Assembly (NCBI GenBank): GCA_000092065.1
Contig: CP000598.1
From: Ostreococcus lucimarinus
Lineage: Eukaryota
Length of the DNA stretch: 64,000 bases
Strand: one strand, 5' to 3'
A program made the position numbers and the translations under genes. The notes beneath the pieces were generated by a model, which ran no database searches, was not told the origin of the DNA, and saw only the letters and a program-made list of their open reading frames with translations. Positions 1 to 64,000 of this stretch are shown in pieces; the first letter of the stretch is position 1; every line of letters starts with the position of its first letter.

Positions 1-1908
1 AAAAAGCTCTGCGCCGGGGACGAAGTGTTGATCCCGGCGGTGTGCTGGTCCACGAGTTTGTGGCCGATCGTACAAATGGGCCTGATTCCAGTGTTCGTGG
101 ACGTGGACGTGGCGACGATGAACGTGGACTTGGACGACTTGGAAGCGAGAATCACGGATAAGACGCGAGGCGTGCTCGCGGTGCACGTCCTCGGCAACAT
201 GTGCGATATGGACAGGCTGATGGATATTTGTGCCCGTCGCGACTTGCTCCTCGTCGAAGACACGTGCGAATCGCTGGGAAGCACGTACGGCGGGAAGTGC
301 GTGGGGACGTTTGGGAGTTTTGGCTCGTACAGTTTTTACTTTTCCCACCACATCACCACGGGCGAAGGTGGAATGGTCGTGTGTCAGACTCAAGAAGACG
401 CCGATCTCGTCCGATGCTTGCGCGCGCACGGCTGGACGCGCGAGCTTTCTAACAAAGATGAGTTACACGAACAAAACGCGCACATAGATTCGCGTTTCAT
501 GTTCGTCAACGTCGGGTACAACTTGCGCCCCATGGAAATCTCTGGGGCTGTCGGGAAGTGCCAGCTTCTTCGTCTGGACTCGATGAACGCCAACAGAAAA
601 GAAAACCGCGAGCGCTTGCTTCGAGCTCTGCAGTCGCACGATAAATGGAACGATCAATTCCGCTTCCCGGTCGCCCCGAATGCGTCCGCCGACCCGGCGT
701 GGTTCGGCTTCGTGGCCGTGCTTCGACGCGATCTGCAGAAGCGCCTGCCGACGTATTTGGAATTTCTCACCAGACACAAGATTGAAAATCGTCCAATCAT
801 CAGCGGTAACTTTGTGCACCAGCCGGCGATCAAAACTTTGGGATTGAGCGTTGACCCGAACGGATATCCTGGCTCGGACGAGCTGGGCACGTGCGGGTTT
901 TTCATCGGCGTGCACACGTATCGCCTGTCGGATGCGCAGATCTCGTACCTCGCCGACACCATGCTCGCCTTCGACTTTGACTGCGCCGTGAACAGAAAAG
1001 TCGTGCTCGTGACTGGTGGCAGCGGTCTCGTCGGTCGAGCGCTCAAAGAACACGTCAAAACATCGGCGAACACAAACGATTCATGGATTTTTACATCTTC
1101 CAAAGATGCTGATTTGTGCTCTTACGACGAGACGAAGAGGCTCTTCGAGCGATATCGCCCGACGCACGTCATTCACCTCGCGGTGAAGCTCATGGCGGGC
1201 GGCGACATGTCGAAAATGGCGGCGAGTCTCATTCAGGATAACAACGCGATTAACGCTAATGTTCTTCGTTGCGCGCACGAAATCGACTGCGACAAGGTTG
1301 TCTCTGTCTTATCTTCTTTCGCTTACCCGAAAGACGTGAGTTTGCCGATCACAGAAAAGCGACTGCACGACGGTCCTTGCCATCCGTTGTATGAGTCTTA
1401 CGGTTCGTCAAAGCGTAACCTCGAAATTCTATCGCGCGCCTACCGCGCGCAACATGGTAGGAAGTTCGTCACCGTCATTCCGAGCAATATATTTGGAACC
1501 ATATCGCAACTGCGCGAGGGTGGTCCGGTCATCGACGCGCTCATGAGCAAGGCTGCGCAATCCGCGGCTACAGGTTCTGAATTCACATGCAGAGGCACCG
1601 GTGCGCCGTGCCGTCAGTTCTGCTACGCACCCGATCTAGCGCGCGTGCTCATTTGGTCTTTGGAACATTACGACGAAGAAGAGCCAATAAATGTCGCTGG
1701 GGAAGAGATCAGCATACGCGCCGTGGCGGAGCTCATCGCCAACATGTTCGGCGTCGAGAAACGCTTGTCGTTTGACGCGTCGTTTCCAGATGGGCCCATG
1801 TACCGCACGCTAAGCGATGATAAGCTCCGACGTCTGTATGAAGGTTACGAGCAAACCGATTTCGAAACGGCACTTCGAAGCGTCGTCGCACGCGTCATCA
1901 ACGCGTAA
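1..1908 (+). CDS. 5'-truncated bifunctional-looking protein. The N-terminal DegT/ColD-like PLP sugar 3-dehydratase domain (to ~nt 960) is fused in one open frame to a GDP-L-fucose synthase / GDP-colitose synthase-like SDR reductase (nt ~961-1908). An internal ATG at 961 could start a separate reductase gene instead.
   Basis: The frame is open from position 1 (KKLCAGDEVLIP...), so the gene begins upstream of the window. The motif FGSYSFYFSHHITTGEGG is DegT-like, with His in place of the canonical PLP-lysine (ColD/E1 3-dehydratase subfamily). The C-terminal half has KVVLVTGGSGLVGRAL (Rossmann) and YGSSK (YxxxK), typical of GER/FX-type GDP-fucose synthases. There is no stop between the two domains. 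Confidence 0.7.
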   Translation, partial: KKLCAGDEVLIPAVCWSTSLWPIVQMGLIPVFVDVDVATMNVDLDDLEARITDKTRGVLAVHVLGNMCDMDRLMDICARRDLLLVEDTCESLGSTYGGKCVGTFGSFGSYSFYFSHHITTGEGGMVVCQTQEDADLVRCLRAHGWTRELSNKDELHEQNAHIDSRFMFVNVGYNLRPMEISGAVGKCQLLRLDSMNANRKENRERLLRALQSHDKWNDQFRFPVAPNASADPAWFGFVAVLRRDLQKRLPTYLEFLTRHKIENRPIISGNFVHQPAIKTLGLSVDPNGYPGSDELGTCGFFIGVHTYRLSDAQISYLADTMLAFDFDCAVNRKVVLVTGGSGLVGRALKEHVKTSANTNDSWIFTSSKDADLCSYDETKRLFERYRPTHVIHLAVKLMAGGDMSKMAASLIQDNNAINANVLRCAHEIDCDKVVSVLSSFAYPKDVSLPITEKRLHDGPCHPLYESYGSSKRNLEILSRAYRAQHGRKFVTVIPSNIFGTISQLREGGPVIDALMSKAAQSAATGSEFTCRGTGAPCRQFCYAPDLARVLIWSLEHYDEEEPINVAGEEISIRAVAELIANMFGVEKRLSFDASFPDGPMYRTLSDDKLRRLYEGYEQTDFETALRSVVARVINA

Positions 1909-2034
1909 TACATCGGCTGTTTGACGATATACATCTTGTAAAAGTCGCATTTGTATGTCGCATACAGCTATGATGAGATAGTTCAGTAAGCGTAGCTCAA
2001 CGCTTTGTAAGTTGATCTACAAACTCTATAAACT

Positions 2035-3216
2035 CTACTTTTTCGTGCCGGCAAAGCTGTAGTGCGCCGCGCAAATCATCACGATAGCAGCGCCGGCGAC
2101 AGTCGACTCGGACAAGGTGGAGTAATCCATAAAGTATGCGGTAAAAAATATCAGCGCAAACTTGTTGGTGTTGTTGAGTATCGTAATACTCGTCGGGGTG
2201 ATCAAGCGATTGAGCTGAAACGCGGAAACGCTCAAGCAAAATCCTAGCGTGCACGAAACGAAGAGTGCGACGCACTGCGATTTTGTCGCGCCGCTCGCCA
2301 TAAACTTTTGTAGCGTCTCGTTTTCTCTTTGAGCGAACCCGACGATGGCGCACACGGGTAAGGATAGTAAGTTATTATAGTACGCCATGGTCCAGCTGTT
2401 CATATCGAGCTCGTTCACGAGCGATTTGACCTTGATTTGATACGCCGTCGTCGCCGCTACGTTCACCGCAAGCCAGGCGTACCCCGTAAAGTCAAAATTC
2501 GAAGCCGCGTCCAGATCGCCCGACGCGTACACCAACGACCCTGCGCACATTCCTAATATCGCCAAAATCCTCGGTTTCGTCTGCACCGTGCCCAGACAAA
2601 AATAATCCGCTATGGCGATCGTCACCGTACCTAAATTTCTTTGCACTATGAGCGTCGTCGCCGTCACGAACTTGAGCGCCAGCATGGACGACGCGAGCAT
2701 GGCGTAAAACAAAAGCACGAGCGCGAACCAACGTTTGGCTTTATGTCGCCGCACCGGCTCGATCTGCAGACTCAGCACCGATTTCCCGAACGCGAGCAAC
2801 ACCAGCGTCACCGCGTTTTGCGCGAACAGCACCGCGTTCGGGGCGGGGAAGAACCCCATGATTTGTTTATTCAGCACGGTGAGCGCGCTGCCGGATAGAC
2901 AAAACGCCGCGGCGACCAAGGTGATCGTGACGACCGCCATCGCGACGGCTGCGTGTCGTCCGCCGTCGCGCGCGATCGCGTCGTCCGGTTTCGCGTCGAC
3001 TCGAGGCCCGCCGTCTCGCGAGCCGCGCCGACGACTGACTCGCGCGCGTTTTGAATTCGTCCGTCGATTTCCGGAATTCCAAAATTCCACGTCAAAATTT
3101 TGCGCCGCGCCGCGTCCGGCTGGCGCCGCACCACTCCGCACGGGCGATCGCGCCCGGAAAGCGATCGGATCGTCGGGAAACTGATCAATAAACGACGTGC
3201 AATATTTTGATAGCAT
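2035..3216 (-). CDS. Golgi nucleotide-sugar transporter, TPT/GDP-sugar-transporter-like. It has a long Arg-rich N-terminal extension if the ATG at 3216 is used; an alternative ATG at 2940 lies just before the first transmembrane segment.
   Basis: The ORF is 393 aa with multiple hydrophobic segments (IVQRNLGTVTIAIADYFCLGT, AYFMDYS...) and resembles the SLC35C/VRG4 family. It ends ...AGTKK. The ATG at 3214-3216 was verified on the minus strand. Confidence 0.6.
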   Translation of the reverse strand: MLSKYCTSFIDQFPDDPIAFRARSPVRSGAAPAGRGAAQNFDVEFWNSGNRRTNSKRARVSRRRGSRDGGPRVDAKPDDAIARDGGRHAAVAMAVVTITLVAAAFCLSGSALTVLNKQIMGFFPAPNAVLFAQNAVTLVLLAFGKSVLSLQIEPVRRHKAKRWFALVLLFYAMLASSMLALKFVTATTLIVQRNLGTVTIAIADYFCLGTVQTKPRILAILGMCAGSLVYASGDLDAASNFDFTGYAWLAVNVAATTAYQIKVKSLVNELDMNSWTMAYYNNLLSLPVCAIVGFAQRENETLQKFMASGATKSQCVALFVSCTLGFCLSVSAFQLNRLITPTSITILNNTNKFALIFFTAYFMDYSTLSESTVAGAAIVMICAAHYSFAGTKK

Positions 3217-3287
3217 TAATATATTATTAAATATGATAATTCAGATCCGTCTGGTCATCGCAAACCCTGGATCCTTCGGACTGTGCT

Positions 3288-3930
3288 GATTCGACCCCCT
3301 GGAAATTTCAGACAGTTTCCCAAACGAGGCCCGTTTTTTCAAACGCCACCAGTGAGTTTTTTGAGCCCATTTGACCGACCGTGACTCAAGAACGACCCCC
3401 TCATTGTGTACATTCACTACTCTACGCGCGCGACGCGCCCGCGAACGCGCGAGAAAAGCGCACGGCGCGGTCGTACACGAACTTTTTTCTCTTCGCAGCG
3501 ACTTTTACGCGTCGAGACGTCCCAGCGACGGCTGGGGATCGCCATTTGATGCGATTTTGGACGATTTTGGCATTCGAGTCCCACGTGCTAAGTTGAGTCA
3601 TGACTCGTCAAATTTAGTAAAATTCAACACGCTTTTGCGGCGCCGTGAACGCGCACTTCGAAATAAAAACAAATTCACATCGCGTGAATCATTTGAGGTA
3701 AGCTTGAACGTTCAGAATACTCCGTGAAACTGCCTTGAACACCTTCGATTAAGATGTCAAACGTGTCGAATTTGGTACTTTTTTGTGAATTTGGGATATT
3801 TCACGCCGCGTTATCTCTCAATCGCGCGCTTTCCCCGCACGTCGGTTGACCTACACGCTCGTGAAATGTCTGAATGACCCCCTGTTTCAGGGGATCTGGA
3901 AACTGTCTGAAATTTCCAGGGGGTCGAATC
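3288..3930. repeat. MITE-like structure: a perfect 33-bp terminal inverted repeat (tgattcgaccccctggaaatttcagacagtttcc at 3288-3320, with its reverse complement at 3898-3930) enclosing ~577 bp of non-coding DNA.
   Basis: I matched the two arms base for base. There is no long ORF inside. The structure sits in the divergent intergenic region between the transporter (-) and the dehydratase (+). Confidence 0.55.
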
Positions 3931-4259
3931 CGCAAAGTCCCGGAAATTTCGAAAATTTGGATTCCTGCGCAGCGGGTGTCCCGCGATGATGATCGAAATC
4001 GTCTCGCATCATCGTATTCAGAGATGTATGAAATCTATGAAAATACGAAATGTGATTTAAATCAGTTTTTCCCGACGCCGCACCGACGTTCGTTTCTGCG
4101 CGCGCCGGTGCGCGCGGCGCCAATAGGCGAGGCGTCGCGTCGAGATCTCGTGAGCGTCGTCATCGAGCGCCCTCGAGGCGCGCGCGGTATTCGCGAGCAT
4201 GTCGTCGAGATAATCTCCGAAAATCTAGACGCGCTCGACCGAGACGCCCGTCCGCCCGC

Positions 4260-5450
4260 ATGCGCATCCTTCTCACCGGTGGCGCCGGCTTCATCGGCTC
4301 GCACGTCGCCGAGCGCCTCGCGTCGAGGCATCCCGAGTACACGGTGCGCGCACGATTTCGACCACGTGTGCGTGCGTCGAACAACGCACGGACTTTGCAC
4401 CCATCTCTCGCGCGAACGACTGACCGCGAACGACTCGTCGCGCTCGGACAGATTGTCGTCCTGGACAAGCTCGACTATTGCTCGAGCTTGAAAAATCTCG
4501 AACGCGCGAAAGAATGCGCGAACGTGCGGTTCGTCAAGGGCGATGTGCGTTCGTTCGATTTATTGAGTTACGTCTTGCAAAGCGAGCGCATCGACACCGT
4601 CGTGCACTTCGCCGCGCAGAGTCACGTGGACAACTCTTTCGGGAACTCGTACGAGTTCACGAAGAATAACATCGAGGGCACGCACGCGTTACTCGAGGCG
4701 TGCGTGCGAGCGCAGACGACCGAAATTCGACGATTCCTGCACGTGTCCACGGATGAGGTATACGGGGAAAATCTCATGGATTCAAACACCGAGCACGCGG
4801 CGCTCCTGACGCCCACCAACCCGTACGCCGCGACCAAGGCGGGCGCGGAGATGCTCGTCATGGCGTACGGACGCTCGTACGGATTGCCGTACATCATCAC
4901 TCGCGGAAACAACGTGTACGGGCCGAATCAGTATCCAGAGAAGGCGATTCCAAAGTTTTCAATCCTCGCGAAACGCGGGGAAAAGATTTCTATACACGGC
5001 GACGGCGACGTGACGCGTTCGTACATGCACGTCGACGATGCGGGTTCGGCGTTCGACGTCATTCTCCACCGCGGAACGCCGGCGCAGATTTATAACATCG
5101 GCTCGCGCGAAGAACGGACGATCTTGTCCGTCGCTCGGGATGTCTGTAAGCTCCTCGATCGCGACCCGGAAACGACCATCGAGCACGTGAGCGATCGAGC
5201 CTTCAACGACCGAAGATATTTCATCGATTGCTCAAAGCTTTTAGCGCTCGGATGGCGACAAGAAAAGTCCTGGGACGTCGGTCTCGCGGAAACCGTGCGT
5301 TGGTACTCGAATAACGATTTGAGCGCGTACTGGGGCGAATTCTCACCCGCGTTGCGCCCGCACCCTTCGGCGAGCGCGGATGGGCGACGACGATCGCTCG
5401 AGTTTGATTTCACGAATGATTCTGACGATCGCGCGACACCGACTTTGTAA
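4260..5450 (+). CDS. NAD-dependent dTDP/UDP-glucose 4,6-dehydratase (RmlB/UGD-like). It may contain a 108-nt in-frame intron at 4344-4451.
   Basis: The protein starts MRILLTGGAGFIGSHV and has YAATK (YxxxK). It is collinear with RmlB except for a 36-aa Arg-rich insertion between HPEYT and VVLDKLDY. That insertion is bounded by GT...AG (gtgcgc...cggacag). Confidence 0.8.
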   Translation: MRILLTGGAGFIGSHVAERLASRHPEYTVRARFRPRVRASNNARTLHPSLARTTDRERLVALGQIVVLDKLDYCSSLKNLERAKECANVRFVKGDVRSFDLLSYVLQSERIDTVVHFAAQSHVDNSFGNSYEFTKNNIEGTHALLEACVRAQTTEIRRFLHVSTDEVYGENLMDSNTEHAALLTPTNPYAATKAGAEMLVMAYGRSYGLPYIITRGNNVYGPNQYPEKAIPKFSILAKRGEKISIHGDGDVTRSYMHVDDAGSAFDVILHRGTPAQIYNIGSREERTILSVARDVCKLLDRDPETTIEHVSDRAFNDRRYFIDCSKLLALGWRQEKSWDVGLAETVRWYSNNDLSAYWGEFSPALRPHPSASADGRRRSLEFDFTNDSDDRATPTL

Positions 5451-5779
5451 TACGCGCATCTATCTTCCTCGGGCGCGAGTATCACTTTGCGCGTCCATGT
5501 AATTATTTGCGGCGCGCTGTTGGAGGCGGGTTGAAAAACACCCCGCGTGGCGTCACGCGTCACTCACCGCCTCGCTTCGCTCGATTATGACACGCGTCTC
5601 AATCGCTTGAGAGGAGGCAGAGAAAGCATGCTTTCCTAGCAACAGCCTTTATTTTTCGACCGAGGCGCGGACGAGTCGCGGGGACGCCGCGACGGCGTTC
5701 GGTTTTCGCGAAGGGAAACGACGCACTGAGGGGTGACGCGCACGACCGTTGGGGCGGAGGGGCGTTTTTCTAAGCGGCG

Positions 5780-7192
5780 ATGGATCATGGATGCCAACCA
5801 CCACGGACGTTTCAAGCGAGGCACTCGTGTCGACTGTGGTTCGTTTTCACCGTCTCAGTGGCGTGCGTCGTCGTCGGATCGCGCGGGGCGTCGTACGGAA
5901 CGTACGAGAACGACGGCGGTGTCACTCGGGAGCGGCGCGCGGATCGTGCGCGACGACCGGCTATAGAGTCTAGATCATCCTTGAGCGAAGTGACTCGTGA
6001 AACGTACGAGCGCGCACGAACGGTCTTCGAGGAATTTTTAAATGAGCGGAGCGCGCAGTGCGGGCGCGCGTTCACGGAGACGCGCACGCACTTTGGCGCT
6101 CCCGTGGAAACACCTCCATACCCTGGGGGACCTCCTCCTGGTACCGGTGCGGTGCTCACAGAGATGGTGCGAGCTGCGGCGGCGGCGTGGCATAGAAACA
6201 TGTCGTACGTGATGCGTGGTAAATGGGCGTTGGTTTCGGATAGCGACTGCGCTGAGGCAGAGTTTCAAGGATTTGCCTGCATGTTCCCAGGATTGTCGCG
6301 CTCGTGTCGAGCCTTGGAAGGTGAAAACCCGATGTTGAATTTACAAGACGCGCAAGACTTCTGGCGTCACTGGAGCAAAAATCTCAGCGTTGATGCGATT
6401 TTTTTATTTGGGCTCGCCGCGGATGCGCTGACAGACGTCCGTCGCGCGAGCGTCAAAGTGAAGAGTTTTCTCGAACACGACCTATCGAGTGCATTAGCGG
6501 GATCTGAGAGCGAAGGAATCGCAGTCGGTATACATTTTCGCAACCGTGGAGATATCAGACTCGATGGGAGATTGAGGATACCTCTGGAGCGTTACGTCGA
6601 GTGGGTGGATGGGCTTGGGAATTCAACGAAAATTCGTGCCGTTTACGTCGCCACAGATCACGATGGACTGGATGTTCGCGAGCTCAACGAGCGTTTTCCC
6701 GGTCGTTCGTACGAATTCCGAATGATCAAGCGTTTGTGGGCACCAGCGACCGCCACAAACCTGTGGCAGACGACGACGACGGCGACGGCGGGTGGTTTGA
6801 AGTTTGAAACCGCGAAAACACAAATGGTCGTCGAGGCGTTGAGCGACATCAACATTCTCTCGCACTGCGACGCATTTCTCGGCTCGATATCAAACTTTTT
6901 GCCCTTCATCATGTCGCTTTTACACGCGCGGGATCCACTTCGTGAACGCGGTCGTATTTGCGGTTTCATGAACACAAACGTAACCACTTTCGGAGGTCAC
7001 GCCGCGGCGGAAGAACTCACGAAAGCTACGAGCGAATTCGCCTCGGGGCTGGATGACGCGCACGCCGGAGACGTAGGATCAAAGGAAGCGATCGTTTCGT
7101 GTGTTGGGGATAGATCGTTACGCGACTATTGGATGGTGCTTTACGGGCATAACATTCCGAGCGAGACCGTAGACGTGCTGCCCCTGCGATGA
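5780..7192 (+). CDS. Type II membrane glycosyltransferase of the GT23 / O-FucT / NodZ superfamily (FUT8-like fucosyltransferase).
   Basis: The ATG is at 5780. There is an N-terminal signal anchor (LWFVFTVSVACVVVG). Conserved motifs GIHFRNRGD (compare HVRRTDK) and VYVATDHDGL (compare VYLATDDP) are present. Confidence 0.45.
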   Translation: MDHGCQPPRTFQARHSCRLWFVFTVSVACVVVGSRGASYGTYENDGGVTRERRADRARRPAIESRSSLSEVTRETYERARTVFEEFLNERSAQCGRAFTETRTHFGAPVETPPYPGGPPPGTGAVLTEMVRAAAAAWHRNMSYVMRGKWALVSDSDCAEAEFQGFACMFPGLSRSCRALEGENPMLNLQDAQDFWRHWSKNLSVDAIFLFGLAADALTDVRRASVKVKSFLEHDLSSALAGSESEGIAVGIHFRNRGDIRLDGRLRIPLERYVEWVDGLGNSTKIRAVYVATDHDGLDVRELNERFPGRSYEFRMIKRLWAPATATNLWQTTTTATAGGLKFETAKTQMVVEALSDINILSHCDAFLGSISNFLPFIMSLLHARDPLRERGRICGFMNTNVTTFGGHAAAEELTKATSEFASGLDDAHAGDVGSKEAIVSCVGDRSLRDYWMVLYGHNIPSETVDVLPLR

Positions 7193-7280
7193 ACGTAGAA
7201 ATGATCCATCCAACACAAATACTACTTGTAACTACTCGCAAGCTATTTTGTTCGCTATTTTGTTCGTTGTCGATACGATT

Positions 7281-8858
7281 TTATCGGCGTCCACCCTCGT
7301 CGAGAAGTCTTTTGATTTCCGCGGTGGGGTACTTTGACTTGTAGACAAAGTGCGGTAAAGGTCCCGCCGGATCGAGATTCTGGACGGGATCTGTTTGAGG
7401 CACCCATATATCAACCTTTCTGAGCCATTTCGCGGATATCGTGAATTGTTTCTCTTCGTGCCCGCCGCCGGGATACGGCCAGATGATCAAGTGCGAATCT
7501 TTCGCGAGGAAAAAGGACGAAAAGCCTACGCCGCCACCCGGGCAGACAAGAGTTGACGCGTTGAGAAATACGTCGATTTGTTCTTCCAAAGTGGTGTCAG
7601 GCGTAATGACGTAGTGCTTGACATTTTCGGCGCCGCGAGTCGATCGCAGCATACCGAGCACTTCCTCTTGATTGTCAAAGTCGTAAAAAGAGTACGAATC
7701 TTCCCGTCGCTTTGTGACGAACACAGTCGCGTTCTTCGAAGCCTTACGTTCGGGGTCGCGCCCGATGTTGCGAATGATGTGATCTCTGTACCCTTCGACG
7801 TCCGAGGCGTTCGCATGTAATATGCGTGCCAAGTGGTCTGGAGATCCAATGACGAGATGTTCGTAACACGTCGTCTCTCCTTGGGCGAGCGCTCGCAACT
7901 CTACGCCTAAAGCCCGCGAGAGAACCTCGACGTGTCTTTCGCACGCGGGGACCGCTAGGTGCGCGGTGTGGGGTAAATTCACCGGGTGGGCCGTCGTACA
8001 ATTCCTCATCACTAGAGCGGTGCGCTTCGTGCTCGCGCTATTCCAATGTGTTGAATACGACGAAGGTGCATCGTCAAGGTTTTGTGACAAGAAACGAAGA
8101 CGCGTCCAAATCCCAAAAAAGTTGTCTGCAAGCATATGCCCCCAGTTTCCAGCGGCAAAATAGGACGCCAACGTGAAAAATCCTTTGAGTTCAATCGGCC
8201 ATTCTCGATTCTTGCCGTTCGCGTCGACGTGAGAGAGTGTGGTTGCGTACTGAATGTCATTGGGCATCGCCGCATCCACGCGTACGACGCCGTACGACAC
8301 ACCAGCGGAGTAGTCACCGCTCGTCGACTGAACCGGATCCACCGCGTACACAACTCCTCGCTCGAGCCCCGCTTGCGTGAGCAATTCTTCGTCTCCAAAC
8401 AATGTCACCTTCGCGACGTATGGCGGGTCCAGAGGAGTCGCGCCGTACGCGGACTGTCTCGGAAACGACACGCAGGCGTGCTTCACGTAACAAGAAAACT
8501 GCGCTTTGCCGTTGACCGCAAAAGTTCTCTCGCAGCGTAGCTTTGACGCTCGGCGGTGCGTTCCCATCGCGCCGTCAACGCTAAACGACGCTGTCTTTGA
8601 GCTGTGAGAAGAGTTGTCAGTGCTCTCTCTCTCGCGCTCTTCACCGACCGAGGTCGTCGACGTCGACCTCGCCTCGACCCGTGGGTTGACGATATGCGAC
8701 GACGTGTCATCAAATCGCACGCGCGCCGTTATCGAGGCGAGAAGACGAGTTTCGCCTCGCCACGTGAGGCAGACGCTCGCGAGCGCGAGCGCGAGGACGA
8801 GGAGAAATAGTCCCGCGCGTCCAGGACGACCAGTGTGACTTCGCAGCGCTGAATCCAT
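7281..8858 (-). CDS. Type II membrane glycosyltransferase, GT61 / DUF563-like.
   Basis: The ATG at 8858 was verified. There is a signal anchor (LFLLVLALALASVCL). The C-terminal motif LEEQIDVFLNASTLVCPGGGVGFSSFF matches the GT61 pattern xEEQ(I/V)...A...HGAGLTN. Confidence 0.45.
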   Translation of the reverse strand: MDSALRSHTGRPGRAGLFLLVLALALASVCLTWRGETRLLASITARVRFDDTSSHIVNPRVEARSTSTTSVGEERERESTDNSSHSSKTASFSVDGAMGTHRRASKLRCERTFAVNGKAQFSCYVKHACVSFPRQSAYGATPLDPPYVAKVTLFGDEELLTQAGLERGVVYAVDPVQSTSGDYSAGVSYGVVRVDAAMPNDIQYATTLSHVDANGKNREWPIELKGFFTLASYFAAGNWGHMLADNFFGIWTRLRFLSQNLDDAPSSYSTHWNSASTKRTALVMRNCTTAHPVNLPHTAHLAVPACERHVEVLSRALGVELRALAQGETTCYEHLVIGSPDHLARILHANASDVEGYRDHIIRNIGRDPERKASKNATVFVTKRREDSYSFYDFDNQEEVLGMLRSTRGAENVKHYVITPDTTLEEQIDVFLNASTLVCPGGGVGFSSFFLAKDSHLIIWPYPGGGHEEKQFTISAKWLRKVDIWVPQTDPVQNLDPAGPLPHFVYKSKYPTAEIKRLLDEGGRR

Positions 8859-9189
8859 GACACGCGTTCGCGCGCGCGATCGACCGGGTGAATCATGGTG
8901 CCATCGCCGTCGCGAGAGGTGTCTCGCGACGTTTTAAACGCTCGATCGCTTTTGTGAAGTCGTCGAGCTTTGAGGTGCGATGTTTGCAGAATGACCTCTG
9001 AACCCGGCGGCGGTTTGAAGAGTAGTCTACCCGAGGTGCGACTTCATCGTGCGAGTATGTTTGGATCGCGAGTATTTGTACTGCATTACTTAGTACTGTT
9101 ACAAACGTATTCAGAATACTATCACGGCACTATTGCACCGTGTTACGTTCCCGCGCCGACAAAAATTGCAGTCTTTGTCGACGTCGCGA

Positions 9190-10398
9190 TCATCCATCCA
9201 TAATAGTCAACTTATCCCCCGGAAGAATTTCACGGATATCAACGCACGCATCACCTTTAGGTTCGAAATTTTCGTCACACCAAGTACACCCCCCATGATG
9301 TACGCCGAGGCAAGCTGAACAGTTGGCAAAGTGAAGCAAGTACGACGCGACGGCGGCGCCCTTTGCCCGCGGCGGTTTGTGCGCAAACCAATGCTCTAGA
9401 AAGCTGTAATGAAAAACTGGCCCTATGTTTACGACTGGGTTAATCTCTACTTGAAAGTGCGCGTCGGTCACGGTTCGCGCCATGAACGCAGCTAATTCTC
9501 GGAAGAAATCGCTGTGTGGTTTCCCCGCCGCCATGACGCTGCTCAACACGTCTATTTTCGAACTAAAATCAGCCAAAAGAGGAGAGATGACGTCCGGTTT
9601 GCTCGAATCAAAGTGCTGATATATCCCACCGCGACTCTCATCGCCCGGTTCGAGCACCATGAGCGCCTCGAACTCGCTCAAAATTGGCCGCCACGACTTC
9701 TTGCATTCCACGTCCAAGTCAAACGCCAATCCTCCAAACTTTTCAAGTAAAAGCGGTCGCGACATTTCCGCCAATTTCAACCCATGGTTCGATCGCGAGC
9801 TGTTCATTTTACGCACGGCCTCGTCCATGCCCTCGATTCCACTTTCTTTGGCGTACTCGTCCAAAAACTTGGCGATGCCCTTGTCGGTGAAGAACACGTA
9901 TCGCAAATCCGGCATGCACTCGAGGAACGATTTTATAAACGGCGCTTTCACGGCCGGCACGCACGTGGTCTTCCACGTGAGAAATCTCGTGTATTCTCGT
10001 CGCGATGCGCCCTCGCACGCGTATTCGGTTTGCGGGAGATCGTTTCCGCGCAAAACGTACTCGTCCCAAACGCGCGTGGGCGTCGCGCTCGCCGCGCCTT
10101 CTCTCACCTCGCGCACGCGACGAGGCGCGTCGCACGGTGCGTCACCATCGTCGCCGTCTTCGCGCGGATCGTTCGCGAATGCATCGTCGCCGCCGTCGGA
10201 CGTCGCGCGCGCGAATCCACCGTCGCCCCGTCCCGAGGCTCGCGACACGTCGGCGGCGAGCCCAGGGCGCGCGCGCGCCCGCCTCGAGCCCGAGAACAGG
10301 CGTCGTTCGCGCGACGACGCGACGACGCACGCCGTACCGAGCAGCGCGACGGCGATGAAAACGCGCTTACTCCGCCCCGCGCGCACCTTGCCCGTCAT
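9190..10398 (-). CDS. Type II membrane glycosyltransferase, GT32 (Gly_transf_sug, OCH1-like DXD) family.
   Basis: The ATG at 10398 was verified. There is a signal anchor (VFIAVALLGTACVV). Motifs PDLRYVFFTD and LLLEKFGGLAFDLDVEC match the GT32 pattern YGG.Y.D.D..C. Confidence 0.45.
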   Translation of the reverse strand: MTGKVRAGRSKRVFIAVALLGTACVVASSRERRLFSGSRRARARPGLAADVSRASGRGDGGFARATSDGGDDAFANDPREDGDDGDAPCDAPRRVREVREGAASATPTRVWDEYVLRGNDLPQTEYACEGASRREYTRFLTWKTTCVPAVKAPFIKSFLECMPDLRYVFFTDKGIAKFLDEYAKESGIEGMDEAVRKMNSSRSNHGLKLAEMSRPLLLEKFGGLAFDLDVECKKSWRPILSEFEALMVLEPGDESRGGIYQHFDSSKPDVISPLLADFSSKIDVLSSVMAAGKPHSDFFRELAAFMARTVTDAHFQVEINPVVNIGPVFHYSFLEHWFAHKPPRAKGAAVASYLLHFANCSACLGVHHGGCTWCDENFEPKGDACVDIREILPGDKLTIMDG

Positions 10399-10594
10399 CG
10401 ACGACGACCGCGCGTTCGCGTTCGCGTTGTGGGGCGACGTCGCGACGGGCGCGCGTTCGCCCCGAGTCGTCGGCGCGCTTCAAAGCTCGACGCGGAGACG
10501 AATTCGATCGATCCGACCATCGCGCACCGCGAATGTCCGACGCGTCACGCGAACCGGCGCGCGTCGAGTAGAGCGACTCGGCGCGCGCGCCGCG

Positions 10595-11395
10595 ATGCGC
10601 GTGCTCGTGCTCGGGTCGAGCGGGTTGATCGGCGCACCCTTGGTGGCTCGTCTTCGTCGCGCCGGTCACGATGTCACGGAATGGGACGTCGCCATGGATC
10701 GCGCGCACGATTTAACGGACGCCGCGAACGTGCCTGGCGCGCGCGACGCGATCGAGTCGAGTGATTTCGTCTTCTTTCTCGCCTTTGACGTCGGCGGCGC
10801 AAAGTACATCAGTACTCCCACCGCGAGTTTCATCCATCGAAACAGTCTCTTGATGGCGAACACGTTTAGTTTACTGCACGGCAAGCGGTTCGTTTTCGCC
10901 TCGAGCACGATGTCAAACATGGACGTCCCTTACGGCACTTTAAAACGTCTCGGCGAGCACTACACGAGCGTGCTCTCTGGAATCTCTGTGCGATTCTGGA
11001 ACGTCTACGGTCCTCAAAAGTACGGCGAGAGATCGCACGTGATCACCGATTTTATTCACAAGCTTCGAACGACCGGTTCGATTACCATGATGACTTCTGG
11101 CGCAGAAAAGCGCCAGTTTCTGCACACAGAAGACTGCGCGCGGTGTTTGGAAACAATCGCCGCGCACTACGACGAGATGCCACCCGTAGTAGACGTCACG
11201 AGTTTCGAGTGGACGACTGTTAGGGAGCTGGCTGAGTTGCTTTGCGATGACGTGGTCGCTCGTAACGACAACCGAGACAGCCACACGAAGTCGAACGAAC
11301 CGAGTCCGTTCATCCTTAGTTACTGGCGCCCCGCGATAAGTTTACGAGAAGGCATCGCGCAACTGCTCGCAGAATCAAGGACGGCGAAACGTTAA
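10595..11395 (+). CDS. Short NAD(P)-dependent epimerase/dehydratase (extended SDR).
   Basis: The ATG at 10595 begins MRVLVLGSSGLIGAPLV (GxxGxxG); PYGTLK gives YxxxK. The upstream part of the tracked ORF (9659-10594) is antisense to the GT32-like gene and is not taken as coding. Confidence 0.55.
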   Translation: MRVLVLGSSGLIGAPLVARLRRAGHDVTEWDVAMDRAHDLTDAANVPGARDAIESSDFVFFLAFDVGGAKYISTPTASFIHRNSLLMANTFSLLHGKRFVFASSTMSNMDVPYGTLKRLGEHYTSVLSGISVRFWNVYGPQKYGERSHVITDFIHKLRTTGSITMMTSGAEKRQFLHTEDCARCLETIAAHYDEMPPVVDVTSFEWTTVRELAELLCDDVVARNDNRDSHTKSNEPSPFILSYWRPAISLREGIAQLLAESRTAKR

Positions 11396-11599
11396 AGACG
11401 TAGTGCGCAAAACACGTAGCACTCTTAGTAGTTTAGCAGTAGTGTTCAACTTAGCCGTAAAACGATGCTTTAAGACGCCGAGATGGAGAATGGCTCGTCC
11501 TCACTCCGCAGCGCTTTGTCACGCGAAGACGCTCGCGAGTCAGAAGTACGATGAGACATCACTACAAACCCACACACGTGATCTCACAGTAGCTTTACG

Positions 11600-13117
11600 A
11601 TGCCGCGATTCAGTAGGAAACGCGCGTTGAGCATACTTTTTGCGTGCGTCGTCACGAGTTCGATTTATTTCTACGCTTCGCACACGGGACGTTCGAAAAT
11701 CTCGATAGCAGTCGACGACATCGCGAAACGTGCGAGTGCGCTCCATTCGCCACGCTCGCGAGATGTGGAAAGCTTACGCAGCGTCTCTCGTCGCGCGAGC
11801 CCGGTTGCGAGTTTTGACTTTGAGTTCGCCGAGTTGAAGTTTCAAAGAGTCGTCGACGCGAGCGCCGTCGGCGACGCCGCTTCAACCACGCCGGCGTCTA
11901 TATCGTGCGACTCCGCTATTAACGACTCCGCGCGAGTCTTGACGGATGATTTCAGCGAAATCCTGGCGTGGGCATCGGCGGTGCGGCGCGAGTCGAAACT
12001 AGTGCATCTGGTGAAGTCAGCGACGCCGAGGGTGTTCGTCACCGGCTTGCTACACAACAGCTGCGTGCTCATGCACCACTACGTCGTCGAGGTGTTGAAG
12101 TTTATTCTCCTGTACGGCAACGATGAAGGTTTTGAGAATGTCTTCGTATCCCTGTACTCGAGCGGCGACGGTGACTGCGCGGTGTTGACGCTCGAAGCGT
12201 TCAAAGAACTTTTAGACGCCATCGGCGTTCCAAACGTCATCAAGACTCGGCAACGCGAGCGTATTCCTGGCATGGCGCGCATCGACTTTTTGCAAAGCAT
12301 TCGAAACGCGGCGATGGAACCTTTATATTTGAGTGATACACCGTACGACGAAGTCGTGTTTCTTTCTGACGCATTCTTTTGCGCCGGAGACATTGTGCGC
12401 TTGCTACGTCACACCGAAGCGAGCATCAAGTGTGGATTAGATTTTGATGGTACCACGAACGCGATGAAGTTTCGAGACACGTGGGTCGCGCACGACATGA
12501 GTGGACGCATGTTCACCAAAGAGTTCCCGTTTGTGCACGACGTCGTCTCGTCGCACGCCTTGAACGGCGGGGCACCTTTCCAGGTTTTGTGCTGCTGGAA
12601 TGGCCTACTGACCTTGCGTGCAAAAGTATTTACTGATCTCGGCGTGCGGTTTAGACGCTCTTTAGACGATACAGAGTGTCACGCCGCGGAAACCGAGCTC
12701 ATTTGTCACGATTTTGCGGCGCTTGGACACCCGAAGATGTTGGTTGATCCGCAAGTGACGGTGACGTATACAAAGGCGGAGTACGTCGCGCTGAGTAATT
12801 CGCGCTCGAGCCCGCACTCGTATTCTTTGAGGCGCACAAACATGTTCTCGAATGAGTCGATCGCTACGGTGGAGACGTGGGCAGAGCGCCCGTCGAGCAC
12901 GGAATGTGCCCCACTCGATGGGCACGCGGGCGATCATCCAGACAGAGGACGAATTCGACACGTCGATTGGAACGCGCACTACGCCGAAATGGGTGTTCCT
13001 GTTGCATCGGAGAAGAAGATTACGAGTTTACACGCCTGTGACGGTCCTTCGGCGAGCCAGTGCGTGCTGAGTGGTGGTAAACGCGCATTTGTTTCGCGCG
13101 ACGCGATGAGTAGATGA
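11600..13117 (+). CDS. Type II membrane protein; the putative glycosyltransferase (Cap59/GT69-like) assignment is a guess.
   Basis: The ATG is at 11600. There is a signal anchor (ALSILFACVVTSSIYFYA) and a luminal globular domain with a DxD-like DAFFCAGD. It lies inside the glycosylation island. Confidence 0.35.
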   Translation: MPRFSRKRALSILFACVVTSSIYFYASHTGRSKISIAVDDIAKRASALHSPRSRDVESLRSVSRRASPVASFDFEFAELKFQRVVDASAVGDAASTTPASISCDSAINDSARVLTDDFSEILAWASAVRRESKLVHLVKSATPRVFVTGLLHNSCVLMHHYVVEVLKFILLYGNDEGFENVFVSLYSSGDGDCAVLTLEAFKELLDAIGVPNVIKTRQRERIPGMARIDFLQSIRNAAMEPLYLSDTPYDEVVFLSDAFFCAGDIVRLLRHTEASIKCGLDFDGTTNAMKFRDTWVAHDMSGRMFTKEFPFVHDVVSSHALNGGAPFQVLCCWNGLLTLRAKVFTDLGVRFRRSLDDTECHAAETELICHDFAALGHPKMLVDPQVTVTYTKAEYVALSNSRSSPHSYSLRRTNMFSNESIATVETWAERPSSTECAPLDGHAGDHPDRGRIRHVDWNAHYAEMGVPVASEKKITSLHACDGPSASQCVLSGGKRAFVSRDAMSR

Positions 13118-13235
13118 ATAAAACATTCAGATTTGCTGGCAGCGGTGATTGGAACGCTTGCAGTATGACTTTCGTTTGACGTGATGAAACGTGTAGTAAC
13201 CTGTGCATTATAACTATCAACATTTATTACCAATT

Positions 13236-14258
13236 TTAGACTACATTTGAATACAGAAACGTCGACCCGATGACGAGCGCTATGCCGAGAGATGCCGTAA
13301 CGCTCAGGTTGTGTCCGTCGTTGGCGAACACCGTCGTCGCGAGGGCGCAATTACATATGGAAATAGACACGGCAAAGCATTTGAGCACGTTCCCCGCGTA
13401 TCGCAACACCGCCGCGACGACTAAACCACCGGCGGCTTGTAGCGCGATGACGAGCAACACGACGCTGTCGTATCCTTGAAACACGCTTTCGTTCGCGCGC
13501 AAGCGCTCTCCATCGCGCCACACTGATCCAATCAACGCCACTGGAAGTGAAAAGCACGCCAGTTGTGCGTTTCGGAACCATACCGATCGCTTTTGAGCGT
13601 CCACTTCTTTGTACATTTTCTCTAAATACGCCCCCGCGAAACCAGACGTAAACGCGGCGGTGAGCACGGCGACCATACCTCGCAGAGTGTCTTCCGGCCG
13701 CGCTCTATCCGACGGCACATTGCTCCGATGTCCTTCCTCGTTCTGTACCATGATCATCCCACACACGAGCACCAACAACGCTACATATTGTTTACGCGTG
13801 ATTCGCGTTCCCAGGAGCACGACGCTACAAATCGCGCTCGTGAGAATTTTGCTCTGCGAACACACCATGTATGCGGTCGGGCTCAGCAACCGCACGCCCT
13901 CGAAAAGGAGGTTGTTTTGTATCACGTACAGCACCGATGGGACCGCGAGCCGCGTCGCGTTGGATGGCACCTCGCGAAGCGCGTCCCGGGCGGCGCTTTG
14001 TCCGTCGGACGCGACCAACAAAATATAGCTCAAAACGAGTTTGACGAGCTCGGCGCTCGCGATGACTGTGGATACGACGTAAGGCGTCGCGGCTGTTCGA
14101 TACGAAAACTTCGTCATGAGCACCAAGGCGGTGTTTTGGATCGTCAAGATGAAAAGCGCCAGCGCTTGATGCTTTCGCGACGCTGACGAAGTGACTGGAA
14201 CGACGCCTGATGCACGCGTCGTGGTGTTTGCCTTTCGCTCCAGGTAAGGTGCCTGCAT
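13236..14258 (-). CDS. Nucleotide-sugar transporter of the UDP-Gal/CMP-Sia (SLC35A, Nuc_sug_transp) family.
   Basis: About 10 hydrophobic segments are present, and TSGFAGAYLEKMYKE matches the SLC35A motif GFAGVYFEKILK. The first in-frame ATG is at 14258; the tracked start at 14300 is TTG. Confidence 0.7.
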   Translation of the reverse strand: MQAPYLERKANTTTRASGVVPVTSSASRKHQALALFILTIQNTALVLMTKFSYRTAATPYVVSTVIASAELVKLVLSYILLVASDGQSAARDALREVPSNATRLAVPSVLYVIQNNLLFEGVRLLSPTAYMVCSQSKILTSAICSVVLLGTRITRKQYVALLVLVCGMIMVQNEEGHRSNVPSDRARPEDTLRGMVAVLTAAFTSGFAGAYLEKMYKEVDAQKRSVWFRNAQLACFSLPVALIGSVWRDGERLRANESVFQGYDSVVLLVIALQAAGGLVVAAVLRYAGNVLKCFAVSISICNCALATTVFANDGHNLSVTASLGIALVIGSTFLYSNVV

Positions 14259-14300
14259 ATGTCGATTCGCCAACGCTGTTTCGCTGAACGCAATACTCAA

Positions 14301-15296
14301 CTACACTTCGTTACTGCGATGCGACGTAAACTTCCCGTAGGACAGCGACGTGTCGCGCGAAAATCTTCGCGAGCGCCGAATGAAGATTTCGCCGCGATGC
14401 GTCTCTCGGCCGAAGGATGAGCGGAAGTGTATATCACGCTCGCAGGCGCGATATGTTGTCGAAACTGCGCGGGGCGAAAATTTCACCTGTTGAATTAATT
14501 TCACCGCGTAAAATTTAAGGGCGAGTAAGAGATAGAAATTCCTTGTCGGAATAGCGAGTAATTTTCCAATTTTCGCTATTCTTTTTTTTCAAAAGAGATG
14601 GGCCGGAATAAAAACGCTCCGTGCCAACCTCGCGACGCGTTGCGCGCGAACGACGCGCGCTCAACGACGAAAGATCAACGCATGACGTGAGCGAGACACA
14701 ATTTCACGAGCGTGGCGTCGCGACTCGACCGATATCACGGTGGTGCGCGCTCATTCAATTTGAGGTGCTTTTCCAAAAGAGTTAGAACATGATGTTACAA
14801 CAACGACGCACGGCGCGCGCGACTGCCCGCTATCGACTATGAAACGGTTGAAAACGATGCGCGCGCGTTACTGTTAATTAATGCGCGTCACGGCTTCCAC
14901 CATCGCGCGCGGCACTGGCGCGGCGACGGTGACGCTTCGAATTGTTTTTCAAAAGAGATAGCCGGAAGAGCGTTGTCGGCATAAGACCCCCTAAAAATTA
15001 ACTCGTCACGTGACGAGTCGTCGCTATGCGAACAAGATCCTTGTCCGCGTAAATCGGCCCGATTTACGCGGATAAAAAGCTTGTCCGCATAAGATTTACG
15101 CGGATAAGCCATCTCTTATGAAAAAAAACGGCCCTTATCCGCGTAAATCGCCGATTCTATTTTCGAATTTCGCATCTCTTAGTCGGCCTAACGCGGTTAA
15201 CGTTCATCTAGACCGACGGTCGGGTATGTCCTGGTAAAACCGTTGTCGCACTCTGAGGCCCCGCGCACATTCGACAGACGTCGCTGTTTTGAAGCG
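14301..15296. promoter_or_regulatory. Divergent intergenic/promoter region. It contains an 18-bp perfect palindrome with a G-box core (actcgtcacgtgacgagt, 15001-15018), a 27-bp perfect inverted repeat (ccgcgtaaatcggcccgatttacgcgg, 15045-15071), and three copies of tttt(c)caaaagag(a/t)t(g/a)g.
   Basis: Read directly from the sequence. There is no long ORF. The region is flanked by divergently oriented transporter (-) and methyltransferase (+) genes. Confidence 0.35.
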
Positions 15297-16436
15297 ATGC
15301 GAAACAAACGAAGGACGCGACGGCTTCGTATCACGGTGATTTCCATTACGCTGGCGTCATCCATGTCGTTCATCATGTACCGTAGTCTTTCGTCGTCGTC
15401 GTCGTCGTTGAAAACGCACCGTGACGACGTCTCGCCACTTGAACGTTCAATCGCTGACGTCGTGCGCGACTTAAAGGCTACGCGCGAGCGTGTGTTGCGC
15501 GATGTTTTAGCGACCGCAGTGAGTACGGATACGACGGATGCGCGAGAGGTCGAAAACAGTTCGCCGATCGCGGACGCGCTCGATCAAGCGAAGCGAATCA
15601 TCGAGAACTTTGACCGCGCTGGTCGCTCGAACGCCAGAGAGGATGAAGCCGAATCACTCGAGACGTTACGTAGTGTAGTCGAGAGCGTGAGTGATGTACA
15701 ACGTTTAGCGGCAAATCCGAATTCGCCGGTGGTGAGGCGCGCGAAGAAGCGTTCAGAGCTGTTCAACAGAATTCACGACGCAAATTTATGGGGCAGCGCG
15801 GAGTCGAGATCCGGGGGCGGTTCGACGAAAGCGACGACGAGTACCGCGGCGAGATGTATCGGCGAATGGATTCGAAAGTATGACATCAAGACTTTCTTGG
15901 ACTTGCCGTGCGGCGACGCGAATTGGCAAGCAGGCATCCCTGGGATTGAGAACGTAAGATACACTGGCATGGATATAAGCGTCGGCGCGCTCGAGACGGC
16001 GAAGACGCGCATGTCTGAGGTTCAAACCGATATCGACGATTTTCGCACGCATGATATCGTCGCGTTACCTATGCGCCAACGTTACGACGCCATCATGCAT
16101 CGCGACGTCGTGCAACACTTGTCTTACGAAGAAGCCCTGCGAGGTTTGTCCAATTTCGCGAAGAGCGGTTCGACGTACTTCATCGTCAGCACGCACCCGA
16201 AATCGACGGAGCGAGGCGTGGAATCGGACGTCGGTGTAGCGCGCGATATTGGATACACGTATCAAAACAACATGCAGTCGGAGCCATTCAACTTCCCGCC
16301 GCCGTTGGAAATGTGCGACAACTACGCGAACAACGACGCTTCAAAGATTGCGATTTGGAGAATCGCGGACCTTCCGAATTTCGAACGTAAGCTCGCGCAT
16401 ATTTCAACGCACGAAAGCGGCGCGCGAAAGATTTGA
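15297..16436 (+). CDS. Membrane-anchored class I SAM-dependent methyltransferase (possibly a sugar O-methyltransferase).
   Basis: The first ATG is at 15297 (the tracked start 15243 is TTG). There is a signal anchor (ITVISITLASSMSFIM), a motif-I-like FLDLPCGDANW, and a later DVVQHL acidic motif. Confidence 0.5.
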   Translation: MRNKRRTRRLRITVISITLASSMSFIMYRSLSSSSSSLKTHRDDVSPLERSIADVVRDLKATRERVLRDVLATAVSTDTTDAREVENSSPIADALDQAKRIIENFDRAGRSNAREDEAESLETLRSVVESVSDVQRLAANPNSPVVRRAKKRSELFNRIHDANLWGSAESRSGGGSTKATTSTAARCIGEWIRKYDIKTFLDLPCGDANWQAGIPGIENVRYTGMDISVGALETAKTRMSEVQTDIDDFRTHDIVALPMRQRYDAIMHRDVVQHLSYEEALRGLSNFAKSGSTYFIVSTHPKSTERGVESDVGVARDIGYTYQNNMQSEPFNFPPPLEMCDNYANNDASKIAIWRIADLPNFERKLAHISTHESGARKI

Positions 16437-16439
16437 CGT

Positions 16440-17110
16440 TAGCGTAGCGCGGGTTGTCATTCGCCACCACGCGCTCGAGCGTCGCGCGCGGCGACGCGCG
16501 GCGCGACGCTCGAGCGCGCATCGACCGGCGTCGCTCGTTCGCACCAAACCGCGCGCCAAACGCGCGCGGCGCGTTCGAACGTCGCCGTCGCGCGCGTCGC
16601 GAGAAAAGGCGCGAAATCACACGCGCGCGCGGCGCTAAGATTGCGTGTCCACGTGATCGTATTGCAGTGATCCAAACGACCGTGTGAATAAAACTCGAAA
16701 CACCATAAAAACCAACGCCGCGCCCGCGTCGCGCGCGGCGTCGCGCGTCGCCGCGCGCGAGGGCGTCTCGGGGTTGGGCGTCGCGCGCGTCGAGCGACGC
16801 GCCGCTCGCGGACGGGCGAATCGAATCGTGCGCGCGCGCGGCGCGCACGTCGCGCGGCGCGCGGCTTGCGGCGCACGTCGCGCGGCGTGCGCGCGGCGAG
16901 AGGTCGCGCGGCGCGCGGTCGCGCGCGCGCGCGACGAATTCGACGACGTTCCGTGAGCCGCATTCCGCGTCGTCATCCATCGACGCTCACGGCGTCGGGA
17001 TCGCGACGACGACGCGCGCGCGCGGTGCGTTAGGTGCGTCGTGTTGTTGAATAGTGCGCGAGCGCGTCGGTGCGCGTCGGGGCGATCGCCGCGCGCGTGT
17101 GGCGAGCAAA
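16440..17110. repeat. Low-complexity CpG-only tract of roughly 650 bp ((CGCG)n / gtcgcgcg-type), followed by a (GATTT)n microsatellite at ~17133-17175.
   Basis: Read directly. The Arg-rich ORFs on both strands here are artefacts of the composition. Confidence 0.5.
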
Positions 17111-19722
17111 CACGCGTCGGGCGCTCTGATAGATTTGATTTGATTTGTTTGATGTGTTTGATTTGATTAGTGATATTGAAGTCGCCGTCGGCGCGGCGCG
17201 TCCGCGGTTCGGTCATCGCTACCGCGAAGACACCGCGGGACCACCGGTGCATTCAGCTGGTGAACGATTGACGTGTCTCGCACCGAGCAAAATCCCCGAG
17301 GCTTGCTTGCGTCGCTTATAGGGAGTTGCTTCGTCGCACACACGCTGCGAAAAAAAAGCGTGTCATTATTAATTATTTTATTTCTGATGAGATCAACCTT
17401 GGCGTGCTCGAAGATCCATCGAGCCGCCTTTAATGCGGGTAGGATTGCTCGCGAAAATGTGGCGGTATCGATGTATGCGTCGCCGGCCGCAGCGGACCTC
17501 GCCGCGCCTAAGTAGACGAAACACTAACTGAAGAATAATTCCAATGAAAAAATTGCGAGGGGCATGGTCAAAACGCAACGTACGGGATTTGACGATGCTC
17601 AAGAGTCTCGATTCATTGGGTGGGGCTAATCATTACGACATATGTCGAACCGCGTAGCGTTCTAACGTCGCCTCTTTGCGTTCAAAGTGTATGGAGGAAT
17701 TCAAAATAATTTTGCATTCAGTAAAATAAACCAGTGTAATTCGTGAAAACTAAAATCTGCAAGAATCGAGCGACGGGCGCGAATTACGACTGCTGGCTCC
17801 TCACATCGATCCAGATGATGACGTTGGTTGTCTGCAAACAGCGATGAAACCAACTTCGCGTCGAGTGCGTGCCGCAAATAATTAATATTTAAAATAAATA
17901 TTTAAAATAAATTACAATGAATTCCCTCGGATTGGTGATGTTGTTCGCTTTAACGCACGTTCAAACACTCGAGCGTCATCCTCGCCTCGTGCACTCCTTC
18001 GTGACGCTCAATTGGCTGTCTATGTGCCACACCACGGTCACTCTACCTGTCTAACTTTGACGAACAGCGCGTTGAAGACGTGCGTAATTATTTAATTAGT
18101 ATTTGTTTTCAGGAAATAAATTTTGCGGCAGACAATGGTGACCTTAATCTCACACGTTAGCGACCTGTAGACGCCGACCTCGTTAATCTTATCCGTTTAC
18201 GCGAAAATGGCTTCTTTCTGCACAACCATCTGCGTATTTTGGAATTATTTCACGTCGATTGCTTACATAAATATTTCAAAGACGGCCTCGTTTTCGTGGT
18301 CGCGGAGTGCGTCGATGTCGATTCTCCGGCACAATTACCCTGCCACGCTTCTGCACTTCGCGCGCTGATACTGATGAGCGCGACGACGGCGTCGTTCGAA
18401 TTCGAGACGCCAGTCGGTCGGTTTCAAGCCGCGCGGCGCAGCGACAAAAGTTAGAACAGAGCGAACGTCCACGCGCTCGCGTTTTGCGCACGACGAGGCG
18501 TTCGTGCGTCAATGTCACCCATCAAGCGTCGCGCGACGCGCGATGAGATTAGTGGCGCGTCGTGTGGGAACACGGACGAGCGAACCAATTCTCGTGACGG
18601 GGGTGTCTTCGTCTCCGGCGATGATGACTGTCGCACGCCAGATTCGGATTTTCGCACGCCTGGTTCAACGTTCGCCGGTGTTTATATAAGGGGGGTTGTC
18701 ACGCAGACCGCCAATGTCTCAGTAGTGGCGTGTGTATGCACATCGAACAATGGTGTCTTTCAGTGATGGCGTGTGTATTTTTGTAATGTATGTTTCCGTG
18801 ATGGCGTGTGTATTTTGCAATATATCAGTACTAAGTATATATTACTTTCCACGCCCTAATGTATGGGGTGTTAGCACTTCTCGATCGCCACGCGCGCGCG
18901 CTTGGCTTTTGCATGTGAAATTTCGCGAGTCATCACTCGAGAATAAGTACACCGCACGCACCGATTCTCGCGTCTTAAGTCCGCGCCGTCGCCGAGATAT
19001 CAGTCGATGTTGAGCTCATTTTTTTGTGGGCGACGACGCGAGGTAGCACTCGGTGACGCAAAACGCGAGCGCGGTCGATTTGCGGCGTGGTATTACATTG
19101 TCATCTACTGTTCAATTCCTAGTTTGTCATTTCGCTATCTTTTCGTACATTTGTTTCGTCTAGTTTTCTTCGTCGCTCGGGACGTCATCATCTTCATCGT
19201 CTTCGTCGTCATTTTCGTCGGCAGCGCCGCTCGCATTCACGGGCCGCCCTGGAAGCTCCTGGTCGGAGTCGGGGTAGAATTCGGGATGGTGCACGGAGAG
19301 GTACTCCAAGCATTCATCTTTGATCGCCTGCTTTCTGTCACCTTGCCTCGGTCGCTTGTTCGTCGCGACGCCGTAAATCACCCTCCGCGATCCTCAACTA
19401 GTAGCATCATCAGTTAATACCATCAAACTGAAGTTATTTTTATGAACACGATATCGATAGTTTGTCCAGACGGACGAGATGTAAATCAATGAAACTGAGA
19501 CCGTGTCTCGAGCAGAGACACTAATCGCCGTGTGAGACAACACCGATCAACGTGATGTCGCAACATCAGTTTATTACCTTCGCGAACTGACGAGTAAAAT
19601 TCACCAGTGATGAATGTGGTCTTCAGCAGCCGCCCGCTTTAGGATTTTGACTCCTTTGTGGTCTAACGTCAATGTAATATCAAGATGGGTTCCGGTTGAC
19701 TACTGAAACCACCTGCGGTGAA

Positions 19723-20772
19723 TTACACGATTACATTGATATGTTTCGCCAGTTCAACGGCATACTCATAGAGTTCTACGTCGTATTTGAACTTTTGATA
19801 TAAAGCTGCCTGAACTTGTACATCGCCTTGATAAAAATCCTCGTCCTTCACACTACGTAGAGTATTGTTTGAGCTACGACTCGAATCAATCGTGAAGTTG
19901 GTAACACCAAGATTTTGAAAGAACACGCGCAAATCCTGATCGTATGTTTCTCTGACCAATATTGCGCTGAAGTGTCGTAATCGTTCTTTCGCGGTTTCAA
20001 GAAGAAGGGCCATTATTTCATCTCTAGTCATCGTCGCTAGTTGCGTGGTGTTCTTCAATGATGTCGCTGTCGCTATCGATTGTATGTCATCAGTTCTTGT
20101 TATGCCAGTCAAAGAAAATATTATATGCCCTGGTACGCTTTCACGATGTGTGTCCATGAGGAGGTTTTCTCTGAATGAATGCGATGCCAGTCTAGCCGCA
20201 TAGCTTGTCGCAGACAGCTCGGAAATTTGCTGCGCTGTATACCCGCTCTTTCTGAAATAGTTGACGTTATGCGCGATATGACTGTTATACATGTCGTATG
20301 GATGTCGAATAGCGGTGGCGTACACCCAAGGACGTTCAGTGCTTGTGTTGAAATGAGGTGACATAGGGTGCTCCATCCCAAAAAATTCAACTCGTCGTCC
20401 CCCGGTAGTCAACTCAGAGAACAAATCCTGCTGCTGTTCGAAGTCACCGTAGGCACGCGCGTCAGGTCCGCAGGTTGGTGAGGTCACTAACTCACAGTTA
20501 CAACTCCGGTTTCCGCGCACTCCTGCTCCTGACGCATCCATGGAGCTGCACAGCGTTGTCCCACCAGCCTTCTTCAAGTGCACAAAATATACTACACTCT
20601 GTCCCTGGCGCGTTCTGAACCGCCTAACAGCATCAATATCACTTCGCTCGTATTCCGTCGGGATGACGTGCTTTGCAACTCGTTTTACCAGATCATCACC
20701 AGAGTTTCGCAAGTATATCGATGAGCCCCACGTGGCGATTAAACACCCTATGACGAAGATTCGCGCTTGCAT
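19723..20772 (-). CDS. Type II membrane carbohydrate sulfotransferase (Sulfotransfer_2 / HS6ST-like).
   Basis: The first ATG is at 20772 (the tracked start at 20814 is TTG). There is a signal anchor (IFVIGCLIATWGSSIYL). The 5'-PSB-like motif VVYFVHLKKAGGTTL matches FIHIQKTGGTTF. Confidence 0.6.
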   Translation of the reverse strand: MQARIFVIGCLIATWGSSIYLRNSGDDLVKRVAKHVIPTEYERSDIDAVRRFRTRQGQSVVYFVHLKKAGGTTLCSSMDASGAGVRGNRSCNCELVTSPTCGPDARAYGDFEQQQDLFSELTTGGRRVEFFGMEHPMSPHFNTSTERPWVYATAIRHPYDMYNSHIAHNVNYFRKSGYTAQQISELSATSYAARLASHSFRENLLMDTHRESVPGHIIFSLTGITRTDDIQSIATATSLKNTTQLATMTRDEIMALLLETAKERLRHFSAILVRETYDQDLRVFFQNLGVTNFTIDSSRSSNNTLRSVKDEDFYQGDVQVQAALYQKFKYDVELYEYAVELAKHINVIV

Positions 20773-21023
20773 ACGTCGTTCACGGTGGTTCGAAAACGAA
20801 ATAGTTGCATCCAAGTTTGTTCATGTCGTAGCGCGTCACTACACACCGCGCGCGTCCGGGTGACGCTGATTGGCGCGGGAAGCGGCCGTGGCAGCCTATG
20901 AGAAACCTTGGGTATAAGTCGCGATGGTTGCCGCGGAACTGGCTAAATCCAGCCTTGTTTTTTGGGGTGGGGTAAAACGACCAATCGTGACTCAATATCC
21001 GTTTATATATTTAGTGCACACTT

Positions 21024-21198
21024 TGCGAGCTATACCTTATATGATGGTGAGCAATCGGGCCTAGTGCGTCGATAAGTGATGATAATTACAATCAGTTGTG
21101 GTTAGTTCATTAATGAGTGTTAACTCGTCAATTAGTCCCGCTAGGTTACTAGGGGAAGCTACTATATTTCATATTTTACTCTTCAGATTTCTAACACA
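21024..21198 (-). repeat. copia 3' LTR
   Basis: Identical to 26579-26753 and preceded by the PPT. Confidence 0.8.
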
Positions 21199-21213
21199 CC
21201 TCCTTAGCTTTCT

Positions 21214-24200
21214 CTAGTCTGAGGGCTTACCAATACCTTTGAAAGGTTGGATTTCCTCACTTTCGACCTTCTCGAGATATTCTTGAAATGTGTGCAGAGC
21301 GTCACTCTTCACCATACCTTCACTCAACCTCTGGTTGATGAAGTCTCGTATGTCCTTCGAAGATATATGACTTAACATCACGTTGAAGTGATTAGAACAC
21401 TCGTGAACGTCTGCTGGACCTGAAAAGTTCTTCTTGTTCGGCAATATCTTTGTCAACATATCGGCTAAGTTGTGTGATGATCCTATGTTAAATGGCTGTA
21501 TAATCCCTTCTCTGTGAGCATAATGTTGGATCCAGGAGTATCTTATTTCCATATGCTTGTTTGACTTAGACGACATAGTTTCCATTGCCTGTCGAATGGC
21601 TGTCGTATTATCGCAGAAGAGTGGTACTCTTGACAGTTTAAATCCAAGCTCTCGAAACAACAAAATTTGAAAGAATAAATCTTTCGCGGCTTCATACATT
21701 GCCATGAACTCTGCTTGCGCTGAACTCGTGGCTGGTATTCCTTGCAGTTTGCTCTTCCAATTGGTAGGGCCGCATGAAAAAGATATATACCCCGATGTGG
21801 ATTTTCTTCCGCATCTATCTTTCGAATTTAAGGATAACTTTTGGCCTGCCCAATCCGAGTCTGTAAATCCTGCAAGTCTCACTATACCATTGCATTCAGC
21901 ACCGTTGTAGGTTAATGGAATATTGGGGTTCCTCTTGAGATATCCAACCGCTCTGCATAAAGCGCTAAATTGCTTATGCGTTGGGTTACTTGCTACCCTT
22001 CCAGCTAGACTGCATACCACAGCAAGATCTGGTCGAGTAGCAGTATTAAACCAATTCAGACTTCCCAGCACTTGTTGATATGTTGTCCGCTTCATCCTGT
22101 CTACTGCATCTGTGTCATCCTCCTTGGCGAGAACAAACGTATCTGATGGTAGTAATGGCGAATTGCAAGCATTGATATCTTGCACAGGACATTTTGCCAG
22201 AAACTGCGCAATTGAATATTCTTGGTTGAGTGTGTAACAATTCTTCCCTAATCTCTTTATATGGATGCCGTTGTACACCTTTATCCTTTCAAATTGCGAA
22301 ACTTTGTAAATTCTGGAAAATTCTTTGTGGAACTGCTTGACAACCTCATCGTTCTCAGCGGTTATCAGAAGATCATCTACCAATACTGAAATGATCATGA
22401 AGGGCTTGCTATTGCTCATCTTAACAAACAAACAGCTATCCTTACATAATTGGTTCAAACCCAGAGACCTTAGAGTCTTGGTTACATGCAAATACCAACA
22501 CCGTCCCGCTTGCTTTGTGCCATACAAGGGTCTGCGTAACTTGTAGACCATTCCTTTCGGAAGCGGATGTGACCTTGGGGCCTTGACGTATATATCATCT
22601 AGGAGTTCCCCTTGCGTGTAAGCTTGGGATACATCTATCGTAAAGATGTCCCATCCTAATATCGCCGCCAAGTTTATGAGTATCCTAAATGTGGTCATGG
22701 AAGCAACGGCACTAAATGTGTCGTGGTAGTCCTTCAACCAAACTTGGGTGAATCCTTGCACTACCAATCTAGACTTAAGGGAACCATCTGGTTTTACCTT
22801 ATCTACCCATTTGGATCCACAAATATTTGCATCTCCGGCTTCAACAATACTGACCTCCATTAATGTGGTTTCGAGCAATCCATTGAGCTCTTTTGCTCTG
22901 CTCTCTGAGAAATCCACACTTGACTCATCAATAATTTTACCGTATTCTTCGCCTTTTGCGACGGCTGTGGCTAGCACACTGTGTGCTGCCCTATTTGTCG
23001 AATCAGCGTTATTTAGCGCAGGATTCAATTTTACCGTTTTATCGCCGTAACTCCCGCCCTGGAGCTGGATATGCGAATACTTACATGTGAGGTAGATAAC
23101 CTGTTTCTTGAGCTCATCCTCAGAAACTCTACCATTCTCTTTGAAGTGGTTAACGAGATGTTCAATATCGTCAGTCGGTTGATCAGTCCCAACATCAGCA
23201 TTGTTCTCTGCGTCAACACCTCCTTCAACTTCTTCAAGGATCTCTGGAGAAAACCCGCTAGGCCCCCAGCCTGGATACTTATCCTGAAGGCTACTCTGGT
23301 CCATCCTTGTCCGTTCCCTCGCAAATTCGAGAAAATCCTCGACTAGACCAGCATTGGCGTTATTGAGCGCCGGAACTACATCGCTAGCGTTATTGAGCGC
23401 TGAGCCAGCGTTATTTAGCGCTGCTTCGGCGTTATTGAGCGCCGGAAATGGTTCGCTAGCGTTATTGAGCGCTGAGCCAGCGTTATTTAGCGCTGCTTCT
23501 CCCCCGGACTGCGGATAATCCTCGTCAAGATCGTCATCTTCGCAATCACTTTCAGATTTGTATCCTTGGTCCTCCTTTTGAGAATCCAACAAATCATTCA
23601 ACCAATCGTCCAGGTCACGGCGGTCGGAAAGCTCCGGTGGGAGGATAACAAGCTCCGGTGGGAGGATACTATTGTCGGTTAGCTCTGTTCGGTCTCCTGT
23701 TAATCCAGGATGCTCCCCATTCTGTGCATTCACCGACCCAGCGTTATTGAGCGCCGGTCTATTTACATAATTTTCATGGTCGAAGATCAACTCCGACGTT
23801 TCTTGAACATAACCTGGTGCTGATCCTTGGCGTTTCAGGATGCTGTTGGACAAAACCACAACATATTTCTTCGGGTGCAAAGTTACACTAGAGTAACCTA
23901 TGAACCACACTGGAAATCTACTCACACACCAATCCGGCCTTGAAGCCGGGTGCTGATTACTCAAATTTTGAGCAATCACATTCCGCGCCATATACGCCTT
24001 ACAACCAAATGGATGTAAGACTTGGATATCCACACCGTGTCCAAAAACTTCATAATACGGAGATTGCAACTTATTGTGCACTTTGACTCCAGTTATATTT
24101 CTTACTGTGGCGGCGTACTTCATGGCATATACCCAAAACTCACTCGGCACGCCACTTGCTATCAAGAGCTTTTTGGCGATTATCTTGAGTGCTTGATTCG

Positions 24201-25212
24201 TCCTTTCTGCTACGCCATTTTGCCACGGATGTCCTACATCACTCTTGGAAAATACCATTCCATGATCATCACAGAATTTTCCAAATGTAGACTTGATATC
24301 GCCACCACCATCGGAGTGTATCCGCTTGAGTCGAATTTCTCCATCTTGATGGTATCTTCTGCGGTGGTCTTGTATTAACGCTAGATCGCGCTTAAATTCC
24401 TTAAGCGCATGTGTCAGTGACCTTTCCTCAACGGTGGACGGCCGATTGCTCTCTACGGGGTAGACCAGCTGGAATCTGGTATACTCATCTGTAACGGTCA
24501 AACATGCCTTTTGATCTACAATCTTACAAACCATAGAACCTCTTGGCGGTCCGAAAGTCACGTCCATGTGGACAATTTCAAACGGTTTTGTACATCGCTT
24601 GGTACTCCTCTTACCGTGATTCGTTTGTCTTGTATGACCTATCTTGCATGTGACGCAATTATCGGCAGCATTATTCAACTTTGCTTGTAGCTCGTCCAGA
24701 GGTTTGTCACTTGTTATCCAACTATTGTTGAATGCAGTAAGTAATGTATTACTTGACACATGGCCAAGTGTATCATGTATTAACGTCGGTATCCAGAATA
24801 TGGGCCGTTTTGACGATATATCTATCACCGGCAATCCATCGTGACGTCGACGAACATTAACATCATGATATTTTCCATCTTCATCTGGTAATTTGATACT
24901 TCCGCCGGAGTCATTTAGGCTAATCGGGTAACCTGTGCATGATAATATTCCGGCTCCTGGAAGATCGGCTCCAGGGGCACAGTTTGCCTCGAAATGGAAT
25001 TCAAAATGTTTTCCTTCCGTGTCAACTAGATCAACCTTTGCAACTCCTGATTTGGTCACTACCGTAGTGCCGTTGATAGAGGTCAAGATTTCGTTTCCTC
25101 GAGACTTCACGTTGTGCAACTTTAGTGCATCATTTATTACACTCACACACGCTCCACTGTCGACCAGTAAAGTATTTTTGTTGCCTAGATGATATGTCTC
25201 GAGGATTATCGG
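21214..25212 (-). CDS. copia Pol (protease-integrase-RT-RNaseH). It is read in frame directly after the gag UGA and has no ATG of its own.
   Basis: Reading on from the gag stop gives PIILETYHLGNKNTLLVDSGACVS..., so the PR active site lies immediately downstream of the stop. The tracked ORF start at 25146 is a GTG. Confidence 0.8.
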   Translation of the reverse strand, partial: PIILETYHLGNKNTLLVDSGACVSVINDALKLHNVKSRGNEILTSINGTTVVTKSGVAKVDLVDTEGKHFEFHFEANCAPGADLPGAGILSCTGYPISLNDSGGSIKLPDEDGKYHDVNVRRRHDGLPVIDISSKRPIFWIPTLIHDTLGHVSSNTLLTAFNNSWITSDKPLDELQAKLNNAADNCVTCKIGHTRQTNHGKRSTKRCTKPFEIVHMDVTFGPPRGSMVCKIVDQKACLTVTDEYTRFQLVYPVESNRPSTVEERSLTHALKEFKRDLALIQDHRRRYHQDGEIRLKRIHSDGGGDIKSTFGKFCDDHGMVFSKSDVGHPWQNGVAERTNQALKIIAKKLLIASGVPSEFWVYAMKYAATVRNITGVKVHNKLQSPYYEVFGHGVDIQVLHPFGCKAYMARNVIAQNLSNQHPASRPDWCVSRFPVWFIGYSSVTLHPKKYVVVLSNSILKRQGSAPGYVQETSELIFDHENYVNRPALNNAGSVNAQNGEHPGLTGDRTELTDNSILPPELVILPPELSDRRDLDDWLNDLLDSQKEDQGYKSESDCEDDDLDEDYPQSGGEAALNNAGSALNNASEPFPALNNAEAALNNAGSALNNASDVVPALNNANAGLVEDFLEFARERTRMDQSSLQDKYPGWGPSGFSPEILEEVEGGVDAENNADVGTDQPTDDIEHLVNHFKENGRVSEDELKKQVIYLTCKYSHIQLQGGSYGDKTVKLNPALNNADSTNRAAHSVLATAVAKGEEYGKIIDESSVDFSESRAKELNGLLETTLMEVSIVEAGDANICGSKWVDKVKPDGSLKSRLVVQGFTQVWLKDYHDTFSAVASMTTFRILINLAAILGWDIFTIDVSQAYTQGELLDDIYVKAPRSHPLPKGMVYKLRRPLYGTKQAGRCWYLHVTKTLRSLGLNQLCKDSCLFVKMSNSKPFMIISVLVDDLLITAENDEVVKQFHKEFSRIYKVSQFERIKVYNGIHIKRLGKNCYTLNQEYSIAQFLAKCPVQDINACNSPLLPSDTFVLAKEDDTDAVDRMKRTTYQQVLGSLNWFNTATRPDLAVVCSLAGRVASNPTHKQFSALCRAVGYLKRNPNIPLTYNGAECNGIVRLAGFTDSDWAGQKLSLNSKDRCGRKSTSGYISFSCGPTNWKSKLQGIPATSSAQAEFMAMYEAAKDLFFQILLFRELGFKLSRVPLFCDNTTAIRQAMETMSSKSNKHMEIRYSWIQHYAHREGIIQPFNIGSSHNLADMLTKILPNKKNFSGPADVHECSNHFNVMLSHISSKDIRDFINQRLSEGMVKSDALHTFQEYLEKVESEEIQPFKGIGKPSD

Positions 25213-25215
25213 TCA

Positions 25216-26391
25216 CTCGTCTTTCTCTTTTGGATCAGACTCGTTCCCTCTTGGTTTCTTATTGGCAAACTTGTCTACCCGCCGCTGCAGATCAGGACGT
25301 AACGGCGATTTACACTCCCAATACCTGTGACCTTTCCTGTTACAGTTGAAGCAAGCTCCTTTCGGCTGAAACTTCTTCCGCTTCAGATTATTCACAGCAA
25401 GCTGTTTAGGTGATGTCTCCTGATCGAGTTTATCAGCTATAACAAGCTTATTCGTGCATTTGGTAAAGTCCAGTTTGTCGCGCTGCTGGGAAAGTAACTC
25501 CTCACACACCTTTTTGACATTCGTTCGAGACAGCGGAGACGCCAACAACATAACGAGTATTGTTTCGGTGAAACCACTGAATTCGATCGTTTCCGAAGTG
25601 GTGAGTTCGTTCCCATTTATCGTGAACGCAGATTGAACCTGCCGACGCAACCTCAGCCCGTTGTTGAGTCTAACTTGACTATCATTTGGGAGGGAAGTAA
25701 ACAATTTTCTTTTGTTACCCAAGAATTCCGCCATGTTTCCGGATCCAGTGTACTTTATGTCATTTAACCGATTCTCTACGAGAGTTTGGATCGTTGAGTA
25801 AGGGTCTAATTCCAGAAGTAATCTGTCTAACAAAGTAATCCCCGACCAAGTCGCTCTTGACGCTCTCATGTCGCTTACGAGCTTCTTGAGTTGTTCAGGA
25901 AATACATTTGATAAATCAAAAACGCCGTCAGCCAGTTCTTGATCCGCAACATCGAGCGGTACCAATGTCCTATCCGGATGTAACTTCTCATAGTCTTTCA
26001 CTGTAACACGATTATTCTCAGCGTTAGCAGGTGGTAACCCCGGGAGTCCGTTGGAATCCCTTTCATCCTGCATTACGTTGTAAACGTATTTACACAAATC
26101 GATGTTATCACGGAATGTAATATCCAGCGAAGCTACGATTGCGGTGATCCTGCAAAGATCCATATTGGCATTTTTATACTTTGCATCAATGTAGTGGCGC
26201 AACAGCTTATCCGCAGCGATCGACACACTGACGGCCTCCGTTTTCCTTCTTCCGTTGATTTTAGAAGATGTAAACCTGTAGTTCAAAGATTGAACCATTA
26301 AATCTATAAATTCGACTACGTTGTCGCCTTGAACACCGCTCTTGAAACGCGTGAACGACGCCAGGTCCGTTGGTAGGAACGCTTCCGACAT
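25216..26391 (-). CDS. copia Gag (capsid/nucleocapsid with one CCHC zinc knuckle)
   Basis: The ATG at 26391 was verified. The protein ends ...SDPKEKDE, followed by TGA at 25215-25213. Confidence 0.8.
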
Positions 26392-26578
26392 CTTGCTTTG
26401 GTTAAGCGTTTTAAGGCGTTACTAAATTTAGAATCTTCTAAAAATAGAACGATTCGCTCTAAAAATAGAACGACTCTTTACAAACCGATCGAGGCGCAAA
26501 AGGCACTCTTCCGATTGACACTAATCGTAGGTCCACGCTAGCGTGCTGCACGTCGTCGCAGATGGCAGAATCGTACGA

Positions 26579-26753
26579 TGCGAGCTATACCTTATATGAT
26601 GGTGAGCAATCGGGCCTAGTGCGTCGATAAGTGATGATAATTACAATCAGTTGTGGTTAGTTCATTAATGAGTGTTAACTCGTCAATTAGTCCCGCTAGG
26701 TTACTAGGGGAAGCTACTATATTTCATATTTTACTCTTCAGATTTCTAACACA
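26579..26753 (-). repeat. copia 5' LTR
   Basis: Identical to 21024-21198. Confidence 0.8.
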
Positions 26754-28654
26754 CTTCGACTATGTATCACGAATGCGGATCCTCGCACTTGAGAAACCTC
26801 GGATTTATACGTCGCGATGGGTGTCGTGCGTGAGAAACCTTGGGTTTATAAGTCGCAATAGATGTCGTGCGTGCTTGGCTTGTCTGATGCTGATTCATAC
26901 GCGCTAAGTCTATATGTAGGTCTAGTTCGTGTACAAGTAGTGTAGACATGCACGTCAGCAACAAAAAACTCCGCCGGTGCATTTGGCTTGAAAAAGTTCG
27001 AGCTCTATCACTAGATGCGACCTACCAATGATCACACCGTTCGTGTTCCTCTTAACCAACTTTGCTTGTGTGCTTCTCTGTCGGATATCTTGTCATTCTT
27101 GACCTTCTCGAAATTTGTCTCTATCCAATCCATGATCCACTTGCCCCACTCATGAATATGGCGACTCCAGACGTCGACTTCATTCCAAGATCTGATTTTC
27201 CAGGAAATAATTCTTCATTTACAAAGTTCGAATCACTAAACGCTGCCGGACATATACTCGAGTCCTTCCTGAAGTACAGTTCTACGACTTAAAATGTTCG
27301 TCAAATCAAGATTCGATACAAAGTGCGCAAATTCCGAATCGTCCAGAAGGCTGCGGCATAGATTTGTTTTTGCAACGTAAAAACGGCTTGAAAACTATCG
27401 GCCTTGAGAAATCTCAAGACAATGTCAATGTTGGCACACGTCAGCTCATCGGCGCTCACACACTCACTAAGCGCGATCATGCCGAGTCTGCAAACAGTGT
27501 TGTAAGTCTGGCTATCATATTTGTATTTGCTTACTGCGCTCTTTTCATTTTAAAGAGGATGCCGAAGCGGATTTAAAGTTGGCCACGTTGAGAGGCTCAG
27601 ATAAGAGCATGTATTATTAGCTTGTATTCTTGATAAGCCTTTCCGGATAGAATGCGTGACGAGTTACGACTCAACTGCAACTGTGAACATCAATCGAAAC
27701 TGAAAGTTCAGAAGTTGTGACCGCTCGCTGGAAAATTGACCCACTACCGACGGTGACAGTCGCCGTGGCGAATTGTTTTTGTTTGGGCACTGCGCAGACG
27801 AAATCGAGAATTTTGGCGATATGAGGTGAGGACTATGCGAGGCGGGGGGAGAGTCTACGCGGTCTTGGTCCCAGTGGCATTCCTTCCTAGCCGACTGCGT
27901 CTCTGTAGGAACGTTTCGCCGTCGATGAGCTACACCAGAAGTATCGCGACGGCATATCGCGACGATGGGCGCCGCCGCCTAGGCGCGGGAAGTCTGATCC
28001 CGGCTACGAAAGATATAAGACCCACCCCGCGTTACGAAAGTCTTGATACAGTGTATGGTTTTTCATAGTGCAGTGCAACGAACGTGTCGAATACGATGAC
28101 GCGTGAAATGAAGGGGAAACGACGACCAAACGGGGTTCCACAGCGCGCAGGGTTCGTGCGTATTTCGCGCGCGGCGTCTTGTCGGCGTGCTCATCCATCG
28201 CGACGAAAGTGGGCGAGGCCGATGCACGTTGGCTTTTACACGTTCTGCGCGTCGTTCGCCGATCCGGCGTGGGGACGCGGTTCTCGCGCGCGCGTCGCGC
28301 GTCGCGCGCGCCGCGAAGGCGACGACGACGACGATCGCGCTTCCGAGACCCTCGTCGCGCGTCTCCGCGCGCGTCGCGTCGCGTGCGGTTCGCGCGACGC
28401 GTCGCGCGCGCGCGACTGGGCTCGTTCGGTGCGTTGCGCCGCCGCGGTGCGGTGGCGGCGCGCGCGACCGCGCGGGCGCGCGTTTCAGTGATGGCGTGCG
28501 TGATTGCATAACGCCCGTTTCAGTGATGGCGTGTGTGTCTGTTGCGATGATGGTATATATGGCTCGTTTCGAAGTAAAATATGTATATTAGATCGTATTA
28601 TGATACATTTAAGTCTATCTGTGTGATCCATGGATACATTTTCGTTCGATTGAT

Positions 28655-29641
28655 TTTTTCGGTCGCGAAAGCGCGCGGTCGCCGGGTCAACCAACACCTT
28701 CATCTCCGGGGGGGATCGAAGATTGTTTTTTACGGTCGCGCGCGCGGTCGCCGCGGACGCCCCCGCCCTCGTCGACGCCGCGCTGACTGTCGCGCGCTGA
28801 CTGACGCGCGCTGACTGACGCGCGCGCGATCGAACGCCGCGAGTGGGGAAAGGCGAACGCGCGACGTCGTCGCGCGCGCCCCCGCGCGTCCCGGAGCGAA
28901 CCGCGCGTCGTCGTCGTCGCCGTCGCCGTCGCGCGCGTACGCTTCGGAACGCGAAAATCGTTTTTCGTCGCGGGGGGACTGCGGTGCGGGTCGTCTCACA
29001 CTTCGGGACGCCGACGATGGTGTCGTCCGGCGACGCCGACGTCGACGACGCGGTCGAACGACGCCATCGGCGCGGTCGCGGTCGCGCCGTTCACGATCTT
29101 CTGCCGTCGTCCTCGACGGCGCCAGCGCGCGCAGCGGCAGATCTCGCGGCGATTCAAAAAACCGATACGATCGACGATCGCGCCAACGCGAAACGCGCGC
29201 GAACAGCGACGGCGTCGCCCGACGAGAGTTCCCCTCCCATGATTTCGTTCGACGATATGTTCATCGATGCGCTCGACGGCTTCACGACGTACACCGAGGC
29301 GAAAACGAACACCGTCCCGCCGGTTGAAGCAGCAACCGGTCGAGGCGCGCTCCCGAGGCGGTTTTGCAAGAGCTGTCGGAAAGCGCTCGACGTGTTTCGT
29401 GATTTCGACGGGGAGCTGAAGACGTGTCGACTGTGTTTGCGCGTGCGCAAGAAGGACGCGAAACGCAAACGCGCGCTACGGCGGGCGGACGCGAAAAGGT
29501 CGGGCGACGGCGACGGTAAAAAAGGCGCGGCTTCGTAGAGAAGCTGAACGCAGGGAACGACGACGAGTCGCGGATGCGCGCGAAACGATCGATCTTTGAT
29601 TCGACGCGCCTTCGGTATAGTAGTGTGTTTTGCTCTGTAGC
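28655..29641. repeat. Segment duplicated at 58354-59158. The second copy carries a ~190-bp internal deletion. The segment includes GC-rich low-complexity sequence and a small C-x2-C...C-x2-C ORF.
   Basis: Aligned directly; the two copies are near-identical outside the deletion. Confidence 0.6.
29017..29538 (+). CDS. Hypothetical basic protein with a putative C4 zinc-binding motif (FCKSCRKAL...CRLCL). A duplicated copy is at 58717-59055.
   Basis: The first in-frame ATG is at 29017. The ORF is conserved in both copies, but the context is GC-rich, so the coding status is uncertain. Confidence 0.3.
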   Translation: MVSSGDADVDDAVERRHRRGRGRAVHDLLPSSSTAPARAAADLAAIQKTDTIDDRANAKRARTATASPDESSPPMISFDDMFIDALDGFTTYTEAKTNTVPPVEAATGRGALPRRFCKSCRKALDVFRDFDGELKTCRLCLRVRKKDAKRKRALRRADAKRSGDGDGKKGAAS

Positions 29642-30292
29642 GACACGGCGATTGGGGTCAGGCTCAACGCGCTGGAGTCGGCGAAGACGGCGCTCGAGCA
29701 AGTGGACGTGGACGTGCGCGCGCTCATCGGTGCGCTGAACGCGACGGACACGGTGATGCGCGCGACAAATGCTGAGTTGAAGACACGGTTGGATGCTTTG
29801 AATACCACGGACGTAGAGATGAAAGCCAAAGACACCGAGTTGAGCGGGCGAATTGATGCCTTGAACGCCACGGATACAGAATTGAAGACCGCGGATGCGT
29901 TGCTGGGGAGCAGAATTGATGCCCTGAATACGACAGACGCGGCGTTGAAAGCCGAGGATGCGAATCTGTCGAACAGAATCGACATCCTGAACGCCACCGA
30001 CGCTGTACTGAAGGGCGTGGACGACGGCTTGTCGAGCCGCATCGACGCCCTGACGAACATTTACGTCAACGAGCTCAATCTCACGGACGAGCAGCTCATC
30101 GTCACCGACGCGACGCTTGGCTCGCGCATCGACAGGTTGAACGAGACGCAGTACGAGCTCAAGGGCATGGACGCGGGTTTATCGATTCGAATCGACGCGC
30201 TCGACGACTCGAAAGCCGAGCTGCAGCGCGTGGATACCGAAGTCGCCGCGGTCATAGCGTCTTTGAACACCATGGGTGAGGAGCTCAAGTAG
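29630..30292 (+). pseudogene. Fragment of a 21-aa-repeat (RIDALNATD...) protein gene, paralogous to the gene at 31079-32599 but lying on the opposite strand.
   Basis: It contains only the repeat region, with no signal peptide and no C-terminal domain. It abuts a transposase remnant. Confidence 0.3.
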
Positions 30293-30321
30293 CTATTTTT
30301 TTCGAAAACACGAGTACTACT

Positions 30322-30540
30322 ATGGCTACTATCTCTACTCCAACTGGCCGCGAAGCCGCGTGGACCGAGCGACTGGAGTCCGTCAGGAAGGATGTCGAGC
30401 GATGTTTTGGTCACTTGAAGAAGCGCTTTCAGATACTTCGCTTGCCATCTAGCGTGATATCGTTCGCCCAGATCGTGTGTCTCCTAAGGTTGAGTCAAGC
30501 CTTCGTGAGGACTAACGGCGCCGTCAGTGGTCGGGGCGTC
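30322..30540 (+). pseudogene. C-terminal remnant of a PIF/Harbinger (DDE_Tnp_4) transposase.
   Basis: The remnant carries WTERLESVRKDVERCFGHLKKRFQILR. That matches the Harbinger signature E(R)xFGxLKxRFxIL containing the last catalytic E. No N-terminal part is present, and short repeats occur at 30546-30665 and 30935-31000. Confidence 0.5.
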
Positions 30541-31078
30541 GGTTAATTCAATGTCTCTGTCTTCTTCGTGTGCGCTATTGTCCACAAAGGCGCGCGTCGC
30601 AATGCGCGCCAGCACCACGCGCCCGGCGTCATCAAGCGCCCGCCCAACGTATTCAACGCTTGTGTGAGGGCTAGCCGCATTTTAACGTCGCACGCTTGCG
30701 ACGTTAACTCGGTTTGTTCCGCAACTTCGAGGTGGTTGTGTATGACTCGGAGGCGCGCGACGCCGTTTTCGCTGCGCCTTCTGATGTGCGCATGCTGTGC
30801 GCTCGCGATAATTCAATCTCATATTGCTTACAGCCTTCGGACCAGGCATTTCCTTCTCTTTTACCTTGTGACAAAGAAGTGGATGAATCAGTGAATACTG
30901 GTATGCTCTGATACTTGAAACCCATGGTCGGGTAATTCTATGTCTCTGTCTTCTTCTTGTTCACATCCAACGTATTCGACACTTGTGCGACAACGAGCGG
31001 AGTAAAAATTTGGCTAAATTCCTGGGCAAATACACACGAATGCACACTGGGCGACTCTAGCGGCGCGGCGTGATCAAA

Positions 31079-32599
31079 TCACCAATACGTTCCGTCGACA
31101 GAGCTCTCAAAAGAGGTGATCGCCACCACGGCGCTGTATGCCCCATTACCGAGGACGAAAACGAACCGATACTCGCCACCATTTGATACACTGAAAACAA
31201 CACTGCTCGCGTCAGATCCGTGCGCGAAGATTTTCGTCCAAGATGATGTCGAACTCTCCAAGTACACATCGCATGAATCGTCAAAAATCAGAGACATAGT
31301 GTAAGAACCACTCGCCAAGGCGTACCAGCCAGAAATTGTGATCCAATTGTTGTTTGTGCCGTAAAAAGAATCGCCCGACGGTCCGCACGCATCGATCCAG
31401 CAGTGCCAGTGATTGCAAAATCCAGTGTTGAACGTTCGATCGGGCTCGTCTTTCTCCAAACACGGTTGACCGTCGATCGTCTCCCATCCGAGACCAATTG
31501 ACCCCGAAGTCTTTGAGTACGCCATGCCCACCTCTCGCCATGCACCCTCGCCACATTGTGTGTAATCGGAGACCCATGTGGAGGCGGCACACGTAGCGCT
31601 GAAAGAAAAGACTCGTTCTTTGACGACAGTTTCCGAAGGACGGCTGCTCCCTGAATATGAAGGTGAACGGTACCACACGTCACTGGATGACGGTCTTCCG
31701 CTTTGCGTCGTTTGACTCACCTGATTAGGACTCGGTGGCGGCGGACTCGGTGGCGGACTCGGCGGCGGGCTCGGCGGCGTCTCGCACGTTTCTCCCGACC
31801 AAGAGCCGGCACACACGCATGTCCACTGCGTGCCGTCGTACTGCAACTTTTCGCCTCCGGGAGGTATACATTTTGGTGGTAAAGTGCTGTTTGAAAGCGC
31901 GTCCACGCGCGCGAGAAGCTCGTTGATTCTGCTCAGCAACGCCGTTTCGTTCGCCTTGAGTTCGGCGTTCGTGGCGTTGAGCGCGTCCAGTCTGCTCGTC
32001 ATCGCAACATCGCTCGCCTTGAGTTCGGCGTTCGTGGCGTTGAGCGCGTCCAGTCTGCTCGTCATCACGGCACTCAACTCTACTTCCGTGGCGTTCAGAG
32101 CGTTCACGCGCGATTCTAAAGCCGCATGCGTCGACTCCACGGTATCAACTCGACTCGAAATGCCCACGCTCGAAGACGCGCCGCAGTACACGTCGCCGTC
32201 GACGCGCACCTTTTGTGTCTTCAAGACGATTTCGGCGTCCGTCCCAACGCTCTCCACGTACACGTCGCCGTCGTCGTTGGCGACCGTGACGCGCTTCAGC
32301 GTTGAATCGTGCGCCACGGGCTGCGCGGGGCGTCGAAAAGCAAAGAACGCGGTCAGTCGACTCGGGTCGGGCGGTCGGGGCGGGGAGCGAGAGATCGTTC
32401 GTTCGTTTGACGACGGTCGGTGGCGCCACGCACCCAGCGTTGTGCGCGCACGACGATCATCGCCGCGGCGAAAACGCTCGCGAACGCGCGGATCGATCGC
32501 GCCGCGCGCGGCGTTCGACGCGAGGGGCGTCGACGGCGTCGTCGGGCATCGTTCGCGGGGGGACGAAAGACGCTGTGAGGGTTTCGCCGCGCGATCCAC
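31079..32599 (-). CDS. Secreted/surface adhesin-like protein. It has 21-aa repeats that each carry an N-A-T sequon, an EGF-like Cys cluster, a Ser-Pro3 (extensin/HRGP-like) linker, and a C-terminal PA14/GLEYA-like domain. The start is uncertain because no ATG occurs at the ORF start; there may be an upstream exon.
   Basis: The repeats read TSRLDALNATNAELKA.... The linker is SPPPSPPPSPPPPSP. The C-terminal region has DDSCDVYL...GGEYRFVFVLGNGAYS. Confidence 0.45.
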   Translation of the reverse strand: MDRAAKPSQRLSSPRERCPTTPSTPLASNAARGAIDPRVRERFRRGDDRRARTTLGAWRHRPSSNERTISRSPPRPPDPSRLTAFFAFRRPAQPVAHDSTLKRVTVANDDGDVYVESVGTDAEIVLKTQKVRVDGDVYCGASSSVGISSRVDTVESTHAALESRVNALNATEVELSAVMTSRLDALNATNAELKASDVAMTSRLDALNATNAELKANETALLSRINELLARVDALSNSTLPPKCIPPGGEKLQYDGTQWTCVCAGSWSGETCETPPSPPPSPPPSPPPPSPNQVSQTTQSGRPSSSDVWYRSPSYSGSSRPSETVVKERVFSFSATCAASTWVSDYTQCGEGAWREVGMAYSKTSGSIGLGWETIDGQPCLEKDEPDRTFNTGFCNHWHCWIDACGPSGDSFYGTNNNWITISGWYALASGSYTMSLIFDDSCDVYLESSTSSWTKIFAHGSDASSVVFSVSNGGEYRFVFVLGNGAYSAVVAITSFESSVDGTYW

Positions 32600-32800
32600 G
32601 TCGACGCGAAAGAAGCGCGCCGTGCGCGATCGCGCGGCGTCGAACGCATAGCGGACGTACGACGCGCGCTTCGGCGGCGCGCGCGATGATCAGAGACGTC
32701 GCGCGCTTCGGCGACGCGCGTGCGGGCGCGGTGGCAGGAGCGGAGAAGAACGGCGCCACCGTCCGTCAGATTCGCAAAGACTGCGTACCGTGAACGCACG

Positions 32801-32880
32801 TCGCGATTTCCCGCGCCGCGCGTCGCGCGTCGTCGGGTGCTGTGGACCGACCCCGCGGTTTTGTGCGAAATGAAACGCGA
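32801..32880. repeat. Direct repeat of about 78 bp, recurring at 60352-60431, 27.55 kb away.
   Basis: The sequence gtcgcg(a/g)tttcccgcgccgcgcgtcgcgcgtcgtcgggtgctg...accgaccccgcggttttgtgcgaaatgaaa is near-identical at both sites. The flanks are unrelated. Confidence 0.6.
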
Positions 32881-33252
32881 ATGAAATCGGCGCGGACGTG
32901 ATTCGGATGCGGTGGCGTTACGTTCTGTTCCGATCCGCGTGCGCACGCACTTTTGTCACGTACTCACGCACATTTGTGTGGCATGTGATTACTCATGTGT
33001 GAAAAAAACGTTCCGAACCGTTCCGCACGGTTGTTCGAGGGTCGTCATCGGCGGAGAACGACGACAAAATTAAGGGGTATAAAGATTAGCGAATATGTAA
33101 ATGTAAGGAGTAACCATGGGCTCCAACGTTAATCGCCTCGAAATGCTTTCCGTTATCGATGACTTGCATGAAAAGTATCAACATTTACACCATAAATCGA
33201 AGCTCTAAACCCTAAACATAGTTTTCGTTTTTTTTGCTCAGGTTTCGCCAGG

Positions 33253-33366
33253 CACGTGTCAAAAATTGGCAAATTCTGAAACTCGTTTTTTGCTAGGGTT
33301 TAGCTTTAACGTCTCCGAACGCTCCGACGGGGAGGCGATGACGCCGCCGCCACTCGTCGACGCCTC
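33253..33366 (+). promoter_or_regulatory. Conserved upstream module (copy 1 of 4), containing ctagggtttagc and lying upstream of the giant DUF285 gene.
   Basis: It aligns with 46951-47065, 50010-50176 and 51756-51946. A CCCTAAA x2 interstitial telomere-like motif sits just upstream at 33196-33212. Confidence 0.4.
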
Positions 33367-33838
33367 CGTCCGCGGTCGTTCGCGTCGACATAGTTCAAGT
33401 GGTACCCTTGGACGACGGGCCCACCCGTGCGCACCCACGGGTGGGTGAAGTGCGTTTCCGTGGCGCGCCGTCGCCGTTCGGTCCTTCGCGGGCGACCGTA
33501 GCGCAACCGGGCGATCTCCGTGCGGGCGGCGCGACGCGACGCCGGTGCACGCATCGCAAGGGGCACACGCCGGGGGCACGGCGCCATTCGCGGCGAACGG
33601 TACGCCACCACACACGTTCGCAGCGGCGGACGGCATGCGTGGGCGGGTTGGAGGCAACGTTGTATTGAAAATTGCGTACAGCACTGTTGGGCAGACCGGC
33701 TCGTTGAAGCAGCATACGGATCTACGAGCGAAAGCATTTTCTCCGTCGAATATCATAGGGAAACAGCATGATAGATCAGTTGCACGGTCGAATCACAGTG
33801 CTCGAGCATCCTTCAGTTATCATACGTTGAAGGTGAAA

Positions 33839-36800
33839 ATGATTTTAACACTCGTATCCATCGCTATATCCATGGGAAATACACTTGCGAGTGGTAGCAT
33901 AGCGCTCACCGACGCAACGTTTTCTACTGCGATCGCTAGTTGCCTCGAGGAGGCAGCGTCGGATGGCCTGTGTACTTCTTACGGCTTTGCAAGTGGGTTC
34001 GGAGCGATGCCTGATTGGGACACGGGCAATGTCACGAACATGGGTAGTGCATTTTCGTCTAAATACTACTTCAATGCATCCATCGGGAACTGGAACACGT
34101 CGCGAGTGACGTATATGGGTTCCATGTTTCAGTCTGCGTATTCGTTTAATCAGGACATCGGGAACTGGAACACGTCGCAGGTGACGAACATGTATTCCAT
34201 GTTTCAGTCTGCGAATTCGTTTAATCAGGACATCGGGAACTGGAACACGGCGCGAGTGACGTATATGGGTTCCATGTTTCAGTATGCATCTTCGTTTGAT
34301 CAGGACATCGGGGGCTGGAACACGTCGCAGGTGACGAACATGTATTCCATGTTTCAGTATGCGTCTTCGTTTGATCAGGATATCGGGAACTGGAACACGT
34401 CGCGAGTGACGTATATGTATTCCATGTTTCAGGGCGCATCTGCGTTTGATCAGGACATCGGGGGCTGGAACACGTCGCGAGTGACCAATATGGGTTCCAT
34501 GTTTCAGTATGCATCTTCGTTTGATCAGGACATCACAAACTGGAACACGTCGCGAGTGACCAATATGGGTTCCATGTTTCAGTATGCATCTTCGTTTGAT
34601 CAGGACATCACAAACTGGAACACGGCGCGAGTAACGTACATGACCAACATTTTCCAAAACGCGACGGCGTTTCAGGCGAAATATACATGTTCGACCGTTC
34701 AATCTGGACCCATCGCATCGTGTTCGCAGTGCGTTGCAAACTGTGCCGCTTGTAGTAACACTGCGTCGGGTGTTTGTAGTGTTTGCATGACTGGGTACAC
34801 ATTAGACGGAGGAATGTGTGCGGCACCCGCTGCGGCGCTCACCGACGCAACGTTTTCTACTGCGATCGCTAGTTGCCTCGAGGAGGCAGCGTCGGATGGC
34901 CTGTGTACTTCTTACGGCTTTGCAAGTGGGTTCGGAGCGATGCCTGATTGGGACACGGGCAATGTCACGAACATGGGTAGTGCATTTTCGTCTAAATACT
35001 ACTTCAATGCATCCATCGGGAACTGGAACACGTCGCGAGTGACGTATATGGGTTCCATGTTTCAGTCTGCGTATTCGTTTAATCAGGACATCGGGAACTG
35101 GAACACGTCGCAGGTGACGAACATGTATTCCATGTTTCAGTCTGCGAATTCGTTTAATCAGGACATCGGGAACTGGAACACGGCGCGAGTGACGTATATG
35201 GGTTCCATGTTTCAGTATGCATCTTCGTTTGATCAGGACATCGGGGGCTGGAACACGTCGCAGGTGACGAACATGTATTCCATGTTTCAGTATGCGTCTT
35301 CGTTTGATCAGGATATCGGGAACTGGAACACGTCGCGAGTGACGTATATGTATTCCATGTTTCAGGGCGCATCTGCGTTTGATCAGGACATCGGGGGCTG
35401 GAACACGTCGCGAGTGACCAATATGGGTTCCATGTTTCAGTATGCATCTTCGTTTGATCAGGACATCACAAACTGGAACACGTCGCGAGTGACCAATATG
35501 GGTTCCATGTTTCAGTATGCATCTTCGTTTGATCAGGACATCACAAACTGGAACACGGCGCGAGTAACGTACATGACCAACATTTTCCAAAACGCGACGG
35601 CGTTTCAGGCGAAATATACATGTTCGACCGTTCAATCTGGACCCATCGCATCGTGTCGATCGGGGTCACCATTTCAGAATTCGACCGAGTTGAAGCTTGC
35701 GGTCGACAGCTGTTTACTCGCGGATCCAACAGGAAATTGTGATTGCAGAAGTTCTCTGGTCGACTGCCGGGCGGCGAGCGGCGATTCAATATCGAAATGG
35801 GATACACGCTTCGTAACGAATATGAGCTCCTTGTTTGCAGGATCAGATCAATTTAACGCAGATTTAGGTGCTTGGAACACAAGTGCCGTTACTTCGATGT
35901 CGCACATGTTTCATGGAGCCGCTGCGTTCAACAAAGACATTAGTGGTACGTATAATGCGAATATCTTCGCGTGGGACGTGAGCGGCGTGACGGACATGAC
36001 TCGAATGTTCGAAGGCGCTAATAGTTTCGCTCAGGACATCAGCTCGTGGAACGTGGTGAACGTCGCGAGCATGGACAGTATGTTTTCGGGCGCAAACGCG
36101 TTCAACGCGCCCATCGGCAGTTGGAACACAGACGGCGTGACAAACATGTTTCAGATGTTCCACTCAGCACATGTGTTCGATCAACCAATCGGAAGCTGGA
36201 ACACGGAACGGGTGACGAGCATGCAGTGCATGTTCATGTATGCGCGTGAATTCAATCAGGATATCAGCTCCTGGAACACGGTCAACGTGGTAAATATGTG
36301 GGATATGTTTAATAGTGCGGATGCGTTCAACCAGAACATTGGGTTATGGAACACAGAGGAGGTGACGGATATGAGATACATGTTCTATAACGCGGGTGCG
36401 TTCAACCAGCCCATAGGGTCGTGGAACACCGCCAATGTCACGACCATGCGATCTATGTTTCAGGGCGCATCTGCGTTTAATCAGGACATCGGAAACTGGA
36501 ACACGACTTCTGTCACGGACATGTACAGCATGTTTGGTAGCGCGACGGCGTTCAATCAGAACATCACGGGATGGCACACGCCGAATACTGGTATTACTTG
36601 CGATTCATCGCAAACGGCGTGTGGTGATACAGGGTGTTTTGACATCGGTAATTGTGCTGCTGCGATGTTTTCCGGTGCGACAGCTTGGTTAGCGAGGTAT
36701 GCTCGCATGGATGGGAATGCGTCGAGCACCGATGGACCTCCGTCTCAGTGGGTCGGCCCGACACCATTTTTGAGTCGAGACGCTTTAGTCGCGGCGGTTG

Positions 36801-39800
36801 ATAATTGCTTGACCGAGGACGAGACGGGAAGTTGCGATTGCTCTGATTACGACGTCGATTGTGGCGCCGCCGTAAAGCTGCCGATCACGGAATGGGACGT
36901 GAGCCTCATCGTGGATATGAACGAGCTATTTAAGGCTCGAGCAGCTTTCAATCAACCGGTTGGTGTTTGGAACACTAGTAGCGTGACGGATATGAGCGGC
37001 ATGTTTGAGAGCGCATCCGCGTTTAACCAGCCCGTTGGTAACTGGAACACGGGTAGTGTGACGGACATGAGCGGCATGTTTGAGAGCGCATCCGCGTTTA
37101 ACCAGCCCATTGGTAACTGGGCCACGGGCAGTGTGGCGGATATGAGCGGGATGTTTGAGAGCGCATCTGAATTCAATCAGAATATTAGTAGCTGGTCAGT
37201 CGCTTCTGTGGTGAACATGCAATCCATGTTTTCCTCTGCTTCATCCTTCGAGCAAGACATCACTGGATGGATTTCAACTAGTGTCACGACGGACATGGCG
37301 ACGGACATGTTTCTCTCTGCGACAGCTTGGCTGCGAACATTCGCACGCACAGATGGCGAAGACACCCCCCATGGTCCACCATCCGATTGGGGCGAACCGT
37401 GTGGCAATGGGTGGTACGATGAGAAAGTTCAGGGGGAGAAGGAGGATGACTTTTGTGAGCCAAAAGTGAACGGGATTGAAGTGAAAGGATGTGCAGATGA
37501 CTGCAAAGTAAAAACGAACTGGAAGTGCGACAATGTCGACTTGCTACGCCCCGGTGATGACTTCGACAGCTACAATTGTACGTGCGACAACCCGGTGGGC
37601 ACGTATGCATCACCTAATCTTGATAATGATTGTGCTCGCACAGATTGCGTTTATGTCGAACGGTGTCTCGCTAACGGCCTAGGCTGTGCGCCCGGTGCCG
37701 GTGGAATGTGGGACGTGGGACGTGGAACGTGGGACGCGGTGAACGCATGCGGCAAGTGCTTGAGGGCCGCTGATATTGCCGAGCTCCCACTCAACGAACG
37801 AAGTAGGCACAACAAGGCTGGCTATTACAAGACTGGGCAGACGTGCACGGCTTGTCCTGCGACATCAGCCGCGGGACTTTTCGCTGCGGCTGCGGTTGTC
37901 GTCGTCCTCGCTTTTTGTGGTTTCAAAGCCTCTCAATTGATGGGCGCTCAAGCGACGAACAATTTGAAGAAAATTGTCGAGTCGCTGCAGTTCTTCTCTC
38001 TTTCGCTCAGTATGAGTATCAAGTGGCCTGGGCCCGTACTCAATCTCGGTAAATATTTGGAAGCTTTCACGTTCAGCATTGAGTTTCTACGACCCCAATG
38101 CGTCGCTGCGGGGCTGGATTGGCTCAATATATTTTTGTCCTCGGTGTTTGTCGTTCCCGCTCTCATCTTCATAATCATCGTCGTGAACAATAGACGGGCG
38201 AGGCACCGTTACAAAACAACGGTGCGCGCGATCGACAGTGAACGACACGAGGATGGCGAAACGGTCTACTGGATCGAGAAACCAGGGTTCCTGTGGGGTA
38301 CGCGGAGAGCTTACGAGTCCAAGGGCGGAGATAAGATTGTTCGTGAGTTGCAGCGCCAGTATCGGTTTCGAGCCGCGCTTCGATCTTTCGGCGTACTGTC
38401 ACTGACCATCCTGTACCTTCCCATCGTGCGTATGTGCCTTCAGTCATACGATTGCATAAAGATAGACGGCGTGGATGGGCTTCGATTGGAGCATGACATA
38501 GATATCCTCTGTGAAAGCGAAGGGCACGTGATCATCCAGGCCGCCGCCGCGGTGATGTTGGCCATTGTCGGTATCGGCATGCCAATTTACGTCGTTATGC
38601 AAGTTCGTAAGATCCGTTTGAGTGGTAAACTGGATGATCCGCAGACTATCGACTCGTATGGTCCGTTCTACGACGTCTACCGGCGCGAGGAGCTCACACA
38701 TGATCACAAATTGGAGATTGCGAGGATTCGACAAACCGCGGTCGAGTCGTCCTCATTTCGACGAGGCGAAGGCACGAGCGACGAACGTCCTTTCGATGCA
38801 GCAACTGATGATATTGCAGAAGAAATCGCAAATGAAGTCAGGGTCGACACGGAAGAAGATTCAAGCGACGTCGATCGTGTTGACGTCGAGGACGATAGTG
38901 GCACTCCACCACCTCAGAAAGTTTCATCCGGTCTCGGTAAGCTCGCTCGGGCGTTAACGATGACGAAGTCTGCTTTAGGCCGGACGACGTCAGCGAAAGC
39001 GCGCGAACGGGCACATCGAATGCACTGGAAGGACAGGTTCGCGCTTCACTACCTGGCCGTTGAACTAGTGCAGAAGAGTTGCGTCATTTTGACGACGTCT
39101 CCGATAGTGGCCGAAACCGCGGTGAGCGGTTGGGCTCTGGTTGTCGTACACTGGTTTACCGGCGCCTTCGTCTACGTGTGTCAGCCTTGGCGCATCATGA
39201 CGCTCGGCTTCGGCAAATACAAGGTGCGAAATTGCTTGAACAAAGTCGAGTCCTTGGCTGGATTTTTGCAGGGCGTGGGACCGTTCTTGGCAATGATCTT
39301 CCCTGTTCAGAGAAACGAGTTCGGTGAGGTGAAGCAAACTGTGACACTCTCAGCCATAACTGTCCTGCTGACCATCATAATCACCGGGCTGCTTTCTATT
39401 CGTATCATTGTTTTCGTCGGCGAACGCGTCGCCGTCAAACGAAAGAAGATGGATATCGACAAGGATCCCGAGAAATGCATGCAAAATGTTCACAAACAAC
39501 TGGTCAAGCTCGCAACCAACAGAGCGATTGTGAGCATGTTTGCTTTCAAGGCAGATTTCGACATTAAGCGCCGTAAAGCACGCGCGAGGCTGGAAGATAC
39601 TCGCCAAGCGATGTTATCGCGCATCGATATCTTGAAGTCACAACAGACCGACGAGGACCATTCCGATAAAATTACCGCGTTGTACGAAGTGGCGAATGAA
39701 ATGGCACACATCGTGAATACGATCGTACCCCAAGCACCGCCAACAGGTCCAAACGCAGAAGGGTGTATCGAATTGCTGGATGAACAACTGGCATCAATTC

Positions 39801-41368
39801 TCAAGGACGTCGACGTCCGAGCGCAGGCGAACGCGTTAGACGCTCCGAATTCTGCGGCGGTACATATCGTGATGAAGGTCCACGCGTTCGATACAATCAT
39901 ATGTCGACTTGACGAACATTTGCTCGAATTCGCGGCGGCAGAACGTGTGAGTGAGCTCGCCGAGCTGGGTCGAAGACACGCTGAATTACGACATACGCGA
40001 CGTTGTGTCGCGATAGGTTTCGGCGACGCAGAGCTTCGAGCTACTTTCGATGCGCTAAGATCGTGCATCGAGGCACTCCGCCATGCCGTTGAGAACGACG
40101 ACTTCGAAGCTGTATTCACAACTTTCAATGGTGGGAAGGAGATCATTGATTCTCACTTACGATGGTGTCGGGATCAATGTGAATTGTTCAAGAGCGCCGA
40201 GGACGAGCACCCCGATTTCCTCGAGGACGAGCCTCCACTGACGACCGAGTTTTTCAAGGCGACAGTCAAGGTGATACAATCCCATGAAAAGCAACTGTCT
40301 AAATTTAAATCGGAATGTATTCGTAACTGGCCCCCGCTTTTCAAGAACTTTGGCCGCGTCAAGTACATACAAGGCTTTGCTGAGCAACTTCAGAATCAAC
40401 TCCATCTCGATCTCAATGAAAGCACGCCGGAGGAGGCCAAGGCTGTTTTCGATCAGGTGTTGGCCTTCACAGATGGCTTCGCGCTTTGGTGCGGCGATTT
40501 AGTGGCACAGGTCGAAGGCTCAGATGTCTTCATCTTGTTTGAGCCAATCGCCCGCGCGATGGTGGAAAGCTTGAAAGCCATCAGAGCAGACGCTGAGTCG
40601 CAAAGTGCACTCGCGAGGCAAGCATTGAGTACGATAGATTATGTGGTGACGCAACGGGCGTTGGCCGCAACGACGCGGTCGGGCTTGCAGACAGCACTCG
40701 CGGATGGTACGTCTGCGCTTGAAGACCAGCTCGCCGCAGAAATTGCAGACATGGACGCTGCGAAGATTTCTCGAGAGACTACTTTCGAGACCGAAAAGAT
40801 GCGCACCGAGGAAGCTTTGAATACATTAGAGCAAGAGTTGGACGGTAGGCGAGCGGTTTTAGAGGACGACATTCGATCGCAACAGGACACTATCGCGCGG
40901 CTACAAAACTTGAAACGGGAAGAGGCCGCGGCATCGAGCTCTATAAACCCGTTGAAATGGGAGCGTTTCAGTCGAAGCACTGAGCTCGCCGAAGCTGTAA
41001 GTGCACTCCGTATGAGCAAACAAAACTTGAAGAATGAAGAGCTTGCAAATGAGAAGGCCCGCGGGGATGCGCGTAAGGCGGTTCATTCGTTGGAACGGGG
41101 CCTGAAAAAGGACCTGGTCGAATGTGACGTCCGAGCAAAGAAAATCCGAGACGATGTGGCAAAGGAGCTGAAGAAACAAACTATGGATGCTCAGAGGAAG
41201 ACACCCGAAGATGCTAAAGCCCATAAGGCTAGTCTGGCTTCCAGGCGCGCGGTGTTCCAGCAACAACGCGCCGCCGCTAAACTCATCGCGAGCGAAAGTA
41301 GAGAAGCTACGCGAATTCAAGCACAGCTTGCATACTACATGCGAAATTTAAAGGCGCGCGAATCGTGA
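33839..41368 (+). CDS. Giant (about 2500 aa) type I transmembrane protein with the following layout:
- signal peptide ([19 protein letters not shown]);
- about 40 DUF285 (PF03382, 'Mycoplasma lipoprotein'-type, ~26 aa) repeats in four blocks;
- Cys-rich modules;
- a TM/multi-TM region;
- a long cytoplasmic coiled-coil domain that is shared with the gene at 51947-53832.
   Basis: The repeat unit is FQ(Y/S)[14 protein letters not shown](R/Q)VT(N/Y)M(G/Y)SMF. The hydrophobic stretch [17 protein letters not shown] is at about 37.87 kb. The first ATG in frame with a signal peptide is at 33839. Confidence 0.75.
33902..35767 (+). repeat. Perfect in-frame tandem duplication: two units of 933 bp (311 aa). 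Bases 33902-34723 are identical to 34835-35656, and each unit encodes 10 DUF285 repeats.
   Basis: Read directly. The antisense ORFs at 33845-34702 and 34802-35635 translate identically over 277 aa. Confidence 0.8.
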
Positions 41369-41702
41369 TATAACGGTCGACTACGAGGAATACACGCATA
41401 GTCGAAACATGAGCACCCTGTCGCAGAAGGAGCTGAGTTTCCGCTTCGTTACGGATGAGATTGTGCGAGAAGACATGCCACATTCAAATTCGGGGCGATG
41501 GCTCACAAATCAGGCAAGAGAAGACAGGTGCACGTGCAAACTCTCAGCGGAACGAGTTGGTCGTCTCGAAGATCTCGGTGTTTGGTGAGACCAAGCCGAC
41601 GCACAGGAGGAGCACTTCGATGCCTGGAGGTACAGAAGATGTAACTCATCTTAAGCGTACGACTATTCAGACCTTGGGGGTTCCGCTTAAGATTTCTTCG
41701 GA

Positions 41703-42020
41703 ATGGAATCTCTGAACGCAAGGCGTGGATGTACATTAAACCATGAACGAGGCGGGCCACGGTTCGATTTTTTGGATTACAAGTGTAGGTCTACTTTTAC
41801 GTTTCGTGGACTCTGCTTGAGTCGGCCGATGTCACCATGTCAGTCAGGTGCTTCGAGTGCACTAGAGACGTGACCGCCCATACACAGGACGTCGAGCTCG
41901 GCGTGCCTGATTTCACGACTCGGCGACCATGGTTTGAAACCGAAATGACCATCGGCTTCAGGCCCAGGCGCGGCCGCAATGCTACTTTAAACTTAATATT
42001 TTTTTTTTGAAAAAAGAGTA
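41703..42020. repeat. Dispersed repeat of about 310 bp, with a second copy at 48395-48703. It ends in a T10/A6 tract and is flanked by taagat(t/c)tcttc(a/g)gaa. It is absent from the otherwise homologous position at ~54130.
   Basis: The two copies are about 93% identical over ~300 bp. The site is empty in the paralogous segment. Confidence 0.45.
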
Positions 42021-42227
42021 GTAAGAGTAATAAAAATAAACTTTTTTTTGTTTGAGTTGGGGCACCCCAACATGATAAAACCGCACATCGCGGCGAGCCG
42101 CGCGACGACGATCACTTCGGTCACATTTCCAGTCAGTGATTCTCGTCGTGTGATTCATCGTGTTTGACGTCGACGTTGATGTACCACATGTAAGATCTCT
42201 TCAGAACCAATCGTGTGAGTGAAGTGT

Positions 42228-42725
42228 TCAGGCCAAGTCGCGTAACTCATCTAGCGTAAATTGATACTTGTCGAGACTGCGCTTTGAAGGCAGCGTGCCA
42301 CGCGCTCGAGCATTCTTGAGGCACGTCTTACGCAGTATTCTTTTCGCGTGCTGCTTGTAATAATTGAGTTGTCTGTAGTTACCATCGCCGCCGTCACGCT
42401 TCGGCGTATATTGGGCTCTGCTGTAGGCTTGACTCTCGTCCACGTTCTCGTGACACGCGTGTTTCTGGCTGCGTCCAGCAGCTCGGGAGTTGAATAAGCC
42501 GTCGCGCTTCTCTCTCATGTATGCACTTTTACGTTGATGGAGCTCTCCAGCTGGAATGTCCTTTTCGAGAACTCTCACGTCCGCGTCGCCAAACGTGAAG
42601 ATTGGATGTCGTGCGTATTTATGCGAGGCAAGGCGCGCTCTGAGCGAACCTGTCGTCGATCCGATGTACGTTTTGTCACATTTCGCATTATCGCTAAACA
42701 TTTCGTACACGCACCCCGTAGGCAT
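42228..42725 (-). CDS. Standalone GIY-YIG family nuclease (homing-endonuclease-like), 165 aa, copy A.
   Basis: GCVYEMFSDNAKCDKTYIGSTTGSLRARLASHKY gives GIY-(11)-YIG, then Arg, then His. The catalytic Glu/Asn context MREKRDGLFNS is present, and there is a basic C-terminal tail. The ATG was verified. Confidence 0.7.
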   Translation of the reverse strand: MPTGCVYEMFSDNAKCDKTYIGSTTGSLRARLASHKYARHPIFTFGDADVRVLEKDIPAGELHQRKSAYMREKRDGLFNSRAAGRSQKHACHENVDESQAYSRAQYTPKRDGGDGNYRQLNYYKQHAKRILRKTCLKNARARGTLPSKRSLDKYQFTLDELRDLA

Positions 42726-43150
42726 TTGTCCTGGTTACCTATCCATCCCTAAGAAAATATTGTTGCCTCCTCCTGCGGTTTGCAGTCACATTCGAGAGAC
42801 CATAGGTACTCGTGTCGCTGCGTGGGGTGCAAGGTCCGGGGTGTAGATATCGAACCGCCTGATTTCACACCTGGACGTTCGTGATCCGACGAGACCTGAC
42901 GAAATGACGAACTTGTTTTGTCGTCCCCAAATTCGTCAGCCCGTCGTTCGGTCACACTTTGTGTGTACCAATGATGAAAATGACGAAATGTTAAAATATT
43001 TTAATGTTTATTTTTATTTTAGATCTATGACAAGCAACAGTGTAGACCTTTATGAAAACAGTTCGTCATTCGTCATTTCGTCAGGATCCAAACCATGGTC
43101 TTTTCGGTGTCTTGTTGAGTCTTCATATTGCAAATGTACGAATCACAAAA

Positions 43151-43669
43151 TTAGTATGAACACCAGACGACCGCCGGCGCGAGCTCCGTCTCCCCCGTGT
43201 ACCCATTGTTCTTCAGCCACTCGAAGCACCCGTCGCGGTCAATTTCCCAATAGACGCCCTTCTCGTCCCTACCTTGCCTCAGGTGGTCCTCTTCCATTGG
43301 GATCCTGTGGCCCTTTTCCTTCTTGAAGAAGTCCTTGAGCTTATTGCCGACCTTCGTCGCGCTATCTTGTCCACGCGCAGCCGCTGGCAACCACGTCTGG
43401 TATTCGATGAAGATGTCACTGTTGCGGATTTTATTTCCAACCCACTTCTCAGGGAATTCAACAGTGACGCAATGCTCAAACCATCGAGTGAACTTGGGCA
43501 TGCAGCCACGCTTCATTTCCGAATACGCGTCGGTCGTAGGTCTCGTGCGCTCCACATGATAACCGGTACGGAGAAGTTTATATTTATTAATTAAAGACTC
43601 GCGCGTGTTGGCGCTAAATGATTTTATTGCTGCCGAGAGACTCAAGTTTGGCCGTCGTTTGAGTCGCAT
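43151..43669 (-). CDS. Hypothetical 172-aa basic protein encoded next to the GIY-YIG gene (copy A).
   Basis: The first ATG is at 43669 (the tracked start is TTG). I recognise no family. It has motifs such as KFTRWFEHCV and GVYWEIDRDG. Confidence 0.45.
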   Translation of the reverse strand: MRLKRRPNLSLSAAIKSFSANTRESLINKYKLLRTGYHVERTRPTTDAYSEMKRGCMPKFTRWFEHCVTVEFPEKWVGNKIRNSDIFIEYQTWLPAAARGQDSATKVGNKLKDFFKKEKGHRIPMEEDHLRQGRDEKGVYWEIDRDGCFEWLKNNGYTGETELAPAVVWCSY

Positions 43670-43746
43670 CGATGGGTCGCGCCCGCCGATATAACGCCGG
43701 CGTTTCGGACACGATCTTGAAAACAAGCACTGGTTGACTTGATTGA

Positions 43747-46272
43747 TTAGGAAACCTTATCCGTGCCTTTTACGCTGAGCCCGGTCATGGACGGCTTCGT
43801 CGGCATGGTGAACGCGGTGTAGTCCGCCGCCGTGGGCACCGTGATGCTCGTGTCGTACGACATCCCGGAGCACGCCGACGCATCGGCGGGAGCAAGCATT
43901 TCGACACCACTTTCGAGTTTCAAGACGTACCGGTCGCCAGTCGATGGTTGTTTGAACGTGGTGCCATCGGGGATCAGGACATCCGGACGGCGATGGTAAC
44001 CATTGTTGTCGTCGCACTCCTCGTTGCCATACTGGTCGACCTCGGGCGCCGCGCGCGAACCAGTCATCGGATTGAAGCAAATGAACGGCGCGTCGCCCAA
44101 CCAACCGCCTTCGTAACGCACGTTGAGATTCACCCCGGAGTAGTCGGTACCGGATGGAGAGCGCAGCAACACGGCGTCCGTGGGTATCTTGCCTTGAAGC
44201 TGGAGAGGCGCATCCATGAACTTCTTTGACGCGGAGTCCGAAGGATCTTCGAGCCACGCCATGCCCTCCCAATTGCTTGAGCTCCACTCGTAGTGCACAT
44301 CCAATTTGTTGGGTTCCTCGCAAACGTCGGTAGTGGCGGTGCAACTCAAAGTGTCGAGGTTCGCAGGTGTAGCTTCGAAGAGAACCATATGAACTTCTCC
44401 CGAGTCAAAGAATGAGTTGGTTGGGTCCATTACGACTTCAGCGCCGAGGGTGCCGGAAACGTCTTCCTTCAACGAGCCGGTATCTTTGTCGAAGACGTAC
44501 TTTTTATAAGTGCTTCGAGCGTCGTTGTATCCGTTCGGCGAGCCGTAGAACTGGCTGTCGTGACTGCTCGCACTCGATAGCTTCGTCTGGTCGATACACC
44601 GCTCGCCGCACGTGAGTGCGAGGTGGCTGCTGAGCGACCCAGGGGGGACGGTTTGCGCGTCAGACACTTTGAAGTGCGTCAGGTTAAGCAAACTCGCAGA
44701 GCCTCGGCCGAAGATGCTTCCCCAGCAGCGTATGATTTGGTTGTCAATGTCAGCCATCGTGAGCGCACGCGGAGTCGTGATTGAGTTCGTGTTCAGCGAT
44801 CCACCGTTCCAAGTTCGCTTCGACGACAACACGAGTGCGTTCGCGTCGGAGTCATACCTGAACTTGACCTCAACTTCTGCAGCGTTAGTGTCATCCCAGA
44901 ACCAGCCTGTGATCGTCGCCCCTTGGTAGTCGCTTGCGCTTCGCACCGTCGCCGTGAACTTGTACAACACCCCGCGTGAGACTTTGAGCCTCTTGTTCAC
45001 GTTCAGTATCGGATCATCCCAATCGACAATTTCCTCTACTACGTTCCCGTCGGTGAACGCGGTTTGAGCGATAGTCTTCTCGGCGGTACTGAGCGCGGTG
45101 TCGGAAATGTAGTCGTAATCGGAAATGTAGAGATTGCCCGGATAGTGCAGATCAGCATTATACGTCTTGCCGTCGCTGCCTGTAGCCTGAAGATGCACGT
45201 AGCTTTGAAGGTTCACCTTCGCCCCGTTGCTGTCGTACGCGCCGTAGCGCTCACCGAAGAACGATCTGTTCTCGAGTTCATCGCAGAATGACTGCCCGTA
45301 CGCCTTCGTCTTGACGAGCGTAGCGGTAGTCACCAATTGACCCGCTTGTGTCGAACCATTATCAAAGTCGATGGTCTGGAAAGAGGCCTTCGTGATGTCG
45401 TTTTCTGCGCGCGATTTAGCACCCGCGGTGAATGAATTGCTGCCTCGTGTCACCTCTTCCCACCACGTGACCCCGGTCGCCGTGCAATCCGAATCCGCGT
45501 CGGTGGTTTCGCACTCGCGACGAACCACACCTTTGATGCGTTGGGACGCGGTCGAGCCAGTCGGCGATTGGTACGTAAAGGTAAAGTTTTTCACCAAGAT
45601 TTTGTCAGACTTGATGGCGACGTCATCGCGCTTGACGATCATTTCCGTGTCGATGTTCGGCATTTCTGGGGTATCGCTGAGGGCTACCCAGACGTTCGTC
45701 TTGAAATCACGGGTATCGCTCGCGTCGTCGATGTCTGGGCCCGTGGCGTTGACGACCCAACGGTACGTAACCTTACCCTTGATTCGGTCGCCGTCGCTGT
45801 TGTCACAGTGGAAAGGATCGATCTCAGCGATGTATGGGCCAGTGTTCAGGTTCGCCGTCCAGTTCACCGAGGCGACGTAGCAAAGAACCATGTTTGGTAT
45901 CTGGAAAATTTCGGTACTTACAGCGTCGACGAACGTCTCCGCCGGCGGCGCCGTGGCGTAGTCGGACGTCGAAGAGAACGAAGACACTTCGAGAGGCGTC
46001 ACCTCGACGAGCGAACGACCATCGATTCGAGACGAACCAGAAGACGTCGTCGAAACACCCTCTGACGGGATCATGGTGACTTTACGCGGCGTCAACGCCG
46101 CCTTGAGCGCGTTCGTCTTCGCCGCGCCCGACAGCCCGCTGACGGTGGTCGGGGTCGGGGCCGGGGCCGGGGTCGCGTCGTCATCCCTGAGCCCGATGCC
46201 GAGGCCGGTGCCAAGGGCGACCACCACGGCGGCGACACCAACGATCGCGATCGCAACGCCACGTCTCACCAT
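43747..46272 (-). CDS. Protein of about 841 aa anchored by a signal anchor or N-terminal TM segment. It has a (TPAP)n linker and a large Ser/Thr/Asp/Trp-rich ectodomain. Copy A.
   Basis: The ATG was verified. The N-terminus reads VAIAIVGVAAVVVALGTGLGIGL. I recognise no catalytic motif. Confidence 0.55.
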   Translation of the reverse strand: MVRRGVAIAIVGVAAVVVALGTGLGIGLRDDDATPAPAPTPTTVSGLSGAAKTNALKAALTPRKVTMIPSEGVSTTSSGSSRIDGRSLVEVTPLEVSSFSSTSDYATAPPAETFVDAVSTEIFQIPNMVLCYVASVNWTANLNTGPYIAEIDPFHCDNSDGDRIKGKVTYRWVVNATGPDIDDASDTRDFKTNVWVALSDTPEMPNIDTEMIVKRDDVAIKSDKILVKNFTFTYQSPTGSTASQRIKGVVRRECETTDADSDCTATGVTWWEEVTRGSNSFTAGAKSRAENDITKASFQTIDFDNGSTQAGQLVTTATLVKTKAYGQSFCDELENRSFFGERYGAYDSNGAKVNLQSYVHLQATGSDGKTYNADLHYPGNLYISDYDYISDTALSTAEKTIAQTAFTDGNVVEEIVDWDDPILNVNKRLKVSRGVLYKFTATVRSASDYQGATITGWFWDDTNAAEVEVKFRYDSDANALVLSSKRTWNGGSLNTNSITTPRALTMADIDNQIIRCWGSIFGRGSASLLNLTHFKVSDAQTVPPGSLSSHLALTCGERCIDQTKLSSASSHDSQFYGSPNGYNDARSTYKKYVFDKDTGSLKEDVSGTLGAEVVMDPTNSFFDSGEVHMVLFEATPANLDTLSCTATTDVCEEPNKLDVHYEWSSSNWEGMAWLEDPSDSASKKFMDAPLQLQGKIPTDAVLLRSPSGTDYSGVNLNVRYEGGWLGDAPFICFNPMTGSRAAPEVDQYGNEECDDNNGYHRRPDVLIPDGTTFKQPSTGDRYVLKLESGVEMLAPADASACSGMSYDTSITVPTAADYTAFTMPTKPSMTGLSVKGTDKVS

Positions 46273-46409
46273 CGTCGCGCGTTGAAATGCGGCGACGACA
46301 AGTGGCGACGGTGACGCGATCTGCCCGCACGCAATTCAATTCCTTCGGGTCACCTTATCTTTTGGAGCCCCCGGAAACGCGACTGTTTACCAATACGATG
46401 GTTCCCGGG

Positions 46410-46950
46410 TATTGATTACTGGGCCTGTTGGCGCCCCGCGGGTGTGTGTGTGCCAGCCCGTAGGGTTTAAGGTTTAGGATCCGAAATATGGAGCCTCGCT
46501 ATTAAGCCGGGGATCCTCCGCGGGCACGCGCCCCCGCGGGCGTGTGTGTTTTCGCGGTCGGTCGGACGGGAAGCCTGTTGGCGCCCCACGGGTTTGTGTG
46601 TCGGTCCTTAGCGTTTGGGGTTTAGTATCGGACATACGGAGCCTCACTATTTAGCGGTATGACCACATATATTAATTGATTTATACCATTCATCCCGCGC
46701 ATAAAATCGGGTAGATTACTGTACAGTAATCTACCCGACTTTATGCGCGGGATGAATGGCATAAATCCCATAGTATATGGGGACCGGACCGGCGGGACGT
46801 GTGATTTTTTACCGTAGGGGTCATGATTGGTCGTTCGGGGGTACTCGTATGAAATAATGAAACACCATACTTTTATTTACATTTTGGTTTATTAAAAAAA
46901 CCCGTACGTGCATTTACTACAGAATTGACCACTTTTCGCGCGGGTTTCAC
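46410..46950. repeat. Dispersed intergenic repeat with a related copy at ~49440-50040. It contains the perfect palindrome ttactgtacagtaa (28 bp in copy 1: cgggtagattactgtacagtaatctacccg) and gggtttag-type motifs.
   Basis: Aligned directly. The two copies are related but diverged. Confidence 0.4.
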
Positions 46951-47065
46951 CAGAAAGCTTCAAAAATCGTGCCTTTTCTAAAACTCAATTTTCGCTAGGG
47001 TTTAGCGCCCCCGGTTTTCCGAGGATGCGGGCAGATCTCGCCGTCGGCGCCACTCGTCGACGACC
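46951..47065 (+). promoter_or_regulatory. Conserved upstream module (copy 2 of 4), ending at the ATG of the gene at 47066.
   Basis: It reads ...ctagggtttagcgcccccggttttccgaggatgcgggcagatctcgccgtcggcgccactcgtcgacgacc|ATG. Confidence 0.45.
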
Positions 47066-48181
47066 ATGGCCTCCCCGTCGCTCGATGCCGTGCGTTGGAG
47101 CGAATACCGGGCGCTCATGCAAGCGTGGGAAGCGTTTAACCCACACAGGGAGCTCCTGCGTCGGTTTTTACAGAAGCAATCGCACACGGAGCAGTGCCCA
47201 CCCGGCGTCCCGTACGTACCAGATCTGCCGGAGCCGGAGTACTTCGCCGTGAAGAGACGAATCGAGGCCGGGGAAACCGTTCCATGTCCTGGATTCTTAC
47301 GCGAACGCGACAACCGGCGCAATCAATGCCGCTGCGGGGCTCCACTCAGAGTTGATGACACTGGCAATATCTCCTGCACTTCCAAAATTCCCCGTCATGA
47401 GAACTATGGTCCTGTACCTCGTTGCTGTTGCTGGGCCGAAGAAGAGCACGCTCGTAACCAACGACATGACATGCCGCCGTATATTTTAAGGCCGCCACCC
47501 ATAGTGTCCCCCCCTCAAGTACCACCGTCGTCTCAAGTGCTCTTGAGCTTTTTGGAGGGGGTCAGGCCAAGCATGAACGCCAACTACCTGCGATGCGTTC
47601 AAGACATAGACGAAGAGCTCGCTCGTCTGAATGAGCAGCTTGCGGACAACAGCATTTCAACGACGAGGCGTGAAGCGATTCAACAGCATATAGTGAGCGA
47701 ACGCTCCAAACTTGAGGCCAAAGACACACAGTTACAAGATTTTTTTAACACGACGACCGCACTGGCAGAATCCGTGCACACGTTCGAGCACAGAGTGGCA
47801 GAGAAATACCAGAAAGCTGTGGATGCATACATTAAAGCGCAACTGGATGAAGTGGTCGTACCTCCGGATAGTAGAGGGAATCCAAAGTTTAAGGACTCAG
47901 TCGATGGCATCGACAGAGAGTTGGCCAAGTTAGAATCAGAAAATGGAGGCATCTCCAACGACAGCGCTCGCGCTCGCGTCGCCTCCAAACGTAAGAGCGT
48001 GGAAGAGTGTGAATCAGAGCACAAGCGCCTCAAAACCACTTCGGTTGAGTACAACTTGTCTATTTTGAAAGGGAGTTTGGAAAAAGACAAATCTATGTCT
48101 GCTGAAGACAAAAGACGCTGGGAATGCGTCATAAACGCCGTCGGGTTGTTACGAGCAAACGATGCACCAAGAACGCCGTAG
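47066..48181 (+). CDS. Hypothetical coiled-coil protein, family member A (371 aa).
   Basis: The ATG was verified. It is paralogous to the gene at 50177-51220 (YLRCVQDIDEELARLNEQLADNSISTTRREAIQQHI versus YLRTVERIDKNIQVLEAQLQDENISETRRSVIPQHI). Confidence 0.55.
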   Translation: MASPSLDAVRWSEYRALMQAWEAFNPHRELLRRFLQKQSHTEQCPPGVPYVPDLPEPEYFAVKRRIEAGETVPCPGFLRERDNRRNQCRCGAPLRVDDTGNISCTSKIPRHENYGPVPRCCCWAEEEHARNQRHDMPPYILRPPPIVSPPQVPPSSQVLLSFLEGVRPSMNANYLRCVQDIDEELARLNEQLADNSISTTRREAIQQHIVSERSKLEAKDTQLQDFFNTTTALAESVHTFEHRVAEKYQKAVDAYIKAQLDEVVVPPDSRGNPKFKDSVDGIDRELAKLESENGGISNDSARARVASKRKSVEECESEHKRLKTTSVEYNLSILKGSLEKDKSMSAEDKRRWECVINAVGLLRANDAPRTP

Positions 48182-48756
48182 CAACAGTATGGGCAAACAG
48201 TTAGGCGTTCTCCATGGCCTCCATTCGCGCGACCAGAGCGTTGACGCGCTCTTCGAGTTCGTCGATGCGGCGTTGTTTAGCGTCGTTCGCGCTCTCTACA
48301 TCGGCGCGACATAGAATAACGATAATCTATATCTGCTATATCTGCTTAATATTCTGCTTAAGATTTCGGCACCCTCGCTTAAGATCTCTTCAGAATGGAA
48401 TCTCTGAATGCAAGGCGTGGATGTACATTAAACCATGAACGGACCACGGTTCGATTTTTTTTATTACAAGTGTAGGTCTACTTTTACGTTTGGTGGACTC
48501 CGCTTGAGTCGGCCGATGTCACCGTGTCAGGTGTTCAGAGTGCACTAGAGACGTGACCGCCGATACACAGGGCGTCGAGCTCGGCGTGCCTGATTTCACG
48601 ACTCGGCGACCATGATTTGAAACCGAAATGACCATCGGCTTCAGGCCCAGGCGCGGCCGCAATGCTACTTTAAACTTAATATTTTTTTTTTGAAAAAAGA
48701 GTACTATAGTACTTTTGGTGTTTAAACGTGTTCGTGATATGATTGATAGTCCGTGA

Positions 48757-49407
48757 TTATACGTCGACTTTTGCGGGCGCCTGTTGGACGTAGATGACTT
48801 GCGGCTGCTGCGGCCGCGTCGCCACGGCGGTGGCGATGAGCTGGTCGCGTCGGTACGCGAAGCACCCGCACCGCCCACAGTAGCAGCACGAGACGATGAG
48901 CAACGTCAGGCCGACGACGGTACCAATGATGATGCCCGCGATCGCGCCACCGTCTGGTTTACAGCAGTCGTCACCGCAGCATACGTTTTGGCCGCCCGTG
49001 TACATACTGCACCATTTACCGCCTTTTTTGTGGAGTGGTGGGCACCCGTGGGCGCCGTCCCAGCATTTGGCTCCATTGGCAACTTCCGTGGCGATTTCTG
49101 TTCCACACGAGGTGTAACTGGAAATTGTGTCCGTACACTTGGACGGGCACGATTGGTCGATCGAGTTGCCATACGGTGGCGGTCCCGCGCTGCACCCGAA
49201 ACAGTCTGAGCACACACCGACCGTCACGCCGTTGTAGGTCCCGGTGTTGTAACAGAACTCTTCGCTCGATGCCCAGGGGTTCGCGCTCGCGTAGCCGCTC
49301 GAAACAACGCAGTCGGTGTGGGTTGAACACGTGTCGCCCGCGTCCGCGCGCGCGGTGTGCGCGACGGCGAGGCCGAAAACGAACGGTACGAGGAGGTTCT
49401 TAAACAT
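48757..49407 (-). CDS. Small type I membrane protein with a signal peptide (MFKNLLVPFVFGLAVAHTARA), a Cys-rich ectodomain, one TM segment and a short tail.
   Basis: The ATG at 49407 was verified. About 28 Cys lie in the ~150-aa ectodomain. The TM segment reads IAGIIIGTVVGLTLLIVSCCYC. Confidence 0.5.
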   Translation of the reverse strand: MFKNLLVPFVFGLAVAHTARADAGDTCSTHTDCVVSSGYASANPWASSEEFCYNTGTYNGVTVGVCSDCFGCSAGPPPYGNSIDQSCPSKCTDTISSYTSCGTEIATEVANGAKCWDGAHGCPPLHKKGGKWCSMYTGGQNVCCGDDCCKPDGGAIAGIIIGTVVGLTLLIVSCCYCGRCGCFAYRRDQLIATAVATRPQQPQVIYVQQAPAKVDV

Positions 49408-50009
49408 CTTTGGCGTGGGTTTATCTCGCAAAAGGATTTCAGCGAGGCTTGAGGTGCGCCGCAAAGTGAGGCCCGGAGATCCGGGGATCCTCCGCAGCCC
49501 CGCGGGCGTGTGCCTGGCGTGTGCCCTTCGCGGTCGGTCGGACGAGGGGCCCGTTGGCGCCCCGCGGGTTTGTGTGCCAGCCCCAGGGTTTAGGGGTTAG
49601 GATCGGACATATGGAACCTCACTAATTAGCCGCATGACCTCATACATTAAGTTATTTATATCTAGTCATCGCGCGAAATGGCGTGGGTAAATTACCGTAC
49701 TAGGGTTTCCGTAAATAAAATACGTACCGAAAATAATGAATTAATTTACACGGGCGTGCCACGACGTCGTCGCACGCGCTCGTGAAAATTTGGTTGACGG
49801 CTTGGATTCGAGATTTTGGGGAGGTAAAATTCGGCCAAATCCCGCGCATATATTACTGTACAGTAATCAAAGCGCGGGATGTGGCCAAAGTCTTTGGGTC
49901 ACAGCCCCTCACTTTGGGGGCTGCAGTGACGGGATGTGGGAATTTTACCGTATGGGTCGTGACTCGTCGTTGGGGGTACTACTATGAAATCCCATAATTC
50001 TATTGTACA

Positions 50010-50176
50010 TAGGGTTTAGAAATTAGGGTTTAGACGTCAAAAATCGCTCGGGTTCCATCAGAAACGTGTCAAAAACGGGCCTTTTCTGAAACTCGATTTT
50101 TGCTAGGGTTTAGCGCCCCCGGTTTTCCGAGGATGCGGGCAGAGCTCGCCGTCGGAGCCACTCGTCGCCGCACACG
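50010..50176 (+). promoter_or_regulatory. Conserved upstream module (copy 3 of 4), including tagggtttagaaattagggtttagac.
   Basis: It aligns with the other three copies and ends at the ATG at 50177. Confidence 0.45.
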
Positions 50177-51220
50177 ATGACCGATTCAGTCGCGCACGCC
50201 TCACCGACATGGAGAACGTACTCATTAAACCCGTCGCTGCAACCGGACTGGATGAACGGCACGGCGGAGGTAGAGGCGGTCAAAACAGCGGAGGATGATC
50301 TCGAGCGCTCGTACAAGAACAAGCCGTTCTTCAAGGACGCAAGCTACGAGGCATTCGCCAGACAACGAGACGAGTATGACAAACCGACGCCCGACGGCCT
50401 CGAGGAGTTCAAGCGCATCTTACGGTCGAATTATCTTCGCACCGTAGAGCGCATCGATAAAAATATCCAAGTTCTGGAAGCCCAGCTACAAGACGAGAAT
50501 ATCTCTGAAACGCGACGGTCGGTTATCCCGCAGCACATCGAGGACACTCGTGCGAAATTAAAAGAGCAAGACAATTCATTGAACGCGCTGTGCGCCGATG
50601 TGGATGCGGTTATCGCAGATTTGAAAGGCTTGCCCGATAAAATTGCCGACATTAAAGAGCGCGCCTCTGAACAACTTCAGCGACACAAAAGAAAAAGGAC
50701 TAATGCATCTTTGGAACGCAACCTCGAGGAGTTGAGCGATGCGTTGCGCAGCTACGAGGCGAAAAAAGAACAGGAGAGGCTCACCCTTTGTGAACACCAA
50801 ATTCGCCAACAGAATCTGCCATTGTCCCAGTATGTTCGCTACTCAGGGGGAGGAGTTATCGACGTTGTTCATCCTGTGGGTGTCATCGGCTGCGATGGTA
50901 GTAACCTCAGCGTTGATGGTCGTGGTGGTCGTGGTGGTCGTGGTGGTCGTGGTGGTCGTGGTGATCGTGTTCTTTCGGTTAATCGTCAACGTTACTTTGA
51001 AGTGCCACAATGGCGGCCTGAATGGGGACCTGAGAAGCAATTTTGTGCGTGCAAGAGCTTCCAAGAATGGTACAAAGTCGACGCCGGAGACCTTCTTTAC
51101 AGCGCGCTTCGTGGCGTAGAGGGCGCGCTAAAGGCGCTCAGTGGTTCGGGAGATGACACCTCTTCGCTTCGACGGCGCTTGGGCGATGCCAATTTGGACG
51201 AGGCAAGCACAGGGAGTTAA
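50177..51220 (+). CDS. Hypothetical coiled-coil protein, family member B (347 aa), with a (RGG)5 tract encoded by a (ggtcgtggt)n microsatellite.
   Basis: The ATG was verified. It is paralogous to the gene at 47066. Confidence 0.55.
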   Translation: MTDSVAHASPTWRTYSLNPSLQPDWMNGTAEVEAVKTAEDDLERSYKNKPFFKDASYEAFARQRDEYDKPTPDGLEEFKRILRSNYLRTVERIDKNIQVLEAQLQDENISETRRSVIPQHIEDTRAKLKEQDNSLNALCADVDAVIADLKGLPDKIADIKERASEQLQRHKRKRTNASLERNLEELSDALRSYEAKKEQERLTLCEHQIRQQNLPLSQYVRYSGGGVIDVVHPVGVIGCDGSNLSVDGRGGRGGRGGRGGRGDRVLSVNRQRYFEVPQWRPEWGPEKQFCACKSFQEWYKVDAGDLLYSALRGVEGALKALSGSGDDTSSLRRRLGDANLDEASTGS

Positions 51221-51755
51221 TATATGTGGACGTATATTTTGTTGTCCACGAATGGCGCGATATAGAATAACGATATCTAGCCGCTCTCCACCGCCTCCAG
51301 TCTCGACACAATGTCACTGAGCTCACTGCGGAGTTCGTCGATTTGCTGATCTCTCGATGCAACGGCGGCCTCTAAATCGGCGATTTGAGCGTCGTGCTGT
51401 TGCTGTATGCGGTCAACTTCCTGTAATGCTGCGGTTGAGAGCGTTGAAATTGCCGATTCTTGGAGGTGCTTGAAATCGGTAACAACCTCACCGTAGACGA
51501 ACAATCCGCGCCGCGCGCGCGCCAGTCCGGTGCGGGGTCGACCGAACTAGCCGTTGGTCGTAGTTTCCGACCGTTTGAATTTGAATTCGCTGCGCGCGCG
51601 GCGCTTGAAGACGACCGTTGGGGCCCAACGAGCATGTAAATCTTTGAGGCAGTTTTCGCCGCGCATGACGCGACGTGGTGTGCGTCGGAGTACGTCTCCG
51701 GCCGTCTCGACGGCGCGGAAAGGTTGCAAGAAGTCTCCTCGACGCATTACATTAA

Positions 51756-51946
51756 ATCTAGGGTTTAGAAATTAGGGTTTAGACATCAAAAATCGCCGAG
51801 GTTCCATCAGAAAGTTGTCAAAAACGTGGCTTTTCTAAAACTCGATTTTTACTAGGGTTTAGCGACCTCCGGTTTTTCGGCGGAGGAATTGCGTGCGGGC
51901 AGATCTCGTCGTTGTCGCCACTCGTCGACGCGGCGATGCTCTCAAC
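51756..51946 (+). promoter_or_regulatory. Conserved upstream module (copy 4 of 4).
   Basis: It aligns with the other copies. Confidence 0.45.
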
Positions 51947-53832
51947 ATGGCAAAGGTGAAGATAATGCTAATATTGTCGATGGTGTTGATACTGCGCATG
52001 CCGAGCGCACTCGCAGGCGCACTCACACACGCACTCCTCCGTGTGGGTGGTCCACGTGTAAGGCAAGCTGTCGAAAAAGGGATGAAACAAGGCATTATGG
52101 ATTCGTTTCCAGGAGGCGTCCAGGACCTCCTCGCATACTTGCACCGCCACAGAGAGGACGAAATCAAACAGGAGTTTGGGTGCATGGCGCTCATGATCAT
52201 GTGCCGGGAAAACACTGAGAACAGACGCATCGCCGGAGAGCAGGGCGCGATCCAGGCCGTCGTGAACGCCTTGAACCGCCACAGAGAGAACAAGGAAGTG
52301 CAGAGGGACGGACACATGGCGCTCGTGATCATGTGCGAGGACAACACCGAGAACAGACGCATCGCCGGAGAGCAGGGCGCGATCCAGGCCGTCGTGGACG
52401 CCTTGAACCGCCACAGAGGGAACAGGGAAGTGCAGAGGGACGGACAACTGGCGCTCGCGATCATGTGCAAGGACAACACTGAGAACAGACGCATCGCCGG
52501 AGAGCAGGGCGCGATCCAGACCGTCGTGGACGCCTTGAACCGCCACAGAGGGAACAGGGAAGTGCAGAGGGACGGACAACTGGCGCTCGCGATCATGTGC
52601 AAGGACAACACTGAGAACAGACGCATCGCCGGAGAGCAGGGCGCGATCCAGACCGTCGTGGACGCCTTGAACCGCCACAGAGGGAACAAGGAAGTCCAGG
52701 CGAACGGGCACATGGCGCTCGCGAGCATGTGCATTAACAACACTGAGAACAGACGCATCGTAGACGCGTATGGGCAAACAGTTAGTTATTCTCCACAGCC
52801 TCCATTCGCGCGACCAGAGCGTTGAAGGACAGCGGGCGCAGTGATGATGCGCAAATAAACGCACTGTACGCGATTGCAAACGAGATGGCGCACGCTGTGA
52901 ACATGATCTCGATTCAAGGTGTCGCTGAAGGCCCGGGCGTTGAAGAACGAGTAAAACACACACAAGATTTCCTACAGCAACTTTTGTCGGACGTCGACAT
53001 CAAACTTGAGATCGAAGAAAAGCAAAACGCCGAGGCTCTGCGTGTGGTATTGCGAGTGCACGCGTATGGTCGTGCCATGAAAATTATCGAGGATCACATG
53101 CTAGAATATGCGCGCGCTGAACAAGTGGAGGAGCTGGCCGTGCTCGGACAAGAATCTGCGGCACTGTTAGAAGAACAAAACCTCCTTTCCATGGGTTTTG
53201 GCGTCAAGGAGCTGAATATGTCGATACTGGCAATCGACGCGGAGCATTTCACTGTGCACCTAGAGAAAGCTACTTCCCTGGACGAAGTCGGCAGTGCTGT
53301 GGCCATTCTCAACGCCGTCAATTCCATTGCAGTCCGTCATCTCGAGTGGAGAGATGCGAGCGTTGCAACTTTTAGCCACCTTGAAACCGAAGAGTCCATT
53401 GGTATTGAAGTCAAAATCAACAGGGACGTACTATATTCTGCTGCGATGCTTCTGAAAGATCACGAATCCCAGCTGAACCAAGAACTGGCGAGGCGCGCGC
53501 GCGAATGGAAGCTTCTGTTTAAGAATTTTGGAAAAGTGAAATTCAACCAGACGCTTGAAGAAATGGTTCAGGTGGAGCTCACCTCGCCTGAAGGCGCGGA
53601 CGCTGATTTAACACGCCGTGCTAAAAAATTTGTGGATTGGTGCGTGGAATCTTCACAGCAGCTGAGCCGAGGGGAGTTTAACCAGCGTCTTCCTGGGATT
53701 ACGGAAACGGCATATATCAGCCTAAAATCCCTCGCACAGAAGTCTGCCAGTTCGCTCGTTAAGATCGCACAAAAAACAGCTGCATCGAGGCGTAGCAAAA
53801 CAAAGACGTCAATATTCGGGTTTGCGCGCTAA
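51947..53832 (+). CDS. Armadillo-repeat protein (five or six 42-aa ARM units, three near-identical) joined to a C-terminal domain homologous to the cytoplasmic tail of the giant DUF285 protein. The two reading frames are broken near 52768-52825, either by a 50-nt intron (52768-52817, GT..AG) or by a frameshift.
   Basis: The ARM units read ENRRIAGEQGAIQAVVDALNRHRGNREVQRDGQLALAIMCKDNT. The downstream ORF has NALYAIANEMAHAV...LRVHAYG, matching [15 protein letters not shown]...MKVHAFD in the giant protein. Confidence 0.45.
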
Positions 53833-54161
53833 ATCCGCCAACCGAACGCCAGAATTGTTATGTTACGCTCGATGATAACATGGTTGGGTTGGGGCAAATG
53901 CCCACAAATCAGCGTCAGGCGAAGGAAGACAGGTGCGTCTGCAAATTCCAAATTCTCGGCAGAACAAGTTCGTCGACTGGAAGAGCTCGGCCGGTTTGGA
54001 GACAAACCCGCCATATTGGAAGAGCACTTCGCTGCCTGAGGGTACAGAAGATGTAGCTAATCAGAAGCGTGCGACCGTTAAGACCTTGGGGATTCGACTC
54101 GCTTAAGATTTCGGCACCCTCGCTTAAGATTTCTCCAGAACGAATCGTGTGAGTGAAGTGG

Positions 54162-54659
54162 TCAAGCCAAGCCACGCAACTCATCTACCGTAAATTGATA
54201 CTTGTCGAGACTGCGCTTCGAAGGCAGCGTGCCGCGCGCTCGAGCATTCTTGAGGCACGTCTTACGCAGTATTCTTTTCGCTTGCTGCTTGTAATAACTG
54301 AGTTGTCTGTAGTTACCATCGCCGCCGACCCGCTTCGGCGTATATTGAGCTCTGCTGTAGGCCGGACTCCCGTCCACGTTCTCGTGGCACGCGTGTTTCT
54401 GGCTGCGTCCAGCAACTCGGGAGTTGAATAAGCCGTCGCGCTTCTCTCTCATGTAGGCACTTTTACGTTGATGGAGCTCTCCAGCTGGAATGTCCTTTTC
54501 GAGAACTCTCACGTCCGCGTCGCCAAACTTGAAGATTGGATGTCGTGCGTATTTATGCGAGGCAAGGCGCGCTCTGAGCGAACCTGTCGTCGATCCGATG
54601 TACGTCTTGTTACATTTCGCATTATCGCTAAACATTTCGTACACGCATCCCGACGGCAT
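54162..54659 (-). CDS. GIY-YIG nuclease, copy B.
   Basis: Near-identical to copy A; the ATG was verified. Confidence 0.7.
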   Translation of the reverse strand: MPSGCVYEMFSDNAKCNKTYIGSTTGSLRARLASHKYARHPIFKFGDADVRVLEKDIPAGELHQRKSAYMREKRDGLFNSRVAGRSQKHACHENVDGSPAYSRAQYTPKRVGGDGNYRQLSYYKQQAKRILRKTCLKNARARGTLPSKRSLDKYQFTVDELRGLA

Positions 54660-55092
54660 TTGTCCTGATTACCTATCCATCCCTAAGAAAATATTGTTGC
54701 CAAAAGTGCTCCTCCTGTGGTTTGCAGTCACATTCGAGAGACCATAGGTACTCGTGTCGCTGCGTGGGGTGCAAGGTCCGGGGTGTAGATATCGAACCGC
54801 CTGATTTCACACCTGGACGTTCGTGATCCGACGAGACCTGACGAAATGACGAACTTGTTTTGTCGTCCCCAAATTCGTCAGCCCGTCGTTCGGTCACACT
54901 TTGTGTGTACCAATGATGAAAATGACGAAATGTTAAAATATTTTAATGTTTATTTTTATTTTAGATCTATGACAAGCAACAGTGTAGACCTTTATGAAAA
55001 CAGTTCGTCATTCGTCATTTCGTCAGGATCCAAACCATGGTCTTTTCGGTGTCTTGTTGAGTCTTCATATTGCAAATGTACGAATCACAAAA

Positions 55093-55611
55093 TTAGTATG
55101 AACACCAGACGACCGCCGGCGCGAGCTCCGTCTCCCCCGTGTACCCATTGTTCTTCAGCCACTCGAAGCACCCGTCGCGGTCAATTTCCCAATAGACGCC
55201 CTTCTCGTCCCTACCTTGCCTCAGGTGGTCCTCTTCCATTGGGATCCTGTGGCCCTTTTCCTTCTTGAAGAAGTCCTTGAGCTTATTGCCGACCTTCGTC
55301 GCGCTATCTTGGCCACGCGCAGCCGCTGGCAACCACGCCTGGTATTCGATGAAGATGTCACTGTTGCGGATTTTATTTCCAACCCACTTCTCAGGGAATT
55401 CAACAGTGACGCAATGCTCAAACCATCGAGTGAACTTGGGCATGCATCCACGCTTCATTTCCGAATACGCGTCGGTCGTAGGTCTCGTGCGCTCCACATG
55501 ATAACCGGTACGGAGAAGTTTATATTTATTAATTAAAGACTCGCGCGTGTTGGCGCTAAATGATTTTATTGCTGCCGAGAGACTCAAGTTTGGCCGTCGT
55601 TTGAGTCGCAT
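55093..55611 (-). CDS. Hypothetical 172-aa protein, copy B.
   Basis: Identical organisation to copy A. Confidence 0.45.
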   Translation of the reverse strand: MRLKRRPNLSLSAAIKSFSANTRESLINKYKLLRTGYHVERTRPTTDAYSEMKRGCMPKFTRWFEHCVTVEFPEKWVGNKIRNSDIFIEYQAWLPAAARGQDSATKVGNKLKDFFKKEKGHRIPMEEDHLRQGRDEKGVYWEIDRDGCFEWLKNNGYTGETELAPAVVWCSY

Positions 55612-55688
55612 CGATGGGTCGCGCCCGCCGATATAACGCCGGCGTTTCGGACACGATCTTGAAAACAAGCACTGGTTGACTTGATTGA

Positions 55689-58220
55689 TTAGGAAACCTT
55701 ATCCGTGCCTTTTACGCTGAGCCCGGTCATGGACGGCTTCGTCGGCATGGTGAACGCGGTGTAGTCCGCCGCCGTGGGCACCGTGATGCTCGTGTCGTAC
55801 GACATCCCGGAGCACGCCGACGCATCGGCGGGAGCAAGCATTTCGACACCACTTTCGAGTTTCAAGACGTACCGGTCGCCAGTCGATGGTTGTTTGAACG
55901 TGGTGCCATCGGGGATCAGGACATCCGGACGGCGATGGTAACCATTGTTGTCGTCGCACTCCTCGTTGCCATACTGGTCGACCTCGGGCGCCGCGCGCGA
56001 ACCAGTCATCGGATTGAAGCAAATGAACGGCGCGTCGCCCAACCAACCGCCTTCGTAACGCACGTTGAGATTCACCCCGGAGTAGTCGGTACCGGATGGA
56101 GAGCGCAGCAACACGGCGTCCGTGGGTATCTTGCCTTGAAGCTGGAGAGGCGCATCCATGAACTTCTTTGACGCGGAGTCCGAAGGATCTTCGAGCCACG
56201 CCATGCCCTCCCAATTGCTTGAGCTCCACTCGTAGTGCACATCCAATTTGTTGGGTTCCTCGCAAACGTCGGTAGTGGCGGTGCAACTCAAAGTGTCGAG
56301 GTTCGCAGGTGTAGCTTCGAAGAGAACCATATGAACTTCTCCCGAGTCAAAGAATGAGTTGGTTGGGTCCATTACGACTTCAGCGCCGAGGGTGCCGGAA
56401 ACGTCTTCCTTCAACGAGCCGGTATCTTTGTCGAAGACGTACTTTTTATAAGTGCTTCGAGCGTCGTTGTATCCGTTCGGCGAGCCGTAGAACTGGCTGT
56501 CGTGACTGCTCGCACTCGATAGCTTCGTCTGGTCGATACACCGCTCGCCGCACGTGAGTGCGAGGTGGCTGCTGAGCGACCCAGGGGGGACGGTTTGCGC
56601 GTCAGACACTTTGAAGTGCGTCAGGTTAAGCAAACTCGCAGAGCCTCGGCCGAAGATGCTTCCCCAGCAGCGTATGATTTGGTTGTCAATGTCAGCCATC
56701 GTGAGCGCACGCGGAGTCGTGATTGAGTTCGTGTTCAGCGATCCACCGTTCCAAGTTCGCTTCGACGACAACACGAGTGCGTTCGCGTCGGAGTCATACC
56801 TGAACTTGACCTCAACTTCTGCAGCGTTAGTGTCATCCCAGAACCAGCCTGTGATCGTCGCCCCTTGGTAGTCGCTTGCGCTTCGCACCGTCGCCGTGAA
56901 CTTGTACAACACCCCGCGTGAGACTTTGAGCCTCTTGTTCACGTTCAGTATCGGATCATCCCAATCGACAATTTCCTCTACTACGTTCCCGTCGGTGAAC
57001 GCGGTTTGAGCGATAGTCTTCTCGGCGGTACTGAGCGCGGTGTCGGAAATGTAGTCGTAATCGGAAATGTAGAGATTGCCCGGATAGTGCAGATCAGCAT
57101 TATACGTCTTGCCGTCGCTGCCTGTAGCCTGAAGATGCACGTAGCTTTGAAGGTTCACCTTCGCCCCGTTGCTGTCGTACGCGCCGTAGCGCTCACCGAA
57201 GAACGATCTGTTCTCGAGTTCATCGCAGAATGACTGCCCGTACGCCTTCGTCTTGACGAGCGTAGCGGTAGTCACCAATTGACCCGCTTGTGTCGAACCA
57301 TTATCAAAGTCGATGGTCTGGAAAGAGGCCTTCGTGATGTCGTTTTCTGCGCGCGATTTAGCACCCGCGGTGAATGAATTGCTGCCTCGTGTCACCTCTT
57401 CCCACCACGTGACCCCGGTCGCCGTGCAATCCGAATCCGCGTCGGTGGTTTCGCACTCGCGACGAACCACACCTTTGATGCGTTGGGACGCGGTCGAGCC
57501 AGTCGGCGATTGGTACGTAAAGGTAAAGTTTTTCACCAAGATTTTGTCAGACTTGATGGCGACGTCATCGCGCTTGACGATCATTTCCGTGTCGATGTTC
57601 GGCATTTCTGGGGTATCGCTGAGGGCTACCCAGACGTTCGTCTTGAAATCACGGGTATCGCTCGCGTCGTCGATGTCTGGGCCCGTGGCGTTGACGACCC
57701 AACGGTACGTAACCTTACCCTTGATTCGGTCGCCGTCGCTGTTGTCACAGTGGAAAGGATCGATCTCAGCGATGTATGGGCCAGTGTTCAGGTTCGCCGT
57801 CCAGTTCACCGAGGCGACGTAGCAAAGAACCATGTTTGGTATCTGGAAAATTTCGGTACTTACAGCGTCGACGAACGTCTCCGCCGGCGGCGCCGTGGCG
57901 TAGTCGGACGTCGAAGAGAACGAAGACACTTCGAGAGGCGTCACCTCGACGAGCGAACGACCATCGATTCGAGACGAACCAGAAGACGTCGTCGAAACAC
58001 CCTCTGACGGGATCATGGTGACTTTACGCGGCGTCAACGCCGCCTTGAGCGCGTTCGTCTTCGCCGCGCCCGACAGCCCGCTGACGGTGGTCGGGGTCGG
58101 GGCCGGGGCCGGGGCCGGGGTCGCGTCGTCATCCCTGAGCCCGATGCCGAGGCCGGTGCCAAGGGCGACCACCACGGCGGCGACACCAACGATCGCGATC
58201 GCAACGCCACGTCTCACCAT
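55689..58220 (-). CDS. The same ~843-aa membrane-anchored protein, copy B.
   Basis: Identical apart from an extra APAP encoded by one more GGGGCC unit. Confidence 0.55.
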   Translation of the reverse strand: MVRRGVAIAIVGVAAVVVALGTGLGIGLRDDDATPAPAPAPTPTTVSGLSGAAKTNALKAALTPRKVTMIPSEGVSTTSSGSSRIDGRSLVEVTPLEVSSFSSTSDYATAPPAETFVDAVSTEIFQIPNMVLCYVASVNWTANLNTGPYIAEIDPFHCDNSDGDRIKGKVTYRWVVNATGPDIDDASDTRDFKTNVWVALSDTPEMPNIDTEMIVKRDDVAIKSDKILVKNFTFTYQSPTGSTASQRIKGVVRRECETTDADSDCTATGVTWWEEVTRGSNSFTAGAKSRAENDITKASFQTIDFDNGSTQAGQLVTTATLVKTKAYGQSFCDELENRSFFGERYGAYDSNGAKVNLQSYVHLQATGSDGKTYNADLHYPGNLYISDYDYISDTALSTAEKTIAQTAFTDGNVVEEIVDWDDPILNVNKRLKVSRGVLYKFTATVRSASDYQGATITGWFWDDTNAAEVEVKFRYDSDANALVLSSKRTWNGGSLNTNSITTPRALTMADIDNQIIRCWGSIFGRGSASLLNLTHFKVSDAQTVPPGSLSSHLALTCGERCIDQTKLSSASSHDSQFYGSPNGYNDARSTYKKYVFDKDTGSLKEDVSGTLGAEVVMDPTNSFFDSGEVHMVLFEATPANLDTLSCTATTDVCEEPNKLDVHYEWSSSNWEGMAWLEDPSDSASKKFMDAPLQLQGKIPTDAVLLRSPSGTDYSGVNLNVRYEGGWLGDAPFICFNPMTGSRAAPEVDQYGNEECDDNNGYHRRPDVLIPDGTTFKQPSTGDRYVLKLESGVEMLAPADASACSGMSYDTSITVPTAADYTAFTMPTKPSMTGLSVKGTDKVS

Positions 58221-59354
58221 CGTCGCGCGTTGAAATGCGGCGACGACAAGTGGCGACGGTGACGCGATCTGCCCGCACGCAATTCAATTCCTTCGGGTCA
58301 CCTTATCTTTTGGAGCCCCGGAGATGCGACTGTTTACCAATACGATGGTTCCCTTTTTTCGGTCGCGAAAGCGCGCGGTCGCCGGGTCAACCAACACCTT
58401 CATCTCCGGGGGGGATCGGAGATTGTTTTTTACGGTCGCGCGCGCGGTCGCCGCGGACGCCCCCGCCCTCGTCGACGCCGCGCTGACTGTCGCGCGCTGA
58501 CTGACACGCGCTGACCGACGCGCGCGCGATCGAACGCCGCGAGTGGGGAAAGGCGAACGCGCGACGTCGTCGCGCGCGCCCCCGCGCGTCCCGGACCGAA
58601 CCGCGCGTCGTCGTCGTCGCCGTCGCCGTCGCGCGCGTACGCTTCGGACCGCGAAAATCGTTTTTCGTCGCGGGGGGACTGCGGTGCGGGTCGTCTCACA
58701 CTTCGGGACGCCGACGATGGTGTCGTCCGGCGACGCCGACGTCGACGACGCGGTCGAACGACGCCATCGGCGCGGTCGCGGTCGCGCCGTTCGCGATCTT
58801 CTGCCGTCGTCCTCGGCGGCGCGCGCGAACACCGTCCCGCCGTTTGAAGCAACCGGTCGAGGCGCGCTCCCGAGGTGGTTTTGCAAGAGCTGTCGGAAAG
58901 CGCTCGACGTGTTTCGTGATTTCGACGGGGAGCTGAAGACGTGTCGACTGTGTTTGCGCGCGCGCAAGAAAGACGCGAAACGCAAACGCGCGCTACGGCG
59001 GGCGGACGCGAAAAGGTCGGGCGACGGCGACGGTAAAAAAGGCGCGGCTTCGTAGAGAAGCCGAACGCAGGGAACGACGACGAGTCGCGGATGCGCGCGA
59101 AACGATCGATCTTTGATTCGACACGCCTTCGGTATAGTAGTGTGTTTTGCTCTGTAGCCTCGCGTGTTGTAACTACCGTTGTACATTTACATCAATGCGT
59201 CGTCGCGTTCGCGGCGATTTTACGTCGTCGTTCGTTCGCGACGCTTCGTTGGACATGGCGCTTCGACACAGAAGAATCCGACGCGCGCACAGTCCGTGGT
59301 GTCGCGCGCACGTCATCGCACACGTCTCATTTCTTATTTCTCCGCTCCAACTCG

Positions 59355-59980
59355 CTATCCTTCTGTCATAAAGCACACCCGGTCCGCGTCCGGGACGACG
59401 TCCTTCTCGTACTCGACGTTCGCGCAGTACATGTGTATTCGAAACAGCGCGCACCCCGTGCCGCACATGCCCGCGTGCACGTGATCGCCTCGAAAAAATA
59501 CGACGGCGCCGTTCGGCACGGGCACGAAGTCCGTTGCCTTGGTCGCGTTCATGGGTATCGGCTTCGACACGATCATCGAGATCTGCTTATGGTCGGAACA
59601 CTTTCGACCGTCGAGATCCGTGTGCCAGTCTTGGCGCTTCGTCTTGCTCTCGCCCTTCGGGGAGTGGCAATAGATGACGCTCGCGCCGCGTCGGTCGCCG
59701 CTCTCCTTCAACCCGCTCAAGAGCCACCCCTTGCGCGACGCCCGCGCGCTTCAGCGCGGCGCCGCAGTACGGATGGAACCGACGCGAGGTCTCGGGCGCT
59801 TCCCCGCGCGCGTTCACGACGTGCGTCCAGCGACTCTTCGTCCACGCCCCGCCCTTCGCTTCGCGCGCGTCGGTCGAGGGTTGGCGTCGATGATTTCTCG
59901 ACGGATCGTCTTCATCCGTGCGTCCGTGAGGCACCGCTCGAACACGGCGTAGCGCTCTTTGGACGGATCGAACATGGCCG
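59355..59980 (-). pseudogene. Fe(II)/2-oxoglutarate dioxygenase-like (PhyH-like) gene interrupted by a frame break near 59720-59815. It may be an intron-containing gene or a pseudogene.
   Basis: The sequence WHTDLDG ... VVFFRGDHVHAG gives an H-x-D...H facial-triad-like pattern. The upstream segment ...MFDPSKERYAVFERCL lies in another frame. Confidence 0.3.
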
Positions 59981-60351
59981 CGCCGTGTGAGGTGCACTGT
60001 TTCCCCTTGATCTCCGCCGCGCTCGCTCCCGCCGCGCGCGCGTGTCCAGACCCACGGCGTACGCGAGACGGCGCGTCGTCGCCGCGCTCGTCGGCTTCCA
60101 CGCGTTCGGGAACCTGACGTGTTTGGGTAACCCACGAACGGCGCGCGCGGCGAGCGCCTCCAGGCGCGCGCGCCGCGCGGGAACTCTTCACCGTGCGCGC
60201 GTTTCCACTCGGCGAACACGCCGAGGGCGAGCGCGACTACGCGTCGACGGTGCGTTCCGCGAGTTCGCACCCGCGCCGGCGACGCCTGATCGTCTCGGCG
60301 CGCGATCGTCGCGGCATGGGACGCGTTGGAGGGCGGGGGTCGGGACGCGTC

Positions 60352-60431
60352 GCGGTTTCCCGCGCCGCGCGTCGCGCGTCGTCGGGTGCTGCGGGGACCG
60401 ACCCCGCGGTTTTGTGCGAAATGAAATCGTT
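60352..60431. repeat. Second copy of the ~78-bp direct repeat.
   Basis: See 32801-32880. Confidence 0.6.
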
Positions 60432-61262
60432 CGTCTAACCGTACTGCTGCGAGTAGTCTCGGTCGTTCAAGTAAAGGTGGCGCGCCCAGTGCTGGTCGGC
60501 CGGAAACACCACGCGCGAGGGGAGGGGCGGCTGAAAATTCGGTTTCTGAGGTATTCTCGAGCGCGTGGTTGTCCCTCCCGAGCGCGCGTTTCGCCGTGGA
60601 ATCGTCCTTCGTCGAGTGCTCGTCGAAGCGTGACTCACCGTCGTCCGCTGACGTGGCGTCACGAGTCGATACGCGATTTCGCGGGTCACTCTCCCCGATT
60701 CGTGAACCGCCAAACGTAAATTAATATCTTTGCGCGCGAAAAAAGATCTTTTGACAGCTGTCAAAAAGCCGTTCGAATGCGCGAACGCTCGAATGGCGCC
60801 GCGCCAGCAGTTCGCCGCGCGCGCGACGAGGCGACGAGTCGATCGACCCGATTCATTGATTTCCAAACATCTTTGATTCGCGATAAAACGCTCGCTCGCT
60901 CGCTCGCTCGCGCCATGAGTGAACCTACGGAAACGAAAACGGCGGACCCGTTGAATTGGAAGAATGAGGAAAACGTCAAGCGCTTCGTTCGACCGAGTCG
61001 CTGGTTGTCTCTCGATATCGCGGGCTACCCGGTGCGTGACACATTTCTGTCGATCGAATTTCGCTCGCGCGTCCTGCGCGAAGCGCGCGCGTAGGACGCG
61101 TTTGGGTCGAATGCACCGCGGCCCGATTTTCGAAATTATTTCGCGCGCGATGACACCTTCGTCACGAGTATCGTCGCTTCTGGCGACGTGCGCGCGCAAA
61201 GACAACGAACTGGCAAATACAAAATCCATCATCGACTGACTCGCGAATCCCGCGCGACGTAG

Positions 61263-63488
61263 ATGTTGCGCATCAACTGGGTCTCCGCCGCGCTCGCGTC
61301 CTCCCTGCTCTGGGGCTTCATCATCTGGGTGCTCGTCGACGAGACGGGATCGTCAAGCGAAGTGACGCGTTGGACGAAGTGGATCACGAGTAACTTTACG
61401 TGGCTGTACGTCGTCACGCAGGATGTCTGGTTTATCTTCATCTTGTATCTTTTGGGTACAAAGTACAAAGACGTGAAACTCGGTCGCGACGACGAAGAAC
61501 CCGCCTTTGACTATTACGAATGGTTTTCCATGATGTTTGCGTGCGGTATCGGCGTTGGTCTGTACACTTTCAGCGTCATGGAACCCATCAGCTACTACCG
61601 CGGCGTCGTGTCAAAGCTTCCGATCGTCAACGACGATCAGCGCGCGCAGCAGGCGATCACGCTCACGCTCTTCCACTGGGGCCTTCACGGTTGGATTCCG
61701 TACGTCCTCGTCGCGATGACTTTGGGCGTCGTGTGCTACCGTCACGGACGTCCGATGACTATCCGCTCCGCGTTTTATCCGCTCTTCGGCGAAAATATCA
61801 ACGGTCTCTTCGGCGACGCGATCGACGCGTTGTCCATCGCGACGACGACGTTCGGCGTGTGCACGTCCCTCGGGCTCGGCGTCACGACGATCGCGTCTAC
61901 GATGAACCGCTTGAACAGCGATGTGGATCCAAACGATGACGCCACCAAGATCCTAATCATCTGGTTGATCACTGCCGTCGCATGTACGTCGGTCATTTTG
62001 GGTTTGAAGAACGGCATCAGAAGGCTTTCCAAGATTACGTTCTCCATCGGTCTCATCTTGCTCTTTGGAATCATCGTCGCGGACAACCCTTGGTTCTTAC
62101 TCAACTCTTTCGTGCAATCGATGGGTCATTACGTGCAATGGGTCACGCAGCTCGGCTGGGACACGGACACGTGGCCCGCGTCCGAAGCCATCATGCGCGA
62201 CACGGGCGCTTGGCACTACCTCGCTTGGGGCGCCAAGGGTGAGAGCGATGCGATCGCGCGGACGCTTTCGACGCGTGGCGCCACCGCCCTGACCGACACT
62301 GAGCTTAACACCATGTGGGGCGTGCGAACCGACGACGGTTTCATGAACACGTGGACCCTCTTCTATTGGGGGTGGTGGATTTCGTGGGCCCCGTTCGTCG
62401 GCATGTTCATCGCCAGGATCTCGCGTGGTAGAACCGTCGGTGAAGTCATCAAGGGTGCATTCATCGCGCCTATTTTGTTTGGTTTCTTTTACCTCACCGT
62501 TTTGGGCTCCCTCGGAATCAAAATGGAGCGCATCGCCGAGCTCGCGTTGACGACGGCGCCGGCGGACGTCGACTGGCGAAGCGGCGACGTCAAGTGCACC
62601 ACCCTCGGGTACGCCGCTGACGGGACGCCGACCACCGCCGGATCGATTCAGCTCGCGAAAGAGGGCTACTACGCTCTGTCGTGCCGTCCGACATCGTCGC
62701 ACATCCTTGACATCGTTGAGCCTTACGGCAAATTATCGACGCTCTTTCAAGCGATGATTCTCATCGCCATCATCCTGTACTTTATCACGTCGTCGGATTC
62801 TGGATCGTACGTCGACGACTTGATCTCCGCCATGGGCTACGAAAATCCGCCAGTGTTGCAAAAGGTTTACTGGGCGTGCACCGAAGGCGCGCTCGCGCAA
62901 GCTTTGGTGACTTCCGGCGGCTTGAAAGTGGTGCAAGGCGTCTCCATCGTCTGCGGTTTGCCGTTTACGTTTGCTCTCAACTTTATGGTCGTCTCTCTCT
63001 GGCGCGCGCTGAAGGATGAATTCAACGACGAGGCGCAACAAAAAACTCGCAAGGGGTTCAATACGTGCATGCTGGACGTCCTCGAAGGGTACGAGCCGGA
63101 AACCGCAGGCGCGAACGCGCCGGATCGCAAAACGCGCGTCGTCGCCGCATTGAAAAATTTCATCTACCCGTTCGACGCGATTCGCAAGGCGAAGATCGCC
63201 GTGGGGACGGATGAAAAATTTGCCTCCATCAACGCCGCCGTGGTCACTGGCGTGCTGTGGACTGCGATCGGTCTCCTCGCGTCCACGAAAGCCGGCGCGG
63301 GCGCGCACTCCGTGGCGTGGCTCTTCTACCTCATCTTGATTTTCTGCATCGCGAACATTCGCCGAGAAGTTCGCGCGTCCAGAAACATTCTCGGTAACAT
63401 CATGGAGGATTACACCGCCGCTGCTTTGTATCCGCTCGCGCTCGCGCAGATGGAACACGAGGCTGAATCCGACCCGAAGCTGGCGTAG
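61263..63488 (+). CDS. BCCT-family (betaine/carnitine/choline) transporter, 741 aa.
   Basis: The ATG was verified. It has the canonical BCCT signature NTWTLFYWGWWISWAPFVGMFIARISRGRT and 12 predicted hydrophobic helices. Confidence 0.85.
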   Translation: MLRINWVSAALASSLLWGFIIWVLVDETGSSSEVTRWTKWITSNFTWLYVVTQDVWFIFILYLLGTKYKDVKLGRDDEEPAFDYYEWFSMMFACGIGVGLYTFSVMEPISYYRGVVSKLPIVNDDQRAQQAITLTLFHWGLHGWIPYVLVAMTLGVVCYRHGRPMTIRSAFYPLFGENINGLFGDAIDALSIATTTFGVCTSLGLGVTTIASTMNRLNSDVDPNDDATKILIIWLITAVACTSVILGLKNGIRRLSKITFSIGLILLFGIIVADNPWFLLNSFVQSMGHYVQWVTQLGWDTDTWPASEAIMRDTGAWHYLAWGAKGESDAIARTLSTRGATALTDTELNTMWGVRTDDGFMNTWTLFYWGWWISWAPFVGMFIARISRGRTVGEVIKGAFIAPILFGFFYLTVLGSLGIKMERIAELALTTAPADVDWRSGDVKCTTLGYAADGTPTTAGSIQLAKEGYYALSCRPTSSHILDIVEPYGKLSTLFQAMILIAIILYFITSSDSGSYVDDLISAMGYENPPVLQKVYWACTEGALAQALVTSGGLKVVQGVSIVCGLPFTFALNFMVVSLWRALKDEFNDEAQQKTRKGFNTCMLDVLEGYEPETAGANAPDRKTRVVAALKNFIYPFDAIRKAKIAVGTDEKFASINAAVVTGVLWTAIGLLASTKAGAGAHSVAWLFYLILIFCIANIRREVRASRNILGNIMEDYTAAALYPLALAQMEHEAESDPKLA

Positions 63489-64000
63489 TAACGTCGACGC
63501 CGTCCAAGACTTCTTTTTTCCAAACCGTCCTTTTATTAATCGAGCTCGATGACGACGAGTCGCAGACTTTTCGTTCATCAAGAGCAATCAAATCACGTTG
63601 GGTGAGCGATCACCGTTCACGGGCCCGCGAGGCCGGTGAGCTTTTACCATCGGTTGACCTGCGTCGTCGTCACCCGTACGCGTTGGAACAAATCATACGT
63701 GTTGTGCGTGTTGTCCACCGTCGCCGCTCGAACTGCATCCAGCGTCGACGGTGCTCGTTGTTGTGTTTGACTTTATTACATTTCTCTCATCGGTCCTACG
63801 TAATACTTTGGCTGACATGAATTAATTTAATAACCACAAGAAATTTACTTTACGAAACCGTCGTCGTCCGCGCGCCGCGTCCGCGCGTTCGCGTCGTTCA
63901 TCTTGAAAACACCCGCGAGATACCGATAGATGAATCCAGAGTACGGTACCACCGCTCGCCGGTCTCTCGCTCGCGACGCGTCGCCGACGGCGGTGGACGT

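Follow-up and report, generated by a model that had tools for sequence, protein, structure and literature searches.

Why does a block of about 4.2 kb carrying a free-standing GIY-YIG gene occur twice on one chromosome of Ostreococcus lucimarinus? The stretch of DNA analysed here in its full length of 64,000 nt (the window) lies on chromosome 18 of strain CCE9901, the hypervariable small outlier chromosome (SOC), which measures 149 kb at a GC content of 53% (PMC3491373). Duplications, deletions, and translocations are frequent on SOCs, and most of the duplications that experimental lines have shown either exceed 10 kb or form tandem "accordion" arrays of ~1.8 kb (PMC13390643). A first-pass annotation interpreted the block as a cassette of three genes associated with a homing endonuclease and hence as a candidate mobile unit.

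Self-comparison by blastn bears out the twofold occurrence: positions 42191-46406 and 54125-58353 (copies 1 and 2, both on the minus strand) are 98.8% identical in an alignment of 4230 columns that contains 35 mismatches and three gap openings. All three reading frames assigned to the block, of 165 aa, 172 aa (counted from the ATG of a 191-aa ORF), and 841 or 843 aa, were recovered. The proposed identity of more than 99% holds for ~3.6 kb—the 841/843-aa gene and a helicase remnant described below—in which the copies are ~99.8% identical. Here, 42777-46406 differs from copy 2 by five SNPs and two indels, and 43506-46367 by no SNP and one 6-nt indel. The proposed figure does not apply to positions 42191-42776 with the GIY gene, where 30 SNPs and an 8-nt indel reduce identity to ~95%; the switch from ~100% to ~95% falls at 42776-42808. 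Homing predicts an endonuclease gene at least as conserved as its co-converted flanks, whereas no part of the repeat is less conserved than the GIY gene, and the near-identical 3.6 kb adjoining it leave it out. The same 30 SNPs, together with the different flanks of the two copies, argue against a collapsed or mis-joined repeat in the assembly. In favour of such an artefact, the probability of which is negligible, nothing specific was found; GenBank lists the members of both protein pairs separately, a metagenome contig (L024) backs site 1, and L031 matches the left flank of the GIY gene at that site.

The largest of the three genes encodes a membrane-anchored protein of 841 aa (XP_001422333.1; 43747-46272, minus strand). 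Its duplicate of 843 aa (XP_001422338.1; 55689-58220, minus strand) differs only by a Pro-Ala insertion, and both proteins feature an N-terminal hydrophobic segment. Full-length homologs of the 841-aa protein are between 49% and 93% identical to it. The most distant ortholog, at 49%, is located on a 401-kb contig amid housekeeping genes (TFIID, SNARE, P-type ATPase), with neither a GIY gene nor a helicase nearby. In contigs L003 and L004, the 841-aa gene likewise occurs without GIY gene or helicase, and in L005 it is accompanied by a helicase remnant lacking the GIY gene. To judge from these sequence relatives, it is a conserved cellular gene and not cargo of an element. A promoter-like motif upstream of it (46292-46337, no strand assigned; containing AAACCCTA) recurs at 58240-58285, 46985-47052, 50093-50171, and 51842-51910.

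What had been listed as a 172-aa basic protein of the cassette turned out to represent the final 132 codons of the gene for a 733-aa PrimPol/D5-like SF3 helicase. Residues 602-733 are encoded at 43154-43549 (minus strand; 97.7% identity by tblastn to L006, positions 7374-9575) within the 191-aa ORF of the ORF list (43151-43726, minus strand), and the corresponding remnant of copy 2, matched in the same way, lies at 55096-55491 (minus strand). Homology to the element ends at 43543. Both the primase domain with its DxD/sxH motifs and the helicase core with Walker A and B are absent from the predicted product of 43151-43726, which is therefore a truncated helicase remnant. Intact 733-aa helicases are present in L002 and L006, where they display a Walker A motif (GVQGTGKGT) and match PF09250 and PF19263; in both, a GIY gene follows 425 nt later. 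The window spacer from the helicase stop to the GIY start (42726-43150, minus strand) aligns collinearly with L006 9576-10000. Among solved structures, the parent helicase domain is closest to the NrS-1 phage primase-polymerase/helicase (PDB 6K9E/6K9C): residues 405-557 match the helicase domain of 6K9E (E 2e-12). This match comprises the ATPase core only, whereas all that the window retains is the 132 C-terminal residues, which follow that core.

The helicase and GIY unit, to which the GIY gene belongs, is multi-copy in Ostreococcus and derived from a selfish element. The family of PrimPol-helicase/GIY elements appears to be undescribed. Its copies are ragged: across 20 or more related loci, the 5′ and 3′ ends of homology vary from locus to locus, and in at least nine downstream contexts the scatter of the 3′ ends spans from about 20 to 650 nt. 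Between 36 and 64 kb of the window, no inverted repeat of at least 100 nt was found, and a search for terminal inverted repeats around L006 gave only short arms at chance level. The terminal inverted or direct repeats, target-site duplications, and constant ends of a DNA transposon with defined termini were not observed. The helicase/841-aa gene junction, with the peptide RT|RPTTDAY, is common to the window and L005, but the remnant in L005 is of another subtype of the element, at 97% identity to L016, which points to ectopic conversion. In L024, a wild allele of site 1, the 841-aa gene and the remnant are 99.5-100% identical to the window and the GIY segment is mosaic.

Virophages and polinton-like viruses typically combine PrimPol-S3H and GIY-YIG genes (PMC3671162). 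This pairing raises the possibility that helicase and GIY gene are a piece not of a non-viral element but of an endogenous virus—a prasinovirus, virophage, or polinton-like virus—and the cassette the edge of a decayed provirus. As in the virophage, polinton-like, and Tlr1 gene sets of PrimPol/TVpol, S3H, and GIY-YIG (Yutin, Raoult & Koonin 2013, PMC3671162), the same two modules occur in linkage and in many copies within the nuclear genome of a protist. A 32% homolog of the helicase resides on a compact contig of 16.8 kb and 43% GC with many unknown genes (L015), and the order helicase, GIY gene is kept down to 49% identity (L017), where an additional gene for 434 aa separates the two. In contrast to those sets, genes for major and minor capsid proteins, packaging ATPase, and maturation protease were not detected: neither the window nor the neighbourhoods of the type-A copies nor L015 and L016 gave a Pfam or PHROGs match to any of them, although such capsids often escape profile searches. 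The GIY-YIG protein is fused neither to a Zn-ribbon nor to a helicase, and terminal inverted repeats or defined ends were not detected. No giant-virus relatives were found, and scans of IMG/VR gave none beyond weak matches to the PrimPol domain. GC content is 50-53%, similar to the window itself. On balance, a viral origin seems unlikely.

The 165-aa protein is encoded at 42228-42725 (XP_001422332.1, "alpha" sub-lineage) and 54162-54659 (XP_001422336.1, "beta" sub-lineage), both on the minus strand. Its assignment to the GIY-YIG fold is well founded. With an AF2 model (pLDDT 85) as query, the top Foldseek match in the PDB is the I-TevI catalytic domain (1LN0; probability 0.99, TM 0.55 relative to the target); UvrC N-terminal domains and Slx1 come next. 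PF01541 is matched by 52 of the 64 homologs found with the protein's profile (best E 1.5e-10), and hhalign aligns the family with I-TevI at E 1.3e-6 on the basis of an approximate I-TevI sequence. The motif, however, is not the textbook one it had been taken for: the window protein itself has no GIY-YIG match in Pfam at E ≤ 0.1, and it reads CVY-(12 aa)-YIG...R31...H35...N79. Five of the six catalytic residues are present (Y7, Y20, R31, H35, and N79), but the metal-binding glutamate is replaced by Lys66 in both copies. The column of this residue, corresponding to E75 of I-TevI, holds glutamate in 59 of the 64 relatives, and lysine in the two window copies and in 26 of 26 copies at 85% identity or more. 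Because lysine takes the place of the metal-binding glutamate, canonical DNA cleavage by the protein is improbable. The GIY ORFs are nevertheless intact, with dN/dS of 0.2-0.5, and such purifying selection would imply that the protein still serves some function. Like the free-standing homing endonucleases of phages and giant viruses, such as I-TevI and the T4 Seg proteins, it has an N-terminal GIY-YIG fold of ~95 residues and is a small stand-alone intergenic ORF adjoining the replication gene of a selfish element. Unlike them, its C-terminal half is predicted to be helical and contains no recognised DNA-binding module.

The two GIY proteins of the window share 155 of 165 residues and belong to different sub-lineages, each nearer to copies elsewhere than to the other: dS is 0.129 between window copies 1 and 2, 0.087 between copy 1 and the L006 gene, and 0.086 between copy 2 and a gene of L010 (L010b). 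At least three GIY proteins are annotated in O. lucimarinus, a lower bound. It is conceivable that not the cassette but the GIY module alone (~0.59 kb, from ~55 nt before the ATG to ~35 nt beyond the stop codon) moves or homes as a discrete unit and came to lie beside the helicase remnant by independent replacement or insertion at both sites, which would account for alpha and beta genes at identical positions. A solo copy without helicase lies between unrelated genes in L007, L009, and L010, both its ends close to copy 2 boundaries; in L007 and L010, its 5′ end falls within ~10-40 nt of the identity switch of the window copies and its 3′ end within 5 nt of the left edge of copy 2. Intact ORFs under the above constraint in at least nine contexts, and the lack of a GIY gene downstream of the homologous helicase in the type-B element and in L005, are also consistent with a mobile module. 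Yet this is a single independent solo context (L035 and L038 are one locus), the 3′ boundary coincides with the short direct repeat behind the copy 2 deletion, and other copies end at many different points. A donor that shares just the module converts just the module, so ordinary ectopic conversion predicts the same boundaries. Nor were the precise empty and filled alleles known from homing endonucleases found, by which the ends of the unit were to be set: the GIY-less relatives, type B (L016) and L005, part from type A at a point 130 nt upstream of the module, beyond which unrelated genes follow. With lysine at position 66 in addition, mobility of the module is distinctly unlikely.

The flanks bear on the cassette as a whole. 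That they are diverged and paralogous is confirmed on the left, where an ORF at 52822-53832 (plus strand) is a paralog of the C-terminal region of a 2607-aa protein encoded at 33545-41368 (29% identity, E 2e-36) and 41537-41696 is 78% identical to 53949-54112 by blastn. Homology between the sites therefore reaches past 42191, the left coordinate originally given to the cassette. At site 1, an insertion of 79 nt (42091-42169) lies between the GIY unit and element 3′ sequence of the L002 type (41959-42090, minus strand), and a distal element 3′ region (41612-41735, minus strand; 69% to L006 11005-11148) overlaps the 78% match. At site 2, the corresponding distal region (54021-54140, minus strand; 82.5% to L006 11037-11151) is joined to the GIY unit via a deletion of ~0.5 kb between short direct repeats. 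The left edge at 54125 is thus an internal deletion breakpoint and not an element end. On the right, copy 2 abuts a duplicate of 28654-29641 (58354-59158, plus strand; 97-98.5% identity), with no obvious microhomology at the junction; the right flank of copy 1, up to 46509, is common to L005 and L024. The repeat is real and recent, its GIY-YIG fold is real, and GIY genes are multi-copy, all as spread of the cassette by its own endonuclease would have it. The complete cassette, however, was found only at site 1, site 2, and the orthologous wild allele L024, and its 841-aa gene occurs without its partners. The divergence of the GIY gene, ends that are not those of an element, and the missing glutamate largely refute the cassette as a homing unit, which is very improbable. 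The window largely displays the pattern named at the outset as adverse to that proposal, in which the copies belong to larger, ordinary segmental duplications and lack site-specific boundaries.

It therefore seems probable that a host gene, together with the remnant of a selfish element, underwent segmental duplication or gene conversion to give the repeat, with ectopic conversion among dispersed GIY copies. In an old event, a multi-copy selfish PrimPol/D5-like SF3 helicase/GIY element became joined to the 3′ side of the 841-aa gene; the join, which cuts the helicase at codon 602, is present in other Ostreococcus contigs as well. Later, the block of element 3′ region, GIY gene, helicase remnant, and 841-aa gene came to be present twice, 12 kb apart and beside old paralogous genes, in an event whose timing and mechanism we infer. 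Site 1 is ancestral and site 2 a derived patchwork that also carries the copy of 28654-29641. The near-identity of the 3.6 kb, for which recent duplication, gene conversion, or mobility had been offered, is attributable to the first two, and endonuclease-driven mobility is not supported; recent duplication and an old duplication homogenised by conversion between the copies, as known for the SOC, both fit in the single genome compared. The two GIY sub-lineages and their 5% divergence may have arisen by repeated exchange with dispersed GIY copies through ectopic gene conversion. Nothing indicates that the GIY-YIG protein moved the cassette. In its location, its paralogous flanks, and the patchwork manner in which it adjoins another duplicated segment, the repeat resembles segmental duplications of Mamiellales SOCs (O. 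tauri chromosome 19, O. lucimarinus chromosome 18, and the O. mediterraneus SOC). It is likewise recent, of kilobase scale, devoid of obvious microhomology, and surrounded by genes for glycosyltransferases, sugar-modifying enzymes, and repeat-rich surface proteins. It differs from the experimental-line duplications (PMC13390643) in being a dispersed duplicate of 4.2-4.9 kb, 12 kb from its source.

A wider and quite speculative reading, of low probability, is that the PrimPol-helicase and the GIY-YIG(K66) protein are not junk but a system of two genes that Ostreococcus maintains and that is enriched close to chromosome ends as well as on the "viral immunity" SOC. The glutamate-less protein, under purifying selection in every copy, might then be a DNA-binding, recombination-promoting, or antiviral factor. 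If so, the dispersed copies would drive rearrangements of the SOC by supplying the homology for them, including the duplication of a surface-protein gene such as the 841-aa gene.

Self-comparison of the window returned a single long direct repeat, 42191-46406 (copy 1, at site 1) against 54125-58353 (copy 2, at site 2), with 98.8% identity over 4230 columns. The near-identical cassette described in the first-pass annotation is therefore real, but its identity is less uniform than had been claimed. Between the copies, identity is uneven along the repeat: 42777-46406 differs by five SNPs and two indels (~99.8% in 3.6 kb), with no SNP in 43506-46367, and the leftmost 586 nt (42191-42776), which hold the 165-aa GIY-YIG gene, are about 95% identical, with 30 SNPs plus one indel of 8 nt. 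The three open reading frames (ORFs) assigned to the cassette were borne out by an ORF check. The 165-aa proteins of both copies have 155 of 165 residues in common, the 841- and 843-aa membrane-anchored proteins differ solely by a Pro-Ala insertion, and exact-sequence look-ups identified predicted proteins of the cassette copies in Ostreococcus lucimarinus CCE9901 as XP_001422332.1, XP_001422333.1, XP_001422336.1 and XP_001422338.1. The diverged flanking paralogs proposed earlier were also recovered, on the left side: a 2607-aa protein ending at 41368 aligns through its C-terminal part with ORF 52822-53832 (29% identity, E 2e-36), and 41537-41696 matches 53949-54112 at 78%. Judged from these alignments, the left flanks of the two copies are old paralogs.

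The "172-aa basic protein" of the cassette is, by homology, a helicase stump. Two contigs found via GIY homologs, L001 and L002, match the window only within 42170-43543, and 43154-43549 is homologous to the last 132 residues of a protein of 733 aa encoded on L002 and on the long Ostreococcus contigs L006-L011. This protein features a PrimPol domain (PF09250), a region whose Cys motifs suggest a Zn finger, and a D5-like SF3 helicase (PF19263, Walker A GVQGTGKGT), to which the NrS-1 helicase (6K9E, E 2e-12) is the closest solved structure. The GIY gene lies 425 nt downstream of the intact helicase, and the same spacing is found in the window, where the rest of the helicase is absent outside the 43154-43549 remnant and its copy-2 counterpart. 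The junction of unrelated sequence with helicase codon 602 ('RT|RPTTDAY') is common to the window and to L005, a contig carrying an 841-type gene of 91% identity. In L005, the stump represents a different subtype of the element, sharing 97% identity with L016, and the genes after it are others in place of GIY. It follows that the junction is an old one and that, in one lineage or more, ectopic gene conversion has overwritten the stump. The 841-aa protein is encoded by a cellular gene. Its full-length homologs range from 93% down to 49% identity, and the 49% ortholog resides on a 401-kb contig beside TFIID-18kDa, BCCIP, SNARE, and P-type ATPase genes, and neither GIY nor helicase sequence occurs in that neighbourhood. 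The protein has a membrane anchor at its N-terminus and an ectodomain rich in beta structure; its AF2 model, built from a 13-sequence alignment, was unusable (mean pLDDT 43).

At 90% identity, the helicase cluster comprises 601 sequences in public data and the GIY cluster 898, compared with 84-340 for single-copy host genes of the window, indicating that the helicase-GIY pair is multi-copy. It occurs in at least nine different downstream contexts, and a third annotated GIY protein (XP_001421474.1) is encoded on the 708,927-bp chromosome. One solo GIY copy lacks the helicase (L007/L009/L010). In L017, the synteny of helicase and GIY still holds at a GIY identity of 49%, and an additional 434-aa gene separates the two. 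In distant relatives, the gene at this position (L017 2400-3704; L018 192-1764) displays, by eye, a C-terminal R...(R/K)H...HS..T..Y pattern; a tyrosine recombinase identity for the 434-aa gene found no support in Pfam, PDB, or PHROGs and is kept as a lead only. Homology between copies extends upstream by 0-440 nt past L006 7231, varying by copy, and stops between ~20 and ~650 nt downstream of the stop codon, with no terminal repeats seen. A sharp 5′ end at L006 7231 was ruled out since other copies have 60-440 nt more upstream sequence in common. The ends of the element are thus undefined and ragged. No capsid-type genes were detected in the loci examined, and scans of IMG/VR with the GIY alignment, the helicase, and a 20-sequence helicase alignment yielded weak PrimPol-domain matches only. 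Most loci lie 0.3-14 kb from contig ends; as none of those fetched contains telomere repeats, this proximity does not establish a subtelomeric placement. A related type, type B, featuring a helicase without GIY (L016 12687-16411; L005 4024-6919) continues with 308-, 141-, 374-, 163-, and 210-aa genes. The 308-aa protein gives a sub-threshold match (E 9e-4) to a TNP-like (P-element/THAP9) RNase H N-terminal domain and is a possible transposase. On the 39-kb contig L001, several ankyrin-repeat ORFs lie near a frameshifted helicase-GIY copy, and nearby ORFs match GmrSD_C and, weakly, EcoRI-methylase (5608-5976, 11702-12112); such restriction-modification-like content is unusual for a picoeukaryote contig.

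Pfam returned no match for the three cassette proteins, the 165-aa protein falling below the GIY-YIG model, PHROGs none for the 165- and 172-aa proteins, and the GIY profile searched against PDB sequences nothing useful; in UniProt, the 165-aa proteins are named "GIY-YIG domain-containing protein". A profile search against 1.8 billion representatives retrieved 978 relatives at E<=1e-3, and 52 of 64 sampled relatives match PF01541. For the AF2 model (pLDDT 85), the catalytic domain of I-TevI ranks first among PDB structures (prob 0.99), with UvrC and Slx1 next. Taken together, the matches of the relatives and of the model confirm the GIY-YIG fold. The earlier assignment accordingly holds at the level of the fold, though with an incomplete active site. 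The supposedly textbook GIY-(11)-YIG motif actually reads CVY-(12)-YIG, and the catalytic glutamate is replaced by Lys66, located at a column that is Glu in 59 of the 64 relatives. Lys66 aligns with E75 of I-TevI, the metal ligand (hhalign E 1.3e-6). Lysine is present at this column in all 26 readable copies of >=85% identity, and Glu in relatives at 63% and 49%. Nearly all copies keep an intact GIY ORF, and their pairwise dN/dS values of 0.2-0.5 show constraint on the protein in spite of the Glu-to-Lys substitution.

Site 1 is ancestral, its right flank (46407-46509) being common to L005 and to L024, a metagenomic allele of site 1; site 2 is derived. At its right end, copy 2 runs directly into a duplicate of 28654-29641, and the fusion point shows no evident microhomology. 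This second recent duplication (28654-29641 vs 58354-59158, 97-98.5%) is GC-rich (62-65%) and starts exactly where copy 2 ends. The left edge of copy 2, at 54125, marks the loss of ~0.5 kb between short direct repeats in the 3′ region of the element, past which L006 11037-11151 resumes at 54140-54021; a sharp 3′ element end at this edge was thereby ruled out. As the edge is an internal deletion with element sequence resuming beyond it, the homologous tract reaches past the cassette into the paralogous flanking genes, with a stepwise identity, from the flank inward, of 29% (protein), 78%, 95%, and 99.8%. The mobile, homing-endonuclease-associated unit of the first-pass annotation is contradicted by these ragged, non-site-specific boundaries inside a larger segmental duplication, the very observation that this annotation had named as refuting such a unit. 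GIY genes fall into two sub-lineages, alpha (w1 of copy 1, L014, L006) and beta (w2 of copy 2, L007b, L002), and dS amounts to 0.129 for w1-w2, 0.087 for w1-L006, and 0.086 for w2-L010b. In L024, the block of 841-aa gene and stump is 99.5-100% identical to the window, but the GIY gene resembles alpha copies towards its 5′ end and beta copies towards its 3′ end. Recent duplication or homogenisation of the host block, combined with ectopic conversion of GIY, is the simplest account. The host-gene block would have been duplicated or homogenised recently, and the GIY segments overwritten again and again by ectopic conversion with other dispersed copies. A discrete GIY module moving by itself is an improbable yet viable alternative, given that the solo GIY copy ends close to features of copy 2, its 5′ end no more than ~10-40 nt from the w1/w2 identity switch and its 3′ end <=5 nt from the copy 2 left edge. 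However, a donor having only the module in common would leave the same boundaries under plain gene conversion, and the 3′ boundary point coincides with the site of the repeat-mediated deletion.

Duplication of the host block is by itself ordinary for a small outlier chromosome (SOC). The window is assigned to the SOC of O. lucimarinus, chromosome 18, with 149 kb and 53% GC (PMC3491373 Table 2), and duplications, deletions, and translocations are frequent in the SOCs of Mamiellales (PMC13390643). The window also holds sugar-modifying enzymes, glycosyltransferases, a nucleotide-sugar transporter, methyltransferases, and a copia-type retrotransposon, a gene content that agrees with the SOC assignment; a tRNA scan of the window found none. 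The Ty1/copia-type LTR retrotransposon (21024-26754) encodes a 1310-aa pol ORF (RVT_2 and rve) and a 392-aa upstream ORF within low-GC surroundings (44-46%, 18-28 kb of the window). Its LTRs of 176 nt each (21024-21199 and 26579-26754) are 100% identical, which suggests a recent insertion. The 2607-aa ORF (33545-41368) comprises many ~25-residue DUF285/BspA-like 'NWNTS.VT.M..MF' repeats as well as a transmembrane region and a tail that forms a long coiled coil, and contains a perfect 822-nt internal duplication (33902-34723 = 34835-35656). Tandem 132-nt units at 52053-52844, with central copies 91-95% identical, encode a 44-residue armadillo/HEAT-like repeat ('NTENRRIAGEQGAIQAVVDALNRHR...'); this array lies just upstream of ORF 52822-53832, the paralog of the 2607-aa protein's tail. 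A ~330-nt dispersed repeat adjoining copy 1 (41684-42020 vs 48376-48703, 93.5% within the window) recurs on a metagenome contig (L002 6920-7257, 85-92%). Between the cassette copies, genes 47066-48181 and 50177-51220 are weak paralogs (34% over 89 aa, coiled-coil region), indicating that the 7.7-kb spacer is itself made of old duplications. Several genes are directly preceded by a ~50-90-nt motif, 'TTCCTTCGG..CCCCGGAAACGC..AAACCCTAG' (46292-46337, 58240-58285, 46985-47052, 50093-50171, 51842-51910; L006 11507-11592), which probably explains several short dispersed repeats of the region and whose AAACCCTA core resembles the plant telo-box promoter element.

A full-text search of the Ostreococcus literature for GIY-YIG, subtelomeric helicases, and polinton-like elements gave no description of the family or of the Glu-to-Lys change. 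The PrimPol-SF3-helicase and GIY-YIG family of Ostreococcus is thus apparently undescribed and, together with its clade-wide Glu-to-Lys change, constitutes what is new here. With Lys in place of the catalytic Glu throughout the clade and the ORF under purifying selection, the protein is a case of a GIY-YIG mechanism that is non-canonical or of a nuclease converted to another role. The duplicated 841-aa surface-anchored protein is encoded on a chromosome associated with resistance to viruses, and its copy number is a candidate influence on susceptibility to prasinoviruses. The element family, for its part, could supply dispersed homology to the rearrangements behind SOC hypervariability.
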